A stretch of DNA of 42,462 nucleotides. Source: a virus. Positions 1 to 42,462 of the stretch are shown here, piece after piece. Position 1 is the stretch's first letter. Each line of letters opens with the position of its first letter. The DNA lies in IMG/VR virus record IMGVR_UViG_3300027852_000076; one strand, 5' to 3'. Position numbers and translations under genes: made by a program. Under the pieces are notes generated by a model. It worked only from the letters and a program-made list of their open reading frames with translations. It ran no database searches and was not told where the DNA came from.

Positions 1-24
1 TACTTCACTTTTGATGGCTGCGGA
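1..24. repeat. Terminal direct repeat (tacttcacttttgatggctgcgga), identical to 42439-42462. It is the overlap of a circular or circularly permuted assembly.
   Basis: The same 24-mer was read at both window ends. A minus-strand ORF continues in frame across the junction. Confidence 0.9.
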
Positions 25-909
25 ATCTTTGCCGGTAAATTCCATTTCAGGTAAAAGTGTGCGGGCATTATCGATAAGAGCTGTGCGCTCACCCACTAGG
101 CTATCAAGCTGCGCATCACTTGGAATTTTAGAAAGGGCGGAATCGAGTTTAGCCTGTAAAGAATCCTCTGTTTTTTTGGCTTCCTCCTCGTCTTCTTTTT
201 TTTCCTTTTTAATCTCCTCCATGTCGCCTTCTTTCTTTTCCACCTCAACCTCAGCATCAGCCAAGCGTTTTTGCAGCTTACTAACTGCCTGCCCCGCTTG
301 GTCAGAAACCTCGTAATCGACACCATCAATTGTAATCTTAGCCATGTTTGCCTCTTTTTCCAGTGTTATAAAATTATCAGCTATTTTGCACGTAGCACCT
401 GCTCGACCGCGTTCAACAATAGCAATGTGGTTACCCTTAATATTCCGCTGAATCGCATCGTAAGCTTCACCTGTGGAAGTTATCCCACTAATCCACTCAA
501 TATCAGAAGTGTAGCCGTTCGATAGTTCAACCTTCCCATCTTCAACAGCCTGTATTGACTCGGAATCTGTTACAAATAGCATTGTCTTAACGTAGTTACC
601 ATCCTGCATAACCAGACTGTCAGACATTCCAACGGAATACTTTCTCGAATTCCCAGCGTTTAGCAATTCGGGCGGGTGATTGTTCGTTATTGGCTTATTC
701 GCAAATGAAGAAAGACTATCCTTGCTAAAAACCTCTGCCTCTGGACGGTACACCTTAACGATGTCGTTTGGATTCTTATCCGCTAAACCCATTTCACCGG
801 CTGTGTACGCCTGGACACCCGTTCTGGCAATGCGGGCCGGTACTTTTAAAAAACCCTCATCCGTATAGTGTCGCTCGCTCGGCAACTTCAAAAGATCAGA
901 AAGAAACAT
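1..909 (-). CDS. Prohead protease/scaffold fusion (DUF2213-like), N-terminal 303 codons. The gene continues across the circular junction into 42184-42462, about 387 aa in total.
   Basis: ATG at 909. I checked every minus-frame triplet from 909 to 1 and found no stop. The ORF track missed it because it runs off the window edge. N-terminus MFLSDLLKLPSERHYTDEGFLKVPARIARTGVQAY...NGYTSDIEW...GNHIAIVERGRAG resembles DUF2213. It is followed by a charged coiled-coil segment (EVEVEKKEGDMEEIKKEKKEDEEEAKK). It lies upstream of the decoration and capsid genes. Confidence 0.8.
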   Translation of the reverse strand, partial: MFLSDLLKLPSERHYTDEGFLKVPARIARTGVQAYTAGEMGLADKNPNDIVKVYRPEAEVFSKDSLSSFANKPITNNHPPELLNAGNSRKYSVGMSDSLVMQDGNYVKTMLFVTDSESIQAVEDGKVELSNGYTSDIEWISGITSTGEAYDAIQRNIKGNHIAIVERGRAGATCKIADNFITLEKEANMAKITIDGVDYEVSDQAGQAVSKLQKRLADAEVEVEKKEGDMEEIKKEKKEDEEEAKKTEDSLQAKLDSALSKIPSDAQLDSLVGERTALIDNARTLLPEMEFTGKDSAAIKSEV

Positions 910-966
910 TAACGAAATCCCTTATATGTAAAGCTTATACTATGTCAAGGTCTTTATTATAGCAAA

Positions 967-1731
967 TCAAACCTTGATTACCACTTGTGCCACACATCGA
1001 CATTGAATATCAGTACCAGGGTGTCCAGTTTTTGGCGGAGGATCGTCCCACCTGAAAGTTTTCCCGTTATTCTTTATATGACTATCACGAACGCGCCCAT
1101 CACCTGCCGTTCGCCAAATGTATTCTTCGGAACCCACATTCTGAGCTCGCTGCTTAGTCAGCGCTGAATTAAGCTTACTTGTTTGATCCCTAGCAATAAG
1201 CTTAGCTCGCTTGTATTCCACCTTACCGATAGCCATCACCTGTTCCGTTAATGAGGTAGCACTTTGCCCCTCGATCATCCCACGGTAAACAACACCTTCT
1301 AGCTTTTTAAAATATTGTTCAGGTATTGAGGTAATTAAATCAACATTAGCTGTGACGCTCAATCGCAAGGTATCCTCTAGGTTTTCCGACCGAGCAATCA
1401 CGCCAAGGTCTACACCTGCAGTATTTTTAACAGCAGAATAAAATCTATCTTTATTCATGCGATTAGTTTCTGAAACAAAAGGTATAGCCATCAGCTTTGC
1501 CGTACTATTGGCAAGTGCTAATTGTGCTCGTAATTGTCGAAATCTTTCCTCTAAAAAATCCACATAGGTATCGGTAGTAATAACATGCTCATCCTGAACA
1601 TATTCTGTTTCGAGCGAATGAATCAAAGGTATAATTTGTTCCTGGGTAACCTTAATGAAGCCCTTGGTGTACGCCTCCAATTGCCTACGATATTTTACCT
1701 CAGGTGTCCTCGGCGCTTTCATCGGATTCAT
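967..1731 (-). CDS. Head morphogenesis / minor head protein (Mu F / SPP1 gp7-like)
   Basis: C-terminal motif DSHIKNNGKTFRWDDPPPKTGHPGTDIQCRCVA. It lies directly downstream of the portal gene. The track ORF starts at 1806, inside the portal gene. The internal ATG at 1731 (MNPMKAPRT) is more plausible. Confidence 0.8.
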   Translation of the reverse strand: MNPMKAPRTPEVKYRRQLEAYTKGFIKVTQEQIIPLIHSLETEYVQDEHVITTDTYVDFLEERFRQLRAQLALANSTAKLMAIPFVSETNRMNKDRFYSAVKNTAGVDLGVIARSENLEDTLRLSVTANVDLITSIPEQYFKKLEGVVYRGMIEGQSATSLTEQVMAIGKVEYKRAKLIARDQTSKLNSALTKQRAQNVGSEEYIWRTAGDGRVRDSHIKNNGKTFRWDDPPPKTGHPGTDIQCRCVAQVVIKV

Positions 1732-3136
1732 CTTCTTCTTCTTCGCCTTCCTGTGCTCCCGATTCGTTTCCAATAATCGTTTCTTCTCTATTCTCAAAAA
1801 GGCCATTTAATTTTTCCTCGGAAACATATTCTTCTAAATCATCAATGTAATCATCAGTGATATTTGTATAGGTGGAATTTTGCTTCAATTCCTTGGCTAC
1901 AATATCCTCGGTAACAACACCTTTTTCCAGGTAGATTGCGTCCCGTTGAGCATTGTTTAAATCAATAGTTGCCTGTTCCCCTGGCGTTACTTGGAAAAGA
2001 GAATTGAATTTATATTGCAGGTCGGAATGATCCAAGCCTAAACTTTTCGCCATAATCTTGTCGAAGTAATCAAGCTTTGGCTTATAGATACTATATTGAT
2101 CCGACCGAACCGAGTCATAATAATTTCTTAAATCACCCTCACCCGTTGCGCTCAAACCCTCGGCTGATTTTCCAAGTAAACGTGTAGCGGGTATATCGCT
2201 TGCCGCTGACATAAATATGGCATATTTTTCCAGTAAATCAGGCAAGCCTGAAAAAGTATTTGTTTTCGTATTAAATGTTTCATCGCTATCTAATAAAAGC
2301 ATATTGTTGAAACTTTTCATGCTAGTGGCCAGGGCGAAACGCTTGCGCAACATTGCTTCACCTTCCGGTGTTTGTAGGTAATTCATTAAACCCTTTACCT
2401 GAACAATATCCACATTTGTTTCATAGATCATGCTAGCGGCACTATCAGCAGCAGTGTTTAAATTCAACAATGCTTCATAAAGCCTATCCAGAACAGAATC
2501 AGAATTGTAATTATTTCTACGGAATTCGTCATAGGGTAGTTGCACACCGTCGAAACGTAACACCCTACTATGGTGAATTCTCACTGATGTTTCATTGAAC
2601 CGATAAAATTCCGGCATTCCAAAATTAACATCCATTGGATCACTGATTGGCTGAACATCGGCTGTGCTAATCCTATGCCGATCAATTGCCTTAATATGGC
2701 GCAACCCACCTTCTTTAATATTTTCCACTATTAATGGCTGATCTGGCTCCAGGCCATCATCAACTGACAATATTATAAAAGACGTACCATAAAGCCGCGC
2801 CCATTTATGCGCAGTGTTAAAATTAGCCACCAACTTTATGCGCCGTTCTTCTTCTTCCAAAACCTTAACTGTTTCAGGGGTAATATCAGAAATAAATGAA
2901 CGCCATTCTCGCGTCATGTCATCGGGAATAATATCCACTACCTTTCCCGCTAACCAATCAGCGCGATACATTGCCGACAGCTCATCCTGATTACCTTCCG
3001 CTGATAACTGCCTATTGTTTACGAATTTTGCATTATGACGTTTATCAGCCTCTGTGCCTAATTGAGCGATAAGGTTTTCCAAGCCATCTTGAAAAGTTTT
3101 TGCATCAGTGTCTGTTATTTTAGCTTTGTCGCTCAT
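1700..3136 (-). CDS. Portal protein
   Basis: 478 aa, located between large terminase and the Mu-F-like gene, with an acidic C-terminal tail (EGEEEEDESDESAEDT). The sequence feels DUF1073-like, from memory only. Confidence 0.75.
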   Translation of the reverse strand: MSDKAKITDTDAKTFQDGLENLIAQLGTEADKRHNAKFVNNRQLSAEGNQDELSAMYRADWLAGKVVDIIPDDMTREWRSFISDITPETVKVLEEEERRIKLVANFNTAHKWARLYGTSFIILSVDDGLEPDQPLIVENIKEGGLRHIKAIDRHRISTADVQPISDPMDVNFGMPEFYRFNETSVRIHHSRVLRFDGVQLPYDEFRRNNYNSDSVLDRLYEALLNLNTAADSAASMIYETNVDIVQVKGLMNYLQTPEGEAMLRKRFALATSMKSFNNMLLLDSDETFNTKTNTFSGLPDLLEKYAIFMSAASDIPATRLLGKSAEGLSATGEGDLRNYYDSVRSDQYSIYKPKLDYFDKIMAKSLGLDHSDLQYKFNSLFQVTPGEQATIDLNNAQRDAIYLEKGVVTEDIVAKELKQNSTYTNITDDYIDDLEEYVSEEKLNGLFENREETIIGNESGAQEGEEEEDESDESAEDT

Positions 3137-3154
3137 AGTGTCACCTGGGTAATT

Positions 3155-3901
3155 TTACATTGAATGTTTGCTATATAATTGGTCGCCAAATACTAATAAA
3201 TCTTCCACTGCATCCATGGTTGGATCAATTTGGTCATCAAATTTATGCGTCATTAAGGGACTGAATTTCATAAATTCATCTTTGTAATCTGATACCCACG
3301 GGACATTTTTAGGTAAATGGATATAGCCAGCATCAAAATATTTAACAACACCCATGGCCCTAAAAACTTTATCTTTGTTCCGTGGTATACCTTCGATTGG
3401 AATTAAATAATTTTGCTTAATGGATTGTATTAACGAACTACCCGAGCTTTTATCTTCCACTTTTACCAGTTGGGCACCAAAGGGTTTGTACTGGTTTGGT
3501 TTGTGTTTGTTCCAAAACTCTACAAGCATACTTTCCAATTGCGGCGCTTCCCACTTACCGCGAATTTGATCTACTAAATAAATTCCACTCGACGGACTAC
3601 GTGCCCAAAACTGGAAAACACTATAATCATTTTGTTCCTGTACCTTTTGCGCAGTGTCCCCGTATATGCGCCACACATCAATATCACTAGGAAGAAGATC
3701 GTAGTGTTTCCAGTACTTATCTTTAAACATTAGACCGCCATACGGGCGCGGGTTTTGCTGTGACTGACTAGCAAACGTGTATTTATCCCCTTCTTGCAAT
3801 ACTTGTAATTCTTTCAGGCTATGTTTTCTTGCCCAAAGGGGTTGATCAAGTGGGATACTATCGGGGCAAATATTATCAATTTCAGCATTACTAAAAAGCA
3901 T
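3155..3901 (-). CDS. terL: Terminase large subunit, C-terminal RNaseH-like nuclease half (separate ORF)
   Basis: Motifs LWARKHSLKELQ...FASQSQQNP, YGDTAQKVQEQNDYSVFQFWAR and DDQIDPTMDAVEDL are typical of TerL nuclease domains. It overlaps the ATPase ORF by 11 nt in another frame. Confidence 0.8.
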   Translation of the reverse strand: MLFSNAEIDNICPDSIPLDQPLWARKHSLKELQVLQEGDKYTFASQSQQNPRPYGGLMFKDKYWKHYDLLPSDIDVWRIYGDTAQKVQEQNDYSVFQFWARSPSSGIYLVDQIRGKWEAPQLESMLVEFWNKHKPNQYKPFGAQLVKVEDKSSGSSLIQSIKQNYLIPIEGIPRNKDKVFRAMGVVKYFDAGYIHLPKNVPWVSDYKDEFMKFSPLMTHKFDDQIDPTMDAVEDLLVFGDQLYSKHSM

Positions 3902-4781
3902 ATTCGTAGTCTTCCCCCGTTCTTAGTGTGTGCAGTATTCCATTAATGTCCAGGGGAATGCCGTGAGTATAGTCTTCCGGATAAGGCGCATTTACTTCAC
4001 CATCGGCTAGTAATGTCGGAATTGATAAGTGATACCACACATCACCGGAACCACCTCGCAGCAAATAACCACTCATATCGTCATCATGGATTCTTTGCAT
4101 AATAACGACTATTGGAACGGTTTCCACGGCAAGGCGGGAACGCATGGTATTATTGAATCTATTATTTATTCCGTTTCGTTTCGGTACTGAAAACGCATCA
4201 TCTGGCTTAACGGGATCATCAATTACAAGGGCACCCGTAAAACCTTCCTCCATGCGTCCAGCACGAAAGCCGGTAATTTGCCCACCCGCTGCAGCAGCCA
4301 TCATGCCGCCACCCTGTTCAGTAAACCAGCGTTTTTTACCCTTTGAATCTACACGAATTTGCATGGGCCACAATTCTTGAAATTCATCAGTTACGATTGT
4401 TTCCTTTATTTTCGATGAATTCTCATGCGCGAGGTCGGCTGAATAGCTTGCATGGATAAACTTCGCCCTGTGATTAATGGCTAAACCACGGGAAATAAAA
4501 TTAAGTACTACCTGTTCGGTTTTGGAATAACCAGGGGCCATGTTTACAATCAACCTAGGTATTTTCCCATCGTAAACAAGCTGTAGTGCGTATTCGATAA
4601 CGTAATGGTGCCAATTGCGTAAAAGCTTCACACCTTCTCGGTGCTTGAAAAAATAGCGCATAAACTGCATACCGTCATTTTCAAGCATGTAGCGCAGCAT
4701 TCTTTTTTCATTAGGTGACCAGGGATTAATAGCTGAATCGAATGTTCCAGGGAGGATAATTTTATTGTTAGAATTCATCAT
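3891..4781 (-). CDS. terL: Terminase large subunit, N-terminal ATPase half (separate ORF)
   Basis: Walker A-like NMAPGYSKTE, Walker B-like GALVIDDPVKPDD and coupling-like VVIMQRIHDDD. It lies downstream of the putative small terminase. Confidence 0.8.
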   Translation of the reverse strand: MMNSNNKIILPGTFDSAINPWSPNEKRMLRYMLENDGMQFMRYFFKHREGVKLLRNWHHYVIEYALQLVYDGKIPRLIVNMAPGYSKTEQVVLNFISRGLAINHRAKFIHASYSADLAHENSSKIKETIVTDEFQELWPMQIRVDSKGKKRWFTEQGGGMMAAAAGGQITGFRAGRMEEGFTGALVIDDPVKPDDAFSVPKRNGINNRFNNTMRSRLAVETVPIVVIMQRIHDDDMSGYLLRGGSGDVWYHLSIPTLLADGEVNAPYPEDYTHGIPLDINGILHTLRTGEDYEYAF

Positions 4782-5166
4782 TAAACTTTTCCTTGAATAA
4801 CAATATTTCTAACTCTGTTAGTGGTTCATTATCCGCTGCCCCCGCCGCCCCAATATCACCCAGCTCAATTTGTTTACGTTTAGGATGAAGATATTCCGCC
4901 AAGGTTTTACCCGCTAACAATGACGCTGATAATTCAACATTACCGTAATTAGAACCGAAAGTGGCTTCATCAATAATATCTTCCCAGTCATCTTTCGAGA
5001 TATATCCATCAGTCGCAGCATCTATTTTTAAAATTAATTTTTGCAATGATGATGCACGGCGAACGTCTTGCCCTTGCATAATTGATTCGAGGAAAACAAG
5101 CGGATCAACTATTTCACCTGAATGTATAAGCTCCCGTATCTGTTCAACAGTAAAAGGCGTTGGCAT
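4768..5166 (-). CDS. Putative terminase small subunit
   Basis: 132 aa, directly upstream of and overlapping TerL. The LAEYLHPKRK motif resembles small-terminase families. The call rests on position plus weak motif evidence. Confidence 0.5.
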   Translation of the reverse strand: MPTPFTVEQIRELIHSGEIVDPLVFLESIMQGQDVRRASSLQKLILKIDAATDGYISKDDWEDIIDEATFGSNYGNVELSASLLAGKTLAEYLHPKRKQIELGDIGAAGAADNEPLTELEILLFKEKFNDEF

Positions 5167-5238
5167 ATTTACCCCTACCTTTTTTCTAGTATTGAATTAA
5201 TTAATAAACTATCCGCTAAGTTTGGTAACACAATATAC

Positions 5239-5523
5239 TTAAACTTTAACCACTAATTTTGCCTTACTCTTTTGGCCATCACTATAGGTTGCTAAACAGG
5301 TTAATATTGATCTCCCTGGTGCAATTGCCGAAAGTGTAACGACCGCTAAATTCCCATCAACGCCTTGACCATCTACCCTAACGCTTTCGCCGCTAACAAG
5401 CACCCACTCCCCGCTAACCAATGCTGCACCAAGGGCATCAATGTTATCACTAACATCGTATGCAAAAGCAAACACTTCACCGGAACACATTGAAAATTGT
5501 CCAAAATCACAACCCATTAGCAT
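5239..5523 (-). CDS. Small Ig-like (Big_2-like) protein of the accessory fibre locus
   Basis: 94 aa with a beta-rich C-terminus (AVVTLSAIAPGRSILTCLATYSDGQKSKAKLVVKV). It overlaps the upstream gene by 7 nt, suggesting coupled translation. Confidence 0.45.
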   Translation of the reverse strand: MLMGCDFGQFSMCSGEVFAFAYDVSDNIDALGAALVSGEWVLVSGESVRVDGQGVDGNLAVVTLSAIAPGRSILTCLATYSDGQKSKAKLVVKV

Positions 5524-5711
5524 GTACCTTTTGTTGTTCGCGTATGGTGATCCGCGTAAATTGTTCTATCTATTGGTTCAGCCCTAATTGTGAAAAACAC
5601 GGAAGGGACAATGTAGTCCGGTCGCAAGTACCCTGCGGTAACCACCCCAGGTACCGATCCCTGAAATACACCGTTCCCATAGCCACTTGTTACTATAGCC
5701 GCAATGCTCAT
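5517..5711 (-). CDS. Small conserved-looking protein with a Gly/Tyr-rich N-terminus (SGYGNGVFQGSVPGVVTAGY)
   Basis: 64 aa. Its start overlaps the stop of the repeat-fibre gene (ATGA-type junction at 5711). Confidence 0.45.
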   Translation of the reverse strand: MSIAAIVTSGYGNGVFQGSVPGVVTAGYLRPDYIVPSVFFTIRAEPIDRTIYADHHTRTTKGTC

Positions 5712-7165
5712 TAAGTCGCCCTTACGCTAGATGTTGGTGATTGTTCATCATCGAGGGTATACGTTGCGGCAGGGGTGCTACCGTCCAACTGGCTAACCGT
5801 TATGGTGCTACCCACTATCGCAAAATCACCTAATTTTTGTTGCATTAACAGTAATGCTTGTTCCAGGGTCGGGGCATCACCTTTAGCGGCATAGTTTTCG
5901 TTCAATTGGGTTGTAAATATATCCGCTAATGTTGGTAACGCAGCAATTTCAACACTTGTCGCTAACGTAGCAATTTCCACGCTTGTCGCCATACCAGCCT
6001 GATTTTCCAATGCTGTTGGTAACGCAGCAATTTCAACACTTGTCGCTAATGGAGAAAGTTCAGCGCTTGTCGCTAATGGAGAAAGTTCAGCACTTGTCGC
6101 TAATGGAGAAAGTTCAGCACTTGTCGCCATACCTGCCTGATTCTCTAGCGCCGTTGGTAACGCTGCAATTTCAGCACTTGTCGCTAATGGAGAAAGTTCA
6201 GCACTTGTCGCTAACGTAGAAAGTTCAGCACTTGTCGCTAATGGAGAAAGTTCAGCACTTGTCGCTAATGCGGAAAGTTCAGCACTTGTCGCTAATGGGG
6301 AAAGTTCAGCACTTGTCGCCATACCAGCCTGATTCTCTATCGCCGTTGGTAACGCTGCAATTTCAACACTTGTTGCCATACCCGCCTGATTTTCCAATGC
6401 TGTTGGTAACGCTGCAATTTCAGCACTTGTCGCTAATGGGGAAAGTTCAGCACTTGTCGCTAATGGAGAAAGTTCAGCGCTTGTCGCCATACCGGCCTGA
6501 TTTTCCAATGCCGTTGGTAACGCAGCAATTTCAGCGCTTGTCGCCATACCCGCCTGATTCTCTAGCGCCGTTGGTAACGCTGCAATTTCAACACTTGTTG
6601 CTAATGGAGAAAGTTCAGCACTTGTTGCTAATGGAGAAAGTTCAGCACTTGTCGCTAATGGAGAAAGTTCAGCGCTTGTCGCTAATGGAGAAAGTTCAGC
6701 ACTTGTCGCTAATGGAGAAAGTTCAGCACTTGTCGCTAATGGAGAAAGTTCAGCACTCGTCGCTAATGGAGAAAGTTCAGCACTTGTCGCCATACCCGCC
6801 TGATTTTCCAATGCTGTTGGTAACGCAGCAATTTCAGCACTTGTCGCCATGCCCGCCTGATTTTCAAATGCTGTTGGTACTTCAGAAACAAGCCGCGTAT
6901 CCGTCTTAATTGTAAAATGTTGCGTTATCCCATCAACATGGGTAAATGTTAATCCAACAATATCACCGTTCATTTCTGATGCTAATAAGTTAAACGACCA
7001 TTGCCCATTCCCCTTATGTACAGGGGTAACATCATCAATTGCAGCTTGTGCTCCCCCATCTAACGTGAAGTGTCCGAGAGGTGTCCCAGTTGTAACGTCA
7101 TTACCATTAGCTCGACTAACAAAACCAACCGTGAAACCTGTAACACTTGTATTTTTTTTAAACAT
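5711..7165 (-). CDS. Fibre-like structural protein with a huge internal tandem-repeat stalk
   Basis: 484 aa: a unique 106-aa N-terminal domain, 306 aa of ATSAELSPL / ATS[AV]EIAALPTA[LI]ENQAGM repeats, and a unique 72-aa C-terminal domain (…STITVSQLDGSTPAATYTLDDEQSPTS). It is start/stop coupled to both neighbours. Confidence 0.75.
   Translation of the reverse strand: MFKKNTSVTGFTVGFVSRANGNDVTTGTPLGHFTLDGGAQAAIDDVTPVHKGNGQWSFNLLASEMNGDIVGLTFTHVDGITQHFTIKTDTRLVSEVPTAFENQAGMATSAEIAALPTALENQAGMATSAELSPLATSAELSPLATSAELSPLATSAELSPLATSAELSPLATSAELSPLATSAELSPLATSVEIAALPTALENQAGMATSAEIAALPTALENQAGMATSAELSPLATSAELSPLATSAEIAALPTALENQAGMATSVEIAALPTAIENQAGMATSAELSPLATSAELSALATSAELSPLATSAELSTLATSAELSPLATSAEIAALPTALENQAGMATSAELSPLATSAELSPLATSAELSPLATSVEIAALPTALENQAGMATSVEIATLATSVEIAALPTLADIFTTQLNENYAAKGDAPTLEQALLLMQQKLGDFAIVGSTITVSQLDGSTPAATYTLDDEQSPTSSVRAT
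5930..6877 (-). repeat. Coding tandem-repeat array: 18 copies of a 27-bp unit and 7 copies of a 57-bp unit, plus partial end units
   Basis: Unit gctaatggagaaagttcagcacttgtc (plus strand) was read repeatedly. Block order is L,S7,L2,S2,L2,S5,L,S3,L,S,partial L. Units are nearly identical at the nucleotide level. Confidence 0.95.
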
Positions 7166-8439
7166 TACATTCCACCTATTAAAGTATTATTCCCTGATAC
7201 CCAAGCTGGGTTAAAAGATTCAGCTTCAAACGCAACTACCATCCATTTTCGTGCCGTGCTAGCAACAGCATTTATTTCTGATGCGGGTACCGTCCAACCA
7301 TCAGCGTTAAACATTGGTTGGCCAACGTTATAAACAACCGCATCGCTATCATTAACCATATGCATTAATTTAAGGGCTGAAATAGAACTAGTTGCGCTGG
7401 TGTCAGCGCCATCTTTTACGTTTGTTGAAACCGAAACTGCCCTAACATCATCCGCTGAACCAAAGCCAACAAAACCGGCCCTGCTTCCATAGTTGGGGCC
7501 AAGTGCATCGGTAGCATCCAGTACTGTACCCCCGATATTTACGAACTGAGGTTTAAAACCAATACCTTCCACATCCCAATCAGTAGCCACTGAGTCTGGA
7601 GAATCTACAATCTGCACCGCAACTTTAGTTTCACCAGTGTGCATTGCTAAATAATAAACTACATCGCCGCCGGTTGCTCCAGTGCCATCTGATTCCCAAC
7701 CATCCGCGATAAAGCTACTTATGTGCCTTTTCCACGTTGTGTTATTCCAAAGTTGTTGGCCGATTATAGATGTACTTGAAAGAAGTAGGCCGGTTTCATC
7801 TAAGTTGACACCATATCTACCTGGGCACATTATGAGAGAAGCTTGTTCTATACTTATCCCATTGTCATAGGCAGCACCATTTGAAATTATGCCCTGGTTA
7901 AATACGCCAGTGGAACTTGAGTAACCGATACTTGAAACATCTAAGTAATTCGGTTGGAATCCTATCCCTACTTTTGTACTTGGGCCTGCTGCTGAAGCGG
8001 GGGCCCATGAACCAACCGCAACTTGCAAATCATCCCCGCCGTAAAACTCAATTTTGCATTTCATCACCCGCGTTGATATGTCGGGGGCGTTTAGTCTCCA
8101 TCCATCAGCGATAGGTAATACAGATAATAGTCTCTTTTGACCTAGGGTAGTGTTAACCGCGTTCTCATAATACCTAGCCACGTGGGTTGTAGTTTGCGTC
8201 CTCCAGGTAGACGTATTACCTACCACCCCATCTAGCGCTATTGTTGAGCACGAACGTTGATCAGTTGCCGTTGCATAACCGAAACCCAAGGTTGCATCGT
8301 CCTCGGGTGTTTCATTTCCCTCACTTCCCAAGATGGTTAGCTTAATCGCTTTAGGTGTCCACCCGAGACCAGGGATTGTTATATCAAAATCCCCCTGGGC
8401 CAAGGGCCAGTCAAATTGTGTAGTTGCTACTTTCATCAA
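7165..8439 (-). CDS. Fibre/receptor-binding-like structural protein with three internal domain repeats
   Basis: 424 aa. Three units each open with G[LI]G[WF]xP (GLGWTPKAI, GIGFQPNYL, GIGFKPQFV) and each contain xADGW (IADGWRL, IADGWES, NADGWTV). Its stop is coupled to the repeat-fibre gene start at 7165. Confidence 0.6.
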   Translation of the reverse strand: MMKVATTQFDWPLAQGDFDITIPGLGWTPKAIKLTILGSEGNETPEDDATLGFGYATATDQRSCSTIALDGVVGNTSTWRTQTTTHVARYYENAVNTTLGQKRLLSVLPIADGWRLNAPDISTRVMKCKIEFYGGDDLQVAVGSWAPASAAGPSTKVGIGFQPNYLDVSSIGYSSSTGVFNQGIISNGAAYDNGISIEQASLIMCPGRYGVNLDETGLLLSSTSIIGQQLWNNTTWKRHISSFIADGWESDGTGATGGDVVYYLAMHTGETKVAVQIVDSPDSVATDWDVEGIGFKPQFVNIGGTVLDATDALGPNYGSRAGFVGFGSADDVRAVSVSTNVKDGADTSATSSISALKLMHMVNDSDAVVYNVGQPMFNADGWTVPASEINAVASTARKWMVVAFEAESFNPAWVSGNNTLIGGM

Positions 8440-8453
8440 GGCACCAAAGGTAA

Positions 8454-8870
8454 TTAGTCGATCGGGGTTAATACAACCGTTGCACTAATTTCAAGTTTAA
8501 ATGTTTTAGGCTTAGCTTTAGGGTTTTCCAAGGAATGTTTTACTACTGTGTTTGAATAGACTGAAATTAATCCGTTAGTATCTTCTGTTGTACCCTTAAA
8601 AGAATATTCCCCTGCCACCGGCGGTTTAAATATAACGGAATACTTTGGGACAGTTTGGTTTTTCTGTAAAACTTTCAACTTTGGTAAAAATAACTTATCC
8701 CCTGGACCTTTTACGAAAATATCAAATTGTTTAATTTCATTTATTTTCATTTTCGTACCATCTTCGCGTTCAAGTTGGTGTTCCCATTTCAGGGAAATAT
8801 CACTTGGTTCAGCAAACACACTGGTAGAAAGTATTAGGGGTAAAAATTTAATCACATTCATATTATTCAT
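8454..8870 (-). CDS. Secreted protein with a cleavable-type signal peptide and an FN3/Ig-like body
   Basis: N-terminus MNNMNVIKFLPLILSTSVFAEP, with no lipobox Cys. The body is beta-rich (…YSVIFKPPVAGEYSFKGTTEDTNGLISVYSNTV). Confidence 0.6.
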   Translation of the reverse strand: MNNMNVIKFLPLILSTSVFAEPSDISLKWEHQLEREDGTKMKINEIKQFDIFVKGPGDKLFLPKLKVLQKNQTVPKYSVIFKPPVAGEYSFKGTTEDTNGLISVYSNTVVKHSLENPKAKPKTFKLEISATVVLTPID

Positions 8871-9141
8871 CCCCTGGACCTTCCTTAATATCTGTTATGC
8901 GTCGATGATGCATTAAATGCCCATGTATGTCGTCCACTTGTCGCTTCATTAGATTAAATTCCCCCAAGGATAAGTTAGCCTCATGTTGCCACTTTTCTAA
9001 ACTGTCTATTCTGGAAACTTGTCGGCTAAAGGTAAATTTCCAAAGAAATACTAAACCTCCCCAAAGGATGACAATTCCACCTACTAAAACATTTGTAAAA
9101 TTTTCCATTAATATTAATCCTAGACGAGCAACCATTAGCAT
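8863..9141 (-). CDS. Type II membrane protein: N-terminal TM segment plus a charged helical C-terminus
   Basis: TM segment FTNVLVGGIVILWGGLVFLWKF, followed by SRIDSLEKWQHEANLSLGEFNLMKRQVDDIHGHL. The topology is i-spanin-like. The start could be the internal MENFTN. Confidence 0.55.
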   Translation of the reverse strand: MLMVARLGLILMENFTNVLVGGIVILWGGLVFLWKFTFSRQVSRIDSLEKWQHEANLSLGEFNLMKRQVDDIHGHLMHHRRITDIKEGPGDE

Positions 9142-9170
9142 AATTAGAACCTTCAGGGGGTAAGTCTAGT

Positions 9171-9455
9171 TCAAATAAAATTTAAAACTACAATCTTATA
9201 AAACAATACCGAAACAATACTTCCCATAATAACGTAATCATACCATCGATATTGAGCGAGCTTATCATCACGATTACTTTCAAATTCACTATTCTCATAA
9301 TCGAACCTAATAGGGTGAACATTATCTGGAATATTATTAGTCCTATTTGTGCGTACAACTTTCTTAGCGCCGTGATCATATTTAAAACCAGGAACCGGCT
9401 TTCGCTTTACAGGTTTAATTTTAAATAGTTCTGGATCGGTTTTTAACTCTTTCAT
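9171..9455 (-). CDS. Tail-anchored membrane protein (basic N-terminus, C-terminal TM)
   Basis: Start moved to the ATG at 9455, which has AGGAA 6 nt upstream. C-terminal TM segment WYDYVIMGSIVSVLFYKIVVLNFI. Confidence 0.55.
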   Translation of the reverse strand: MKELKTDPELFKIKPVKRKPVPGFKYDHGAKKVVRTNRTNNIPDNVHPIRFDYENSEFESNRDDKLAQYRWYDYVIMGSIVSVLFYKIVVLNFI

Positions 9456-9720
9456 AATGATTCCTAGTTTTTCAGCAAGTATATGGTAAAGGCTCAACAG
9501 TGTACATTTTCGGCTAAACAGAGTTTTGGTCCAATGTCAAAATGTAAATAAACGGGCTTAATTGATCATTAATTGACCATGTTGTAATTCCACTCTGGCT
9601 TCCCCGCCACTGCACGTAAGCAAAAAGGCGCTACCCATGTACCACCCACTGCCCAAAAGGCACCACCAGCAAGCTAAAAAGCGGGTAGGATTCGATTATC
9701 AGGGTGGATTCTTGGTATTT

Positions 9721-10260
9721 TTAGCTCAAATCATCAGAAAGTAGCGAATTCCACATCATCGAAACGTATTCGGCTTGATGGCGGGCATCGTCCAACGCGT
9801 TGTGCGCAGTGCCTGAAACTTTTCCATCGAAACCGCCCCTGGCCGACTCGTACAAATCTTTAATCGTTCGGCAGTCACGAACATTCCAATGTTTCCACGG
9901 AATTTTTAAATCGCTTTGGTGATACGCATTTTCAAGAATTGAAATATCAAACGTTGGCCCATTGCCCCAAACTTTTACATCCCCTGGTAACCACTCGGAA
10001 AACTTTCCAAGCACATCGGGTAATTCCTCCATGCCAAATAAACATTCCCGCGCTGCAGTAGATTGTTTTGCCCACCAGCGTTTTGTATCCAGGGAAATAA
10101 TTCGATCTTGGTTTTCCCAATCCAATTCCTCGTAAAAAGTTTTACTGCAAGTTTTCCCACGGCGCGGGTCGAACAGCACGGCACCAATGGAAACTATCGG
10201 GGCATCCGGTTTTGTGCCCATTGTTTCAAGATCAATCATCACATCTCTTAATTCACTCAT
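9721..10260 (-). CDS. DEDDh 3'-5' exonuclease (DnaQ/KapD/Rv2179c-like)
   Basis: ExoI MIDLETMG, ExoII GNGPTFDISIL and ExoIII HNALDDARHQA. GGAG lies upstream of the ATG. Confidence 0.85.
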   Translation of the reverse strand: MSELRDVMIDLETMGTKPDAPIVSIGAVLFDPRRGKTCSKTFYEELDWENQDRIISLDTKRWWAKQSTAARECLFGMEELPDVLGKFSEWLPGDVKVWGNGPTFDISILENAYHQSDLKIPWKHWNVRDCRTIKDLYESARGGFDGKVSGTAHNALDDARHQAEYVSMMWNSLLSDDLS

Positions 10261-10819
10261 ACATTTTGCTCCGGTCTATTTAAGCCTAATTGCTTACTGT
10301 AAAAAATGTTATTTGTATTTAAGGGTAAACACACTAGAAGATCACCTGTTACCGCACCTTTAATTTGCTCCAGGTTCTTAAAAAAAACTTTTTTCAATGA
10401 CTTACATGCGAAAAATGAGTTTTAGCGGTGTGTTTTCTTAGATTATTAGATTTTTTCACTACCTATATACCCTTATAGGAAATTATTTGAATAATACTAC
10501 TGTTTCTTTGGACAGTGTCTTTTATTTTCTATAGGTATAAGATACCCTTTTTTATTCTATCTAATCTAACTATTATCAATATTAATAACTCACTGGGTTT
10601 CCTTAATGGCAATTTACATTATTATAAAATACAATTAATAAATATTAGGAACACTGGTTATATGTTGTTCCACTGTGAGTTGTGCCTTTTAAATTCGGGA
10701 AAGTGCAGTTTTGAACAACGCTGATAGATTTTCCACCTATAAATATTATTCAAAACTACCACCCTGGTTATGAGTTTTTTCTATCTTTAAGGCTCATTTG
10801 GTTAAATAGTGTATAAGTT
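10261..10819. other. 559-bp AT-rich region with no convincing gene, the largest gap in the genome. Candidate origin, promoter region or ncRNA.
   Basis: All minus-strand ATGs here hit stops within 10 codons. The only plus ORF (10515-10724) is low-complexity and antisense to its neighbours. ACCTATA/TATAGGT motifs occur at 10461, 10531 (inverted) and 10734. Confidence 0.6.
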
Positions 10820-13800
10820 TCACGCTAAAATACCGTCAACCCACTTTACCCCGTAAACTTTCATTGTTCGTGAACCGCCTTCCTTAACCACTAATTCATT
10901 ATCACGCAACGCACTATAGAAGTTATTCCGTCCCACTGGCTTAGTGAAATTATCATCACACCAAAAGCAATATTCCCCGTAAACCTTTCGCGCTTTTAAG
11001 CAATCAGCACTGTTTGTAATTTCTAAACATTCTTCGATAAATAGTTCCACATCTTCATCTTGCGCCATGTTGTTTCCCTCCTCATCCACAACACCATCAA
11101 AATCATAAATTTCTTCCCCTAACCACTTCCCACCATAAATGTATTTTAGGTTATTGGCCCCCGTCCTCACTGTTAAGTGGCCTTGCTCAATGTTCTGGTA
11201 GAAGGTATTCCGGCCCAAGGGTTTGGCACCGTTATCATCACACCATGCACAATAATCACCGTAGATGCTTTGGGCCACTCCAGCCCTGGTGTACCCGCTA
11301 TAGTTGACCCGATCCCTATCCAGTATAAATTTCTCAGAAATGTATCGAGCCAATGGATTGGAGCGCATAAATAGATCGTCCGTAGCGGCCTGAACGCTTT
11401 CCGGAACAAGAAACTTACTACCGCGCTCTTTGAAACGGCATAGACCTTGGGCCACCCTATTCAGCACCCCGCTTATTTCCTCCGGATCACTAAGGATTGT
11501 TTTCACCCGATCAGGGTCTTCCTTTCCAGCTTGCCTAAATTGTTGGTTGAATGGGATAACCTGAATCCGTTCTCGCAATGCGTCACCTGTTTCAGCAAGG
11601 CGCACATTACTGTTAGTGGAAACAACAACAGTACCTCTGTATTGAAAATCGAATTCATCCACGCCTTTGGGGTTGGCGCTCATAATAGTATTCTCAGATA
11701 GCTTTTTAATCAGTGCGTCATTAAGCCGAACATTATTACTCAGCTCTTGAATACCGATAACCTTTTTCCCAACTAAGTCAGCCGTTGCGTGGTTATTACT
11801 TATCCCGTTGGTTTTCACCACTAGGTTTTCATCAGCCGCTTTATATTCCGCGCCCACCAATGCCTGGATAATTTTCATCAATGTGGTTTTACCATCGCCC
11901 CCTGGCCCTTTGAATATGCAAAAGAGCCGCCCGTTTTTCTCGTTCTGAATCATATAGCCGAACAATTCCCAGAAGTGCCGGATAATTTCCAGCTTGTCTT
12001 CATACTTGGAAAATATTTCATCCACAGTTTTATCCACAAGCTGGCATGTCGAATCGGGGGCATAGTTCGCCTGTAAACATTCCGTCAAATAACTATTAGG
12101 CTGGTGCCGCTTTAATCGCATGTCGCCGGTATCATCCTTAGACCACAATTCCCCATTTAGACAATTAAACACGGGTTTTTTAATATTTGAATAGTTGAAA
12201 ATTTTAGTAGCACTCAAGGCGCGTGAACTAATCACCAGGGATGAGCTACTTTCTATGGCTTTGGCTTCATCTATTTCTACGCCGAAACTATCTTTTAAAG
12301 TATCAACCGCCAAACTTAGTGTTCGTTTTAATCTATCGCGGCTGATCGGTACCCAGTGTGTTTTTTTGAAAATCCAAATCTGACCGTTTGGTTCCACTAA
12401 TAAATGCTTCCCCTTGCTATATGTCCATTCCAGGGTCCGAGTAGCAACAACCTTTGGGAAAGAATCTCTACAGCCGATAACCAACTCAGCGTTAATGCGT
12501 TTTAATGATCTGCGGGTAACTACCTTTGCTTGAATGAGGGTTTCTTCTGCCCGCTCCTTTTCAATAATTCCGGCACGGTTGATTGTTCGCAAACAGTTCA
12601 ACAATTCGCTTTCCGGAATTAAATCCTTATCGGGGTAATCGCCTATAAGTGTTCGAGTAAGTGCTAATGCATAACCTTCGGCAAAATGTTCTTCACCCAT
12701 CGCGCCGATTGTTTCACCTTCCCCTGCTTCGATCGTTTTTTGCATACCTTCGGATATGCTGGTTTTATCATCCTGCAAACCGTCATCATCTTCACTATCA
12801 TGGTTATCACCGAGGCCATCATCGCCGAGGCCATCGTCACCCAAGTCATCGTCACCCAGGGCATCATCGCTGAAGCTATCGTCACCGAGGGCATCGTCAC
12901 CTAGGCCATCAAAATCAAGTACAGCACGTACATCAGAAGAAACGACACCTTTCCTATCTAGCTCATAAACAAGACTACCGGCTGTTCGGCTTATTGTTTT
13001 TTCATCACCTAATGATTCCCAGCGATTGCGAATAATATTTTCATCATCCTGGAAACTTTCGTCACTAATGGACCACTGTATAAATTCCTCCAAGCCCTCA
13101 CCCCCCGTTGCATGGTGGCAAGACATTAAGAATGGTTCCCAGGTATCGTTTGTGTTATATTCGGTCGGGTCGAGCTTGCTTAAAACAAGTTCCTCTAATT
13201 GCATTCCGGAAAAGGAACCGTATCCGTGACCGCTTATTTGGGTTGGCACAACATCGCGGCTTATCGATTCCATAAATTTGACGGAAAGAGTTTGAGGTGT
13301 AGTTGGGTTATCCCATGTGTAATATCCCCCATTGGGATGCCTGCTACCGACACCAATTACGTACCCGCCTTTTTTCTTGAAATCTATTCCAGGTAACTCC
13401 GGCACTGCTTTTCGTATTCGATGGAAATCATACAATTCATCGAAATCATCCAGGGGCAATTTACAATAAATGTGATACCCGCCGCCGCCAGTCTTAGCCA
13501 CCATGTTTTCCCACAACATTGCATCAAACGATTCATAACCCAACATAGTTGCTAGTCGTTGTTCTGAATCAATTCCGTCTTCGTAATTCCGAGGATCACA
13601 ATCAATAACTAAATCATTTTCACCTAAACGAACTCCAAGGTTTAATCCGCCTTCGGCGTACTTTTTATATTCACTAGCTGTTTGTTTATAGTTGCGAATA
13701 TCCCATTGAGCATGAAATGGTGTTTTACCTTTTGGGACCACCCGTGGTTCACCGGATTTTGTTTTGACTATCGTTTGACTATTCCAAGGACGAATGGGGA

Positions 13801-13891
13801 AAATGTAATAGGGCTCATTATCACCAATCCTGTTAGAATTATCGTTAGAATACGGGCGTAATGTTTTCGTGGTTATATTGGATTTTGTCAT
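10820..13891 (-). CDS. Primase-helicase: Prim-Pol (AEP) + PriCT-2 + acidic LGDD repeat linker + D5/P4-type SF3 helicase + duplicated C-terminal winged-helix-like domain
   Basis: AEP-like VIDCDPRN...GGGGYHIYCKLP, PriCT-2-like WEPFLMSCHHATGGEGLEEFIQWS and Walker A GPGGDGKTT. Two C-terminal copies of YG[DE]YC[AF]WCDDN..KP[LV]GRN.FY. Confidence 0.85.
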   Translation of the reverse strand: MTKSNITTKTLRPYSNDNSNRIGDNEPYYIFPIRPWNSQTIVKTKSGEPRVVPKGKTPFHAQWDIRNYKQTASEYKKYAEGGLNLGVRLGENDLVIDCDPRNYEDGIDSEQRLATMLGYESFDAMLWENMVAKTGGGGYHIYCKLPLDDFDELYDFHRIRKAVPELPGIDFKKKGGYVIGVGSRHPNGGYYTWDNPTTPQTLSVKFMESISRDVVPTQISGHGYGSFSGMQLEELVLSKLDPTEYNTNDTWEPFLMSCHHATGGEGLEEFIQWSISDESFQDDENIIRNRWESLGDEKTISRTAGSLVYELDRKGVVSSDVRAVLDFDGLGDDALGDDSFSDDALGDDDLGDDGLGDDGLGDNHDSEDDDGLQDDKTSISEGMQKTIEAGEGETIGAMGEEHFAEGYALALTRTLIGDYPDKDLIPESELLNCLRTINRAGIIEKERAEETLIQAKVVTRRSLKRINAELVIGCRDSFPKVVATRTLEWTYSKGKHLLVEPNGQIWIFKKTHWVPISRDRLKRTLSLAVDTLKDSFGVEIDEAKAIESSSSLVISSRALSATKIFNYSNIKKPVFNCLNGELWSKDDTGDMRLKRHQPNSYLTECLQANYAPDSTCQLVDKTVDEIFSKYEDKLEIIRHFWELFGYMIQNEKNGRLFCIFKGPGGDGKTTLMKIIQALVGAEYKAADENLVVKTNGISNNHATADLVGKKVIGIQELSNNVRLNDALIKKLSENTIMSANPKGVDEFDFQYRGTVVVSTNSNVRLAETGDALRERIQVIPFNQQFRQAGKEDPDRVKTILSDPEEISGVLNRVAQGLCRFKERGSKFLVPESVQAATDDLFMRSNPLARYISEKFILDRDRVNYSGYTRAGVAQSIYGDYCAWCDDNGAKPLGRNTFYQNIEQGHLTVRTGANNLKYIYGGKWLGEEIYDFDGVVDEEGNNMAQDEDVELFIEECLEITNSADCLKARKVYGEYCFWCDDNFTKPVGRNNFYSALRDNELVVKEGGSRTMKVYGVKWVDGILA
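12800..12915 (-). repeat. Imperfect 15-bp coding repeats giving about 8 copies of (L/F)(G/S)DDx
   Basis: Protein segment DGLGDDALGDDSFSDDALGDDDLGDDGLGDDGLGDN. DNA units of the gccatcgtcaccsag type were read directly. Confidence 0.85.
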
Positions 13892-13996
13892 TAGGTGAGT
13901 TCCAAGCTAGTGTTGAAATTATTCCATTAAAAGCGGGGTGACCTTTCCTTTTAATAGCATTGCGCTAAAAATCTTGTTTCCCGCTCAAGTGCTTAT

Positions 13997-14293
13997 TTAT
14001 AATTCTTCATCCTCATGGAACCGTTCTAGTTGGTTGCTACCTTTTTGAATAAAAAGATCAGGGCGCATATATTTCAAGGTGAATTTTTCAGCTAGGACTG
14101 GGTTTTGTTCCACCTTAGTAACGCCTTGGCCAGTTATATAACCCTGCTTTTCCCAGGCGCGAATAGCTGTATAGCGAACATCAAGCATTAAGCTCAAATG
14201 TTTGACGCTACCTGCGTATTCGATCAACTCCCCCAGCACCTTAGCTTTATAGTCTTCAAGTTCGTGTTCTCGCATATTCATCATAGTATTCAC
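13997..14293 (-). CDS. Cro/YdaS-like helix-turn-helix regulator
   Basis: HTH GSVKHLSLMLDVRYTAIRAWEKQGYI and C-terminal LKYMRPDLF. It is the first gene of the leftward arm. GTG start with AGGAAA 9 nt upstream. Confidence 0.65.
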   Translation of the reverse strand: MNTMMNMREHELEDYKAKVLGELIEYAGSVKHLSLMLDVRYTAIRAWEKQGYITGQGVTKVEQNPVLAEKFTLKYMRPDLFIQKGSNQLERFHEDEEL

Positions 14294-14339
14294 CTGTACA
14301 GTTTTCCTTCTAACTTATGAACCGATTTATGTTAAGCAG

Positions 14340-14368
14340 TTGACACTGCATACGTAACAAACTACATT
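14340..14368 (+). promoter_or_regulatory. Candidate sigma70-type rightward early promoter
   Basis: TTGACA (14340-14345), a 17-nt spacer, then TACATT (14363-14368). Confidence 0.4.
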
Positions 14369-14392
14369 AGTTCATCCGGTTAATAATATCAA
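14364..14392 (-). promoter_or_regulatory. Candidate sigma70-type leftward promoter. Its -10 box overlaps the -10 box of the rightward promoter.
   Basis: On the minus strand: TTGATA (14392-14387), a 17-nt spacer, then TAATGT (14369-14364). Confidence 0.3.
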
Positions 14393-14418
14393 GCCGGAAA
14401 ACTGGTTGAAGATTGAGC

Positions 14419-14429
14419 GACATAATATG
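14419..14429. promoter_or_regulatory. Operator-like motif GACATAATATG, copy 1 (contains the 9-bp palindrome CATA-A-TATG)
   Basis: Exact 11-mer shared with 14489-14499 and 15205-15215. Confidence 0.5.
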
Positions 14430-14488
14430 ACGCACCGCTGCTATATCGCTTTACTGGATGAAAATTAGCCTGATTCGCACCCAGTATT

Positions 14489-14499
14489 GACATAATATG
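14489..14499. promoter_or_regulatory. Operator-like motif GACATAATATG, copy 2, 70 bp from copy 1 and overlapping a TTGACA hexamer
   Basis: Exact 11-mer repeat in the divergent control region. Confidence 0.5.
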
Positions 14500-14577
14500 G
14501 CAAGTTTTTTCAGGGTGATAATACTGTTTACCTTAGTTTTCAACACCTTAACTTATGTTTTTAAAGGGTTTTATATA

Positions 14578-15150
14578 ATGAGTACTCCGAAAATTGTTTT
14601 TCAAATTGACCTCACACCAGATAACGATGACTTAATTCAGGCTATCCGCGACCTTGTTGCCGGAAACCCGTCCGAGTCAGCCCCCGAAGGTAAGGCCAAG
14701 GGCAAATCTAAAGCCCGTGACGCGAAAGAAGGAGGCCGGGCTGAAGACGTCACCCTGGATGATATTAAAGCCGCTGCAAAAGAAGCTAAGGCCACATTCG
14801 GTAATGATTTTGCACACGCCGTACTTGATGATTTTGAAGTGCGTGAAGTAACTCAGTTGGGTAGACGAATATCCGCTATCGAGGAAGAAGACTACGCCGA
14901 AATTATTCAAGCCTGGGCAGATGGTCCCCAGGATGATGAAGCAGATGAAGATGAAGACGATTTTGATGATGAAGAAGATGAGGCAGAAATTACGGCTGAC
15001 TCTGTAAAAATCGCTCTAAAAGCTTACGCCAAAGAAGTCGGGCGTGACGATGCGCGGAAAATTATGACTAAACACGGGGCCGCCAGTCTAACCAAGGTGG
15101 CCGAGTGTACGCCAAAACAATTAGCGGCAATGATGAAAGCGCTCGTTTAA
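14578..15150 (+). CDS. Acidic early protein with two helix-hairpin (SAP/HeH-like) motifs
   Basis: The start at the ATG 14578 (MSTPKIVFQ) is preferred over the track start at 14497, which lies inside operator copy 2. Central segment DDEADEDEDDFDDEEDEAE. Two motifs: VTLDDIKAAAKEAK and ITADSVKIALKAYAKEVG...TPKQLAAMMKAL. Confidence 0.6.
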   Translation: MSTPKIVFQIDLTPDNDDLIQAIRDLVAGNPSESAPEGKAKGKSKARDAKEGGRAEDVTLDDIKAAAKEAKATFGNDFAHAVLDDFEVREVTQLGRRISAIEEEDYAEIIQAWADGPQDDEADEDEDDFDDEEDEAEITADSVKIALKAYAKEVGRDDARKIMTKHGAASLTKVAECTPKQLAAMMKALV

Positions 15151-15204
15151 TGACAACCTGCGCCCTGCTTTTATTCCAATAGCGGGGCGTATGGAAATGG
15201 GTTC

Positions 15205-15215
15205 GACATAATATG
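15205..15215. promoter_or_regulatory. Operator-like motif GACATAATATG, copy 3. It overlaps the ATG start of the DUF2800 nuclease gene.
   Basis: Exact 11-mer repeat in the 15151-15212 intergenic spacer. Confidence 0.5.
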
Positions 15216-16583
15216 CCACATTTTGAAAATGTAATTGAAGATAAAAAGCACAGCAAGCTTTCCTGTTCGGGCTCAAAATCCTGGTTTACTTGTTCTGGCA
15301 AGATGGCCTTCATTGACCGACTAAAATCCGCCAATCTACTGCAGGGCGATGATACAACCATTCATAGCGCTACCGGCACCGTCGCGCACGAAATCCACGA
15401 AAAATGTTTACTGGAAAAGCGCAAAGCTAAGCACTACGTGGGTGAAAAGTTTACAGTTAGAGATTTTGAAATTACTGTCACTGATGAAATGGCAGGTGCA
15501 GTACAGCAAAGCGTGGATTATGTTAATGCTAGAATAAAAGCCGCTAAAATAAAAGGCTATGCCGTTGAATTGCGGATAGAACAATGGTGTTCCCTTGAAT
15601 CGCTAAAAATACCAGGGCTGGATGGCGGAACTGCAGATGTAATAATAATTTGCTGGGAAAATGGGCCCAACAATAAACGCCAGTTGGCCAGTGTAGAAAT
15701 TATTGATTATAAGCACGGCAAAGGTGTAGCCGTAGATGTGGAAAATAATTCGCAAGCGCTTTGTTACTCCCTCGCTGTTTTACTATTACCTGAACTATTT
15801 CATGCTAGGGAAATAAAACGCGACCTTGTAAGAATCACCATCGCCCAGCCGCGAGCGTTCCACGTTGACGGTCCTTTCCGCACCTGGGATATTAGTCCGG
15901 CAGAAATAATGGATTGGTGCGAACTGGAATTAATTCCGAGCGCTAAGGCCACTAGGGATGATGACGCTAAACTGACCGCAAGCGATGAGGGTTGTTTATT
16001 TTGTCCAGCTAAAGGTCAATGTTCCGCATGGTTTAAGCACGCTGAAAAAATGCTTGAACAGGAATTTGCAGAATTTGCAGATGATGAGGAAATCGAACCG
16101 CCTGATAATGCGATGACAACAAAGCAGAAAACTTTCATAGTTAAACATGCTAAAGGTTTGCGTGGTTTTTTGGACGCCGTAGAGTCGCAAGTTTATGATG
16201 AGCTAATCGATGGTAGCACTGAATACAAGAATGATTTTAAATTAGTTAGAAAACAATCACACCGTAAATTTTTAGAAGATGCATTTGATGAGGATTTTAG
16301 TCCCTTATTTTCTGCGTTAGAATTTGATGATCTTTATGAACAGCGCACACGCACACTCGGTGATATTGAAAGAAGTTTAAACAAGGCACTTGGAAAAGAA
16401 TCAGCTAGTATTACAATGGAAAGCGTTACTATAAAACCAAAAGGTGCGCCAACCATTGCGTTAGTAGGTGATAAACGGGCGGCTGTATTATGTTCTGCAG
16501 AAGATGAATTTGCTGAATTCGCTGAAGATGAATTTGATGAATTTGATGAATTTGATGAATTTGATGAATTTGGTGAATTATAA
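15213..16583 (+). CDS. Cas4-like PD-(D/E)XK exonuclease (DUF2800 family)
   Basis: N-terminal Cys region HSKLSCSGSKSWFTCSG, nuclease core GGTADVIII...VEIIDYKHGKG and C-terminal Cys cluster CLFCPAKGQCSAW. No SD before the ATG. The C-terminus is five copies of DEF followed by GEL. Confidence 0.8.
   Translation: MPHFENVIEDKKHSKLSCSGSKSWFTCSGKMAFIDRLKSANLLQGDDTTIHSATGTVAHEIHEKCLLEKRKAKHYVGEKFTVRDFEITVTDEMAGAVQQSVDYVNARIKAAKIKGYAVELRIEQWCSLESLKIPGLDGGTADVIIICWENGPNNKRQLASVEIIDYKHGKGVAVDVENNSQALCYSLAVLLLPELFHAREIKRDLVRITIAQPRAFHVDGPFRTWDISPAEIMDWCELELIPSAKATRDDDAKLTASDEGCLFCPAKGQCSAWFKHAEKMLEQEFAEFADDEEIEPPDNAMTTKQKTFIVKHAKGLRGFLDAVESQVYDELIDGSTEYKNDFKLVRKQSHRKFLEDAFDEDFSPLFSALEFDDLYEQRTRTLGDIERSLNKALGKESASITMESVTIKPKGAPTIALVGDKRAAVLCSAEDEFAEFAEDEFDEFDEFDEFDEFGEL
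16527..16580 (+). repeat. 9-bp coding tandem repeat (5 copies of gatgaattt plus ggtgaatta) encoding DEFDEFDEFDEFDEFGEL
   Basis: Read directly at the 3' end of the nuclease gene. Confidence 0.95.
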
Positions 16584-16595
16584 AGAAGGAGGTTT

Positions 16596-16650
16596 ACACG
16601 AAACAGAAAAACACGAAACAGAAAAACACGAAACAGAAAAACACGAAACA
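16596..16650. repeat. Non-coding 15-bp tandem array (acacgaaacagaaaa, 3.7 copies). Iteron-like.
   Basis: Three perfect units (16596-16640) plus a 10-bp partial. It lies between the nuclease and SSB genes. It is preceded by AAGGAGG (16586-16592), which has no start codon behind it. Confidence 0.9.
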
Positions 16651-16680
16651 ATTAAATAAGCAAACTAGGTGTAAAGTATT

Positions 16681-17235
16681 ATGAGTAAAATTATATTGCA
16701 GGATGTGCGCTGCTCTTATGTTTTCGTTACTAGCGAAAGAAAAGATGGCGGGTACGGCCTCCAGGTAATGATGAAAAAGGGCAGTAAGCTACACAAACAA
16801 TTAGAGAAAGAAACCGAGCGAGTATTAGTTGACGGTTTCGGCCAAGCTGCGTTGCGGAAAAGAGGGCGGTATAAGTTACCTTTGCGAGACGGCGATGATG
16901 AACGCGAGGGTGAAGAATACGAAGGTATTATTTTTTTCAATGCGAACGCGGCAAAAAAGCCAGGTCTTGTTACGCGGGCAAATAACAAGCCAACCGCTAG
17001 TGACCTTGAAGCTTATTGCTATAGCGGCGCATATTTTACCATTAGTGTAACCCTATATTCCTTTCCAGCAAAAGATGGTGGCAAACCTGGGGTGGCTGTT
17101 GGTTTGAACAATGTCATGCTTAGAAAGAAAGGTGAACGATTAGACGGTACCATTGAAGCGTCAAAAGAATTTGAAGATTTTGCGGATGATGATTTTGATG
17201 AAGATGATGAAGATGATTTTGATGATGATTTTTAA
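16681..17235 (+). CDS. ssDNA-binding protein (DUF2815 family) with an acidic C-terminal tail
   Basis: N-terminus MSKIILQDVRCSYVFVTSERKD, then ...YKLPLRDGDDER...FFNANAAKKPGLV and tail DDDFDEDDEDDFDDDF. It follows the DUF2800 gene, as in known cassettes. Confidence 0.75.
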   Translation: MSKIILQDVRCSYVFVTSERKDGGYGLQVMMKKGSKLHKQLEKETERVLVDGFGQAALRKRGRYKLPLRDGDDEREGEEYEGIIFFNANAAKKPGLVTRANNKPTASDLEAYCYSGAYFTISVTLYSFPAKDGGKPGVAVGLNNVMLRKKGERLDGTIEASKEFEDFADDDFDEDDEDDFDDDF

Positions 17236-17256
17236 CAAGGCGTAAAATATTCCAGG

Positions 17257-17279
17257 GGGTCGCTAGTCGGCCCTTTTTT
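17257..17279 (+). terminator. Rho-independent terminator after the SSB gene
   Basis: Stem GGGTCG/CGGCCC (one G-U pair), loop CTAGT, then TTTTTT. Confidence 0.6.
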
Positions 17280-17295
17280 ATAAGGTGTTAAAACG

Positions 17296-18009
17296 ATGCT
17301 AAAAGCAAATACAAAGATAAAGGTAGTTTGTAAAAATTCAAAGCTATTTTGCAACAATAATGGTGAGCACGAGTTTAACGGAATAGTTTACCCCAAAGCT
17401 AACAAGGCATCCTTTGCTTATCGTAAAGGTACAATGTCAAGTGGGGTTAATGATGTGGGTTTTATGGTATCGGTGACAATAAATCATGTTCGCGTTGTTC
17501 ACCCCTTATACACAGCATGGAAAAGAATGATTAGATCATGTTATTCCAAGCGAACGATTGAACATGGGTTCTATTCAGACATGACTATGGATGACGGGTG
17601 GATTTTTTTCAGTAATTTTTTAAAATGGGCAATGTCTCGTTATAAGAATAATTGGGTTTTGTCTAATGCGATAGTGGAACCAGGGAACATGCACTATTCA
17701 CCTGCTAAATGTGTTTTTGTTCCATTCGGAATAGTTGGCCTACTTTCCACCTGCAGCAGTCAGCGCGGGGATGCTGCAATAGGTGTGCAGCGAATCAATG
17801 ATCATTGTTTTTGTGCTCATATTAGCAGGGGAAATAAAAAAACCCACCTGGGCACTTTCCCAACAGAACAAGAAGCGCTCAACGCCTATTTAAAATGTAA
17901 AGCCCAATATCTGCGGCAAATTGCAAGGCGAGATTTAGGTGGAAAAGCCGCTGTTGGATTGCGCAAACATGCAGCAATGCTTGAACAGCAAATTGTTGAA
18001 CCTAGTTAA
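17296..18009 (+). CDS. AP2/ERF-like DNA-binding domain protein, of the type often attached to phage homing-endonuclease-like genes
   Basis: YTAWKRMIRSCYS motif, FSNFLKWA, HYSPAKCVFVP, and a C-terminal AP2-like segment GNKKTHLGTFPTEQEALNAYLKCKAQ. No HNH or GIY-YIG catalytic motif was seen. Confidence 0.6.
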   Translation: MLKANTKIKVVCKNSKLFCNNNGEHEFNGIVYPKANKASFAYRKGTMSSGVNDVGFMVSVTINHVRVVHPLYTAWKRMIRSCYSKRTIEHGFYSDMTMDDGWIFFSNFLKWAMSRYKNNWVLSNAIVEPGNMHYSPAKCVFVPFGIVGLLSTCSSQRGDAAIGVQRINDHCFCAHISRGNKKTHLGTFPTEQEALNAYLKCKAQYLRQIARRDLGGKAAVGLRKHAAMLEQQIVEPS

Positions 18010-18047
18010 TATTCCCAGGAGAAAAATTAATGAGATTATATATTCAG
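17995..18047 (+). repeat. 53-bp direct repeat, copy A. It spans the last codons and stop of the AP2 gene, an RBS and the ATG at 18030.
   Basis: gttgaacctagtTaatattcccaggagaaaaattaatgagattaTatattCag. 50 of 53 positions match copy B. Confidence 0.9.
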
Positions 18048-18064
18048 AGATCGGAGGCTATCCA

Positions 18065-18190
18065 ATGAATACATTAATTTTCGCCGCCACTGCGATCATT
18101 GGAGTTTTCGGTATTTGCGTTGTTGTGTGGTCAATACTCGAAACAAGAAAGAAGTACTTTAATGAATATGTGGCAAGGAAGCGAAAATAA
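18065..18190 (+). CDS. 41-aa single-pass membrane peptide
   Basis: GGAGG lies 7 nt upstream of the ATG. Sequence MNTLIFAATAIIGVFGICVVVWSILETRKKYFNEYVARKRK. It is preceded by a 12-codon leader ORF (18030-18068, MRLYIQRSEAIQ*) whose stop overlaps its start (ATGA). Confidence 0.5.
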   Translation: MNTLIFAATAIIGVFGICVVVWSILETRKKYFNEYVARKRK

Positions 18191-18229
18191 TTAAAAGTTT
18201 TACATATTTAGATGAGCAAATTATTAAGT

Positions 18230-18282
18230 GTTGAACCTAGTGAATATTCCCAGGAGAAAAATTAATGAGATTAAATATTGAG
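18230..18282 (+). repeat. 53-bp direct repeat, copy B, offset 235 bp from copy A. It carries the RBS and start of the 58-aa ORF.
   Basis: gttgaacctagtGaatattcccaggagaaaaattaatgagattaAatattGag. Confidence 0.9.
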
Positions 18283-18441
18283 TGGATGGCCCCTTGGAGA
18301 TTCGGTGGCCCATGGAAGCTGTACGGCTACCATTTAATTAACAATAGTTTGGGAACCAAGGGTATTTGGGTTTTAGGGTTATGTGTGACCTTTACCAATG
18401 CCGAAAGCACGCACGGGGTTGGTTTAAGCATAATATTGTAA
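18265..18441 (+). CDS. 58-aa hypothetical protein (MRLNIEWMAPWRFGGPWKLYGYHLINNSLGTKGIWVLGLCVTFTNAESTHGVGLSIIL)
   Basis: I translated it by hand. It is below the track's length cutoff. It uses the duplicated AGGAG RBS/ATG of repeat copy B. Confidence 0.4.
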   Translation: MRLNIEWMAPWRFGGPWKLYGYHLINNSLGTKGIWVLGLCVTFTNAESTHGVGLSIIL

Positions 18442-18443
18442 TT

Positions 18444-18473
18444 GATCAGCACCAGGGATCAGCGCCAAGGATC
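18444..18473. repeat. 13-bp tandem units that place three GATC sites exactly 13 bp apart
   Basis: gatcagcaccagg / gatcagcgccaag / gatc, with GATC at 18444, 18457 and 18470. Confidence 0.8.
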
Positions 18474-18668
18474 GACACTAAAACCCTTAAACGGCGTTTA
18501 CATTTTGTTACTGTACATTTAAGCCAATTTTTAATAATATTGATCTATCGAATCAAAACACAGAAACAGCGGCAGCAAATTGCACAAAATCTAATTTAGT
18601 AAAGAGCGCATGTTAAATGTTAAATGTTAAATAAAAACCAAGTACATAAACACTATTAAAAAAGGCAA

Positions 18669-19007
18669 ATGATTATGGAAATTATCAAAGTTAGTAGGAC
18701 TAATAAACTGGATTTGGAATTTAAGGGCGTGCTTATTGCGAGCGCTGCAACATCATCAGATCGAGCTATGGGTTCGAGCTATAGCGGTACAACAGGGGAA
18801 TGGGAAGAACTGGCTATATATAAAAGTGAAAAAGGAAAATTTATTTGTGAGCGAATTCAGCGCACCCAATGGGCCGGAAGACATGATGTATTTGACGCTG
18901 CGGTTTGCGAAACTGACAGTGAAATAATAGAGTTTTTCGGCCATGGTGATCTCGCTTCTGATATTTACTATGACGCTAAAATAAAAAATGTCCAAATCAT
19001 CGAATAA
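18669..19007 (+). CDS. Hypothetical early protein, possibly EXLDI-family-like
   Basis: 112 aa. The pattern LEFKGVLIA...GEWEELAIYKSEKGKFICE...AAVCETDSEIIEFFG recalls that family. The match is from memory only and is weak. Confidence 0.5.
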   Translation: MIMEIIKVSRTNKLDLEFKGVLIASAATSSDRAMGSSYSGTTGEWEELAIYKSEKGKFICERIQRTQWAGRHDVFDAAVCETDSEIIEFFGHGDLASDIYYDAKIKNVQIIE

Positions 19008-19039
19008 TGATTCTAAATTACTAACGGGAGCAAATAAGC

Positions 19040-19339
19040 ATGGGTATGACCAAAGAAATGTATCAAGAGATTGTTTCCGAATTCGCAATTGAATGTGTCC
19101 AAGTATCAAATGCGTGTGGTCAAGCAATTGGTGAAGCTCTTACCGAAACAATCAGGGACTCGCAATACCCTAAATATACCAAATTCCACTTTGAAATTTT
19201 CCAAGCTTCGGAAAACCCTTTTAGTTTTCAAGTGGGTGATATTGAAGATGGTGCATTGGCGACATACTTGACGCTCTATAGTGATACTCGTGATTACATT
19301 AGTGAGCATGGTTTGTTGGTCGATAATGAAGTTGCGTAG
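19040..19339 (+). CDS. Hypothetical early protein
   Basis: 99-aa ORF on the coding strand of the early arm. No motif recognised. Confidence 0.5.
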   Translation: MGMTKEMYQEIVSEFAIECVQVSNACGQAIGEALTETIRDSQYPKYTKFHFEIFQASENPFSFQVGDIEDGALATYLTLYSDTRDYISEHGLLVDNEVA

Positions 19340-19383
19340 GTCGCGTCCGTCATAAAAACTCGGTACATATTTTATTAATAGGA

Positions 19384-19641
19384 ATGTTGAAAATGCTAAC
19401 ACTAATATCAAGACGTGAAAAACGGATAGTTTCTACCAGTAAAGTGAACACTTTCCTTTTAAGCGACGGTGACACATTGGTCATTGGTCCCCAAAGTGAG
19501 ATCACTAAGTTATGCGATTGGATAATTAATAACGGTATACAGAGCGTCTACAACGATGCCGAAGACATGTTGAAGGAGTACGGGCAATTTATGTTTAGCA
19601 CTTTGTTGGACGGTTCAACAGCAATTAGATTGTATAAATAG
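19384..19641 (+). CDS. Hypothetical early protein
   Basis: 85-aa ORF. The start may be the second ATG at 19393, which has AGGA 9 nt upstream. Confidence 0.45.
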   Translation: MLKMLTLISRREKRIVSTSKVNTFLLSDGDTLVIGPQSEITKLCDWIINNGIQSVYNDAEDMLKEYGQFMFSTLLDGSTAIRLYK

Positions 19642-19764
19642 GGTTAAAAAATTATGAAAAATGGTAACCCACCGAACCTGATTGTTTTGTAAAACTGGAC
19701 TAATTAGTGCCCTGGAACGAACTAGAACAAGAAAGGGCACCTGTAATTTAATGAGAATACTATT

Positions 19765-20205
19765 GTGATAAATAACACCGGCGCAAAGGTTCGGAATCTA
19801 CTTCTAGTAGCCACCAATGCGGGCCGACGATCGCGGGCAAATGCCTTAGGTAATCCCACGTTGCATATGCTAGAACCACCCACATTAGCACTAGAGAATG
19901 CTAGGTATGTTAAGGCGATTAAAGAGGGGCGCGTGTTGTGCGAGGTACGAAGCGAGGTACCAGGGGGTTTATATTTGCATTTTTTTGAATTTAGAAAAAC
20001 CGAATTATTAGATTTTACTATTTTGTTTGAATCCTTTGATTACGCTCAATGTGGGCATGATCCCAGGTTTTATTTTGTAGAACATGGCGACATAGAACCT
20101 GTTGAGCAAGTACACCGCCAAATTCTAAAAAGCCTATATATCCTTGGCCGCATTAGCGGGTACAGATATAAAAAGTTAATTAAGCAAATACCACGCGCGA
20201 TTTAA
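19765..20205 (+). CDS. Hypothetical early protein
   Basis: 146-aa ORF with a GTG start. No motif recognised. Confidence 0.45.
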   Translation: MINNTGAKVRNLLLVATNAGRRSRANALGNPTLHMLEPPTLALENARYVKAIKEGRVLCEVRSEVPGGLYLHFFEFRKTELLDFTILFESFDYAQCGHDPRFYFVEHGDIEPVEQVHRQILKSLYILGRISGYRYKKLIKQIPRAI

Positions 20206-20228
20206 AAACATATAAGGAATGAGCGATA

Positions 20229-20906
20229 ATGGCTAAAGTGAATAAAAGTGAATTTTTAAGTTTGTTTGAACAAGGTGAATGTTCTATTAATCTCCCAGGG
20301 TTTAGTGCTGAAATAGAAATGGACAATGATCCATTAAACCCTCGTGAAAATTCCAACCTAGGAACAATTGCCCTTTTTGAAAAACCCAAAGAATATTTAA
20401 TAGGTGATACGCACGGTGGCGAACAGTACGAATTAGTAACGGGGGCGCTCGCGGATTGGTTAGCGAAAAACAACCCCGCATTTAATACGCTACGCGCCAC
20501 TGATGACTGGCAATGGAGCACCAGTGAACAAGATCAACTAAAATACATTTTGGATAATTGCGAAAAACTAGGCTGTGAAATTATTCCGGTTTGGTTATAT
20601 GACCATTCCGGTTTTAGTTTATCCACGAAATGTATTTGTGAATGGGATAGTACACAACTTGGCGTCATCTACATTACACCTGATGAAATGCGTTACGCGT
20701 TAAATTGTAAAAGGATTAGTAAGCGAGTGCGCAACACTATGCAAGCTAAGCTGATGATTGAGCTAGAAACTTACTCTAATTATTTACAGGGCGAGGTTTA
20801 TTGTTTCAATACTATTGAAGATAGCGTGTGTGGTTACTACGGGGCCGACCATACAAAAAGCGGGTTAGCGCTCCACCTATGGGGTCATTACTTCCACGGG
20901 CAATAG
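20229..20906 (+). CDS. Conserved-looking hypothetical protein (motif DNDPLNPRENSNLGT...YLIGDTHG)
   Basis: 225 aa. I recall the D-x-D-x-x-NPRE-x-x-NLG motif from uncharacterised phage and plasmid proteins. Function unknown. Confidence 0.55.
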   Translation: MAKVNKSEFLSLFEQGECSINLPGFSAEIEMDNDPLNPRENSNLGTIALFEKPKEYLIGDTHGGEQYELVTGALADWLAKNNPAFNTLRATDDWQWSTSEQDQLKYILDNCEKLGCEIIPVWLYDHSGFSLSTKCICEWDSTQLGVIYITPDEMRYALNCKRISKRVRNTMQAKLMIELETYSNYLQGEVYCFNTIEDSVCGYYGADHTKSGLALHLWGHYFHGQ

Positions 20907-20928
20907 TAGAGATTGCTTTTAATCCACC

Positions 20929-21756
20929 TTGATAGGTGCTTTTTTCGTTTTGAAATTAAATATAAATTATTCCGGTAAAGGTGACATTATTGTGCATGTA
21001 ATTAGCCCAAATTCATTGGTAGACACTTATAAGCAAGTACGTGAACTGTGCGTGAACCAGGGTATTATTACTCGCATCGACGGGAAGCGCGTTATACACT
21101 TAAACAGCAGGTTAGAAATAAGATATGGAACCAACCACATAATAAGCCCACATGAGCTACAAAACCCTTTCCAATCTTTATTTAATGCGTTACACAATCT
21201 AGTGGCTCTTGATGTATCCAAACCTGAAAACGCCCCCGCTTGGTGTAAAAAAATAAACTTAAACCTTGCACTAGAATCTGATGCCGTGGATATTAGCAAA
21301 GTGTGTAACACTGTACCCGTGCAATTTAAAACCCTACTCCATTACAATGCAACGATTTTAAAACTACCCCCTGGGAAATTAATAATAAATTACCCAGGGG
21401 TGATACTACCCGAAAGTGATATGCAGGAAAATAATCAAAGCATTAATAACTTTAATTTAGAAAGCGTCAATCTCTTGAATTCGGAAAACATTATCAACAT
21501 TGAAGAAAACGAAATTATAGATTTTACAAATGATGTAGATTTATTTTATAGCGCATACCTTGACGATAGATTGCGAGGCATAGCCTGCGCTGAAAACTGG
21601 AAAACAGAATACTTTACCAGTATCGTTGTACCAATGGTAAAAACTATTTTAGTGCGTAAAAATTGGGGCACTCTTGCTGCAATTGATTTTGCTAGTGAAA
21701 TCAAAAATGATAATTGGCGGAGCGCTTGCCTTAATTGGTTAGCTAACAGTGATTAA
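20929..21756 (+). CDS. Hypothetical early protein
   Basis: 275-aa ORF with a TTG start as drawn. The true start is uncertain; a GTG lies near 20992. Confidence 0.45.
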   Translation: MIGAFFVLKLNINYSGKGDIIVHVISPNSLVDTYKQVRELCVNQGIITRIDGKRVIHLNSRLEIRYGTNHIISPHELQNPFQSLFNALHNLVALDVSKPENAPAWCKKINLNLALESDAVDISKVCNTVPVQFKTLLHYNATILKLPPGKLIINYPGVILPESDMQENNQSINNFNLESVNLLNSENIINIEENEIIDFTNDVDLFYSAYLDDRLRGIACAENWKTEYFTSIVVPMVKTILVRKNWGTLAAIDFASEIKNDNWRSACLNWLANSD

Positions 21757-21771
21757 AAAAGGAATACTGAA

Positions 21772-22236
21772 TTGAAATTACCAAAAATGCACATTAAAAA
21801 AGGTGATCCTGTATTTTATTCCAACGACCCCTCGCAACCCTGGGGCGGTCCAGGGGAATTTATAGATTACAGTAAGGATGGGGAGTACCTTGTTAAAATA
21901 GACCACCAGAACCCCGTAATAATCGGCTGGGAATTTGCGCTACCCGTTATACCTAGAATCTATATTCCCTATACAATAGAAACTTTTCCAGATGGGCCAG
22001 TATTGGTACTCGAAACTAATGGGCCTTTCGATCCACCGAGGTTAGTAACAGAACTGCGAGAAAATGAAGTGGTTGCAATAATCCCAAGGGGTGGGGAACC
22101 TGAGACTAATGATAGTGGTGAAAAATTCACATATAAATATTTACTGGAGTCGTGCATTATTTCAATTAATAACGGGGAAACCTGGAGCACGGGCGGTTTA
22201 GATAAAATAAAAATGTTGAGGGAAGCTTATGAGTAA
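21772..22236 (+). CDS. Hypothetical protein, paralog 1 of a tandem pair (SH3/Tudor-like N-terminus)
   Basis: TTG start with AAGGAA 8 nt upstream. It shares I..G..V.Y.ND...W.GPG.F..Y, WEF, IP.T..TFP.G.VL and FTY.YL...C..S.N.G.TW with the next gene. Confidence 0.6.
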   Translation: MKLPKMHIKKGDPVFYSNDPSQPWGGPGEFIDYSKDGEYLVKIDHQNPVIIGWEFALPVIPRIYIPYTIETFPDGPVLVLETNGPFDPPRLVTELRENEVVAIIPRGGEPETNDSGEKFTYKYLLESCIISINNGETWSTGGLDKIKMLREAYE

Positions 22237-22756
22237 AACTTTATTTCATATTCCAATAGGGGAAACTGTTCTATATAAAAATGATGCGCTGGGCGAATGG
22301 CTTGGCCCTGGAAAATTTTTAGGCTATTACGATAATCGCCGATACATGGTTGAAAGTCACGATTCCGGTACGATATTGCACTGGGAATTTGTAGCCAGGT
22401 ATAGAAAAAAAGCAATACCTTTTACAAAGGATACTTTTCCAGGGGGCATTGTACTTATAAAAGAACGTAGAAAATGGGGCAAGGTAGCAAACGCTGTAAT
22501 GTGCTGCATGGAAAATGGTATAATAATCAGCGTGGCCGGTAGTAATGATCCGATAGAGTTACCAGCACCGAGAACTGCTCACCCGCCAGGGCGACCAGCT
22601 AAAGAACCTCCCCCATTGCCGCCACCAACTAGAATGAGTGACCATGATGAATTTTTTACATACCAGTATTTATTTTCGGATTGTTTAATGTCGCTTAATA
22701 CTGGGAAAACTTGGCTAGTAGTGGGTGAGCAATTAGAAAACCAATTAACTGAGTAG
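22229..22756 (+). CDS. Hypothetical protein, paralog 2, carrying a proline-rich insert
   Basis: Same motif series as 21772-22236, plus the insert PAPRTAHPPGRPAKEPPPLPPPTRM. It overlaps paralog 1 by 8 nt. Confidence 0.6.
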   Translation: MSKTLFHIPIGETVLYKNDALGEWLGPGKFLGYYDNRRYMVESHDSGTILHWEFVARYRKKAIPFTKDTFPGGIVLIKERRKWGKVANAVMCCMENGIIISVAGSNDPIELPAPRTAHPPGRPAKEPPPLPPPTRMSDHDEFFTYQYLFSDCLMSLNTGKTWLVVGEQLENQLTE

Positions 22757-22762
22757 TAAAAA

Positions 22763-23314
22763 ATGTCGTTAATATCTTATAAGAAATTAGTACAGCTAGT
22801 AGAAAGTGGCGCTATTGACGCCCCCTTGGAAAATGTTAATGGGGCTTCAATTGATATTCGTTTGGGCAATAGCCTTATGATAGAAAATGTTCAAACTACC
22901 AATAAACCTACTGCAATTTCACTGGAAAGAAAAGAATCCGTTTCCTTTTTTGAAATAGGAGTACCCCGCAGTGGTTATTTATTAACACCTGGGGAATTCA
23001 TTCTAGCTACTACAATGGAAACCTTTAATCTACCCCACAATATTGCAGCCGAATATAAGCTTAAAAGCTCACTTGCCAGGAATGGTTTACAGCACTTGCT
23101 AGCTGGTTGGTGTGATCCAGGGTGGCATGGTTCACAGCTCACTTTGGAATTAAAGAATGTAACGCGATTCAATGATCTGATTTTAACCCCAGGTATGAAA
23201 ATAGGACAGATTGTTTTTTGGGAATGTGAAAATGTTCCAAGTGAACATGGTTACGCTGAAAAGGGGCAATATAATAATCAAAAATCAGTTACTAGCAGTA
23301 AGGGTTTGCGGTAA
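22763..23314 (+). CDS. dcd: dCTP deaminase family protein
   Basis: GASIDIRLGN, and GWCDPGWHGSQLTLELKNVTRFNDLILTPGMKIGQIVFWE. Confidence 0.8.
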   Translation: MSLISYKKLVQLVESGAIDAPLENVNGASIDIRLGNSLMIENVQTTNKPTAISLERKESVSFFEIGVPRSGYLLTPGEFILATTMETFNLPHNIAAEYKLKSSLARNGLQHLLAGWCDPGWHGSQLTLELKNVTRFNDLILTPGMKIGQIVFWECENVPSEHGYAEKGQYNNQKSVTSSKGLR

Positions 23315-23345
23315 AATAGTTGGTTAATTAAGTGAGAGCGGCGCA

Positions 23346-25193
23346 ATGATAAATGATGACAGTGTTATATTTTGCGATACTGAATGTTACCAGAACTATT
23401 TTCTGATTAAGTTTAAAAAACATATTGGTGGAAAATACATTGAGTTTGAAAAGTTTAACGACTCGGAATTCAATAGTGCAAATGTTCGGTACATTTTAAG
23501 TAAGTACACCCTTGTCACCTTCAATGGAATTAAATTCGATAGCTTAATTATTGCCGCCGCCCTCGCTGGTTTTAGTAACCGCAGAATTCACGAGATAAGC
23601 CAACATATAATACGTTCAAACGAACAACCATGGGATGTGCGAAAGCGTTTCGAGATACCTTACCTTGAAATAAATCAGATAGACCTGATCGAAGTGGCAC
23701 CACTCAAAGCGTCATTAAAAATATACGCGGGGCGATTGGGTGTTCCAACCCTAGAAAACCTTCCTATTGCCCCAGGCGATAAGATTAAAAGCCGTGATTT
23801 AGTAGGTATGCGTACATATTGTGCCAATGACCTGGATGACACCCAAGCGCTATTTATTCATTTACGGAAAGAGTTAGACCTTCGTAATAAAATGGGTGAA
23901 CAGTATGGTGTTAATTTACTTTCAAAATCTGATGCGCAAATAGCGGAAGCTGTAATTTCCCATGAGCTGCGCACAAAATACAATATTGAACCCTCAAAGT
24001 CTAAAATTCCAATAGGAAAAACTTACAGGTACAAAGCTCCGAAAAACATTAAATTTAAAACACCAGAACTCCAAGATGTACTTCGGCAATATGAGGAAAA
24101 TAATTTTCGAGTGGGGAATAGTGGCCACATGGAATTTGATTTTAAGATAGTCGAAGCGGATAGAAATAAAAAAGGCGTCTTACCGACAACAAAACCAAAA
24201 TTGAAATTCAGCTTTTACGGAACAAATTACACCGCCGGTATTGGTGGCTTGCATAGTCGAGAAAAAAAGACAGCCCAAATTGCTGATAAAAATACCATTG
24301 TACGTGATTATGATGTTAAAGCTTTCTACCCTCGTATAATTTTAAATAATAGATTATTCCCCAAACACCTTGGTAAACCATTCCTTAAAATATTTGCTAA
24401 GATTGTAAATGATCGATTGCGCGCAAAGATGGAAGAAGATAAAACAAAAGACGGTAGTTTAAAAATCGTTATCAACGGCACATTCGGAAAATTCGGCAGC
24501 CTGTTTTCGTTTTTATATGCGCCTGACCTAATGATGAATGTTACCGTTACTGGACAGCTTTCACTATTAATGCTGATTGAGCGTTTTGAACTAGCAGGGG
24601 TGAATGTTGTCAGTGCAAATACCGATGGTGTTGTGGTAAAGGATTCTGTTAAAAAAGAAAAACTAATTCGTAGAATAATCTCTGACTGGGAATTTGACAC
24701 TAATTACGAGATGAAAGAATCAAACTACGTTAGTTTAAATAGTCGGGATGTAAACAGTTACATTGCTATAAAAGAATCTGAGTGCAAAGGTAAAGGGCCA
24801 TACGTGGACCAGTTCGATCCAAATATCATGCTAAAAAATAACCCTGCAAATCAAATTTGTACTGATGCTGTTAAAAATTTCCTTATTGACGGTGTACCAA
24901 TCGAAGATACTATTTCGGAATGTACTGATGTGCGGAAATTTTTAACACTGCGTACAGTAAACGGCGGGGCAATCAAGGATGGAAAACTATTAGGTAAAGC
25001 TATTCGCTGGTATTATGGCCGAGAAGAATTGGATGCCATTCATTATGTGACAAATGGGAATAAAGTACCCTTATCGGATGGCGGTGTTCCGTTAATGGAA
25101 TTGGGGGAAGGTATTCCATCGGACCTTGATTATCCGTGGTATGTTGAGGAATCACATCGAATTTTAAGAGACATTGGAAGGGGTGCGGCGTGA
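23346..25193 (+). CDS. DNA polymerase, compact (615 aa), with 3'-5' exonuclease motifs and family-B-like polymerase motifs
   Basis: Exo I FCDTECY, Exo II TFNGIKFDSLI and Exo III YCANDLDDT. Motif A-like DYDVKAFYPRII, motif B-like KIVINGTFGKFG and motif C-like SANTDGVVV. Confidence 0.75.
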   Translation: MINDDSVIFCDTECYQNYFLIKFKKHIGGKYIEFEKFNDSEFNSANVRYILSKYTLVTFNGIKFDSLIIAAALAGFSNRRIHEISQHIIRSNEQPWDVRKRFEIPYLEINQIDLIEVAPLKASLKIYAGRLGVPTLENLPIAPGDKIKSRDLVGMRTYCANDLDDTQALFIHLRKELDLRNKMGEQYGVNLLSKSDAQIAEAVISHELRTKYNIEPSKSKIPIGKTYRYKAPKNIKFKTPELQDVLRQYEENNFRVGNSGHMEFDFKIVEADRNKKGVLPTTKPKLKFSFYGTNYTAGIGGLHSREKKTAQIADKNTIVRDYDVKAFYPRIILNNRLFPKHLGKPFLKIFAKIVNDRLRAKMEEDKTKDGSLKIVINGTFGKFGSLFSFLYAPDLMMNVTVTGQLSLLMLIERFELAGVNVVSANTDGVVVKDSVKKEKLIRRIISDWEFDTNYEMKESNYVSLNSRDVNSYIAIKESECKGKGPYVDQFDPNIMLKNNPANQICTDAVKNFLIDGVPIEDTISECTDVRKFLTLRTVNGGAIKDGKLLGKAIRWYYGREELDAIHYVTNGNKVPLSDGGVPLMELGEGIPSDLDYPWYVEESHRILRDIGRGAA

Positions 25194-25534
25194 ACGAGGA
25201 AAAATTTCTAAATAAGAATAAACGATCAAAAGCATTAGATAGAGCTGATTATGTGGATGAATCCCTAATAGAGCGGGATTTTTGCAACTACGCTAAGCAA
25301 ATGGGCTGCGCACCTTTAAAACTTTACACCCAAGCTATTCGAGGTTTTCCCGATCGAACAGTATTGTGTCCAGGTGGGAAGGTATTATTCATTGAGTTTA
25401 AATCGAACCGTGGTCAATTATCAGCACCGCAAGTGTTAATGAAAGGGCGAATCGAAACACTGGGTTTTAAATATCATGTTTGCGATAAGGTTGGTGAAGC
25501 TGAAGCAATTTTAAGAAAATTCCTACATGGATAG
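25190..25534 (+). CDS. VRR-NUC domain nuclease
   Basis: GFPDRTVLCPGGKVLFIEFKSNRGQLSAPQ (PD...E.K core). The GTG start overlaps the polymerase stop (GTGA). Confidence 0.8.
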   Translation: MNEEKFLNKNKRSKALDRADYVDESLIERDFCNYAKQMGCAPLKLYTQAIRGFPDRTVLCPGGKVLFIEFKSNRGQLSAPQVLMKGRIETLGFKYHVCDKVGEAEAILRKFLHG

Positions 25535-26999
25535 TCTTCCTGTTAAATGGGTCCCAAGTAATTACCAACTAACGGCGCTTTCCTTCATCCTATCAAATCC
25601 GCGTTCAGGTTTGTTTCTTGACCCAGGTCTCGGGAAAACTTCCATCAGCCTAGCTTGCATAAAAGCATTGGCATTTACCAAAGGTGTAAACGGTGTTTTG
25701 ATCGTGGCACCGCTCACTGTCTGCCAAGATACTTGGCCGGATGAAATAGAGAAGTGGTCTAATTTTAACGGGATAACTTACACCATGCTCCATGGTGACG
25801 GTAAACCTACTCTATGGGGTAAGCGGAAACATATCTATCTGATAAACCCAGAAGGTTTGCCGTGGTTATTTGATACCCTGGTGGACCAACTGAGCAAGGG
25901 TCGCAAATGCCCATTTAATGCGTTATGGATAGACGAAAGCACTGCGTTCAAATCGCACAAGTCTAAAGCTCGCTTTGAAATACTTAAGGATATGTTACCT
26001 CTGTTTAAACGCCGTCATATTATGACCGGAACACCTTCCCCAAAATCCTTACTAGACTTGTGGTCCCAGATTTACTTGCTGGATGAGGGGGCAGCCCTTG
26101 GGAATAATTTTTATAAGTTTCGCCGCAAGCATTTTGAGCAAAACAGGTGGCAAGCCTACGAGTGGAAAATTAAGCCTGAATCTAAGCAAGCTATTTATGA
26201 TGCCATTGCCCCGTGTGTACTTGAGATGGCCGCTGATGATTACCTGGATATGCCAGCAATAGTTTACAACCATGTCAAGGTTCGCTTACCCGCCAAGGTA
26301 TCGAAGCAATACAGAAGCATGGAGCAGAAACTTTTCGCCCTATTAGATGAAGATGAAAAGATTACAGCTATGGCTGCAGCTCAAGCTAGCGCTAAGTGTC
26401 ACCAGATGGCGAATGGTCAGGTTTATGAAGATATTCCAATGGGCCTTGATGATGAGGCGCTACGGGCTTGGAAACGTACAAGGAAGGTTTTCCAGGTACA
26501 CAAGGGTAAGATCACCGCCCTGGAAAACCTTATCAGCGAGCTAAACGGCAAATCCCTACTGATTGTTTATCATTACAAACATGACCTGGAAGCCATTCAG
26601 AAGGCCCTGGGGGGTAAGGTGCCAGTATTGAGTGGAAAGCTAGGGCAGAAGGATTTGCGTTCAATGGCGCGAAAGTGGAACGCCAGAGAATTGCCAATCA
26701 TGCTCGGTCATGCTGACAGTATCGGGTACGGGCTCAATCTGCAGAAAGGGGGTAATGATATTTGTTGGTACTCACTTCCCTGGGATTTGAAGAATTACAT
26801 CCAGCTAAACGCAAGACTCCATCGCCAGGGTGTTACGGGGGCGGTTCGGATTCATCACCTTGTTTCAGCAAATACAGTGGATGAGGCGATAGTTAGCCGC
26901 CTGGGTGATAGGGCGGCAGCACAAACAGACCTGCGCAATGCCTTAAGAGATTATCGGAAAAAGTCCAATCACACCGCTAATTCCAACAGCTCAATATGA
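25527..26999 (+). CDS. SNF2-family DEAD/H helicase
   Basis: Motif I LDPGLGKTS, motif II LWIDESTAF and the C-terminal helicase lobe (...GYGLNLQKGGN...HHLVSANTVDEAI). Confidence 0.85.
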   Translation: MDSLPVKWVPSNYQLTALSFILSNPRSGLFLDPGLGKTSISLACIKALAFTKGVNGVLIVAPLTVCQDTWPDEIEKWSNFNGITYTMLHGDGKPTLWGKRKHIYLINPEGLPWLFDTLVDQLSKGRKCPFNALWIDESTAFKSHKSKARFEILKDMLPLFKRRHIMTGTPSPKSLLDLWSQIYLLDEGAALGNNFYKFRRKHFEQNRWQAYEWKIKPESKQAIYDAIAPCVLEMAADDYLDMPAIVYNHVKVRLPAKVSKQYRSMEQKLFALLDEDEKITAMAAAQASAKCHQMANGQVYEDIPMGLDDEALRAWKRTRKVFQVHKGKITALENLISELNGKSLLIVYHYKHDLEAIQKALGGKVPVLSGKLGQKDLRSMARKWNARELPIMLGHADSIGYGLNLQKGGNDICWYSLPWDLKNYIQLNARLHRQGVTGAVRIHHLVSANTVDEAIVSRLGDRAAAQTDLRNALRDYRKKSNHTANSNSSI

Positions 27000-27391
27000 C
27001 CATAGTCATCAAAGTTTTTCCACAATCCGCCCCAACTCACCTTGTGACCAAGGATTGAGGCCGCTTGCAAGAAAGCACAGGCAACGTTGGAAAGATGAGC
27101 CTTGTCCCATGAAGCCTTCCCATCTACATAGGCGTAAAAATCTAAAGCCATGCCACTCTGGTGCTTACTTAAAATGCGGTAACCATCGCACTTAGAATAA
27201 CCCTTTAGATATAATGCGTTTTGAACAGTAGCGATTCTGATCCCCCCATTACTAGGTACACCAAAATCCACGCGAGTTAAGAGAATCGCCATTTTAGCAA
27301 TCGCAATTAGCCGGTAATCGATTCCGGCCATATTGCTTTTGGATCGCTCGGATAGATAATATCTATTTTCGCTCACTGGAGATTTTCCCAA
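26969..27391 (-). CDS. Endolysin, M15/VanY-type zinc peptidase
   Basis: SKHQSGMALDF and FDDYGHIEL (H..D...H metal ligands), plus family-typical LSERSKSNMAGIDYRL near the N-terminus. That segment implies a TTG (27391) or GTG (27376) start rather than the ATG at 27331. Confidence 0.8.
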   Translation of the reverse strand: MGKSPVSENRYYLSERSKSNMAGIDYRLIAIAKMAILLTRVDFGVPSNGGIRIATVQNALYLKGYSKCDGYRILSKHQSGMALDFYAYVDGKASWDKAHLSNVACAFLQAASILGHKVSWGGLWKNFDDYGHIELLELAV

Positions 27392-27623
27392 CGATTGCTT
27401 TGATCCCTTCTACGAACCCCTTCCGGACAACGGTTTCTTTTGATTCCGCTCCCCCAAAATTAAAGGCGAATAGTTCAACCACCCAATAAACCTTTTCCCA
27501 AAAAATATCATCTTCTGGCATTTTTGTATTAGCTGCAATAATGGAAAAAAACCCAATTACTTCTAATACAATTTGAATATTGTGTACTAACCACCAACCA
27601 ATTGCAGCTACTTCAGGTGACAT
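27363..27623 (-). CDS. Putative holin (two TM segments, charged C-terminus)
   Basis: AAIGWWLVHNIQIVLEVIGFFSIIAA and VYWVVELFAFNFGGA. It lies immediately upstream of and overlapping the endolysin gene. Confidence 0.5.
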   Translation of the reverse strand: MSPEVAAIGWWLVHNIQIVLEVIGFFSIIAANTKMPEDDIFWEKVYWVVELFAFNFGGAESKETVVRKGFVEGIKAIVGKISSERK

Positions 27624-27624
27624 A

Positions 27625-29091
27625 TTATTTCCCCTTTGTGAATTTAGTTTTAAGTTTGTAAACGTTCACATCCCGTGGGCCGCGAACATCGGTTTTTTTA
27701 TCAAATAATAACTGTCCGGAAAGCAATAATTCATTTATTGAATCGCCCTGAGATTTTTCCACTTCCCATGCTTTCCTATAATGAAATAAATCTTCTAGCA
27801 ATGGGTTTGCTGGATCAACCATGACTATTTCATGCTTGCTTGGATCGAAGTCTAAAAATAAATGGGGCACGACATCCATGTCAATATTTTTTTCATCCAT
27901 GGACCAAGGCGCTTTTAGAATAATGTTTCGTTCATCATCCAATAAGGTGTCCCATTCCTTACGCTTGGCCGCCACCTCTTCCCTGCGTTTTTCGCTTTTC
28001 AAAATACTAAGTGGATTTTCTCCCCAAGTACCTAGAAACCTTTGCTGTTTTCCTAAATTGTGCATGTCATGAGGGCCGTTATTTGTCCACGATGGATCTT
28101 CCGCCACTGATGTATGTAAGATTTTACCTGTACCTTTTTCGATCATAGCTGTTACGAACAGCGGAATATTGTACCCGCCTACCTTATGAGGTGGTGAACC
28201 CTGAACATAACCGTTTTGCACGTAAAATACTTGGTTACTGTTGGCAGTATTATACGGTCGGATCACGCTTGCGTAAGTACCGGCGTGTACGAAACTACGG
28301 CTATTGAAATCAACCCATGCGGCAGCACCGCCACCATAATAAGCATGGAGGGAATAGAGCCCCCCTGTTAAACTAACATCTAAAAAACCATTTGGGCCAA
28401 CAGTGTGAGAAGTATTAGCAGTGGCTAGTTTTAATTCAGATTGCCCCGCACAATTTGCCCCAAGCTCACTTTGACCAACGCTCCCTGTAATAATTTCACT
28501 AGCACCAACCGAATTATCGGTCATCATTGGAAGTGTTATTGTGTTTACCCCTGGGACAATTGGCGCAACCACAAGTTTTTCTACATATCTGTTTAAGTCA
28601 TCTGTAAAAACAATCAGGGTATCATTGTCGTCTACCACTGCGCCTGTTTTTACAGCAAACAATGTCGCTTGGTCACCAATGGTAACGCGTTCACCATCGC
28701 TTAACTGGGCACTGGGTAGTTCTCGACAAGCTGCAAAATCGTCTACCAATGCTGTTAAGTATTTAGCATACCAGTTCGCACCCGTATCAACCGTGGGATC
28801 ATTACCGGCCTGCTCGTGTACGGCGGTATAAAGTTTTCCATTTGAACCTTTTGCGACCGCACCCGCTGGATATATTGTGTTAGCGTCCCAAATACCCAAA
28901 CCCTGCTCATTAAAATGGGCGAGCCCTTGCGTAAACCATTGCTGTAAAAAATTAAAGTGCTCAAAAGGTGGTACTTCGGCCACCCAACCAGCCGCAACTT
29001 TCCCAGGGGTTGTTGTGTCAGGGTCAACGATATTTGATGGTGGGGCTGATGATGCCCATATTCGCGTTAAATCTGGCTTGACAGTGCTCAT
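27625..29091 (-). CDS. Tail fibre protein
   Basis: N-terminus TRIWASSAPPSNIVDPDTTTPGKVAAGWVAEVPPFEHFNFLQQW...WDANTIYPAGAVAKGSNGKLYTA is typical of tail-fibre N-termini. It is adjacent to the baseplate genes. Confidence 0.75.
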   Translation of the reverse strand: MSTVKPDLTRIWASSAPPSNIVDPDTTTPGKVAAGWVAEVPPFEHFNFLQQWFTQGLAHFNEQGLGIWDANTIYPAGAVAKGSNGKLYTAVHEQAGNDPTVDTGANWYAKYLTALVDDFAACRELPSAQLSDGERVTIGDQATLFAVKTGAVVDDNDTLIVFTDDLNRYVEKLVVAPIVPGVNTITLPMMTDNSVGASEIITGSVGQSELGANCAGQSELKLATANTSHTVGPNGFLDVSLTGGLYSLHAYYGGGAAAWVDFNSRSFVHAGTYASVIRPYNTANSNQVFYVQNGYVQGSPPHKVGGYNIPLFVTAMIEKGTGKILHTSVAEDPSWTNNGPHDMHNLGKQQRFLGTWGENPLSILKSEKRREEVAAKRKEWDTLLDDERNIILKAPWSMDEKNIDMDVVPHLFLDFDPSKHEIVMVDPANPLLEDLFHYRKAWEVEKSQGDSINELLLSGQLLFDKKTDVRGPRDVNVYKLKTKFTKGK

Positions 29092-29109
29092 GGTAAACCC
29101 TCAAAAATT

Positions 29110-29829
29110 TTAAATTAGAATATTATCCAACAGTGAAGAAAGTGGTCCACCCAGTAAGGGATCAGCAAGCGAGCCAAAACTTTTACTTAGTGGTACGCCC
29201 TCGAAACTGAACGCCTCGCCTGCGTTAAATTCCGAATAGTAAATTACCTTAACGCCCGCTGTTTTCGGAACAATATCGGTTTGTGTTAAAAGTATCGTTT
29301 CGTTCGGTGTTAGTTTCCGCCCCACGCTTATTTCATAGAAAGTATTACCATCACGGAATAATATCAATGGTGCATCCAGTACAAATTTCAACTGGGCTAT
29401 AATTTCCTCCGGCGTAGATGCTGTGTTATTTCTAACAATCCTTGCGCGAATGAATGCTCTATATTCTGCATCAGTTAAAATTCTAAAGCCGGTAGTTATT
29501 TCACCCTCAGCTATAAAGCGACCACCGGCTGTTGGATCGGAAAGTGTTCCAAATGTTATAGCTTGGTGGTAATCATAGAAACCAAAAAACTTAAAAGCAT
29601 CGGCGTCTATAAACACCCTTGATTGGCCAACAATACTACCGATAATATCAAGTTGCTTACCTTCTGCTGTTTCCAACCATCGGCTAGTGATTATTTCCGC
29701 TAAAACTTCTTCCAGGGTGTTTGCTTCCACCAGCAAGGTTTCGATGTACGCTTTTAAATTCGGGGAATCTTTAAACTGTGTTACCAGTCTTCCGATACCA
29801 TGGATTAAATGATCGATAGGTTTAATCAT
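29110..29829 (-). CDS. Baseplate/tail-fibre-associated protein (DUF2612-like)
   Basis: LVTQFKDSPNLKAYIETLL...AEGKQLDIIGSIVG. It lies downstream of the baseplate J gene. Confidence 0.65.
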   Translation of the reverse strand: MIKPIDHLIHGIGRLVTQFKDSPNLKAYIETLLVEANTLEEVLAEIITSRWLETAEGKQLDIIGSIVGQSRVFIDADAFKFFGFYDYHQAITFGTLSDPTAGGRFIAEGEITTGFRILTDAEYRAFIRARIVRNNTASTPEEIIAQLKFVLDAPLILFRDGNTFYEISVGRKLTPNETILLTQTDIVPKTAGVKVIYYSEFNAGEAFSFEGVPLSKSFGSLADPLLGGPLSSLLDNILI

Positions 29830-31004
29830 ATCTGATTAATCACTATGTTTGCCGTGGTGAAATTCGATACATTATTTGCCAGGATTGGTATATTCACTTC
29901 CAACAAAGGTGGTGTAATAGTGCTGATGCGAAGGGCATTTATTTGATGACCATACACTGAATTAATCGGCGTATATAGTCGCGTGTATGTAACATCTTCC
30001 CCTAAACCAAAACCCTGGCCTTCAATCAAATCACCATTAGCGTAATCTACTATTGCCTGTTTTATTAAATCGTCACCATTAGCTGGGTATGTCGCATCGG
30101 TAACCAGATCAACTTCCACATAAATATCAACAGTCACCGGCCTAGAAAAACCAATGGTGTGGGGCAACCCTTGGCTATCTAGTATCACCGTGGAATCTAA
30201 TCCACTAGAAAGTATTCCTGCAGGTTTCTTTAACCAGATCGCCTTGCCTATGTCTTCATCGGAACCACCAACCACAACCACCTCAAAAGAATGGGGCGGT
30301 AAACCGTTTGCGTCAACAACGTTCGTATCATTTTCCAGCACAACTAGTTGGCTCACACCGCTAACATTGGCAACAGTGGAATAAATAGCATCGATCACCG
30401 CCTGGGCATCCCGTGAAACAGACCGTTCACGCCGAGCCCTCAGTTCCGGATCGGTTTCTTCATAGGTGCCTTCTACGGCATTAGTTAAGTTTGTTACAGT
30501 ATCCCATCCACTGATCGGGGTATTTATTTGCGTCACTGTACCAGCCGTTGCGCCAATCGGCCCTTGATCGATTGCCAAGGCATGATCGGAAGCATTTCCC
30601 GTACCATCGATAGTGATATTATTTTGCGTTTCAAATTGATCGCCTGTATCGCTGGTAGAAACAATACTTCCCGCCAATATAATTACGCCAGGGGTTCCTG
30701 TAAAAGATAAATCCACTCTGGAAAATGTGGCAGGTAATCTTGTCAGACCGTTAAGCTGAACTAAGTTAGATAAATTCGCGCCAGTTGCCGCCGAAGGGTT
30801 AAACGCATTGTAGGCATTTTCGGCCAATTCCCATAAGCTGGCATTTGATTCAGAAATTATCCCATTGATCTGTCCGTCCGAAGACTCAGGTGACACATTG
30901 AAATTGTCACCGAAAACAGTTTTTACCTGAGCATTTAATTCAAGCAATAATTGGTCTAATCGTTTCCGATTAAAACCCTCTGGGGTTATACCGTAGTCAG
31001 ACAT
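29826..31004 (-). CDS. Baseplate J-like protein
   Basis: N-terminus MSDYGITPEGFNRKRLDQLLLELNAQVKTVFGDNFNVSPESSDGQ. Size and position fit the J/gp47 family. Confidence 0.75.
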   Translation of the reverse strand: MSDYGITPEGFNRKRLDQLLLELNAQVKTVFGDNFNVSPESSDGQINGIISESNASLWELAENAYNAFNPSAATGANLSNLVQLNGLTRLPATFSRVDLSFTGTPGVIILAGSIVSTSDTGDQFETQNNITIDGTGNASDHALAIDQGPIGATAGTVTQINTPISGWDTVTNLTNAVEGTYEETDPELRARRERSVSRDAQAVIDAIYSTVANVSGVSQLVVLENDTNVVDANGLPPHSFEVVVVGGSDEDIGKAIWLKKPAGILSSGLDSTVILDSQGLPHTIGFSRPVTVDIYVEVDLVTDATYPANGDDLIKQAIVDYANGDLIEGQGFGLGEDVTYTRLYTPINSVYGHQINALRISTITPPLLEVNIPILANNVSNFTTANIVINQI

Positions 31005-31362
31005 TTACCGTCACCTCGCTTGTAATTATTTCATCGTGAACAGTCTTCGCCTCGAAATCAACTGAAAGTTTTCTCACACTTCCACCTTCATAAACCATTG
31101 AGAAATTGATCAAGCTATCAACACCTGGCGTTTGTAGAATGGCTGTTTTAAAAATACTTTCAACGTTACCAAGGTTTACTGGCCTCACAAAAATTTGTTC
31201 AAAATAAGGTATGCCCGAAGATAGGTCTAAAAACCACTCATTGGCGTAAAAAAGTAAGCGAGTGCGAACATGTTGAACAATTTCAGCACCATTCTTAACT
31301 ATAACAAATTGGCCATTATGAACTATTAAATCATTATTGGAATCAAGGGCACGACTTATCAA
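30997..31362 (-). CDS. Small baseplate wedge protein (W/gp25- or DUF2634-like)
   Basis: 121 aa. IVQHVRTRLLFYANEWFLDLSSGIPYF motif. It lies between the spike and J genes. Confidence 0.6.
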   Translation of the reverse strand: MISRALDSNNDLIVHNGQFVIVKNGAEIVQHVRTRLLFYANEWFLDLSSGIPYFEQIFVRPVNLGNVESIFKTAILQTPGVDSLINFSMVYEGGSVRKLSVDFEAKTVHDEIITSEVTVNV

Positions 31363-32051
31363 AGGTTTACTCCGGTCGGTGTTATTGGTCCAACAGGCGC
31401 GGTCGGTGAACCAATGTGACCATGGCCTGCTAGCTCTTTACCTGCAACTACAATTGACGGGGCTGAAATTGATCCAGTAACCACTAGGTTACCCACAACA
31501 GTCACCGTGGGGGCTGCTACATCGACACCTGTGGAAGAAGTTATACTAATACTGCCATCGTCGTTAAGCTTAATTGAAACGGTTCCACTATCACTTTTAA
31601 GCTCAAGGGCATCGGTGCTGTAATTCTCGATAGGGTTTACACTGGAAGATGGTCCGACTATAGCCATAGCATCACTTAAATCGTGAAACCGCCTCGCCCC
31701 TGGCTCACCAACTTTCCCCGTTCTAAACCAATTATCAATAGCGCGTTCGGAAAATACTAAAAGGCATTCATCGCCCTTTTTCACAGGTAAGGTTATGGAA
31801 AACCCACCGCCCCTTGGCATCAGCACGGGAACATTAATTAGAAGCGGTAAGTTTTCAGGCGTATAAATTTCTTCAACACCATCAAGCTCAATGAATATTC
31901 TTTGAATCACAGGTTGTACAGTGGCTATTTGTTTTTCAGAATCAAAACTTTCAACAATGCCAGGCATTGAGGTATGCAGATCTTTTAACCTGGAATCTAC
32001 CCCATCCCTAATGGCGCTCGCCAGGGTAAACAACTCCGGATCTTTTTCCAT
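31359..32051 (-). CDS. Baseplate central spike (Mu gp45 / gp138-N-like)
   Basis: MPGIVESFDSEKQIATVQP...VPVLMPRGGGFSITLPVKKGDECLLVFSERAIDNW. The start is set at the ATG 32051, just after the upstream stop. Confidence 0.7.
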   Translation of the reverse strand: MEKDPELFTLASAIRDGVDSRLKDLHTSMPGIVESFDSEKQIATVQPVIQRIFIELDGVEEIYTPENLPLLINVPVLMPRGGGFSITLPVKKGDECLLVFSERAIDNWFRTGKVGEPGARRFHDLSDAMAIVGPSSSVNPIENYSTDALELKSDSGTVSIKLNDDGSISITSSTGVDVAAPTVTVVGNLVVTGSISAPSIVVAGKELAGHGHIGSPTAPVGPITPTGVNL

Positions 32052-32052
32052 C

Positions 32053-32937
32053 TTATGTGCCCCCCGCGTTATGAAGTGAAACACCTTTAACAGAGCTGAG
32101 CCAATTACCCTCCAAGTTATCACCTGTAAAAATCACTTCTTGTATTTTGTAAGTGCCTTCAGCACTACTTGCTTTTGGTTGGATGTAAAACAAGTCACCT
32201 ATGTTAATTTCAGAACTCGCACTTTCAATTGTAAACAATCTATTCGGCATTAACTCAGGGTTCATTAGAGTGGTAACATCTGCGCCGTTTTGCGTGATAG
32301 AAGGTGTTCCAATCATCCCAGTAGCAGCGCTAACTATAACCGAAGATACTCCGATCAAAGATTCATCTTTTTTTACAATTACAACTTTTTCATCTTGTAT
32401 GCTCCAGTTGAAACCGTATTCTTTTGCGAATTGGTCCAATAGAACTGATGATTTTCCTGATAATGTTTGGCCCCGAAGTTTATCCGCAATATCGGGAATA
32501 CCTTCTATTGTTCCAATGGCTAAATCAAAGGTTTTTATAACCTCAGCCACAATAGTTTTAATGGAAATATTAGCATCAAACGTTTTATTTACTTTTGCAT
32601 TTTGCCAACTACGCTCACCATCTGCCGCGTATAGGGTAATCATTCTATCCACGTTTGTTCTAGTATCGGTACTATTGCGAATATCACCTTTAAAAAGTAG
32701 CTTTAAATTGTTCTCATAACCAGCGTTTAAAATTATTTTAGTTTTTGCAGATTGCAACGCTGAAATAGTGTCATTATTGGGATTATAAATAACAATCTTA
32801 CAAAGATTTGGCGCACCGATAACGCTTTTACTTACCTCAAAATTTATACGCAAGTCTGAAATTATTCGGCGCTCACCAGTGACCGGAATTATTGTCAGGT
32901 TGTATTGCCTGTTAAATTGTCTAGCCACCTGTAGCAC
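32053..32937 (-). CDS. Baseplate hub-like protein
   Basis: LRINFEVSKSVIGAPNLCKIVIYNPNNDT...ILNAGYENNLKLLFKGDI pattern. GTG start, with no ATG available. Confidence 0.6.
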   Translation of the reverse strand: MLQVARQFNRQYNLTIIPVTGERRIISDLRINFEVSKSVIGAPNLCKIVIYNPNNDTISALQSAKTKIILNAGYENNLKLLFKGDIRNSTDTRTNVDRMITLYAADGERSWQNAKVNKTFDANISIKTIVAEVIKTFDLAIGTIEGIPDIADKLRGQTLSGKSSVLLDQFAKEYGFNWSIQDEKVVIVKKDESLIGVSSVIVSAATGMIGTPSITQNGADVTTLMNPELMPNRLFTIESASSEINIGDLFYIQPKASSAEGTYKIQEVIFTGDNLEGNWLSSVKGVSLHNAGGT

Positions 32938-33256
32938 CGTTTTCTAATTCAGCTAATTCATCATCATTTAATAACACCAGGGTAGAAACTGTTCCAAGGT
33001 CTGTTTTCTCCGGATCAAGGTTTGTGGCATCTTGATTAATGATGAATAGGTTTTTAATTGCTAGGTTGTGCTGCTTTAGAATATCCACACCACTCACCAT
33101 TGGAACACCGGCGAGCAAGCACGTATCATTATCATAGAAAGAAATAGACCAAACACCCGAGCGTGAATTTAAAGTTACCCTGCAGCTATATTGAACACCT
33201 TCTAGCACTATTGAAAATAGCTGTTCGGGGTTACTGTTCAATGGTATTTCTAACAT
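32921..33256 (-). CDS. Conserved tail/baseplate-module protein
   Basis: 111 aa. QLFSIVLEGVQYSCRVTLNSRSGVWSISF...VPMVSGVDIL pattern. Called by position. Confidence 0.5.
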   Translation of the reverse strand: MLEIPLNSNPEQLFSIVLEGVQYSCRVTLNSRSGVWSISFYDNDTCLLAGVPMVSGVDILKQHNLAIKNLFIINQDATNLDPEKTDLGTVSTLVLLNDDELAELENGATGG

Positions 33257-33271
33257 GGAAATACTTCCTCA

Positions 33272-33910
33272 TTATCCGCTTATAAATCCGCCAATCCACT
33301 TGGCTACTGATTTTCGTTTTTCATCGGTGGGTATAATCGCTTCCTGTTGGCCTCGGTCATCTGCGCTTTGTGCTTTTTCGGTAGTTTCCCCTTGTTCAAG
33401 TGTGTCAGGTTGGAACGGCCTTATTTCCGATTCGCTTATGATGACTTGTTCCATTGAAATACTCATGAGTACCATGCGCGAAGTGTCTTTATTTTGAGTA
33501 ACGCTTATTCCAACTATTATTAAATTATTAATTAATCCTAGTTTTGTTTGAACGCTAACTTCTTTCCGCGCATTTTTCAATTCGAGCATATCGTTATATG
33601 CTACCTGACTACGTGTAAGATTTTCCTCAGTAGATGTTCCAAACAAATTGCTCGCTGAATCTACTAGCTGTTTGAAAGCTGCTGTCCCTAAAGGGGAATC
33701 ACTAACCTGGGCAGTTATTAGTAATTTTTTAGGTTCAATCACGGCATGGTCAGAAATATCTACGCCATGCTCAACTGGATTTTTTGTCAGTCTAACAGTG
33801 TCCGTGTGTGATTCAGTTATGAAAGCATCAAGCTCAACGACTTTTTCAACGCCGTTTTGCACACTTGTAAATTCTCGCTTTGATCTAATAAATAAATTTT
33901 CAAAAGCCAT
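33272..33910 (-). CDS. Tail/baseplate protein immediately downstream of the tape measure gene
   Basis: 212 aa. LDAFITESHTDTVRLTKNPVEHGVDISDHAV pattern. Called by position. Confidence 0.5.
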   Translation of the reverse strand: MAFENLFIRSKREFTSVQNGVEKVVELDAFITESHTDTVRLTKNPVEHGVDISDHAVIEPKKLLITAQVSDSPLGTAAFKQLVDSASNLFGTSTEENLTRSQVAYNDMLELKNARKEVSVQTKLGLINNLIIVGISVTQNKDTSRMVLMSISMEQVIISESEIRPFQPDTLEQGETTEKAQSADDRGQQEAIIPTDEKRKSVAKWIGGFISG

Positions 33911-33925
33911 TAGTTTTTCCAGGTG

Positions 33926-35293
33926 TTATTGGTCAATTGCCGTTCGCAAAGTTTTTGACACTTGCTCATAAGCATTGGATGCCGCCGCCAATATCTCATC
34001 TGCTGTTTTATCCGCACCCTCTATGAGTATTTCCACCTTATCTACAATTGTAGTACCTGAGCCTTCTCCGCCCCTTGGCGCCGGAATTGAATTATTTCTA
34101 CCAACGGTATCTGTAAATACCCCGCTAATTGAATCAAAAATAGCGTCACCGAAACCACCCTTAAAAAAATCAATCCCACCATCGACCAATGCTTTTAACT
34201 CATTCCACTTATCGAATATTTTGTCAAAAGCAGCTTGAACACCTTCCAAGCTTAAAAGCCAGTTTGCAAACTCATTAAAATATGACTCCCCACCTGATAG
34301 CGCTGTCCACAAGTCTTCGATTGCTATAATTAGGGCGAGTATTGCACCACCTATGGCAATAGGGCCAATCATTGCAGCAGCCCACATAAGAGCAAAACTC
34401 ACAGCCTGGACAATTGTGGCAATGCGTAAAGCTTTCATGGCCCCAATAAGTTTAGCAAAGGTGTTAAGTAGACCTATTGCCATTAGGGCTCCAACGGCAA
34501 CTGTCAAAATTCTAAAACTAAAAGCAAGTTTTTCAATCCAGCGCGGTAAATCTTGTTCAATTATTTTCCGATTAAGTACCCACCATTCTTTGAATCCAAC
34601 CATTACTTTTGTAAGTATTGGCCCAACTTCCCGCGTCAAAACACGCGACATTGATTTAAAAATAGCAATGAGATCGGCTTGTGCATTCTGAAAATCATTA
34701 GAAACTTTTACATCTTTTTTAGTTACAGCACCTAATTCAGTAAACCCATCGACCATGGTCCTAATTGCAGCCGGCCCTTGTTGCAATAATCGAATGGTGT
34801 TCTTTAAACCGAGTTTATCGGCAAGCTCTATCTGTTCAGCTTTCCCCAAGCCTACCATTGCCTCTGAGATTTCCAACATTAGCTTACTGGCAACCTTGAC
34901 CTTACCTGAAGCATCCACGGACGAAATACCAAGGCGGCCAAGGGCTTCAACACCACTACCCGCACCTTTTGCCGCCTCAGAAGCCCGTATGGACAGATCA
35001 CGCAAGGCATCGCCCATTTGATTGGAGGAACCTCCGGCCAACTGTAATGCATGAGATAGGGCGGCCACATTAGCGGCAGTGTCGTCTATCTCAGCGGCAA
35101 GAAGGCCCTGTTCATCTGTCGCTGCAGCACTAACTGCAGTTATTCCGGTAATCGCTGCAGCGGCCCCTATGGCAGCTTTAGCCAGTTGCTTCGTCACCTG
35201 AACAGTGGACGCTACCCCAGCCTGGAATTTTTTCAGATCGGTCGGGTCATATTCAAAACCCAAACCCACCAGTAGATCGTCAATACTCGCCAT
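33926..35293 (-). CDS. Tape measure protein
   Basis: 455 aa, helical and Ala-rich, with internal hydrophobic segments (LAFSFRILTVAVGALMAIGLL..., AAMIGPIAIGGAILALIIAI). It follows the chaperone pair. Confidence 0.75.
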   Translation of the reverse strand: MASIDDLLVGLGFEYDPTDLKKFQAGVASTVQVTKQLAKAAIGAAAAITGITAVSAAATDEQGLLAAEIDDTAANVAALSHALQLAGGSSNQMGDALRDLSIRASEAAKGAGSGVEALGRLGISSVDASGKVKVASKLMLEISEAMVGLGKAEQIELADKLGLKNTIRLLQQGPAAIRTMVDGFTELGAVTKKDVKVSNDFQNAQADLIAIFKSMSRVLTREVGPILTKVMVGFKEWWVLNRKIIEQDLPRWIEKLAFSFRILTVAVGALMAIGLLNTFAKLIGAMKALRIATIVQAVSFALMWAAAMIGPIAIGGAILALIIAIEDLWTALSGGESYFNEFANWLLSLEGVQAAFDKIFDKWNELKALVDGGIDFFKGGFGDAIFDSISGVFTDTVGRNNSIPAPRGGEGSGTTIVDKVEILIEGADKTADEILAAASNAYEQVSKTLRTAIDQ

Positions 35294-35921
35294 TACTTAC
35301 TCACCATACTGGCCTTCAAATCTATCAATTCATTAAACAACATAACATCTTCCAGGGAGTAGGTTCCGTCTTGTAGCTCATGTAGTGCGCACATCGGCGG
35401 ATCAACCAGCAGTGGTCTATGTAGAAAGCTATCTACGTTAGGGAAATTCTCCAGGTTTACATGGTTTCCTTCACTTTGACCAGAAGGTTTTCTACCAACT
35501 GGCCTTTGAACAAATTTCCATAGTTCACCTCAAGCGCGAACGCAAACACCTTGTACACGTCAAGCAAGCCATCTCCGGAGAAATGTTCACTGAATGAGGT
35601 TTCCGTGATTCTTTTCCCATCGCACGCCGCACCAACGATCGTTTCCTTTAATAACTCCACTAAACCTTCCGGAGAAGTTACCTGGAACATTTTTTCCAGG
35701 CCATCAGCAAACGCCAAGACTTGATTACCGTTAATGTCCTTGCTTAATTCCTCCAGGTCTAAATCTGGGCTAGCTTTACCCAGTGCCGTTGCCAAGGAGG
35801 TACCTAAAACCTTCGTTACCTTAAATTTCATCAACAGTGCTTTTTCTGCAGGCCATTGGGTCACGCTGTATTCATGTTCGCCGATCTGTTTGTTTTCTGT
35901 TCTGCAAGCCATAGTTTCCAC
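35293..35921 (-). CDS. Tail assembly chaperone, -1 frameshifted long (GT-like) product
   Basis: The -1 frame is open from just upstream of the slippery site through 54 codons beyond the frame-0 stop. It ends in TAATG, overlapping the tape measure start. Confidence 0.55.
35457..35921 (-). CDS. Tail assembly chaperone (short, G-like product)
   Basis: 154 aa, located between the tube and tape measure genes. Confidence 0.65.
   Translation of the reverse strand: METMACRTENKQIGEHEYSVTQWPAEKALLMKFKVTKVLGTSLATALGKASPDLDLEELSKDINGNQVLAFADGLEKMFQVTSPEGLVELLKETIVGAACDGKRITETSFSEHFSGDGLLDVYKVFAFALEVNYGNLFKGQLVENLLVKVKETM
35511..35517 (-). promoter_or_regulatory. Candidate -1 slippery heptamer A_AAT_TTG
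   Basis: Frame-0 codons are GGA AAT TTG. This is the only X_XXY_YYZ heptamer within the window where frame 0 and frame -1 are both open. Confidence 0.45.
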
Positions 35922-35963
35922 CTAATAGGGCAAGTTTGCCGGTCAATTTCACGATAATGAATT

Positions 35964-36016
35964 CCGGTAGGGGTGCGTCTGCGACCGGCAACAAACGCAC
36001 GGCGGAACCCTACCGG
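35964..36016 (-). ncRNA. Large two-tier RNA stem-loop between the tube and chaperone genes
   Basis: Minus strand: CCGGTAGGG-ttccgcc-GTGCGT-ttgttgccggtcgcag-ACGCAC-CCCTACCGG. Perfect 9-bp and 6-bp helices, with no U tract. Confidence 0.4.
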
Positions 36017-36024
36017 AAACCTTT

Positions 36025-36441
36025 CTAGCCCCCGTGTACGAGGTCTAATCTTTCCACCCTTATCACCCATTCCTGAGAGTTTGCATTTGGCCCGCGCACC
36101 ATTGAGGCCGGTCGTGCAATGTACCCTTGTGTTCCTGAACCAAGGTCATTGCCGCGCAAATCTTTAAATTGCACAAAGATCGGTACGAAAGCCCCGTTTT
36201 CCTGAGCGCTAACTAAAGATGATAAATATTTGTTTGAACCCGATCTCTGCATTAGTCGAAAAGTAATACTGCCCGACCTATCGGCGGAAATGCTCACAGT
36301 CATTTCCCCATCGCTGCCAATCTTATGATTAGCTGAATCGCTAAATCTTTCCAGTTTAATAACATCATCGCCTTCATCAAAACCCGACACCTCAACACCA
36401 TTAACTAGTAATAAGGTATCTAAAAAACTATATTCTTTCAT
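36025..36441 (-). CDS. Tail tube protein (DUF3277-like)
   Basis: 138 aa, directly after the sheath gene. Sequence MKEYSFLDTLLLVNGVEVSGFDEGDDVIKLER...ITFRLMQRSGSNKYL. Confidence 0.7.
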   Translation of the reverse strand: MKEYSFLDTLLLVNGVEVSGFDEGDDVIKLERFSDSANHKIGSDGEMTVSISADRSGSITFRLMQRSGSNKYLSSLVSAQENGAFVPIFVQFKDLRGNDLGSGTQGYIARPASMVRGPNANSQEWVIRVERLDLVHGG

Positions 36442-36468
36442 GGAAAATGCCCCTTTAATTTTTTACGA

Positions 36469-38364
36469 TTAGCGCTCGAACACAGCATTAATTTGAACAC
36501 TGTGAATGGCACCTGCCCCCAAAATTATAAAACTTAAACCTGGGTAGTGGCGCGCCTCCTTATCACTCTGATTAATTTCATCAACTGGGATCGTTGTTAC
36601 CTTGTACCCACTTGGAAGAAATTCCCCGTCAATTGTTTCCCCAGGTGCAATAAGTCCGTTTCGCAATCCCTCATCAAGCGCTCTAATAACTTGCTGTTCA
36701 ATGGCAGCAATACCTTTGTCCGTGTATGGGACTTTTGTAGGGCGAGTTAAAAGGTAGCCGAAAACGTTTGTTTGTATTGCATTGGATAACCAATCCACGC
36801 CATGTACTTCATCGAAAAATACACCATTAGCCATGGACGATTCCGCATATAAAATGCTTGCCCCAATTTCAACAATAGCGTTTGCATTTTTAGAATCTAA
36901 TACAGCTTTGTTGTTTTGGGTAAGGGTTTCCACGGTAATGCCTGGGGCTTGTTTAAACTTCAAAGTTATTGTGCTGTTTGGCTGATTAAAATTAACAGTA
37001 AATGCTCTACCTAATATACTAGCACTTGGGTATTCATCCGCATTGGAACTATAGGTGGTAATTGTTCGGCGTAAGTTTTTCGCTTTAAGCACTGATGCAA
37101 TGTCCGTATCAATTGCGGCATCCAACATATCTATATTATTAGAAGTATTTCCAAACACTTTTGTCCGAGCTTCAACCCAGTCGGCTACATCTTCCACATC
37201 TTGATTATCGCGGCTTTCATTGGTCAATACCAAGCCATACCAATCTGGATCATAATCCTGAATTGCGTTCAGTGCATCAGTAATATCACCAGGGCCGCCA
37301 ATGCCACCATTAACAGCTATTGCCCCACTAACAGTATCTAAATTAAGTATGGGGCCAATAAAACCATTTGGTATTGTTCCAACCGTTATAGGTGTAATAG
37401 TTGAAAGTGTTCCAACCGTCCCGCTAATAATTAACATTTGATCAGTTAGTGGATTATATTCCACTCGGCTTCGCTGAAAACCTTCATTCCCATTAGCTAG
37501 TTGCAATGTTTCTTGTAAGCGAATCGCCACATAATCCATGTCTTCCTCATCTATGGGATTTTGGCTAGTAATCTCAACACTCACGCCATCGATAGTAATA
37601 ATAAAATTTGCCTGAGCTGGCATATTGGCAAGATCGATTAACGCTTGCCCTGGGTTAGCAATAACCCCACCTGTTAATGTTCCCTGCGTTTCACCTTCAA
37701 GCAATGGTGGGTAAATAGTTCCACCTAAACCTAGTTCAGTATTGGTGTAGGCTGATATATCCGTTCCGCCCGCCGATACCGCAGGACTTTCAATATAGCC
37801 GATCTCAACATTGTCGGCGTTCGTTCTAAATGTAAAAAATTCCCCCACCGCATCCCATTCAACAGTAACAGTTGAAAAATCTCCACCCTGCGCCTGTATT
37901 GCGGATTGCATTACACTAATGACAGTATTCATATCACTAGGATCACCTATAGTAAAATCCATTGCGGTAATATCAACACGATTAGCGCCAACTAATATTG
38001 ATAATTCTCCATCCGATGTTGCAATTAATGCAGAAATTTCTGAGGAATGAATAGGTGTCCCATGCATGTACGCTTGGCGGCTTTCCCCGCCCCCGCCCCC
38101 GCCGCTAGGCCGCTCGGAAATTTTTAAAGTAGTAGGTTTTGGTTGCTGTGAAAAATAGGCGTTTGCCGCTTTGTAAGCTTCCGTAGTAGATGCCCAATCT
38201 TCCGCCACTCCTTCCATGTTGAAATAAGTACGCACAAGCTCACCAGGGCTGTATACGTTCTCAGTAGGTGTGACAATGTTTAGAGTACCAAAGCCCGCTC
38301 GTTCAGGGAAAACAGCCCCTATTGAAACGGAAACATCTACTATTGTTGAAACTGGAATAGTCAT
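36469..38364 (-). CDS. Tail sheath protein (DUF3383-like)
   Basis: 631 aa. N-terminus MTIPVSTIVDVSVSIGAVFPERAGFGTLNIVT. It lies upstream of the tube gene. Confidence 0.7.
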   Translation of the reverse strand: MTIPVSTIVDVSVSIGAVFPERAGFGTLNIVTPTENVYSPGELVRTYFNMEGVAEDWASTTEAYKAANAYFSQQPKPTTLKISERPSGGGGGGESRQAYMHGTPIHSSEISALIATSDGELSILVGANRVDITAMDFTIGDPSDMNTVISVMQSAIQAQGGDFSTVTVEWDAVGEFFTFRTNADNVEIGYIESPAVSAGGTDISAYTNTELGLGGTIYPPLLEGETQGTLTGGVIANPGQALIDLANMPAQANFIITIDGVSVEITSQNPIDEEDMDYVAIRLQETLQLANGNEGFQRSRVEYNPLTDQMLIISGTVGTLSTITPITVGTIPNGFIGPILNLDTVSGAIAVNGGIGGPGDITDALNAIQDYDPDWYGLVLTNESRDNQDVEDVADWVEARTKVFGNTSNNIDMLDAAIDTDIASVLKAKNLRRTITTYSSNADEYPSASILGRAFTVNFNQPNSTITLKFKQAPGITVETLTQNNKAVLDSKNANAIVEIGASILYAESSMANGVFFDEVHGVDWLSNAIQTNVFGYLLTRPTKVPYTDKGIAAIEQQVIRALDEGLRNGLIAPGETIDGEFLPSGYKVTTIPVDEINQSDKEARHYPGLSFIILGAGAIHSVQINAVFER

Positions 38365-38365
38365 A

Positions 38366-38914
38366 TTAATTCACCTCAAGGTTATAAGTATAACGCAGGC
38401 CGTATTTCTGAAATTCGACCCCCATGTCTACGGAACAAATAGCAGTTACTGTCTCACTAACATTACCTGTAACAGCAACTGACAAATCAAATTGCGCTCG
38501 TTCTTCCCAACTATTTTCGCGTGCTATGGATATGTTGCGAACCGCCGACCTAGATATAAATCCAAGTTTTGCTTTTTTAAATAACTCAGATACTGATTGA
38601 CCAGTAAACGCCATGTTTACAAAGTTGGCTAAATCCATTGCATCGTCACGGTAAAAATTTATAGAAATAAAAACTTCCCGTAAAGCTGTTCGGGTACTGT
38701 CCAGGTCGCCGTCTACGCGATTAGCATATTTAATTTCATCCGTTCCGATCGGGGTATTACTAATTATTTTAACGGATGCATACTCACCAACTGGCCTTGG
38801 TGCATTTTTTTGTTCCGCCAATATGCTGTAACCTGGAATACCTAGAATTAAATCTACGGTATCACGAACAAATTTGTTTATTGTTTCGCCTAATATTGAG
38901 TTGTTAATCATCAT
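38366..38914 (-). CDS. Tail terminator / tail completion-like protein
   Basis: Start set at the ATG 38914, which overlaps the upstream stop (ATGA). The AEQKNAPRPVGEYASVKI motif resembles the DUF3168 class. It lies just upstream of the sheath gene. Confidence 0.5.
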   Translation of the reverse strand: MMINNSILGETINKFVRDTVDLILGIPGYSILAEQKNAPRPVGEYASVKIISNTPIGTDEIKYANRVDGDLDSTRTALREVFISINFYRDDAMDLANFVNMAFTGQSVSELFKKAKLGFISRSAVRNISIARENSWEERAQFDLSVAVTGNVSETVTAICSVDMGVEFQKYGLRYTYNLEVN

Positions 38915-39267
38915 TGTATTTGCACACCCACACCTGATGAGTAACCATAGGTTGTCCAATCCTTAACACTAACTATCTTATATTCGAGCCCAGCATGACA
39001 AACGTGGTCAGCTACTAACCTTGCTCTATCGTCGGTCTGCCGCAAAGCTTTACGGCAGATAAATTTCAAAACATTAGTGTTGCGTTCACCTTCACTCAAT
39101 TGCTGTAGTTCTTTCGGTGTCGGTTGTTGTACGCTCGCTAATGCTGGTATTGCGCGATACCTCCCCTGTTGATATTTACCATCTACGAAAGCACCTTTAA
39201 CAAATCGTTTTATAATAATTCGTTCGGCTGTGTCAGAATCAATTGCTTCGGAAACATTTATAGGCAT
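38911..39267 (-). CDS. Head-tail adaptor / head closure protein
   Basis: 118 aa. ALASVQQPTPKELQQLSEGERNTNVLKF...EYKIVSVKDW pattern. Confidence 0.55.
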   Translation of the reverse strand: MPINVSEAIDSDTAERIIIKRFVKGAFVDGKYQQGRYRAIPALASVQQPTPKELQQLSEGERNTNVLKFICRKALRQTDDRARLVADHVCHAGLEYKIVSVKDWTTYGYSSGVGVQIQ

Positions 39268-39773
39268 TATTTATCACCAATCTGGTAACGTATGCTTTGA
39301 ATAAGATGGCCAGTATCGTGTAAGGGTGTTGGGTTTGCTCCACGTTTTTTACTGGGGTTTTTTAAAGCTGGGGTTATCCCACTATTAATACGTTCAATAA
39401 CGTCACCTTGAAATATTTCACCCAAGGTTTGTAGGGATTGTTTTTTTGTTATCTTGTCGGCCAGTATTTTATCAGCTAATTTACCGATAATTTTTGTATA
39501 TTTTTTACGATTAGTTTTTAATGGCTCTCTTAAAAAACTTCGTTCAGGTATATTTTTTTCAGGATAACCAAATTCGTGGACAATGCCGACCATTATTACA
39601 GGTGTAGGCGGGGCACCAATTTTATTACCTGGGGGCGAGGGGTAATCCCCTGAACCCTTTGGTAATCCCACTCTAACAACATCCGGCCCACTAAAGCGCG
39701 TATTAGCTTCCTTTAATTTTTTCAGGGCTCTATCAACAGCTTTTCTATCTTTTAGGCCGACTTTACTTTTCAT
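39267..39773 (-). CDS. HK97 gp10-like head-tail connector / tail completion protein
   Basis: GIVHEFGYPEKNIPERSFLREPL and LHDTGHLIQSIRYQ motifs. Confidence 0.65.
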   Translation of the reverse strand: MKSKVGLKDRKAVDRALKKLKEANTRFSGPDVVRVGLPKGSGDYPSPPGNKIGAPPTPVIMVGIVHEFGYPEKNIPERSFLREPLKTNRKKYTKIIGKLADKILADKITKKQSLQTLGEIFQGDVIERINSGITPALKNPSKKRGANPTPLHDTGHLIQSIRYQIGDK

Positions 39774-40165
39774 TAATAGTTTCCAAAAGCTGTCAACACA
39801 CCGACTAAGCAGCTATCCCGAACTGTTATGAATCTTTGCCCGTAGCTTGTTCCCATATAGAAATCATCAGCTTCTGAACGGTCCTTTGTGGCAACAGCTC
39901 TACCTACTGATACACCATCGGCTGACTTACTGGAAATTGGGCCGGTACTTGTGGAAGTGTCGCCATACTCTGTGTTCGAGCCACTTGTTAATAGATGGGC
40001 TGCTAAATATGCTTGGGCGTAATCGTATTTACCACACCATCGGGTTTCGTCCGAACCCATATGAATCAAGGTATCATTAATAAACATTTCAATTCTAGGA
40101 ATTGGATAAAAATCCAAGTCATCGAACTCTGGAAATCTAAGTATAAATTCTTCCGCTGTAACCAT
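39773..40165 (-). CDS. Head-tail connector protein (DUF4054-like)
   Basis: MVTAEEFILRFPEFDDL...YAQAYLAAHLL. The start is set at the ATG 40165 rather than the TTG at 40210. Confidence 0.6.
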   Translation of the reverse strand: MVTAEEFILRFPEFDDLDFYPIPRIEMFINDTLIHMGSDETRWCGKYDYAQAYLAAHLLTSGSNTEYGDTSTSTGPISSKSADGVSVGRAVATKDRSEADDFYMGTSYGQRFITVRDSCLVGVLTAFGNY

Positions 40166-40208
40166 GATATTTTCCAGGTAATTTTTAGCAGATAAAATTA
40201 AGGGTCCC

Positions 40209-40239
40209 AACTCGGTAGCTAGGAAGGAACTACCAAGTT
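40209..40239 (-). terminator. 10-bp stem hairpin downstream of the capsid gene cluster. Candidate attenuator or mRNA stabiliser.
   Basis: Minus strand: AACTTGGTAG, an 11-nt loop, then CTACCGAGTT. The single mismatch is a G-U pair only in the minus-sense RNA. There is no clean U tract. Confidence 0.3.
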
Positions 40240-40294
40240 GAAACCCTTAAACTTTTCACCGCTCACCACTCGCCATTAAAACACAATAGTCATT

Positions 40295-40612
40295 TTACGC
40301 TTTGGCTTTAGGTGGTGTTGGTACGGCAGTAGAACTGGATTTAGCCTTGGTATCAGGGTCTTTTTCCAGCTCAAGATCATTCTCACTATTGCCAAAACTT
40401 ACAAGATTTTGTTCCTGTAAGTTTTTAAGGTAGGGGCATAAAACTTTCCCAGCCTTAGAAACAAATGCTAACCAATGATCATCGTCCACCACGTTAAACC
40501 CTGGCGCAATGCGAACACTTACAATGCGCCCTGTTTTGGTTGCGGTTTTTAAATTGTACTGCCTTGCTGTTTTGTTAATTACACCGGCCATGATTTTATA
40601 TTCCTTCGCCAA
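40295..40612 (-). CDS. Hypothetical structural-module protein with a Pro/Lys/Ala-rich C-terminal tail
   Basis: 105-aa ORF directly after the capsid gene. The start may be the internal ATG at 40591. Confidence 0.45.
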   Translation of the reverse strand: MAKEYKIMAGVINKTARQYNLKTATKTGRIVSVRIAPGFNVVDDDHWLAFVSKAGKVLCPYLKNLQEQNLVSFGNSENDLELEKDPDTKAKSSSTAVPTPPKAKA

Positions 40613-41636
40613 CGGCTAATGATAATGGATAGTAAATGTTCAGGCCGCCAAGCCGTGAACGCCCAGGTATAACAAATTCCAGGTTCTTTTGTTGGAGAGG
40701 AAGCATTTCCAGTTCAACAGGTATTTCAAGCTGCAATTTGTCAGGGTTGCGGTCATAAGCCACCATAGCATCTGTCGCTAAGGTTGGATTATTTGCAGCA
40801 GCACACTCATTGACGGGAATAATACTTTCCAGGCCACTTATAAACGGACTATTTGTTGCCACATATTGTGCAATAGTGGTGTCACTATTTGCCGCCCTTG
40901 GAGTGGTCATGATGTATGACCATTGCGAAGGTGGTAAAAGTAAGGTGTTGCCGTTTTCCACCATCTTTGTGGTTTCAAAAATGTCGGTAAACAGCCCGTT
41001 AATGTCGGCCAGAATTTGATCAGGCGTTTTATTGACGAACTCTGTTCCAGCCCCATGGTCAACTACCGGCCCAACTGGGATATTGGGATTGGAAAACAAT
41101 CCAGGTAGACCGCTTTCTTCATCACCATAGAACGCCACATCATTTGTAACCTGCTCATTGGCTCGACGTGCGGCATTAGCCCTACGTTGATCAAGCGCGG
41201 CACCTGTGAGCTGTGAAGCCTGAATTTCATCCAGGTTATACCCATAAGAGACACCAACCGATCGAACAGGAACGCTGGTTTCTTTTCCGGCAACATCGGC
41301 GCGTGGAAGATCATCAGCATAAGCATTGATGATTTTAGCGGAACCAACAGCATCATAAGTACGGTAGGTAATGCTAGTAATTCCAGCGCCACCCTCGTTT
41401 GATACGGGGAAAAGTGTCCGAGCTTTTAGTTCAGCATAACGAACATCATAGGACCGAGCTTTTATATACTCCAACTGGCGCTGGAAGAAAAAAGCACCAT
41501 CAGCATCCATTGTGCCGTTATTCAGGGCCACAACCACGGCCCCGTCAAGCTTGGTACTTTTTCCATCAGTCGTAATGGTGCCCATCATTCCATCAAAGGT
41601 GATTGTTGAACCATCGCGTAATTTTAATTTTCTCAC
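40596..41636 (-). CDS. Major capsid protein (DUF2184 / HK97-fold type)
   Basis: FFFQRQLEYIKARSYDVRYAELKARTLFPV, and the order protease-scaffold, decoration, capsid. GTG start with AAGGGG 7 nt upstream. Confidence 0.75.
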   Translation of the reverse strand: MRKLKLRDGSTITFDGMMGTITTDGKSTKLDGAVVVALNNGTMDADGAFFFQRQLEYIKARSYDVRYAELKARTLFPVSNEGGAGITSITYRTYDAVGSAKIINAYADDLPRADVAGKETSVPVRSVGVSYGYNLDEIQASQLTGAALDQRRANAARRANEQVTNDVAFYGDEESGLPGLFSNPNIPVGPVVDHGAGTEFVNKTPDQILADINGLFTDIFETTKMVENGNTLLLPPSQWSYIMTTPRAANSDTTIAQYVATNSPFISGLESIIPVNECAAANNPTLATDAMVAYDRNPDKLQLEIPVELEMLPLQQKNLEFVIPGRSRLGGLNIYYPLSLAVGEGI

Positions 41637-41647
41637 AGTATTACCCC

Positions 41648-42142
41648 TTATGCGCCCGCTGTAGTGTTAGCGGATTCGATTCTAATTACAGATAATGCAC
41701 CGGCTGTCGCCGCAAATTCCCATTTAGCACCATCTAATTGTGTTTCACCGGCTACAGCCGCGCCAGCATCGATAATACCATCAGCATTTGCATATTTTAC
41801 CGGAGCACCTGCCACGCAGCCTGCAGGGCATACAGCCCAAATATAGCCGGTGCGAAGTAATGCTGCCGTTTCTTTCTCGGAATAGTTTATATCCCCAGTA
41901 TTAGCGGCACCTTCCCGATCAAGGGCTCGAACACTAATACCAAGGAAATCTGTCCCACCGAGAACAGCCTGTTTGTTGCTATCTGTCCCCCTGGAAACTG
42001 CTACACCAAAGCCAAAGCCCGCTACGCCTTCCACTCTGCGCGAAACAATGTCGTGTGGTGCTTGTGCATAAATTAATCCAGGGTATGCCGAGCCTAGATT
42101 TGTTTCATAACTTGTTTGTGCGCTCATTTTAAGCTGCTCCAT
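41648..42142 (-). CDS. Head decoration/cement-like protein (DUF2190-like)
   Basis: 164 aa, Gly/Ala-rich beta protein (GFGFGVAVSRG...LGISVRALD...GYIWAVCPAGCVAGAPV), located between the scaffold and capsid genes. Confidence 0.55.
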   Translation of the reverse strand: MEQLKMSAQTSYETNLGSAYPGLIYAQAPHDIVSRRVEGVAGFGFGVAVSRGTDSNKQAVLGGTDFLGISVRALDREGAANTGDINYSEKETAALLRTGYIWAVCPAGCVAGAPVKYANADGIIDAGAAVAGETQLDGAKWEFAATAGALSVIRIESANTTAGA

Positions 42143-42183
42143 TGTTTAAAATTAAACGGAAAAGATTTAATCAGAAAGTGCTA

Positions 42184-42462
42184 TTAACCCGCCTTTGTGT
42201 CGGTTTTCCATGCATCGCGGCTGTCCGCCATCATTTTTTCACGAGCCACTACATCCATGGGACGTGAATCCCCATCCTGTTTAGTAACCTTGACTGTTTT
42301 TCGTAGTGCTTCATCAAGTACGCCGCCCGAGCTATCTTGGCTACCCTGTTGGGCATCCTCCAGCAAGGTATCAAAACGAGCCGTAATATAATCAGCAGAT
42401 GCCGAATCCATTTGAACATTAGGGCATAAGGTGGAAACTACTTCACTTTTGATGGCTGCGGA
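42184..42462 (-). CDS. C-terminal part of the DUF2213 protease/scaffold gene that starts at 909 and crosses the circular junction
   Basis: Frame continuity was checked. Position 42462 corresponds to position 24, the first base of a codon, and 42462-42411 is divisible by 3. The stop is at 42184-42186. Confidence 0.8.
   Translation of the reverse strand, partial: SAAIKSEVVSTLCPNVQMDSASADYITARFDTLLEDAQQGSQDSSGGVLDEALRKTVKVTKQDGDSRPMDVVAREKMMADSRDAWKTDTKAG
42439..42462. repeat. Second copy of the 24-bp terminal direct repeat
   Basis: Identical to bases 1-24. Confidence 0.9.

What the first reader, a model, noticed from the sequence alone, without database searches (positions are those of the whole stretch)
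5930..6877. Fibre-like gene built mostly from a mosaic of near-identical 27-bp and 57-bp tandem units
Residues 107-412 of the 484-aa protein form one uninterrupted array.

- **Units:** there are 18 short units (ATSAELSPL, 27 bp) and 7 long units (ATS[A/V]EIAALPTA[L/I]ENQAGM, 57 bp).
- **Unit relationship:** the long unit is a variant of the short unit plus a 10-aa PTALENQAGM insert.
- **Block order:** L, S7, L2, S2, L2, S5, L, S3, L, S, then a partial L.
- **Conservation:** units are almost identical at the DNA level, with only a few point differences (SAL, STL, A to V). This implies recent expansion or ongoing gene conversion.
- **Consequence:** both unit lengths are multiples of three. Slippage or unequal recombination would therefore change stalk length without breaking the frame.

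The unique N-terminal (106 aa) and C-terminal (72 aa) domains look like an attachment domain and a tip domain. The locus could be a length-variable fibre or whisker, in effect a contingency locus. I do not recognise this two-unit grammar from any described fibre family. The gene lies away from the baseplate fibre, in a second fibre locus next to the terminase genes.
Basis: partly seen in the sequence, partly recalled or inferred. Interest (0 to 1): 0.7.

Follow-up and report, generated by a model that had tools for sequence, protein, structure and literature searches.

The report
Phage fibre gene with repeat-built stalk
A small contractile-tailed phage carries an accessory fibre gene whose whole stalk is 26 near-identical 9-residue units and 8 linkers, a repeat that matches a known trimeric fibre motif and whose copy number differs between assemblies of the same phage.

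Summary
The gene is on the minus strand at 5711-7165 (484 aa) and carries exactly the 18 short and 7 long units, in the order reported. They read more simply as 26 nonads ([L/M]ATS[A/V]E...) in runs of 1,8,1,3,1,6,4,2, separated by 8 decads (PTALENQAGM), spanning aa 97-410.

The protein belongs to a large, unannotated family of mosaic phage fibres:
- **N-terminal domain:** a 95-aa Ig-like domain found in about 7,400 protein clusters.
- **Likely position:** in other phages this domain is fused to, or encoded beside, head-tail adaptor genes, so I favour a neck (collar or whisker) fibre. That placement is inferred.
- **C-terminal domain:** a portable 74-aa domain shared with fibres that have different N-termini.
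- **Stalk motif:** the nonad resembles the beta-layer motif of alpha/beta coiled coils (Tcar0761, MATKDDIAN). The grammar therefore has a described precedent.

Copy number is unsettled. A second assembly of the same phage encodes a 217-aa version, and a third breaks at both edges of the array. The two full assemblies otherwise differ by one SNP and by one unit at each of two other short tandem repeats. Real length polymorphism is plausible, but it cannot be separated from assembly collapse here.

This is a new variant of a known kind, of moderate interest.

The parts
5711..7165 (-). Fibre gene, 484 aa including the stop codon. Its start overlaps the stop of the upstream gene by 1 nt, and its stop overlaps the start of the downstream gene by 1 nt.
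6881..7165 (-). N-terminal Ig-like domain (aa 1-95), the putative virion-anchoring domain.
   Evidence: AlphaFold2 gives a beta-sandwich with pLDDT 87. It is 59-78% identical to the N-termini of otherwise unrelated fibres. A profile search finds 7,404 clusters. BFVD matches are to uncultured-phage, tail, minor-tail and BppU_N proteins. There is no Pfam or PHROG hit.
5936..6877 (-). Tandem array (aa 97-410): 26 nonads ([L/M]ATS[A/V]E...) in runs of 1,8,1,3,1,6,4,2, separated by 8 decads PTA[LFI]ENQAGM. It is the putative trimeric alpha/beta coiled-coil stalk.
5714..5935 (-). C-terminal 74-aa domain (predicted two helices plus three strands). It is a portable module at the distal end of the fibre.
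   Evidence: It is present at 46-63% identity at the C-terminus of 14 of the 42 hits, most of which have other N-termini. The AlphaFold2 model has only moderate confidence and finds no fold match.
7165..8439 (-). Upstream partner gene, 424 aa, with three internal repeats about 134 aa long (G[IL]G[FW]xP at residues 24, 158 and 292).
   Evidence: no Pfam, PHROG, PDB or GenBank-phage match
7168..7215 (-). C-terminal peptide FNPAWVSGNNTLIGGM of the upstream protein. This motif is co-conserved with the fibre N-domain in other phages.
5517..5711 (-). 64-aa ORF, translationally coupled to the fibre gene. Function unknown. A small ORF occupies the same position in L004 (60 aa), L005 (57 aa) and L019 (54 aa).
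5239..5523 (-). 94-aa protein, a possible Ig-like collar or 'fiber-tail adaptor' of the GP4 gp77 type.
   Evidence: The Pfam PF23148 match has E=8.4e-5 and 23.5 bits, below the 27-bit cut-off, but it covers the whole profile. The protein at the same position in L005 scores 78 bits. There is no pairwise similarity to that protein and no homologues were found.

Best explanation
The gene encodes an accessory virion fibre of a roughly 42.4-kb contractile-tailed phage. It is probably trimeric and has three parts.

- **N-terminal domain (95 aa).** An Ig-like domain fixes the fibre to the particle. The most likely site is the head-tail junction, as a collar fibre or whisker like XM1 gp40. Two cassette partners may take part: the upstream 424-aa protein, whose conserved C-terminal peptide travels with this domain, and the downstream 94-aa gp77-like protein.
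- **Stalk (314 aa).** It is made only of repeats: 26 nonads, each carrying a beta-layer-like motif ([L/M]-A-T-S-[A/V]-E), and 8 decads. I infer that it folds as a trimeric alpha/beta coiled coil, so each unit adds a fixed increment of length.
- **C-terminal domain (74 aa).** A conserved portable module caps the fibre, serving either as a folding or trimerisation nucleus or as a ligand-binding tip.

The array arose by in-frame tandem amplification of the single-copy segment (...ATSAEIAAL-P/N...) that precedes this C-domain in relatives. The decad-containing units are the older part, because they carry many synonymous differences. The nonad runs are the younger part.

Because all units are in frame and nearly identical, replication slippage or unequal recombination changes stalk length without destroying the protein. 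Two assemblies of the same phage differ in just this way (484 versus 217 aa).

Shown: the anatomy, the family relationships, the origin of the units, and the difference between assemblies. Inferred: trimer formation, the alpha/beta coiled-coil fold, attachment at the neck, and that the length difference is biological.
For: **Anatomy**

**Fibre family**
- The N-domain is 59-78% identical in proteins of 168-895 aa with unrelated middle and C-terminal parts.
- A profile search finds 7,404 clusters at E<=1e-3.
- BFVD fold matches are to phage tail, minor-tail, BppU_N and neck-passage proteins.
- The C-domain occurs on 14 of the 42 hits.

**Neck position**
- The N-domain is fused to a head-tail adaptor in L012 (Pfam DnaT_2 5.9e-9; PHROG 477 'head-tail adaptor Ad1' 5.5e-15).
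- It is fused to a SU10 adaptor in L013 (PF24175, 5.7e-16, above cut-off) and is encoded next to the SU10 adaptor gene in L011.
- The cassette lies upstream of the tail terminator and tube genes in L006 and L019. In L019 it sits between the capsid gene and a DnaT_2 adaptor gene. In L006 an adaptor-like gene (weak similarity only) lies upstream.
- A gp77 'fiber-tail adaptor' follows the fibre in L005 at 78 bits, and weakly in the window.
- This phage's head and tail genes hit XM1, E217 and PhiTE Pfam families.
- XM1 has a collar spike with a 100-aa Ig-like N-terminal domain, then a trimeric coiled coil, then a C-terminal domain. It is encoded apart from the tail genes (PMC10457771).

**Stalk fold**
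- A 120-aa stretch of the array matches PDB 5APZ, the Tcar0761 MATKDDIAN nonads, as the best PDB hit (E=0.084).
- The published beta-layer consensus is [aliphatic]-A-T-K-[polar]-[DE], nonads form a trimeric alpha/beta coiled coil, and most known beta-layers are in phage fibres (PMC4786415).
- The window protein has 26 matches to [LIVM]AT[KS].[DE].

**Origin of the array**
- Single-copy ATSAEIAALNDIS and ALPTA[AL]EN motifs lie directly before the C-domain in P0024-26, P0029 and P0034.
- P0039 has a diverged run of about four nonads.
- L units differ mostly at synonymous sites.

**Variability**
- The ENA contig of the same phage encodes 217 aa, with a hybrid first/last L unit.
- The Logan contigs stop at both array edges.
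- Outside the array the ENA contig differs from the window by one SNP in 22.6 kb. It also lacks exactly one unit of a 15-bp repeat and one unit of a 9-bp repeat.
- In-frame tandem duplications in phage fibre genes have experimental precedent (PMC6365445).
Against: - No virion evidence exists for this protein or for any close relative.
- The N-domain has no specific match to a solved structure. All PDB Foldseek hits have E>=0.02 and are generic Ig domains. No XM1, GP4, Bas63 or Sf14 chain is in the top 50.
- The best phage PDB hits are baseplate entries (80alpha, NF5), and BppU_N is a baseplate domain. A baseplate position is therefore not excluded.
- The nonad motif has Ser where the consensus has Lys and Ala/Val where it has a polar residue. 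It also carries a Pro in each canonical unit, and no long heptad segments flank the array.
- The AlphaFold2 monomer model leaves the nonads as low-confidence coil (pLDDT about 50).
- The 5APZ match is weak and compositionally simple.
- The 217-aa allele could be a de Bruijn-graph collapse. Its hybrid junction is equally what an assembler path switch would give.
- No other contig with the array exists in IMG/VR, the JGI metagenome contigs or the GTDB genomes.
- The gp77 match in the window is below Pfam's cut-off.
Confidence: 0.55

Rival explanations
1. The array as written is largely an assembly product. Repeats are present in the reads, but the number and order of units in the window are not those of any real genome. 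On this view the difference between 484 and 217 aa reflects assembler behaviour, not biology.
For: - Three assemblies of the same phage give three outcomes: 484 aa in the window, 217 aa in the ENA MEGAHIT contig, and contig breaks at both array edges in Logan.
- 355 of 971 31-mers in the array are repeated.
- No independent contig carries the array.
- The 484-aa protein is not in the 15-billion-protein collection, although its neighbours are.
Against: - In the window version the longest exact internal repeat is 91 bp and every 99-mer is unique. A large-k assembly of 150-nt reads would therefore be unambiguous.
- The scattered synonymous differences between units are what real, somewhat aged repeats look like.
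- The Logan breaks show that the reads really branch here. That would not happen if only the short allele existed.
- The ENA contig also differs by one unit at two arrays of 55 and 77 bp. These are far too short for collapse, which points to real repeat-number polymorphism.
Confidence: 0.2
2. The protein is a real fibre, but it attaches to the baseplate or tail tip as a side fibre, or to the capsid as a head fibre, rather than to the neck.
For: - The best phage hits for the N-domain in the PDB are baseplate entries (80alpha 6v8i_AM, NF5 9m8o_P). BFVD hits include BppU_N, a siphovirus baseplate domain, and 'minor tail protein'.
- In L019 the cassette follows the capsid gene.
- Some family members carry long central regions, as receptor-binding proteins do.
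Against: - All of those fold hits are weak (E 0.02-0.1 in the PDB).
- The N-domain is covalently fused to head-tail adaptors in two phages and is encoded next to one in a third.
- The gene lies outside the baseplate and tail-fibre module, which has its own fibre at 27625-29091.
- The same N-domain occurs in P22-like, SU10-like, siphovirus-like and contractile-tailed genomes. These share a connector architecture but not a baseplate architecture.
Confidence: 0.25
3. The repeat region is a flexible, largely disordered spacer, an Ala/Thr/Ser/Pro-rich tether, and not an ordered alpha/beta coiled coil. On this view the unit sequence matters little.
For: - The AlphaFold2 monomer model gives coil with pLDDT about 50 for the nonads.
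- There is one Pro per canonical nonad, and the composition is rich in A, T, S, P, E and L.
- The match to 5APZ is weak.
Against: - Differences between units are mostly synonymous. Among the 17 canonical S units there are about 9 synonymous and 2 replacement differences. L units differ at up to 9 of 57 nt with only A/V and L/I changes. This indicates selection on the peptide.
- The motif at every unit boundary fits 4 of the 6 positions of the published beta-layer consensus, in register and with the exact nonad period.
- A monomer prediction cannot show a structure that exists only in a trimer.
Confidence: 0.3

Closest known systems
[quoted passage not shown] 2016, PMC4786415)
   Same: - Both have exact 9-residue tandem units.
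- Each unit starts with aliphatic-A-T-x-x-acidic.
- Both have runs of consecutive nonads (14 there; up to 8 here, 26 in all).
- Beta-layers are known mainly from trimeric phage fibres.
- Tcar0761 is the best PDB sequence hit of the array.
   Different: - The window motif has Ser for Lys and Ala/Val for the polar residue, plus one Pro per canonical nonad.
- The nonad runs are interrupted by decads, not flanked by long heptad coiled coils.
- The protein is from a phage, not a bacterium.
- The fold is not shown here.
Vibrio phage XM1 gp40 collar spike (PMC10457771)
   Same: - Both come from a small contractile-tailed phage with related head and tail gene families.
- Both have a roughly 100-aa Ig-like N-terminal domain, an elongated repeat or coiled-coil stalk, then a C-terminal domain.
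- Both genes lie apart from the tail module.
   Different: - No sequence or specific fold similarity to gp40 was found.
- XM1 has a 100-residue heptad coiled coil and a large tailspike domain. The window protein has a 314-aa nonad and decad array and a 74-aa tip.
GP4 gp77 fiber-tail adaptor with Fiber-1, and the Bas63 and Sf14 collar-whisker complexes (PMC12609058)
   Same: - A small Ig-like collar protein of the gp77 family is encoded two genes downstream of a fibre with the same N-domain in L005 (78 bits).
- The window has a weak gp77 match at the same position.
- Those systems are neck fibres found in both podoviruses and myoviruses.
   Different: - The window match is below Pfam's cut-off.
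- The fibre itself shows no similarity to Fiber-1 or to the whisker proteins, which are short dimers threaded on a 'rope'.
- No rope protein was identified.
T4 fibritin (wac)
   Same: The layout is the same: an N-terminal virion anchor, a long segmented trimeric stalk, and a small C-terminal domain that could nucleate folding. This comparison rests on established knowledge of fibritin, and on the summary.
   Different: - There is no sequence relation and no Pfam hit.
- Fibritin has diverged heptad segments, not a near-identical DNA minisatellite.
In-frame tandem duplications in phage fibre genes (EfV12-phi1, 1.8-kb units, PMC6365445; T4 gp37 His-box duplications, Tetart et al. 1996, as cited there)
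   Same: In both cases a variable number of in-frame tandem copies inside a fibre gene changes the fibre without breaking the frame.
   Different: - Those units are large (about 1.8 kb in EfV12-phi1) or are small domains in the adhesin (T4).
- Here the units are 27 and 57 bp and make up the entire stalk.
- No phenotype is known for this locus.

Membership tests
Alpha/beta coiled coil (beta-layer nonads, Hartmann et al. 2016) | Repeats with 9-residue (or 6-residue) spacing | tested here: met
   There are 26 nonads with exact 9-residue spacing, in runs of up to 8.
Alpha/beta coiled coil (beta-layer nonads, Hartmann et al. 2016) | Beta-layer consensus [aliphatic]-A-T-K-[polar]-[DE] | tested here: inconclusive
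   All 26 units read [L/M]-A-T-S-[A/V]-E, so 4 of 6 positions fit. Lys is replaced by Ser and the polar residue by Ala or Val. The phmmer match to 5APZ has E=0.084.
Alpha/beta coiled coil (beta-layer nonads, Hartmann et al. 2016) | Homotrimer with beta-strands crossing the axis between short helical segments | not testable with these tools
   Only monomer prediction was available. The nonads came out as coil with pLDDT about 50.
Alpha/beta coiled coil (beta-layer nonads, Hartmann et al. 2016) | Embedded in heptad coiled-coil segments | tested here: not met
   The flanks are an Ig-like domain and a small alpha+beta domain. The only intervening elements are Pro-containing decads.
XM1 gp40-type collar spike | N-terminal Ig-like domain of about 100 aa, followed by an elongated stalk | tested here: met
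   The AlphaFold2 model of aa 1-106 is a beta-sandwich with pLDDT 87, and the repeat stalk follows it.
XM1 gp40-type collar spike | Homology to gp40 in sequence or specific fold | tested here: not met
   No PDB sequence hit was found with the single sequence or the profile. No XM1 chain is among the top 50 Foldseek PDB hits, all of which have E>=0.02.
XM1 gp40-type collar spike | Binds the head-completion and tail-terminator rings | not testable with these tools
   The support is indirect. The N-domain is fused to, or encoded next to, head-tail adaptors in L011, L012 and L013.
GP4 gp77 collar with Fiber-1 system | A gp77-family (PF23148) collar protein encoded with the fibre | tested here: inconclusive
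   The window 94-aa protein scores 23.5 bits against a 27-bit cut-off (E=8.4e-5), with full profile coverage. The protein at the same position in L005 scores 78 bits. The two show no pairwise similarity.
GP4 gp77 collar with Fiber-1 system | Fibre subunit with the Fiber-1 or whisker fold, threaded on a rope protein | tested here: not met
   No GP4, Bas63 or Sf14 chain is among the Foldseek PDB hits for the N-domain. The architecture described in PMC12609058, short dimers on a rope, differs from this protein.
Contingency locus (simple-sequence phase variation) | A change in repeat number switches expression through a frameshift or promoter spacing | tested here: not met
   The units are 27 and 57 bp, all in frame, inside the coding region. 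Copy changes alter length only.
Variable-number tandem repeat within a phage population | Different copy numbers in otherwise identical genomes | tested here: inconclusive
   The alleles are 484 and 217 aa, and two other repeats differ by one unit each, against a single SNP in 22.6 kb. Assembly collapse of the long array is not excluded.

The most novel reading that the evidence does not exclude
The locus is a fast-mutating minisatellite that sets the length of a neck-attached alpha/beta coiled-coil whisker. A single phage population would then carry fibres from a few nanometres to roughly 45 nm (my estimate from about 1.4-1.5 angstrom per residue).

The fibre would also belong to a widespread 'plug and socket' system that has not been described. 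In it, a conserved C-terminal peptide (F-N/Q-P/A-A-W-x4-N-x-L-I-G-G) on a phage-specific upstream protein docks the portable Ig-like N-domain. That arrangement would let the same fibres move between myo-, sipho- and podoviruses.
Probability: 0.2. Interest if true: 0.7.

Novelty: new variant of a known kind. Interest (0 to 1): 0.5.

Why it matters
**If the copy-number differences are real.** This would be a natural case of a phage tuning the reach of an accessory fibre by slippage in a coding minisatellite. Repeat-number change would be outpacing point mutation: three repeat differences against one SNP in 22.6 kb. That is directly testable with long reads from the source sample.

**Annotation.**
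- The nonad array would be one of the longest natural candidates for the alpha/beta coiled-coil fibre type.
- The 95-aa N-domain heads a family of thousands of metagenomic phage proteins and has no Pfam or PHROG model.
- The co-conserved upstream peptide offers a concrete hypothesis for how such fibres are exchanged between unrelated virion types.

**Method.** The locus shows how short-read assemblers break, collapse or resolve the same coding repeat.

Tried and rejected
**Database searches that found nothing useful**
- Pfam found nothing for the fibre. PHROGs hit only the repeat region, in families of unknown function.
- GenBank phages have no near relative of the window. tblastn found only repeat-driven hits. 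The best, in Acinetobacter phage fLi-Aba02, lies antisense to an annotated gene and was discarded.
- PDB sequence searches with the N-domain, the N-domain profile, the C-domain, the 424-aa protein and the 94-aa protein gave nothing significant.

**Structure searches**
- Foldseek against the PDB gave only generic Ig hits for the N-domain.
- The C-terminal model has low confidence and gave only noise.

**Searches for other copies of the array**
- Exact-DNA and codon-degenerate patterns found none in IMG/VR, the JGI metagenome contigs or the GTDB genomes. The pattern itself is valid.

**Other dead ends**
- The GenBank record PP580404 (vB_VpaM_XM1) has no 839-aa gene, and its capsid genes are annotated differently from the XM1 of the cryo-EM paper. 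It may not be the same phage, so I did not use it for a gp40 comparison.
- The 94-aa protein has no homologues beyond itself.
- Promoter and terminator scans around the cassette were at or below the shuffled expectation.
- The context of P0039 was uninformative.
- The plus-strand ORFs inside the array (5983-6219 and 6232-6909) are antisense by-products of the repeat.
Full report
**1.

The ORF at 5711-7165 on the minus strand encodes 484 aa. Cutting the protein at each 'ATS' gives 18 units of 9 aa (27 bp) and 7 units of 19 aa (57 bp).

Tandem Repeats Finder reports periods of 27, 57 and 168 bp. The S-S junction occurs 13 times, against none in shuffled sequence.

Of the 17 canonical S units, nine are identical and the others differ by one or two bases. 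There are about nine synonymous differences and two replacements (P to A and P to T).

They fall into two DNA haplotypes that differ at up to 9 of 57 positions, yet the peptide changes only at A/V and L/I. The peptide is therefore under selection, and the L-type units are older than the S runs.

The 'extra' VPTAFENQAGM before the first unit shows that the register can be shifted. Read from PTA, the array is 8 decads PTA[LFI]ENQAGM alternating with runs of 1,8,1,3,1,6,4,2 nonads. That is 26 nonads covering aa 97-410, or window 5936-6877.

**2. How far the copy number can be trusted.**

The same phage is present in two other public assemblies.

- **ENA MEGAHIT contig** (41,754 bp). It carries the gene as 217 aa: one L unit that is a hybrid of the first and last L, then ATSVEIATL, then the terminal partial unit.
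- **Logan contigs of SRR5248754.** They are identical to the window but stop at window 6807 and 5959, the two edges of the array.

In the window version the longest exact internal repeat is 91 bp. All 99-mers are unique, while a third of the 31-mers are repeated. That explains the k=31 breaks. It also means a large-k assembly of 150-nt reads could be correct.

The 'mismatches' between the ENA contig and the window all lie inside the array. Outside it, 22.6 kb differ in only three ways:

- one SNP;
- the loss of exactly one 15-bp unit at 16596-16610;
- the loss of exactly one 9-bp unit at 16527-16535.

Arrays of 55 and 77 bp are too short to be collapsed by an assembler. Repeat-number polymorphism therefore seems real in this phage, and the 484 versus 217 aa difference is plausibly biological. 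The hybrid junction is nevertheless what either unequal recombination or a graph path switch would produce, so I cannot decide between them.

No other contig with the array exists in IMG/VR, the JGI metagenome contigs or the GTDB genomes.

**3. Genome context.**

The window has a 24-nt terminal overlap, so it is a complete circular 42,438-bp genome.

It is a contractile-tailed phage with these genes:

| Gene | Coordinates |
|---|---|
| Tail sheath | 36469-38364 |
| Major capsid protein | 40596-41636 |
| Portal | 1700-3136 |
| Large terminase (two ORFs) | 3155-4781 |
| Baseplate and tail fibre | 27.6-33.9 kb |

Pfam families precomputed on the Logan contig link the head and tail genes to XM1, E217, Pa193 and PhiTE types. 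The nearest GenBank phages share only about 37% sheath identity.

The fibre gene is the second of four translationally coupled genes on the minus strand. The order is the 424-aa gene, the fibre, a 64-aa ORF and the 94-aa gene. They lie just upstream of the putative small terminase gene (4768-5166, assigned by position).

**4. A mosaic fibre family.**

Among 5.8 billion proteins there are 42 hits.

- The first 95 residues are 59-78% identical in proteins of 168-895 aa whose remaining parts are unrelated to the window protein.
- The last 74 residues recur at 46-63% identity on 14 of the hits, most of which have different N-termini.
- A profile of the N-domain finds 7,404 clusters at E<=1e-3 among 1.84 billion representatives. 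The domain occurs at N-termini, at C-termini or in tandem.
- It has no Pfam or PHROG model.

AlphaFold2 predicts an Ig-like sandwich with pLDDT 87. PDB matches are generic (E>=0.02), and the best phage entries are the 80alpha and NF5 baseplates. BFVD matches are uncultured-phage proteins (down to 2e-5), followed by 'tail protein', 'minor tail protein', BppU_N and 'neck passage structure'.

**5. Where it sits on the virion (inferred).**

- In L012 the N-domain is fused to a head-tail adaptor (Pfam DnaT_2; PHROG 477 Ad1).
- In L013 it is fused to a SU10-type adaptor (PF24175, above cut-off).
- In L011 a 168-aa N-domain protein is encoded immediately before the SU10 adaptor gene.
- In L006 and L019 the cassette lies upstream of the tail terminator and tube genes. 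In L019 it sits between the capsid gene and a DnaT_2 adaptor gene. In L006 an adaptor-like gene, with only weak similarity, lies upstream.
- In L002, a P22-like podovirus, it lies just upstream of the small terminase gene, as in the window.
- In L005 the fibre is followed by a 57-aa ORF and a 92-aa protein that is a clear member of the GP4 gp77 'fiber-tail adaptor' family (78 bits). The window has the same order, 64 aa then 94 aa, but only a sub-threshold gp77 match (23.5 bits).

gp77 is the Ig-like collar that carries neck fibres in GP4. Related collar-whisker assemblies exist in the myoviruses Bas63 and Sf14 (PMC12609058).

XM1 has six trimers of a collar spike. Each has a 100-aa Ig-like N-terminal domain that binds the head-completion and terminator rings, followed by a trimeric coiled coil (PMC10457771).

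The window protein has that layout, but I found no homology to gp40. I therefore say it probably works like a collar fibre, and I do not file it as a member of that family. A baseplate position remains possible.

**6. A co-conserved partner peptide.**

In nine loci (the window, L001, L002, L004, L005, L006, L008, L013 and L019), the gene immediately upstream of the N-domain gene ends in F-[NQ]-[PA]-A-W-[AV]-x4-N-x-L-[IL]-G. The rest of each upstream protein ranges from 70 to 430 aa and is mostly unrelated between loci.

The DNA under the motif is full of synonymous differences, so the conservation is at the peptide level. The final LIGG codons may also serve as the ribosome-binding site.

- In at least five database proteins the motif is read in frame with the N-domain (P0002, P0007, P0086, P0090, P0108).
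- A 52%-identical homologue of the 424-aa protein (L020) lacks the motif and is not followed by a fibre. An 81%-identical homologue in a siphovirus-like contig (L019) has the motif and is followed by a different N-domain fibre.
- One fibre (L007) has no such upstream gene.

I infer a docking interaction. This is untested.

**7. What the repeats are likely to fold into.**

A 120-aa stretch of the array finds PDB 5APZ as its best hit (E=0.084). That entry holds the MATKDDIAN nonads of Thermosinus Tcar0761 fused to GCN4.

Hartmann et al. showed three relevant points (PMC4786415):

- such nonads form a trimeric fibre of alternating beta-layers and short helical segments;
- the consensus is [aliphatic]-A-T-K-[polar]-[DE];
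- most known beta-layers are in phage fibres and spikes.

Every unit here begins [L/M]-A-T-S-[A/V]-E, giving 26 matches to [LIVM]AT[KS].[DE].

The fit is partial. Ser replaces Lys, a Pro ends each canonical nonad, and there are no flanking heptad segments.

The AlphaFold2 monomer model leaves the nonads as low-confidence coil. It makes the Pro-free units helical.

If the fold is right, each nonad adds roughly 1.3 nm and the whole array about 45 nm, against about 5 nm in the 217-aa allele. These figures are my own estimate from about 1.4-1.5 angstrom per residue.

**8. Origin of the array.**

Relatives have a single ATSAEIAALNDIS, or ALPTA[AL]EN, directly before the C-domain (P0024-26, P0029, P0034). 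P0039 has about four diverged nonads, LATSAELAPLATSAELAGL.... Other members carry modest arrays of 7, 25, 34 or 37 residues.

The window array is therefore an extreme amplification of a native stalk motif, not a foreign insertion.

**9. Comparison with the known, and verdict.**

In-frame tandem duplications in fibre genes are documented: EfV12-phi1, and T4 gp37 as cited in that paper. Nonad coiled coils and neck fibres are also documented.

What is new here is the combination:

- a stalk made entirely of a two-unit coding minisatellite;
- membership of a very large unannotated fibre family;
- preliminary evidence that repeat number changes faster than point mutation.

I rate it a new variant of a known kind, with moderate interest.

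Noticed in passing
window 3155-3901 and 3891-4781 (minus strand): The large terminase is encoded as two overlapping ORFs: an ATPase part of 296 aa and a nuclease part of 248 aa. The junction reads ...GCT TTT TAG with the second ORF in the +1 frame. A tRNA-Phe could re-pair on the next TTT next to the stop codon, which is the classic setting for a programmed +1 frameshift. The split is present in all three assemblies.
   Followed up: partly
window 16596-16650 (intergenic) and 16503-16579 (3' end of the exonuclease gene 15213-16583): There is a perfect 15-bp tandem repeat (ACACGAAACAGAAAA, 3.7 copies) just upstream of the ssDNA-binding protein gene. There is also an in-frame 9-bp repeat (GATGAATTT, encoding DEF). 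The ENA assembly of the same phage lacks exactly one unit of each, and the rest of the 22.6 kb differs by one SNP.
   Followed up: partly
window 7168-7215 (minus strand); also L001, L002, L004, L005, L006, L008, L013, L019: The C-terminal peptide F-[NQ]-[PA]-A-W-[AV]-x4-N-x-L-[IL]-G ends otherwise unrelated proteins that lie immediately upstream of genes starting with the Ig-like N-domain. In several database proteins it is fused in frame to that domain. It may be a docking peptide.
   Followed up: partly
window 7165-8439 (minus strand): The 424-aa upstream protein has three internal repeats about 134 aa long (GLGWTP at 24, GIGFQP at 158, GIGFKP at 292). A single chain with pseudo-threefold repeats next to a presumably trimeric fibre is suggestive. 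An 81%-identical copy sits in an unrelated siphovirus-like contig (L019), so the pair moves as a cassette.
   Followed up: partly
window 1-24 and 42439-42462: A 24-nt direct terminal overlap is present, and a Logan contig (L015) runs across the joint. The window is therefore a complete, circularly closed genome of 42,438 bp.
   Followed up: yes
P0003, P0005, P0007, P0010, P0018 (C-termini); P0050, P0052, P0053, P0075, P0121 (tandem N-termini): The Ig-like domain also occurs at the C-terminus of fibres that already have it at the N-terminus (25-38% identity between the two ends). It also occurs as two tandem copies at the N-terminus.
   Followed up: no
window 5983-6219 and 6232-6909 (plus strand): Long antisense ORFs of 78 and 225 aa run through the array. 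They are by-products of the repeat and should not be annotated as genes.
   Followed up: yes
window 12806-12911 (inside the primase gene 10820-13891): Another in-frame coding tandem repeat is present, with periods of 15 and 45 bp and about 7 copies of the 15-bp unit. It did not differ between the window and the ENA contig.
   Followed up: partly
window 8454-8870 (minus strand): A 138-aa protein with an N-terminal signal-peptide-like segment (a hydrophobic stretch ending ...STSVFA|EP) lies directly upstream of the fibre cassette. It has no family match.
   Followed up: no
window 5711-7165: The exact 484-aa and 424-aa products are absent from the 15-billion-protein collection. Neighbouring proteins of the same 42,462-bp JGI contig are present. 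For the 424-aa gene the collection holds a 423-aa version (P0185), which suggests a different start call. The reason for the fibre gene is unknown, and the source pipeline may not have called a gene across the repeat.
   Followed up: no
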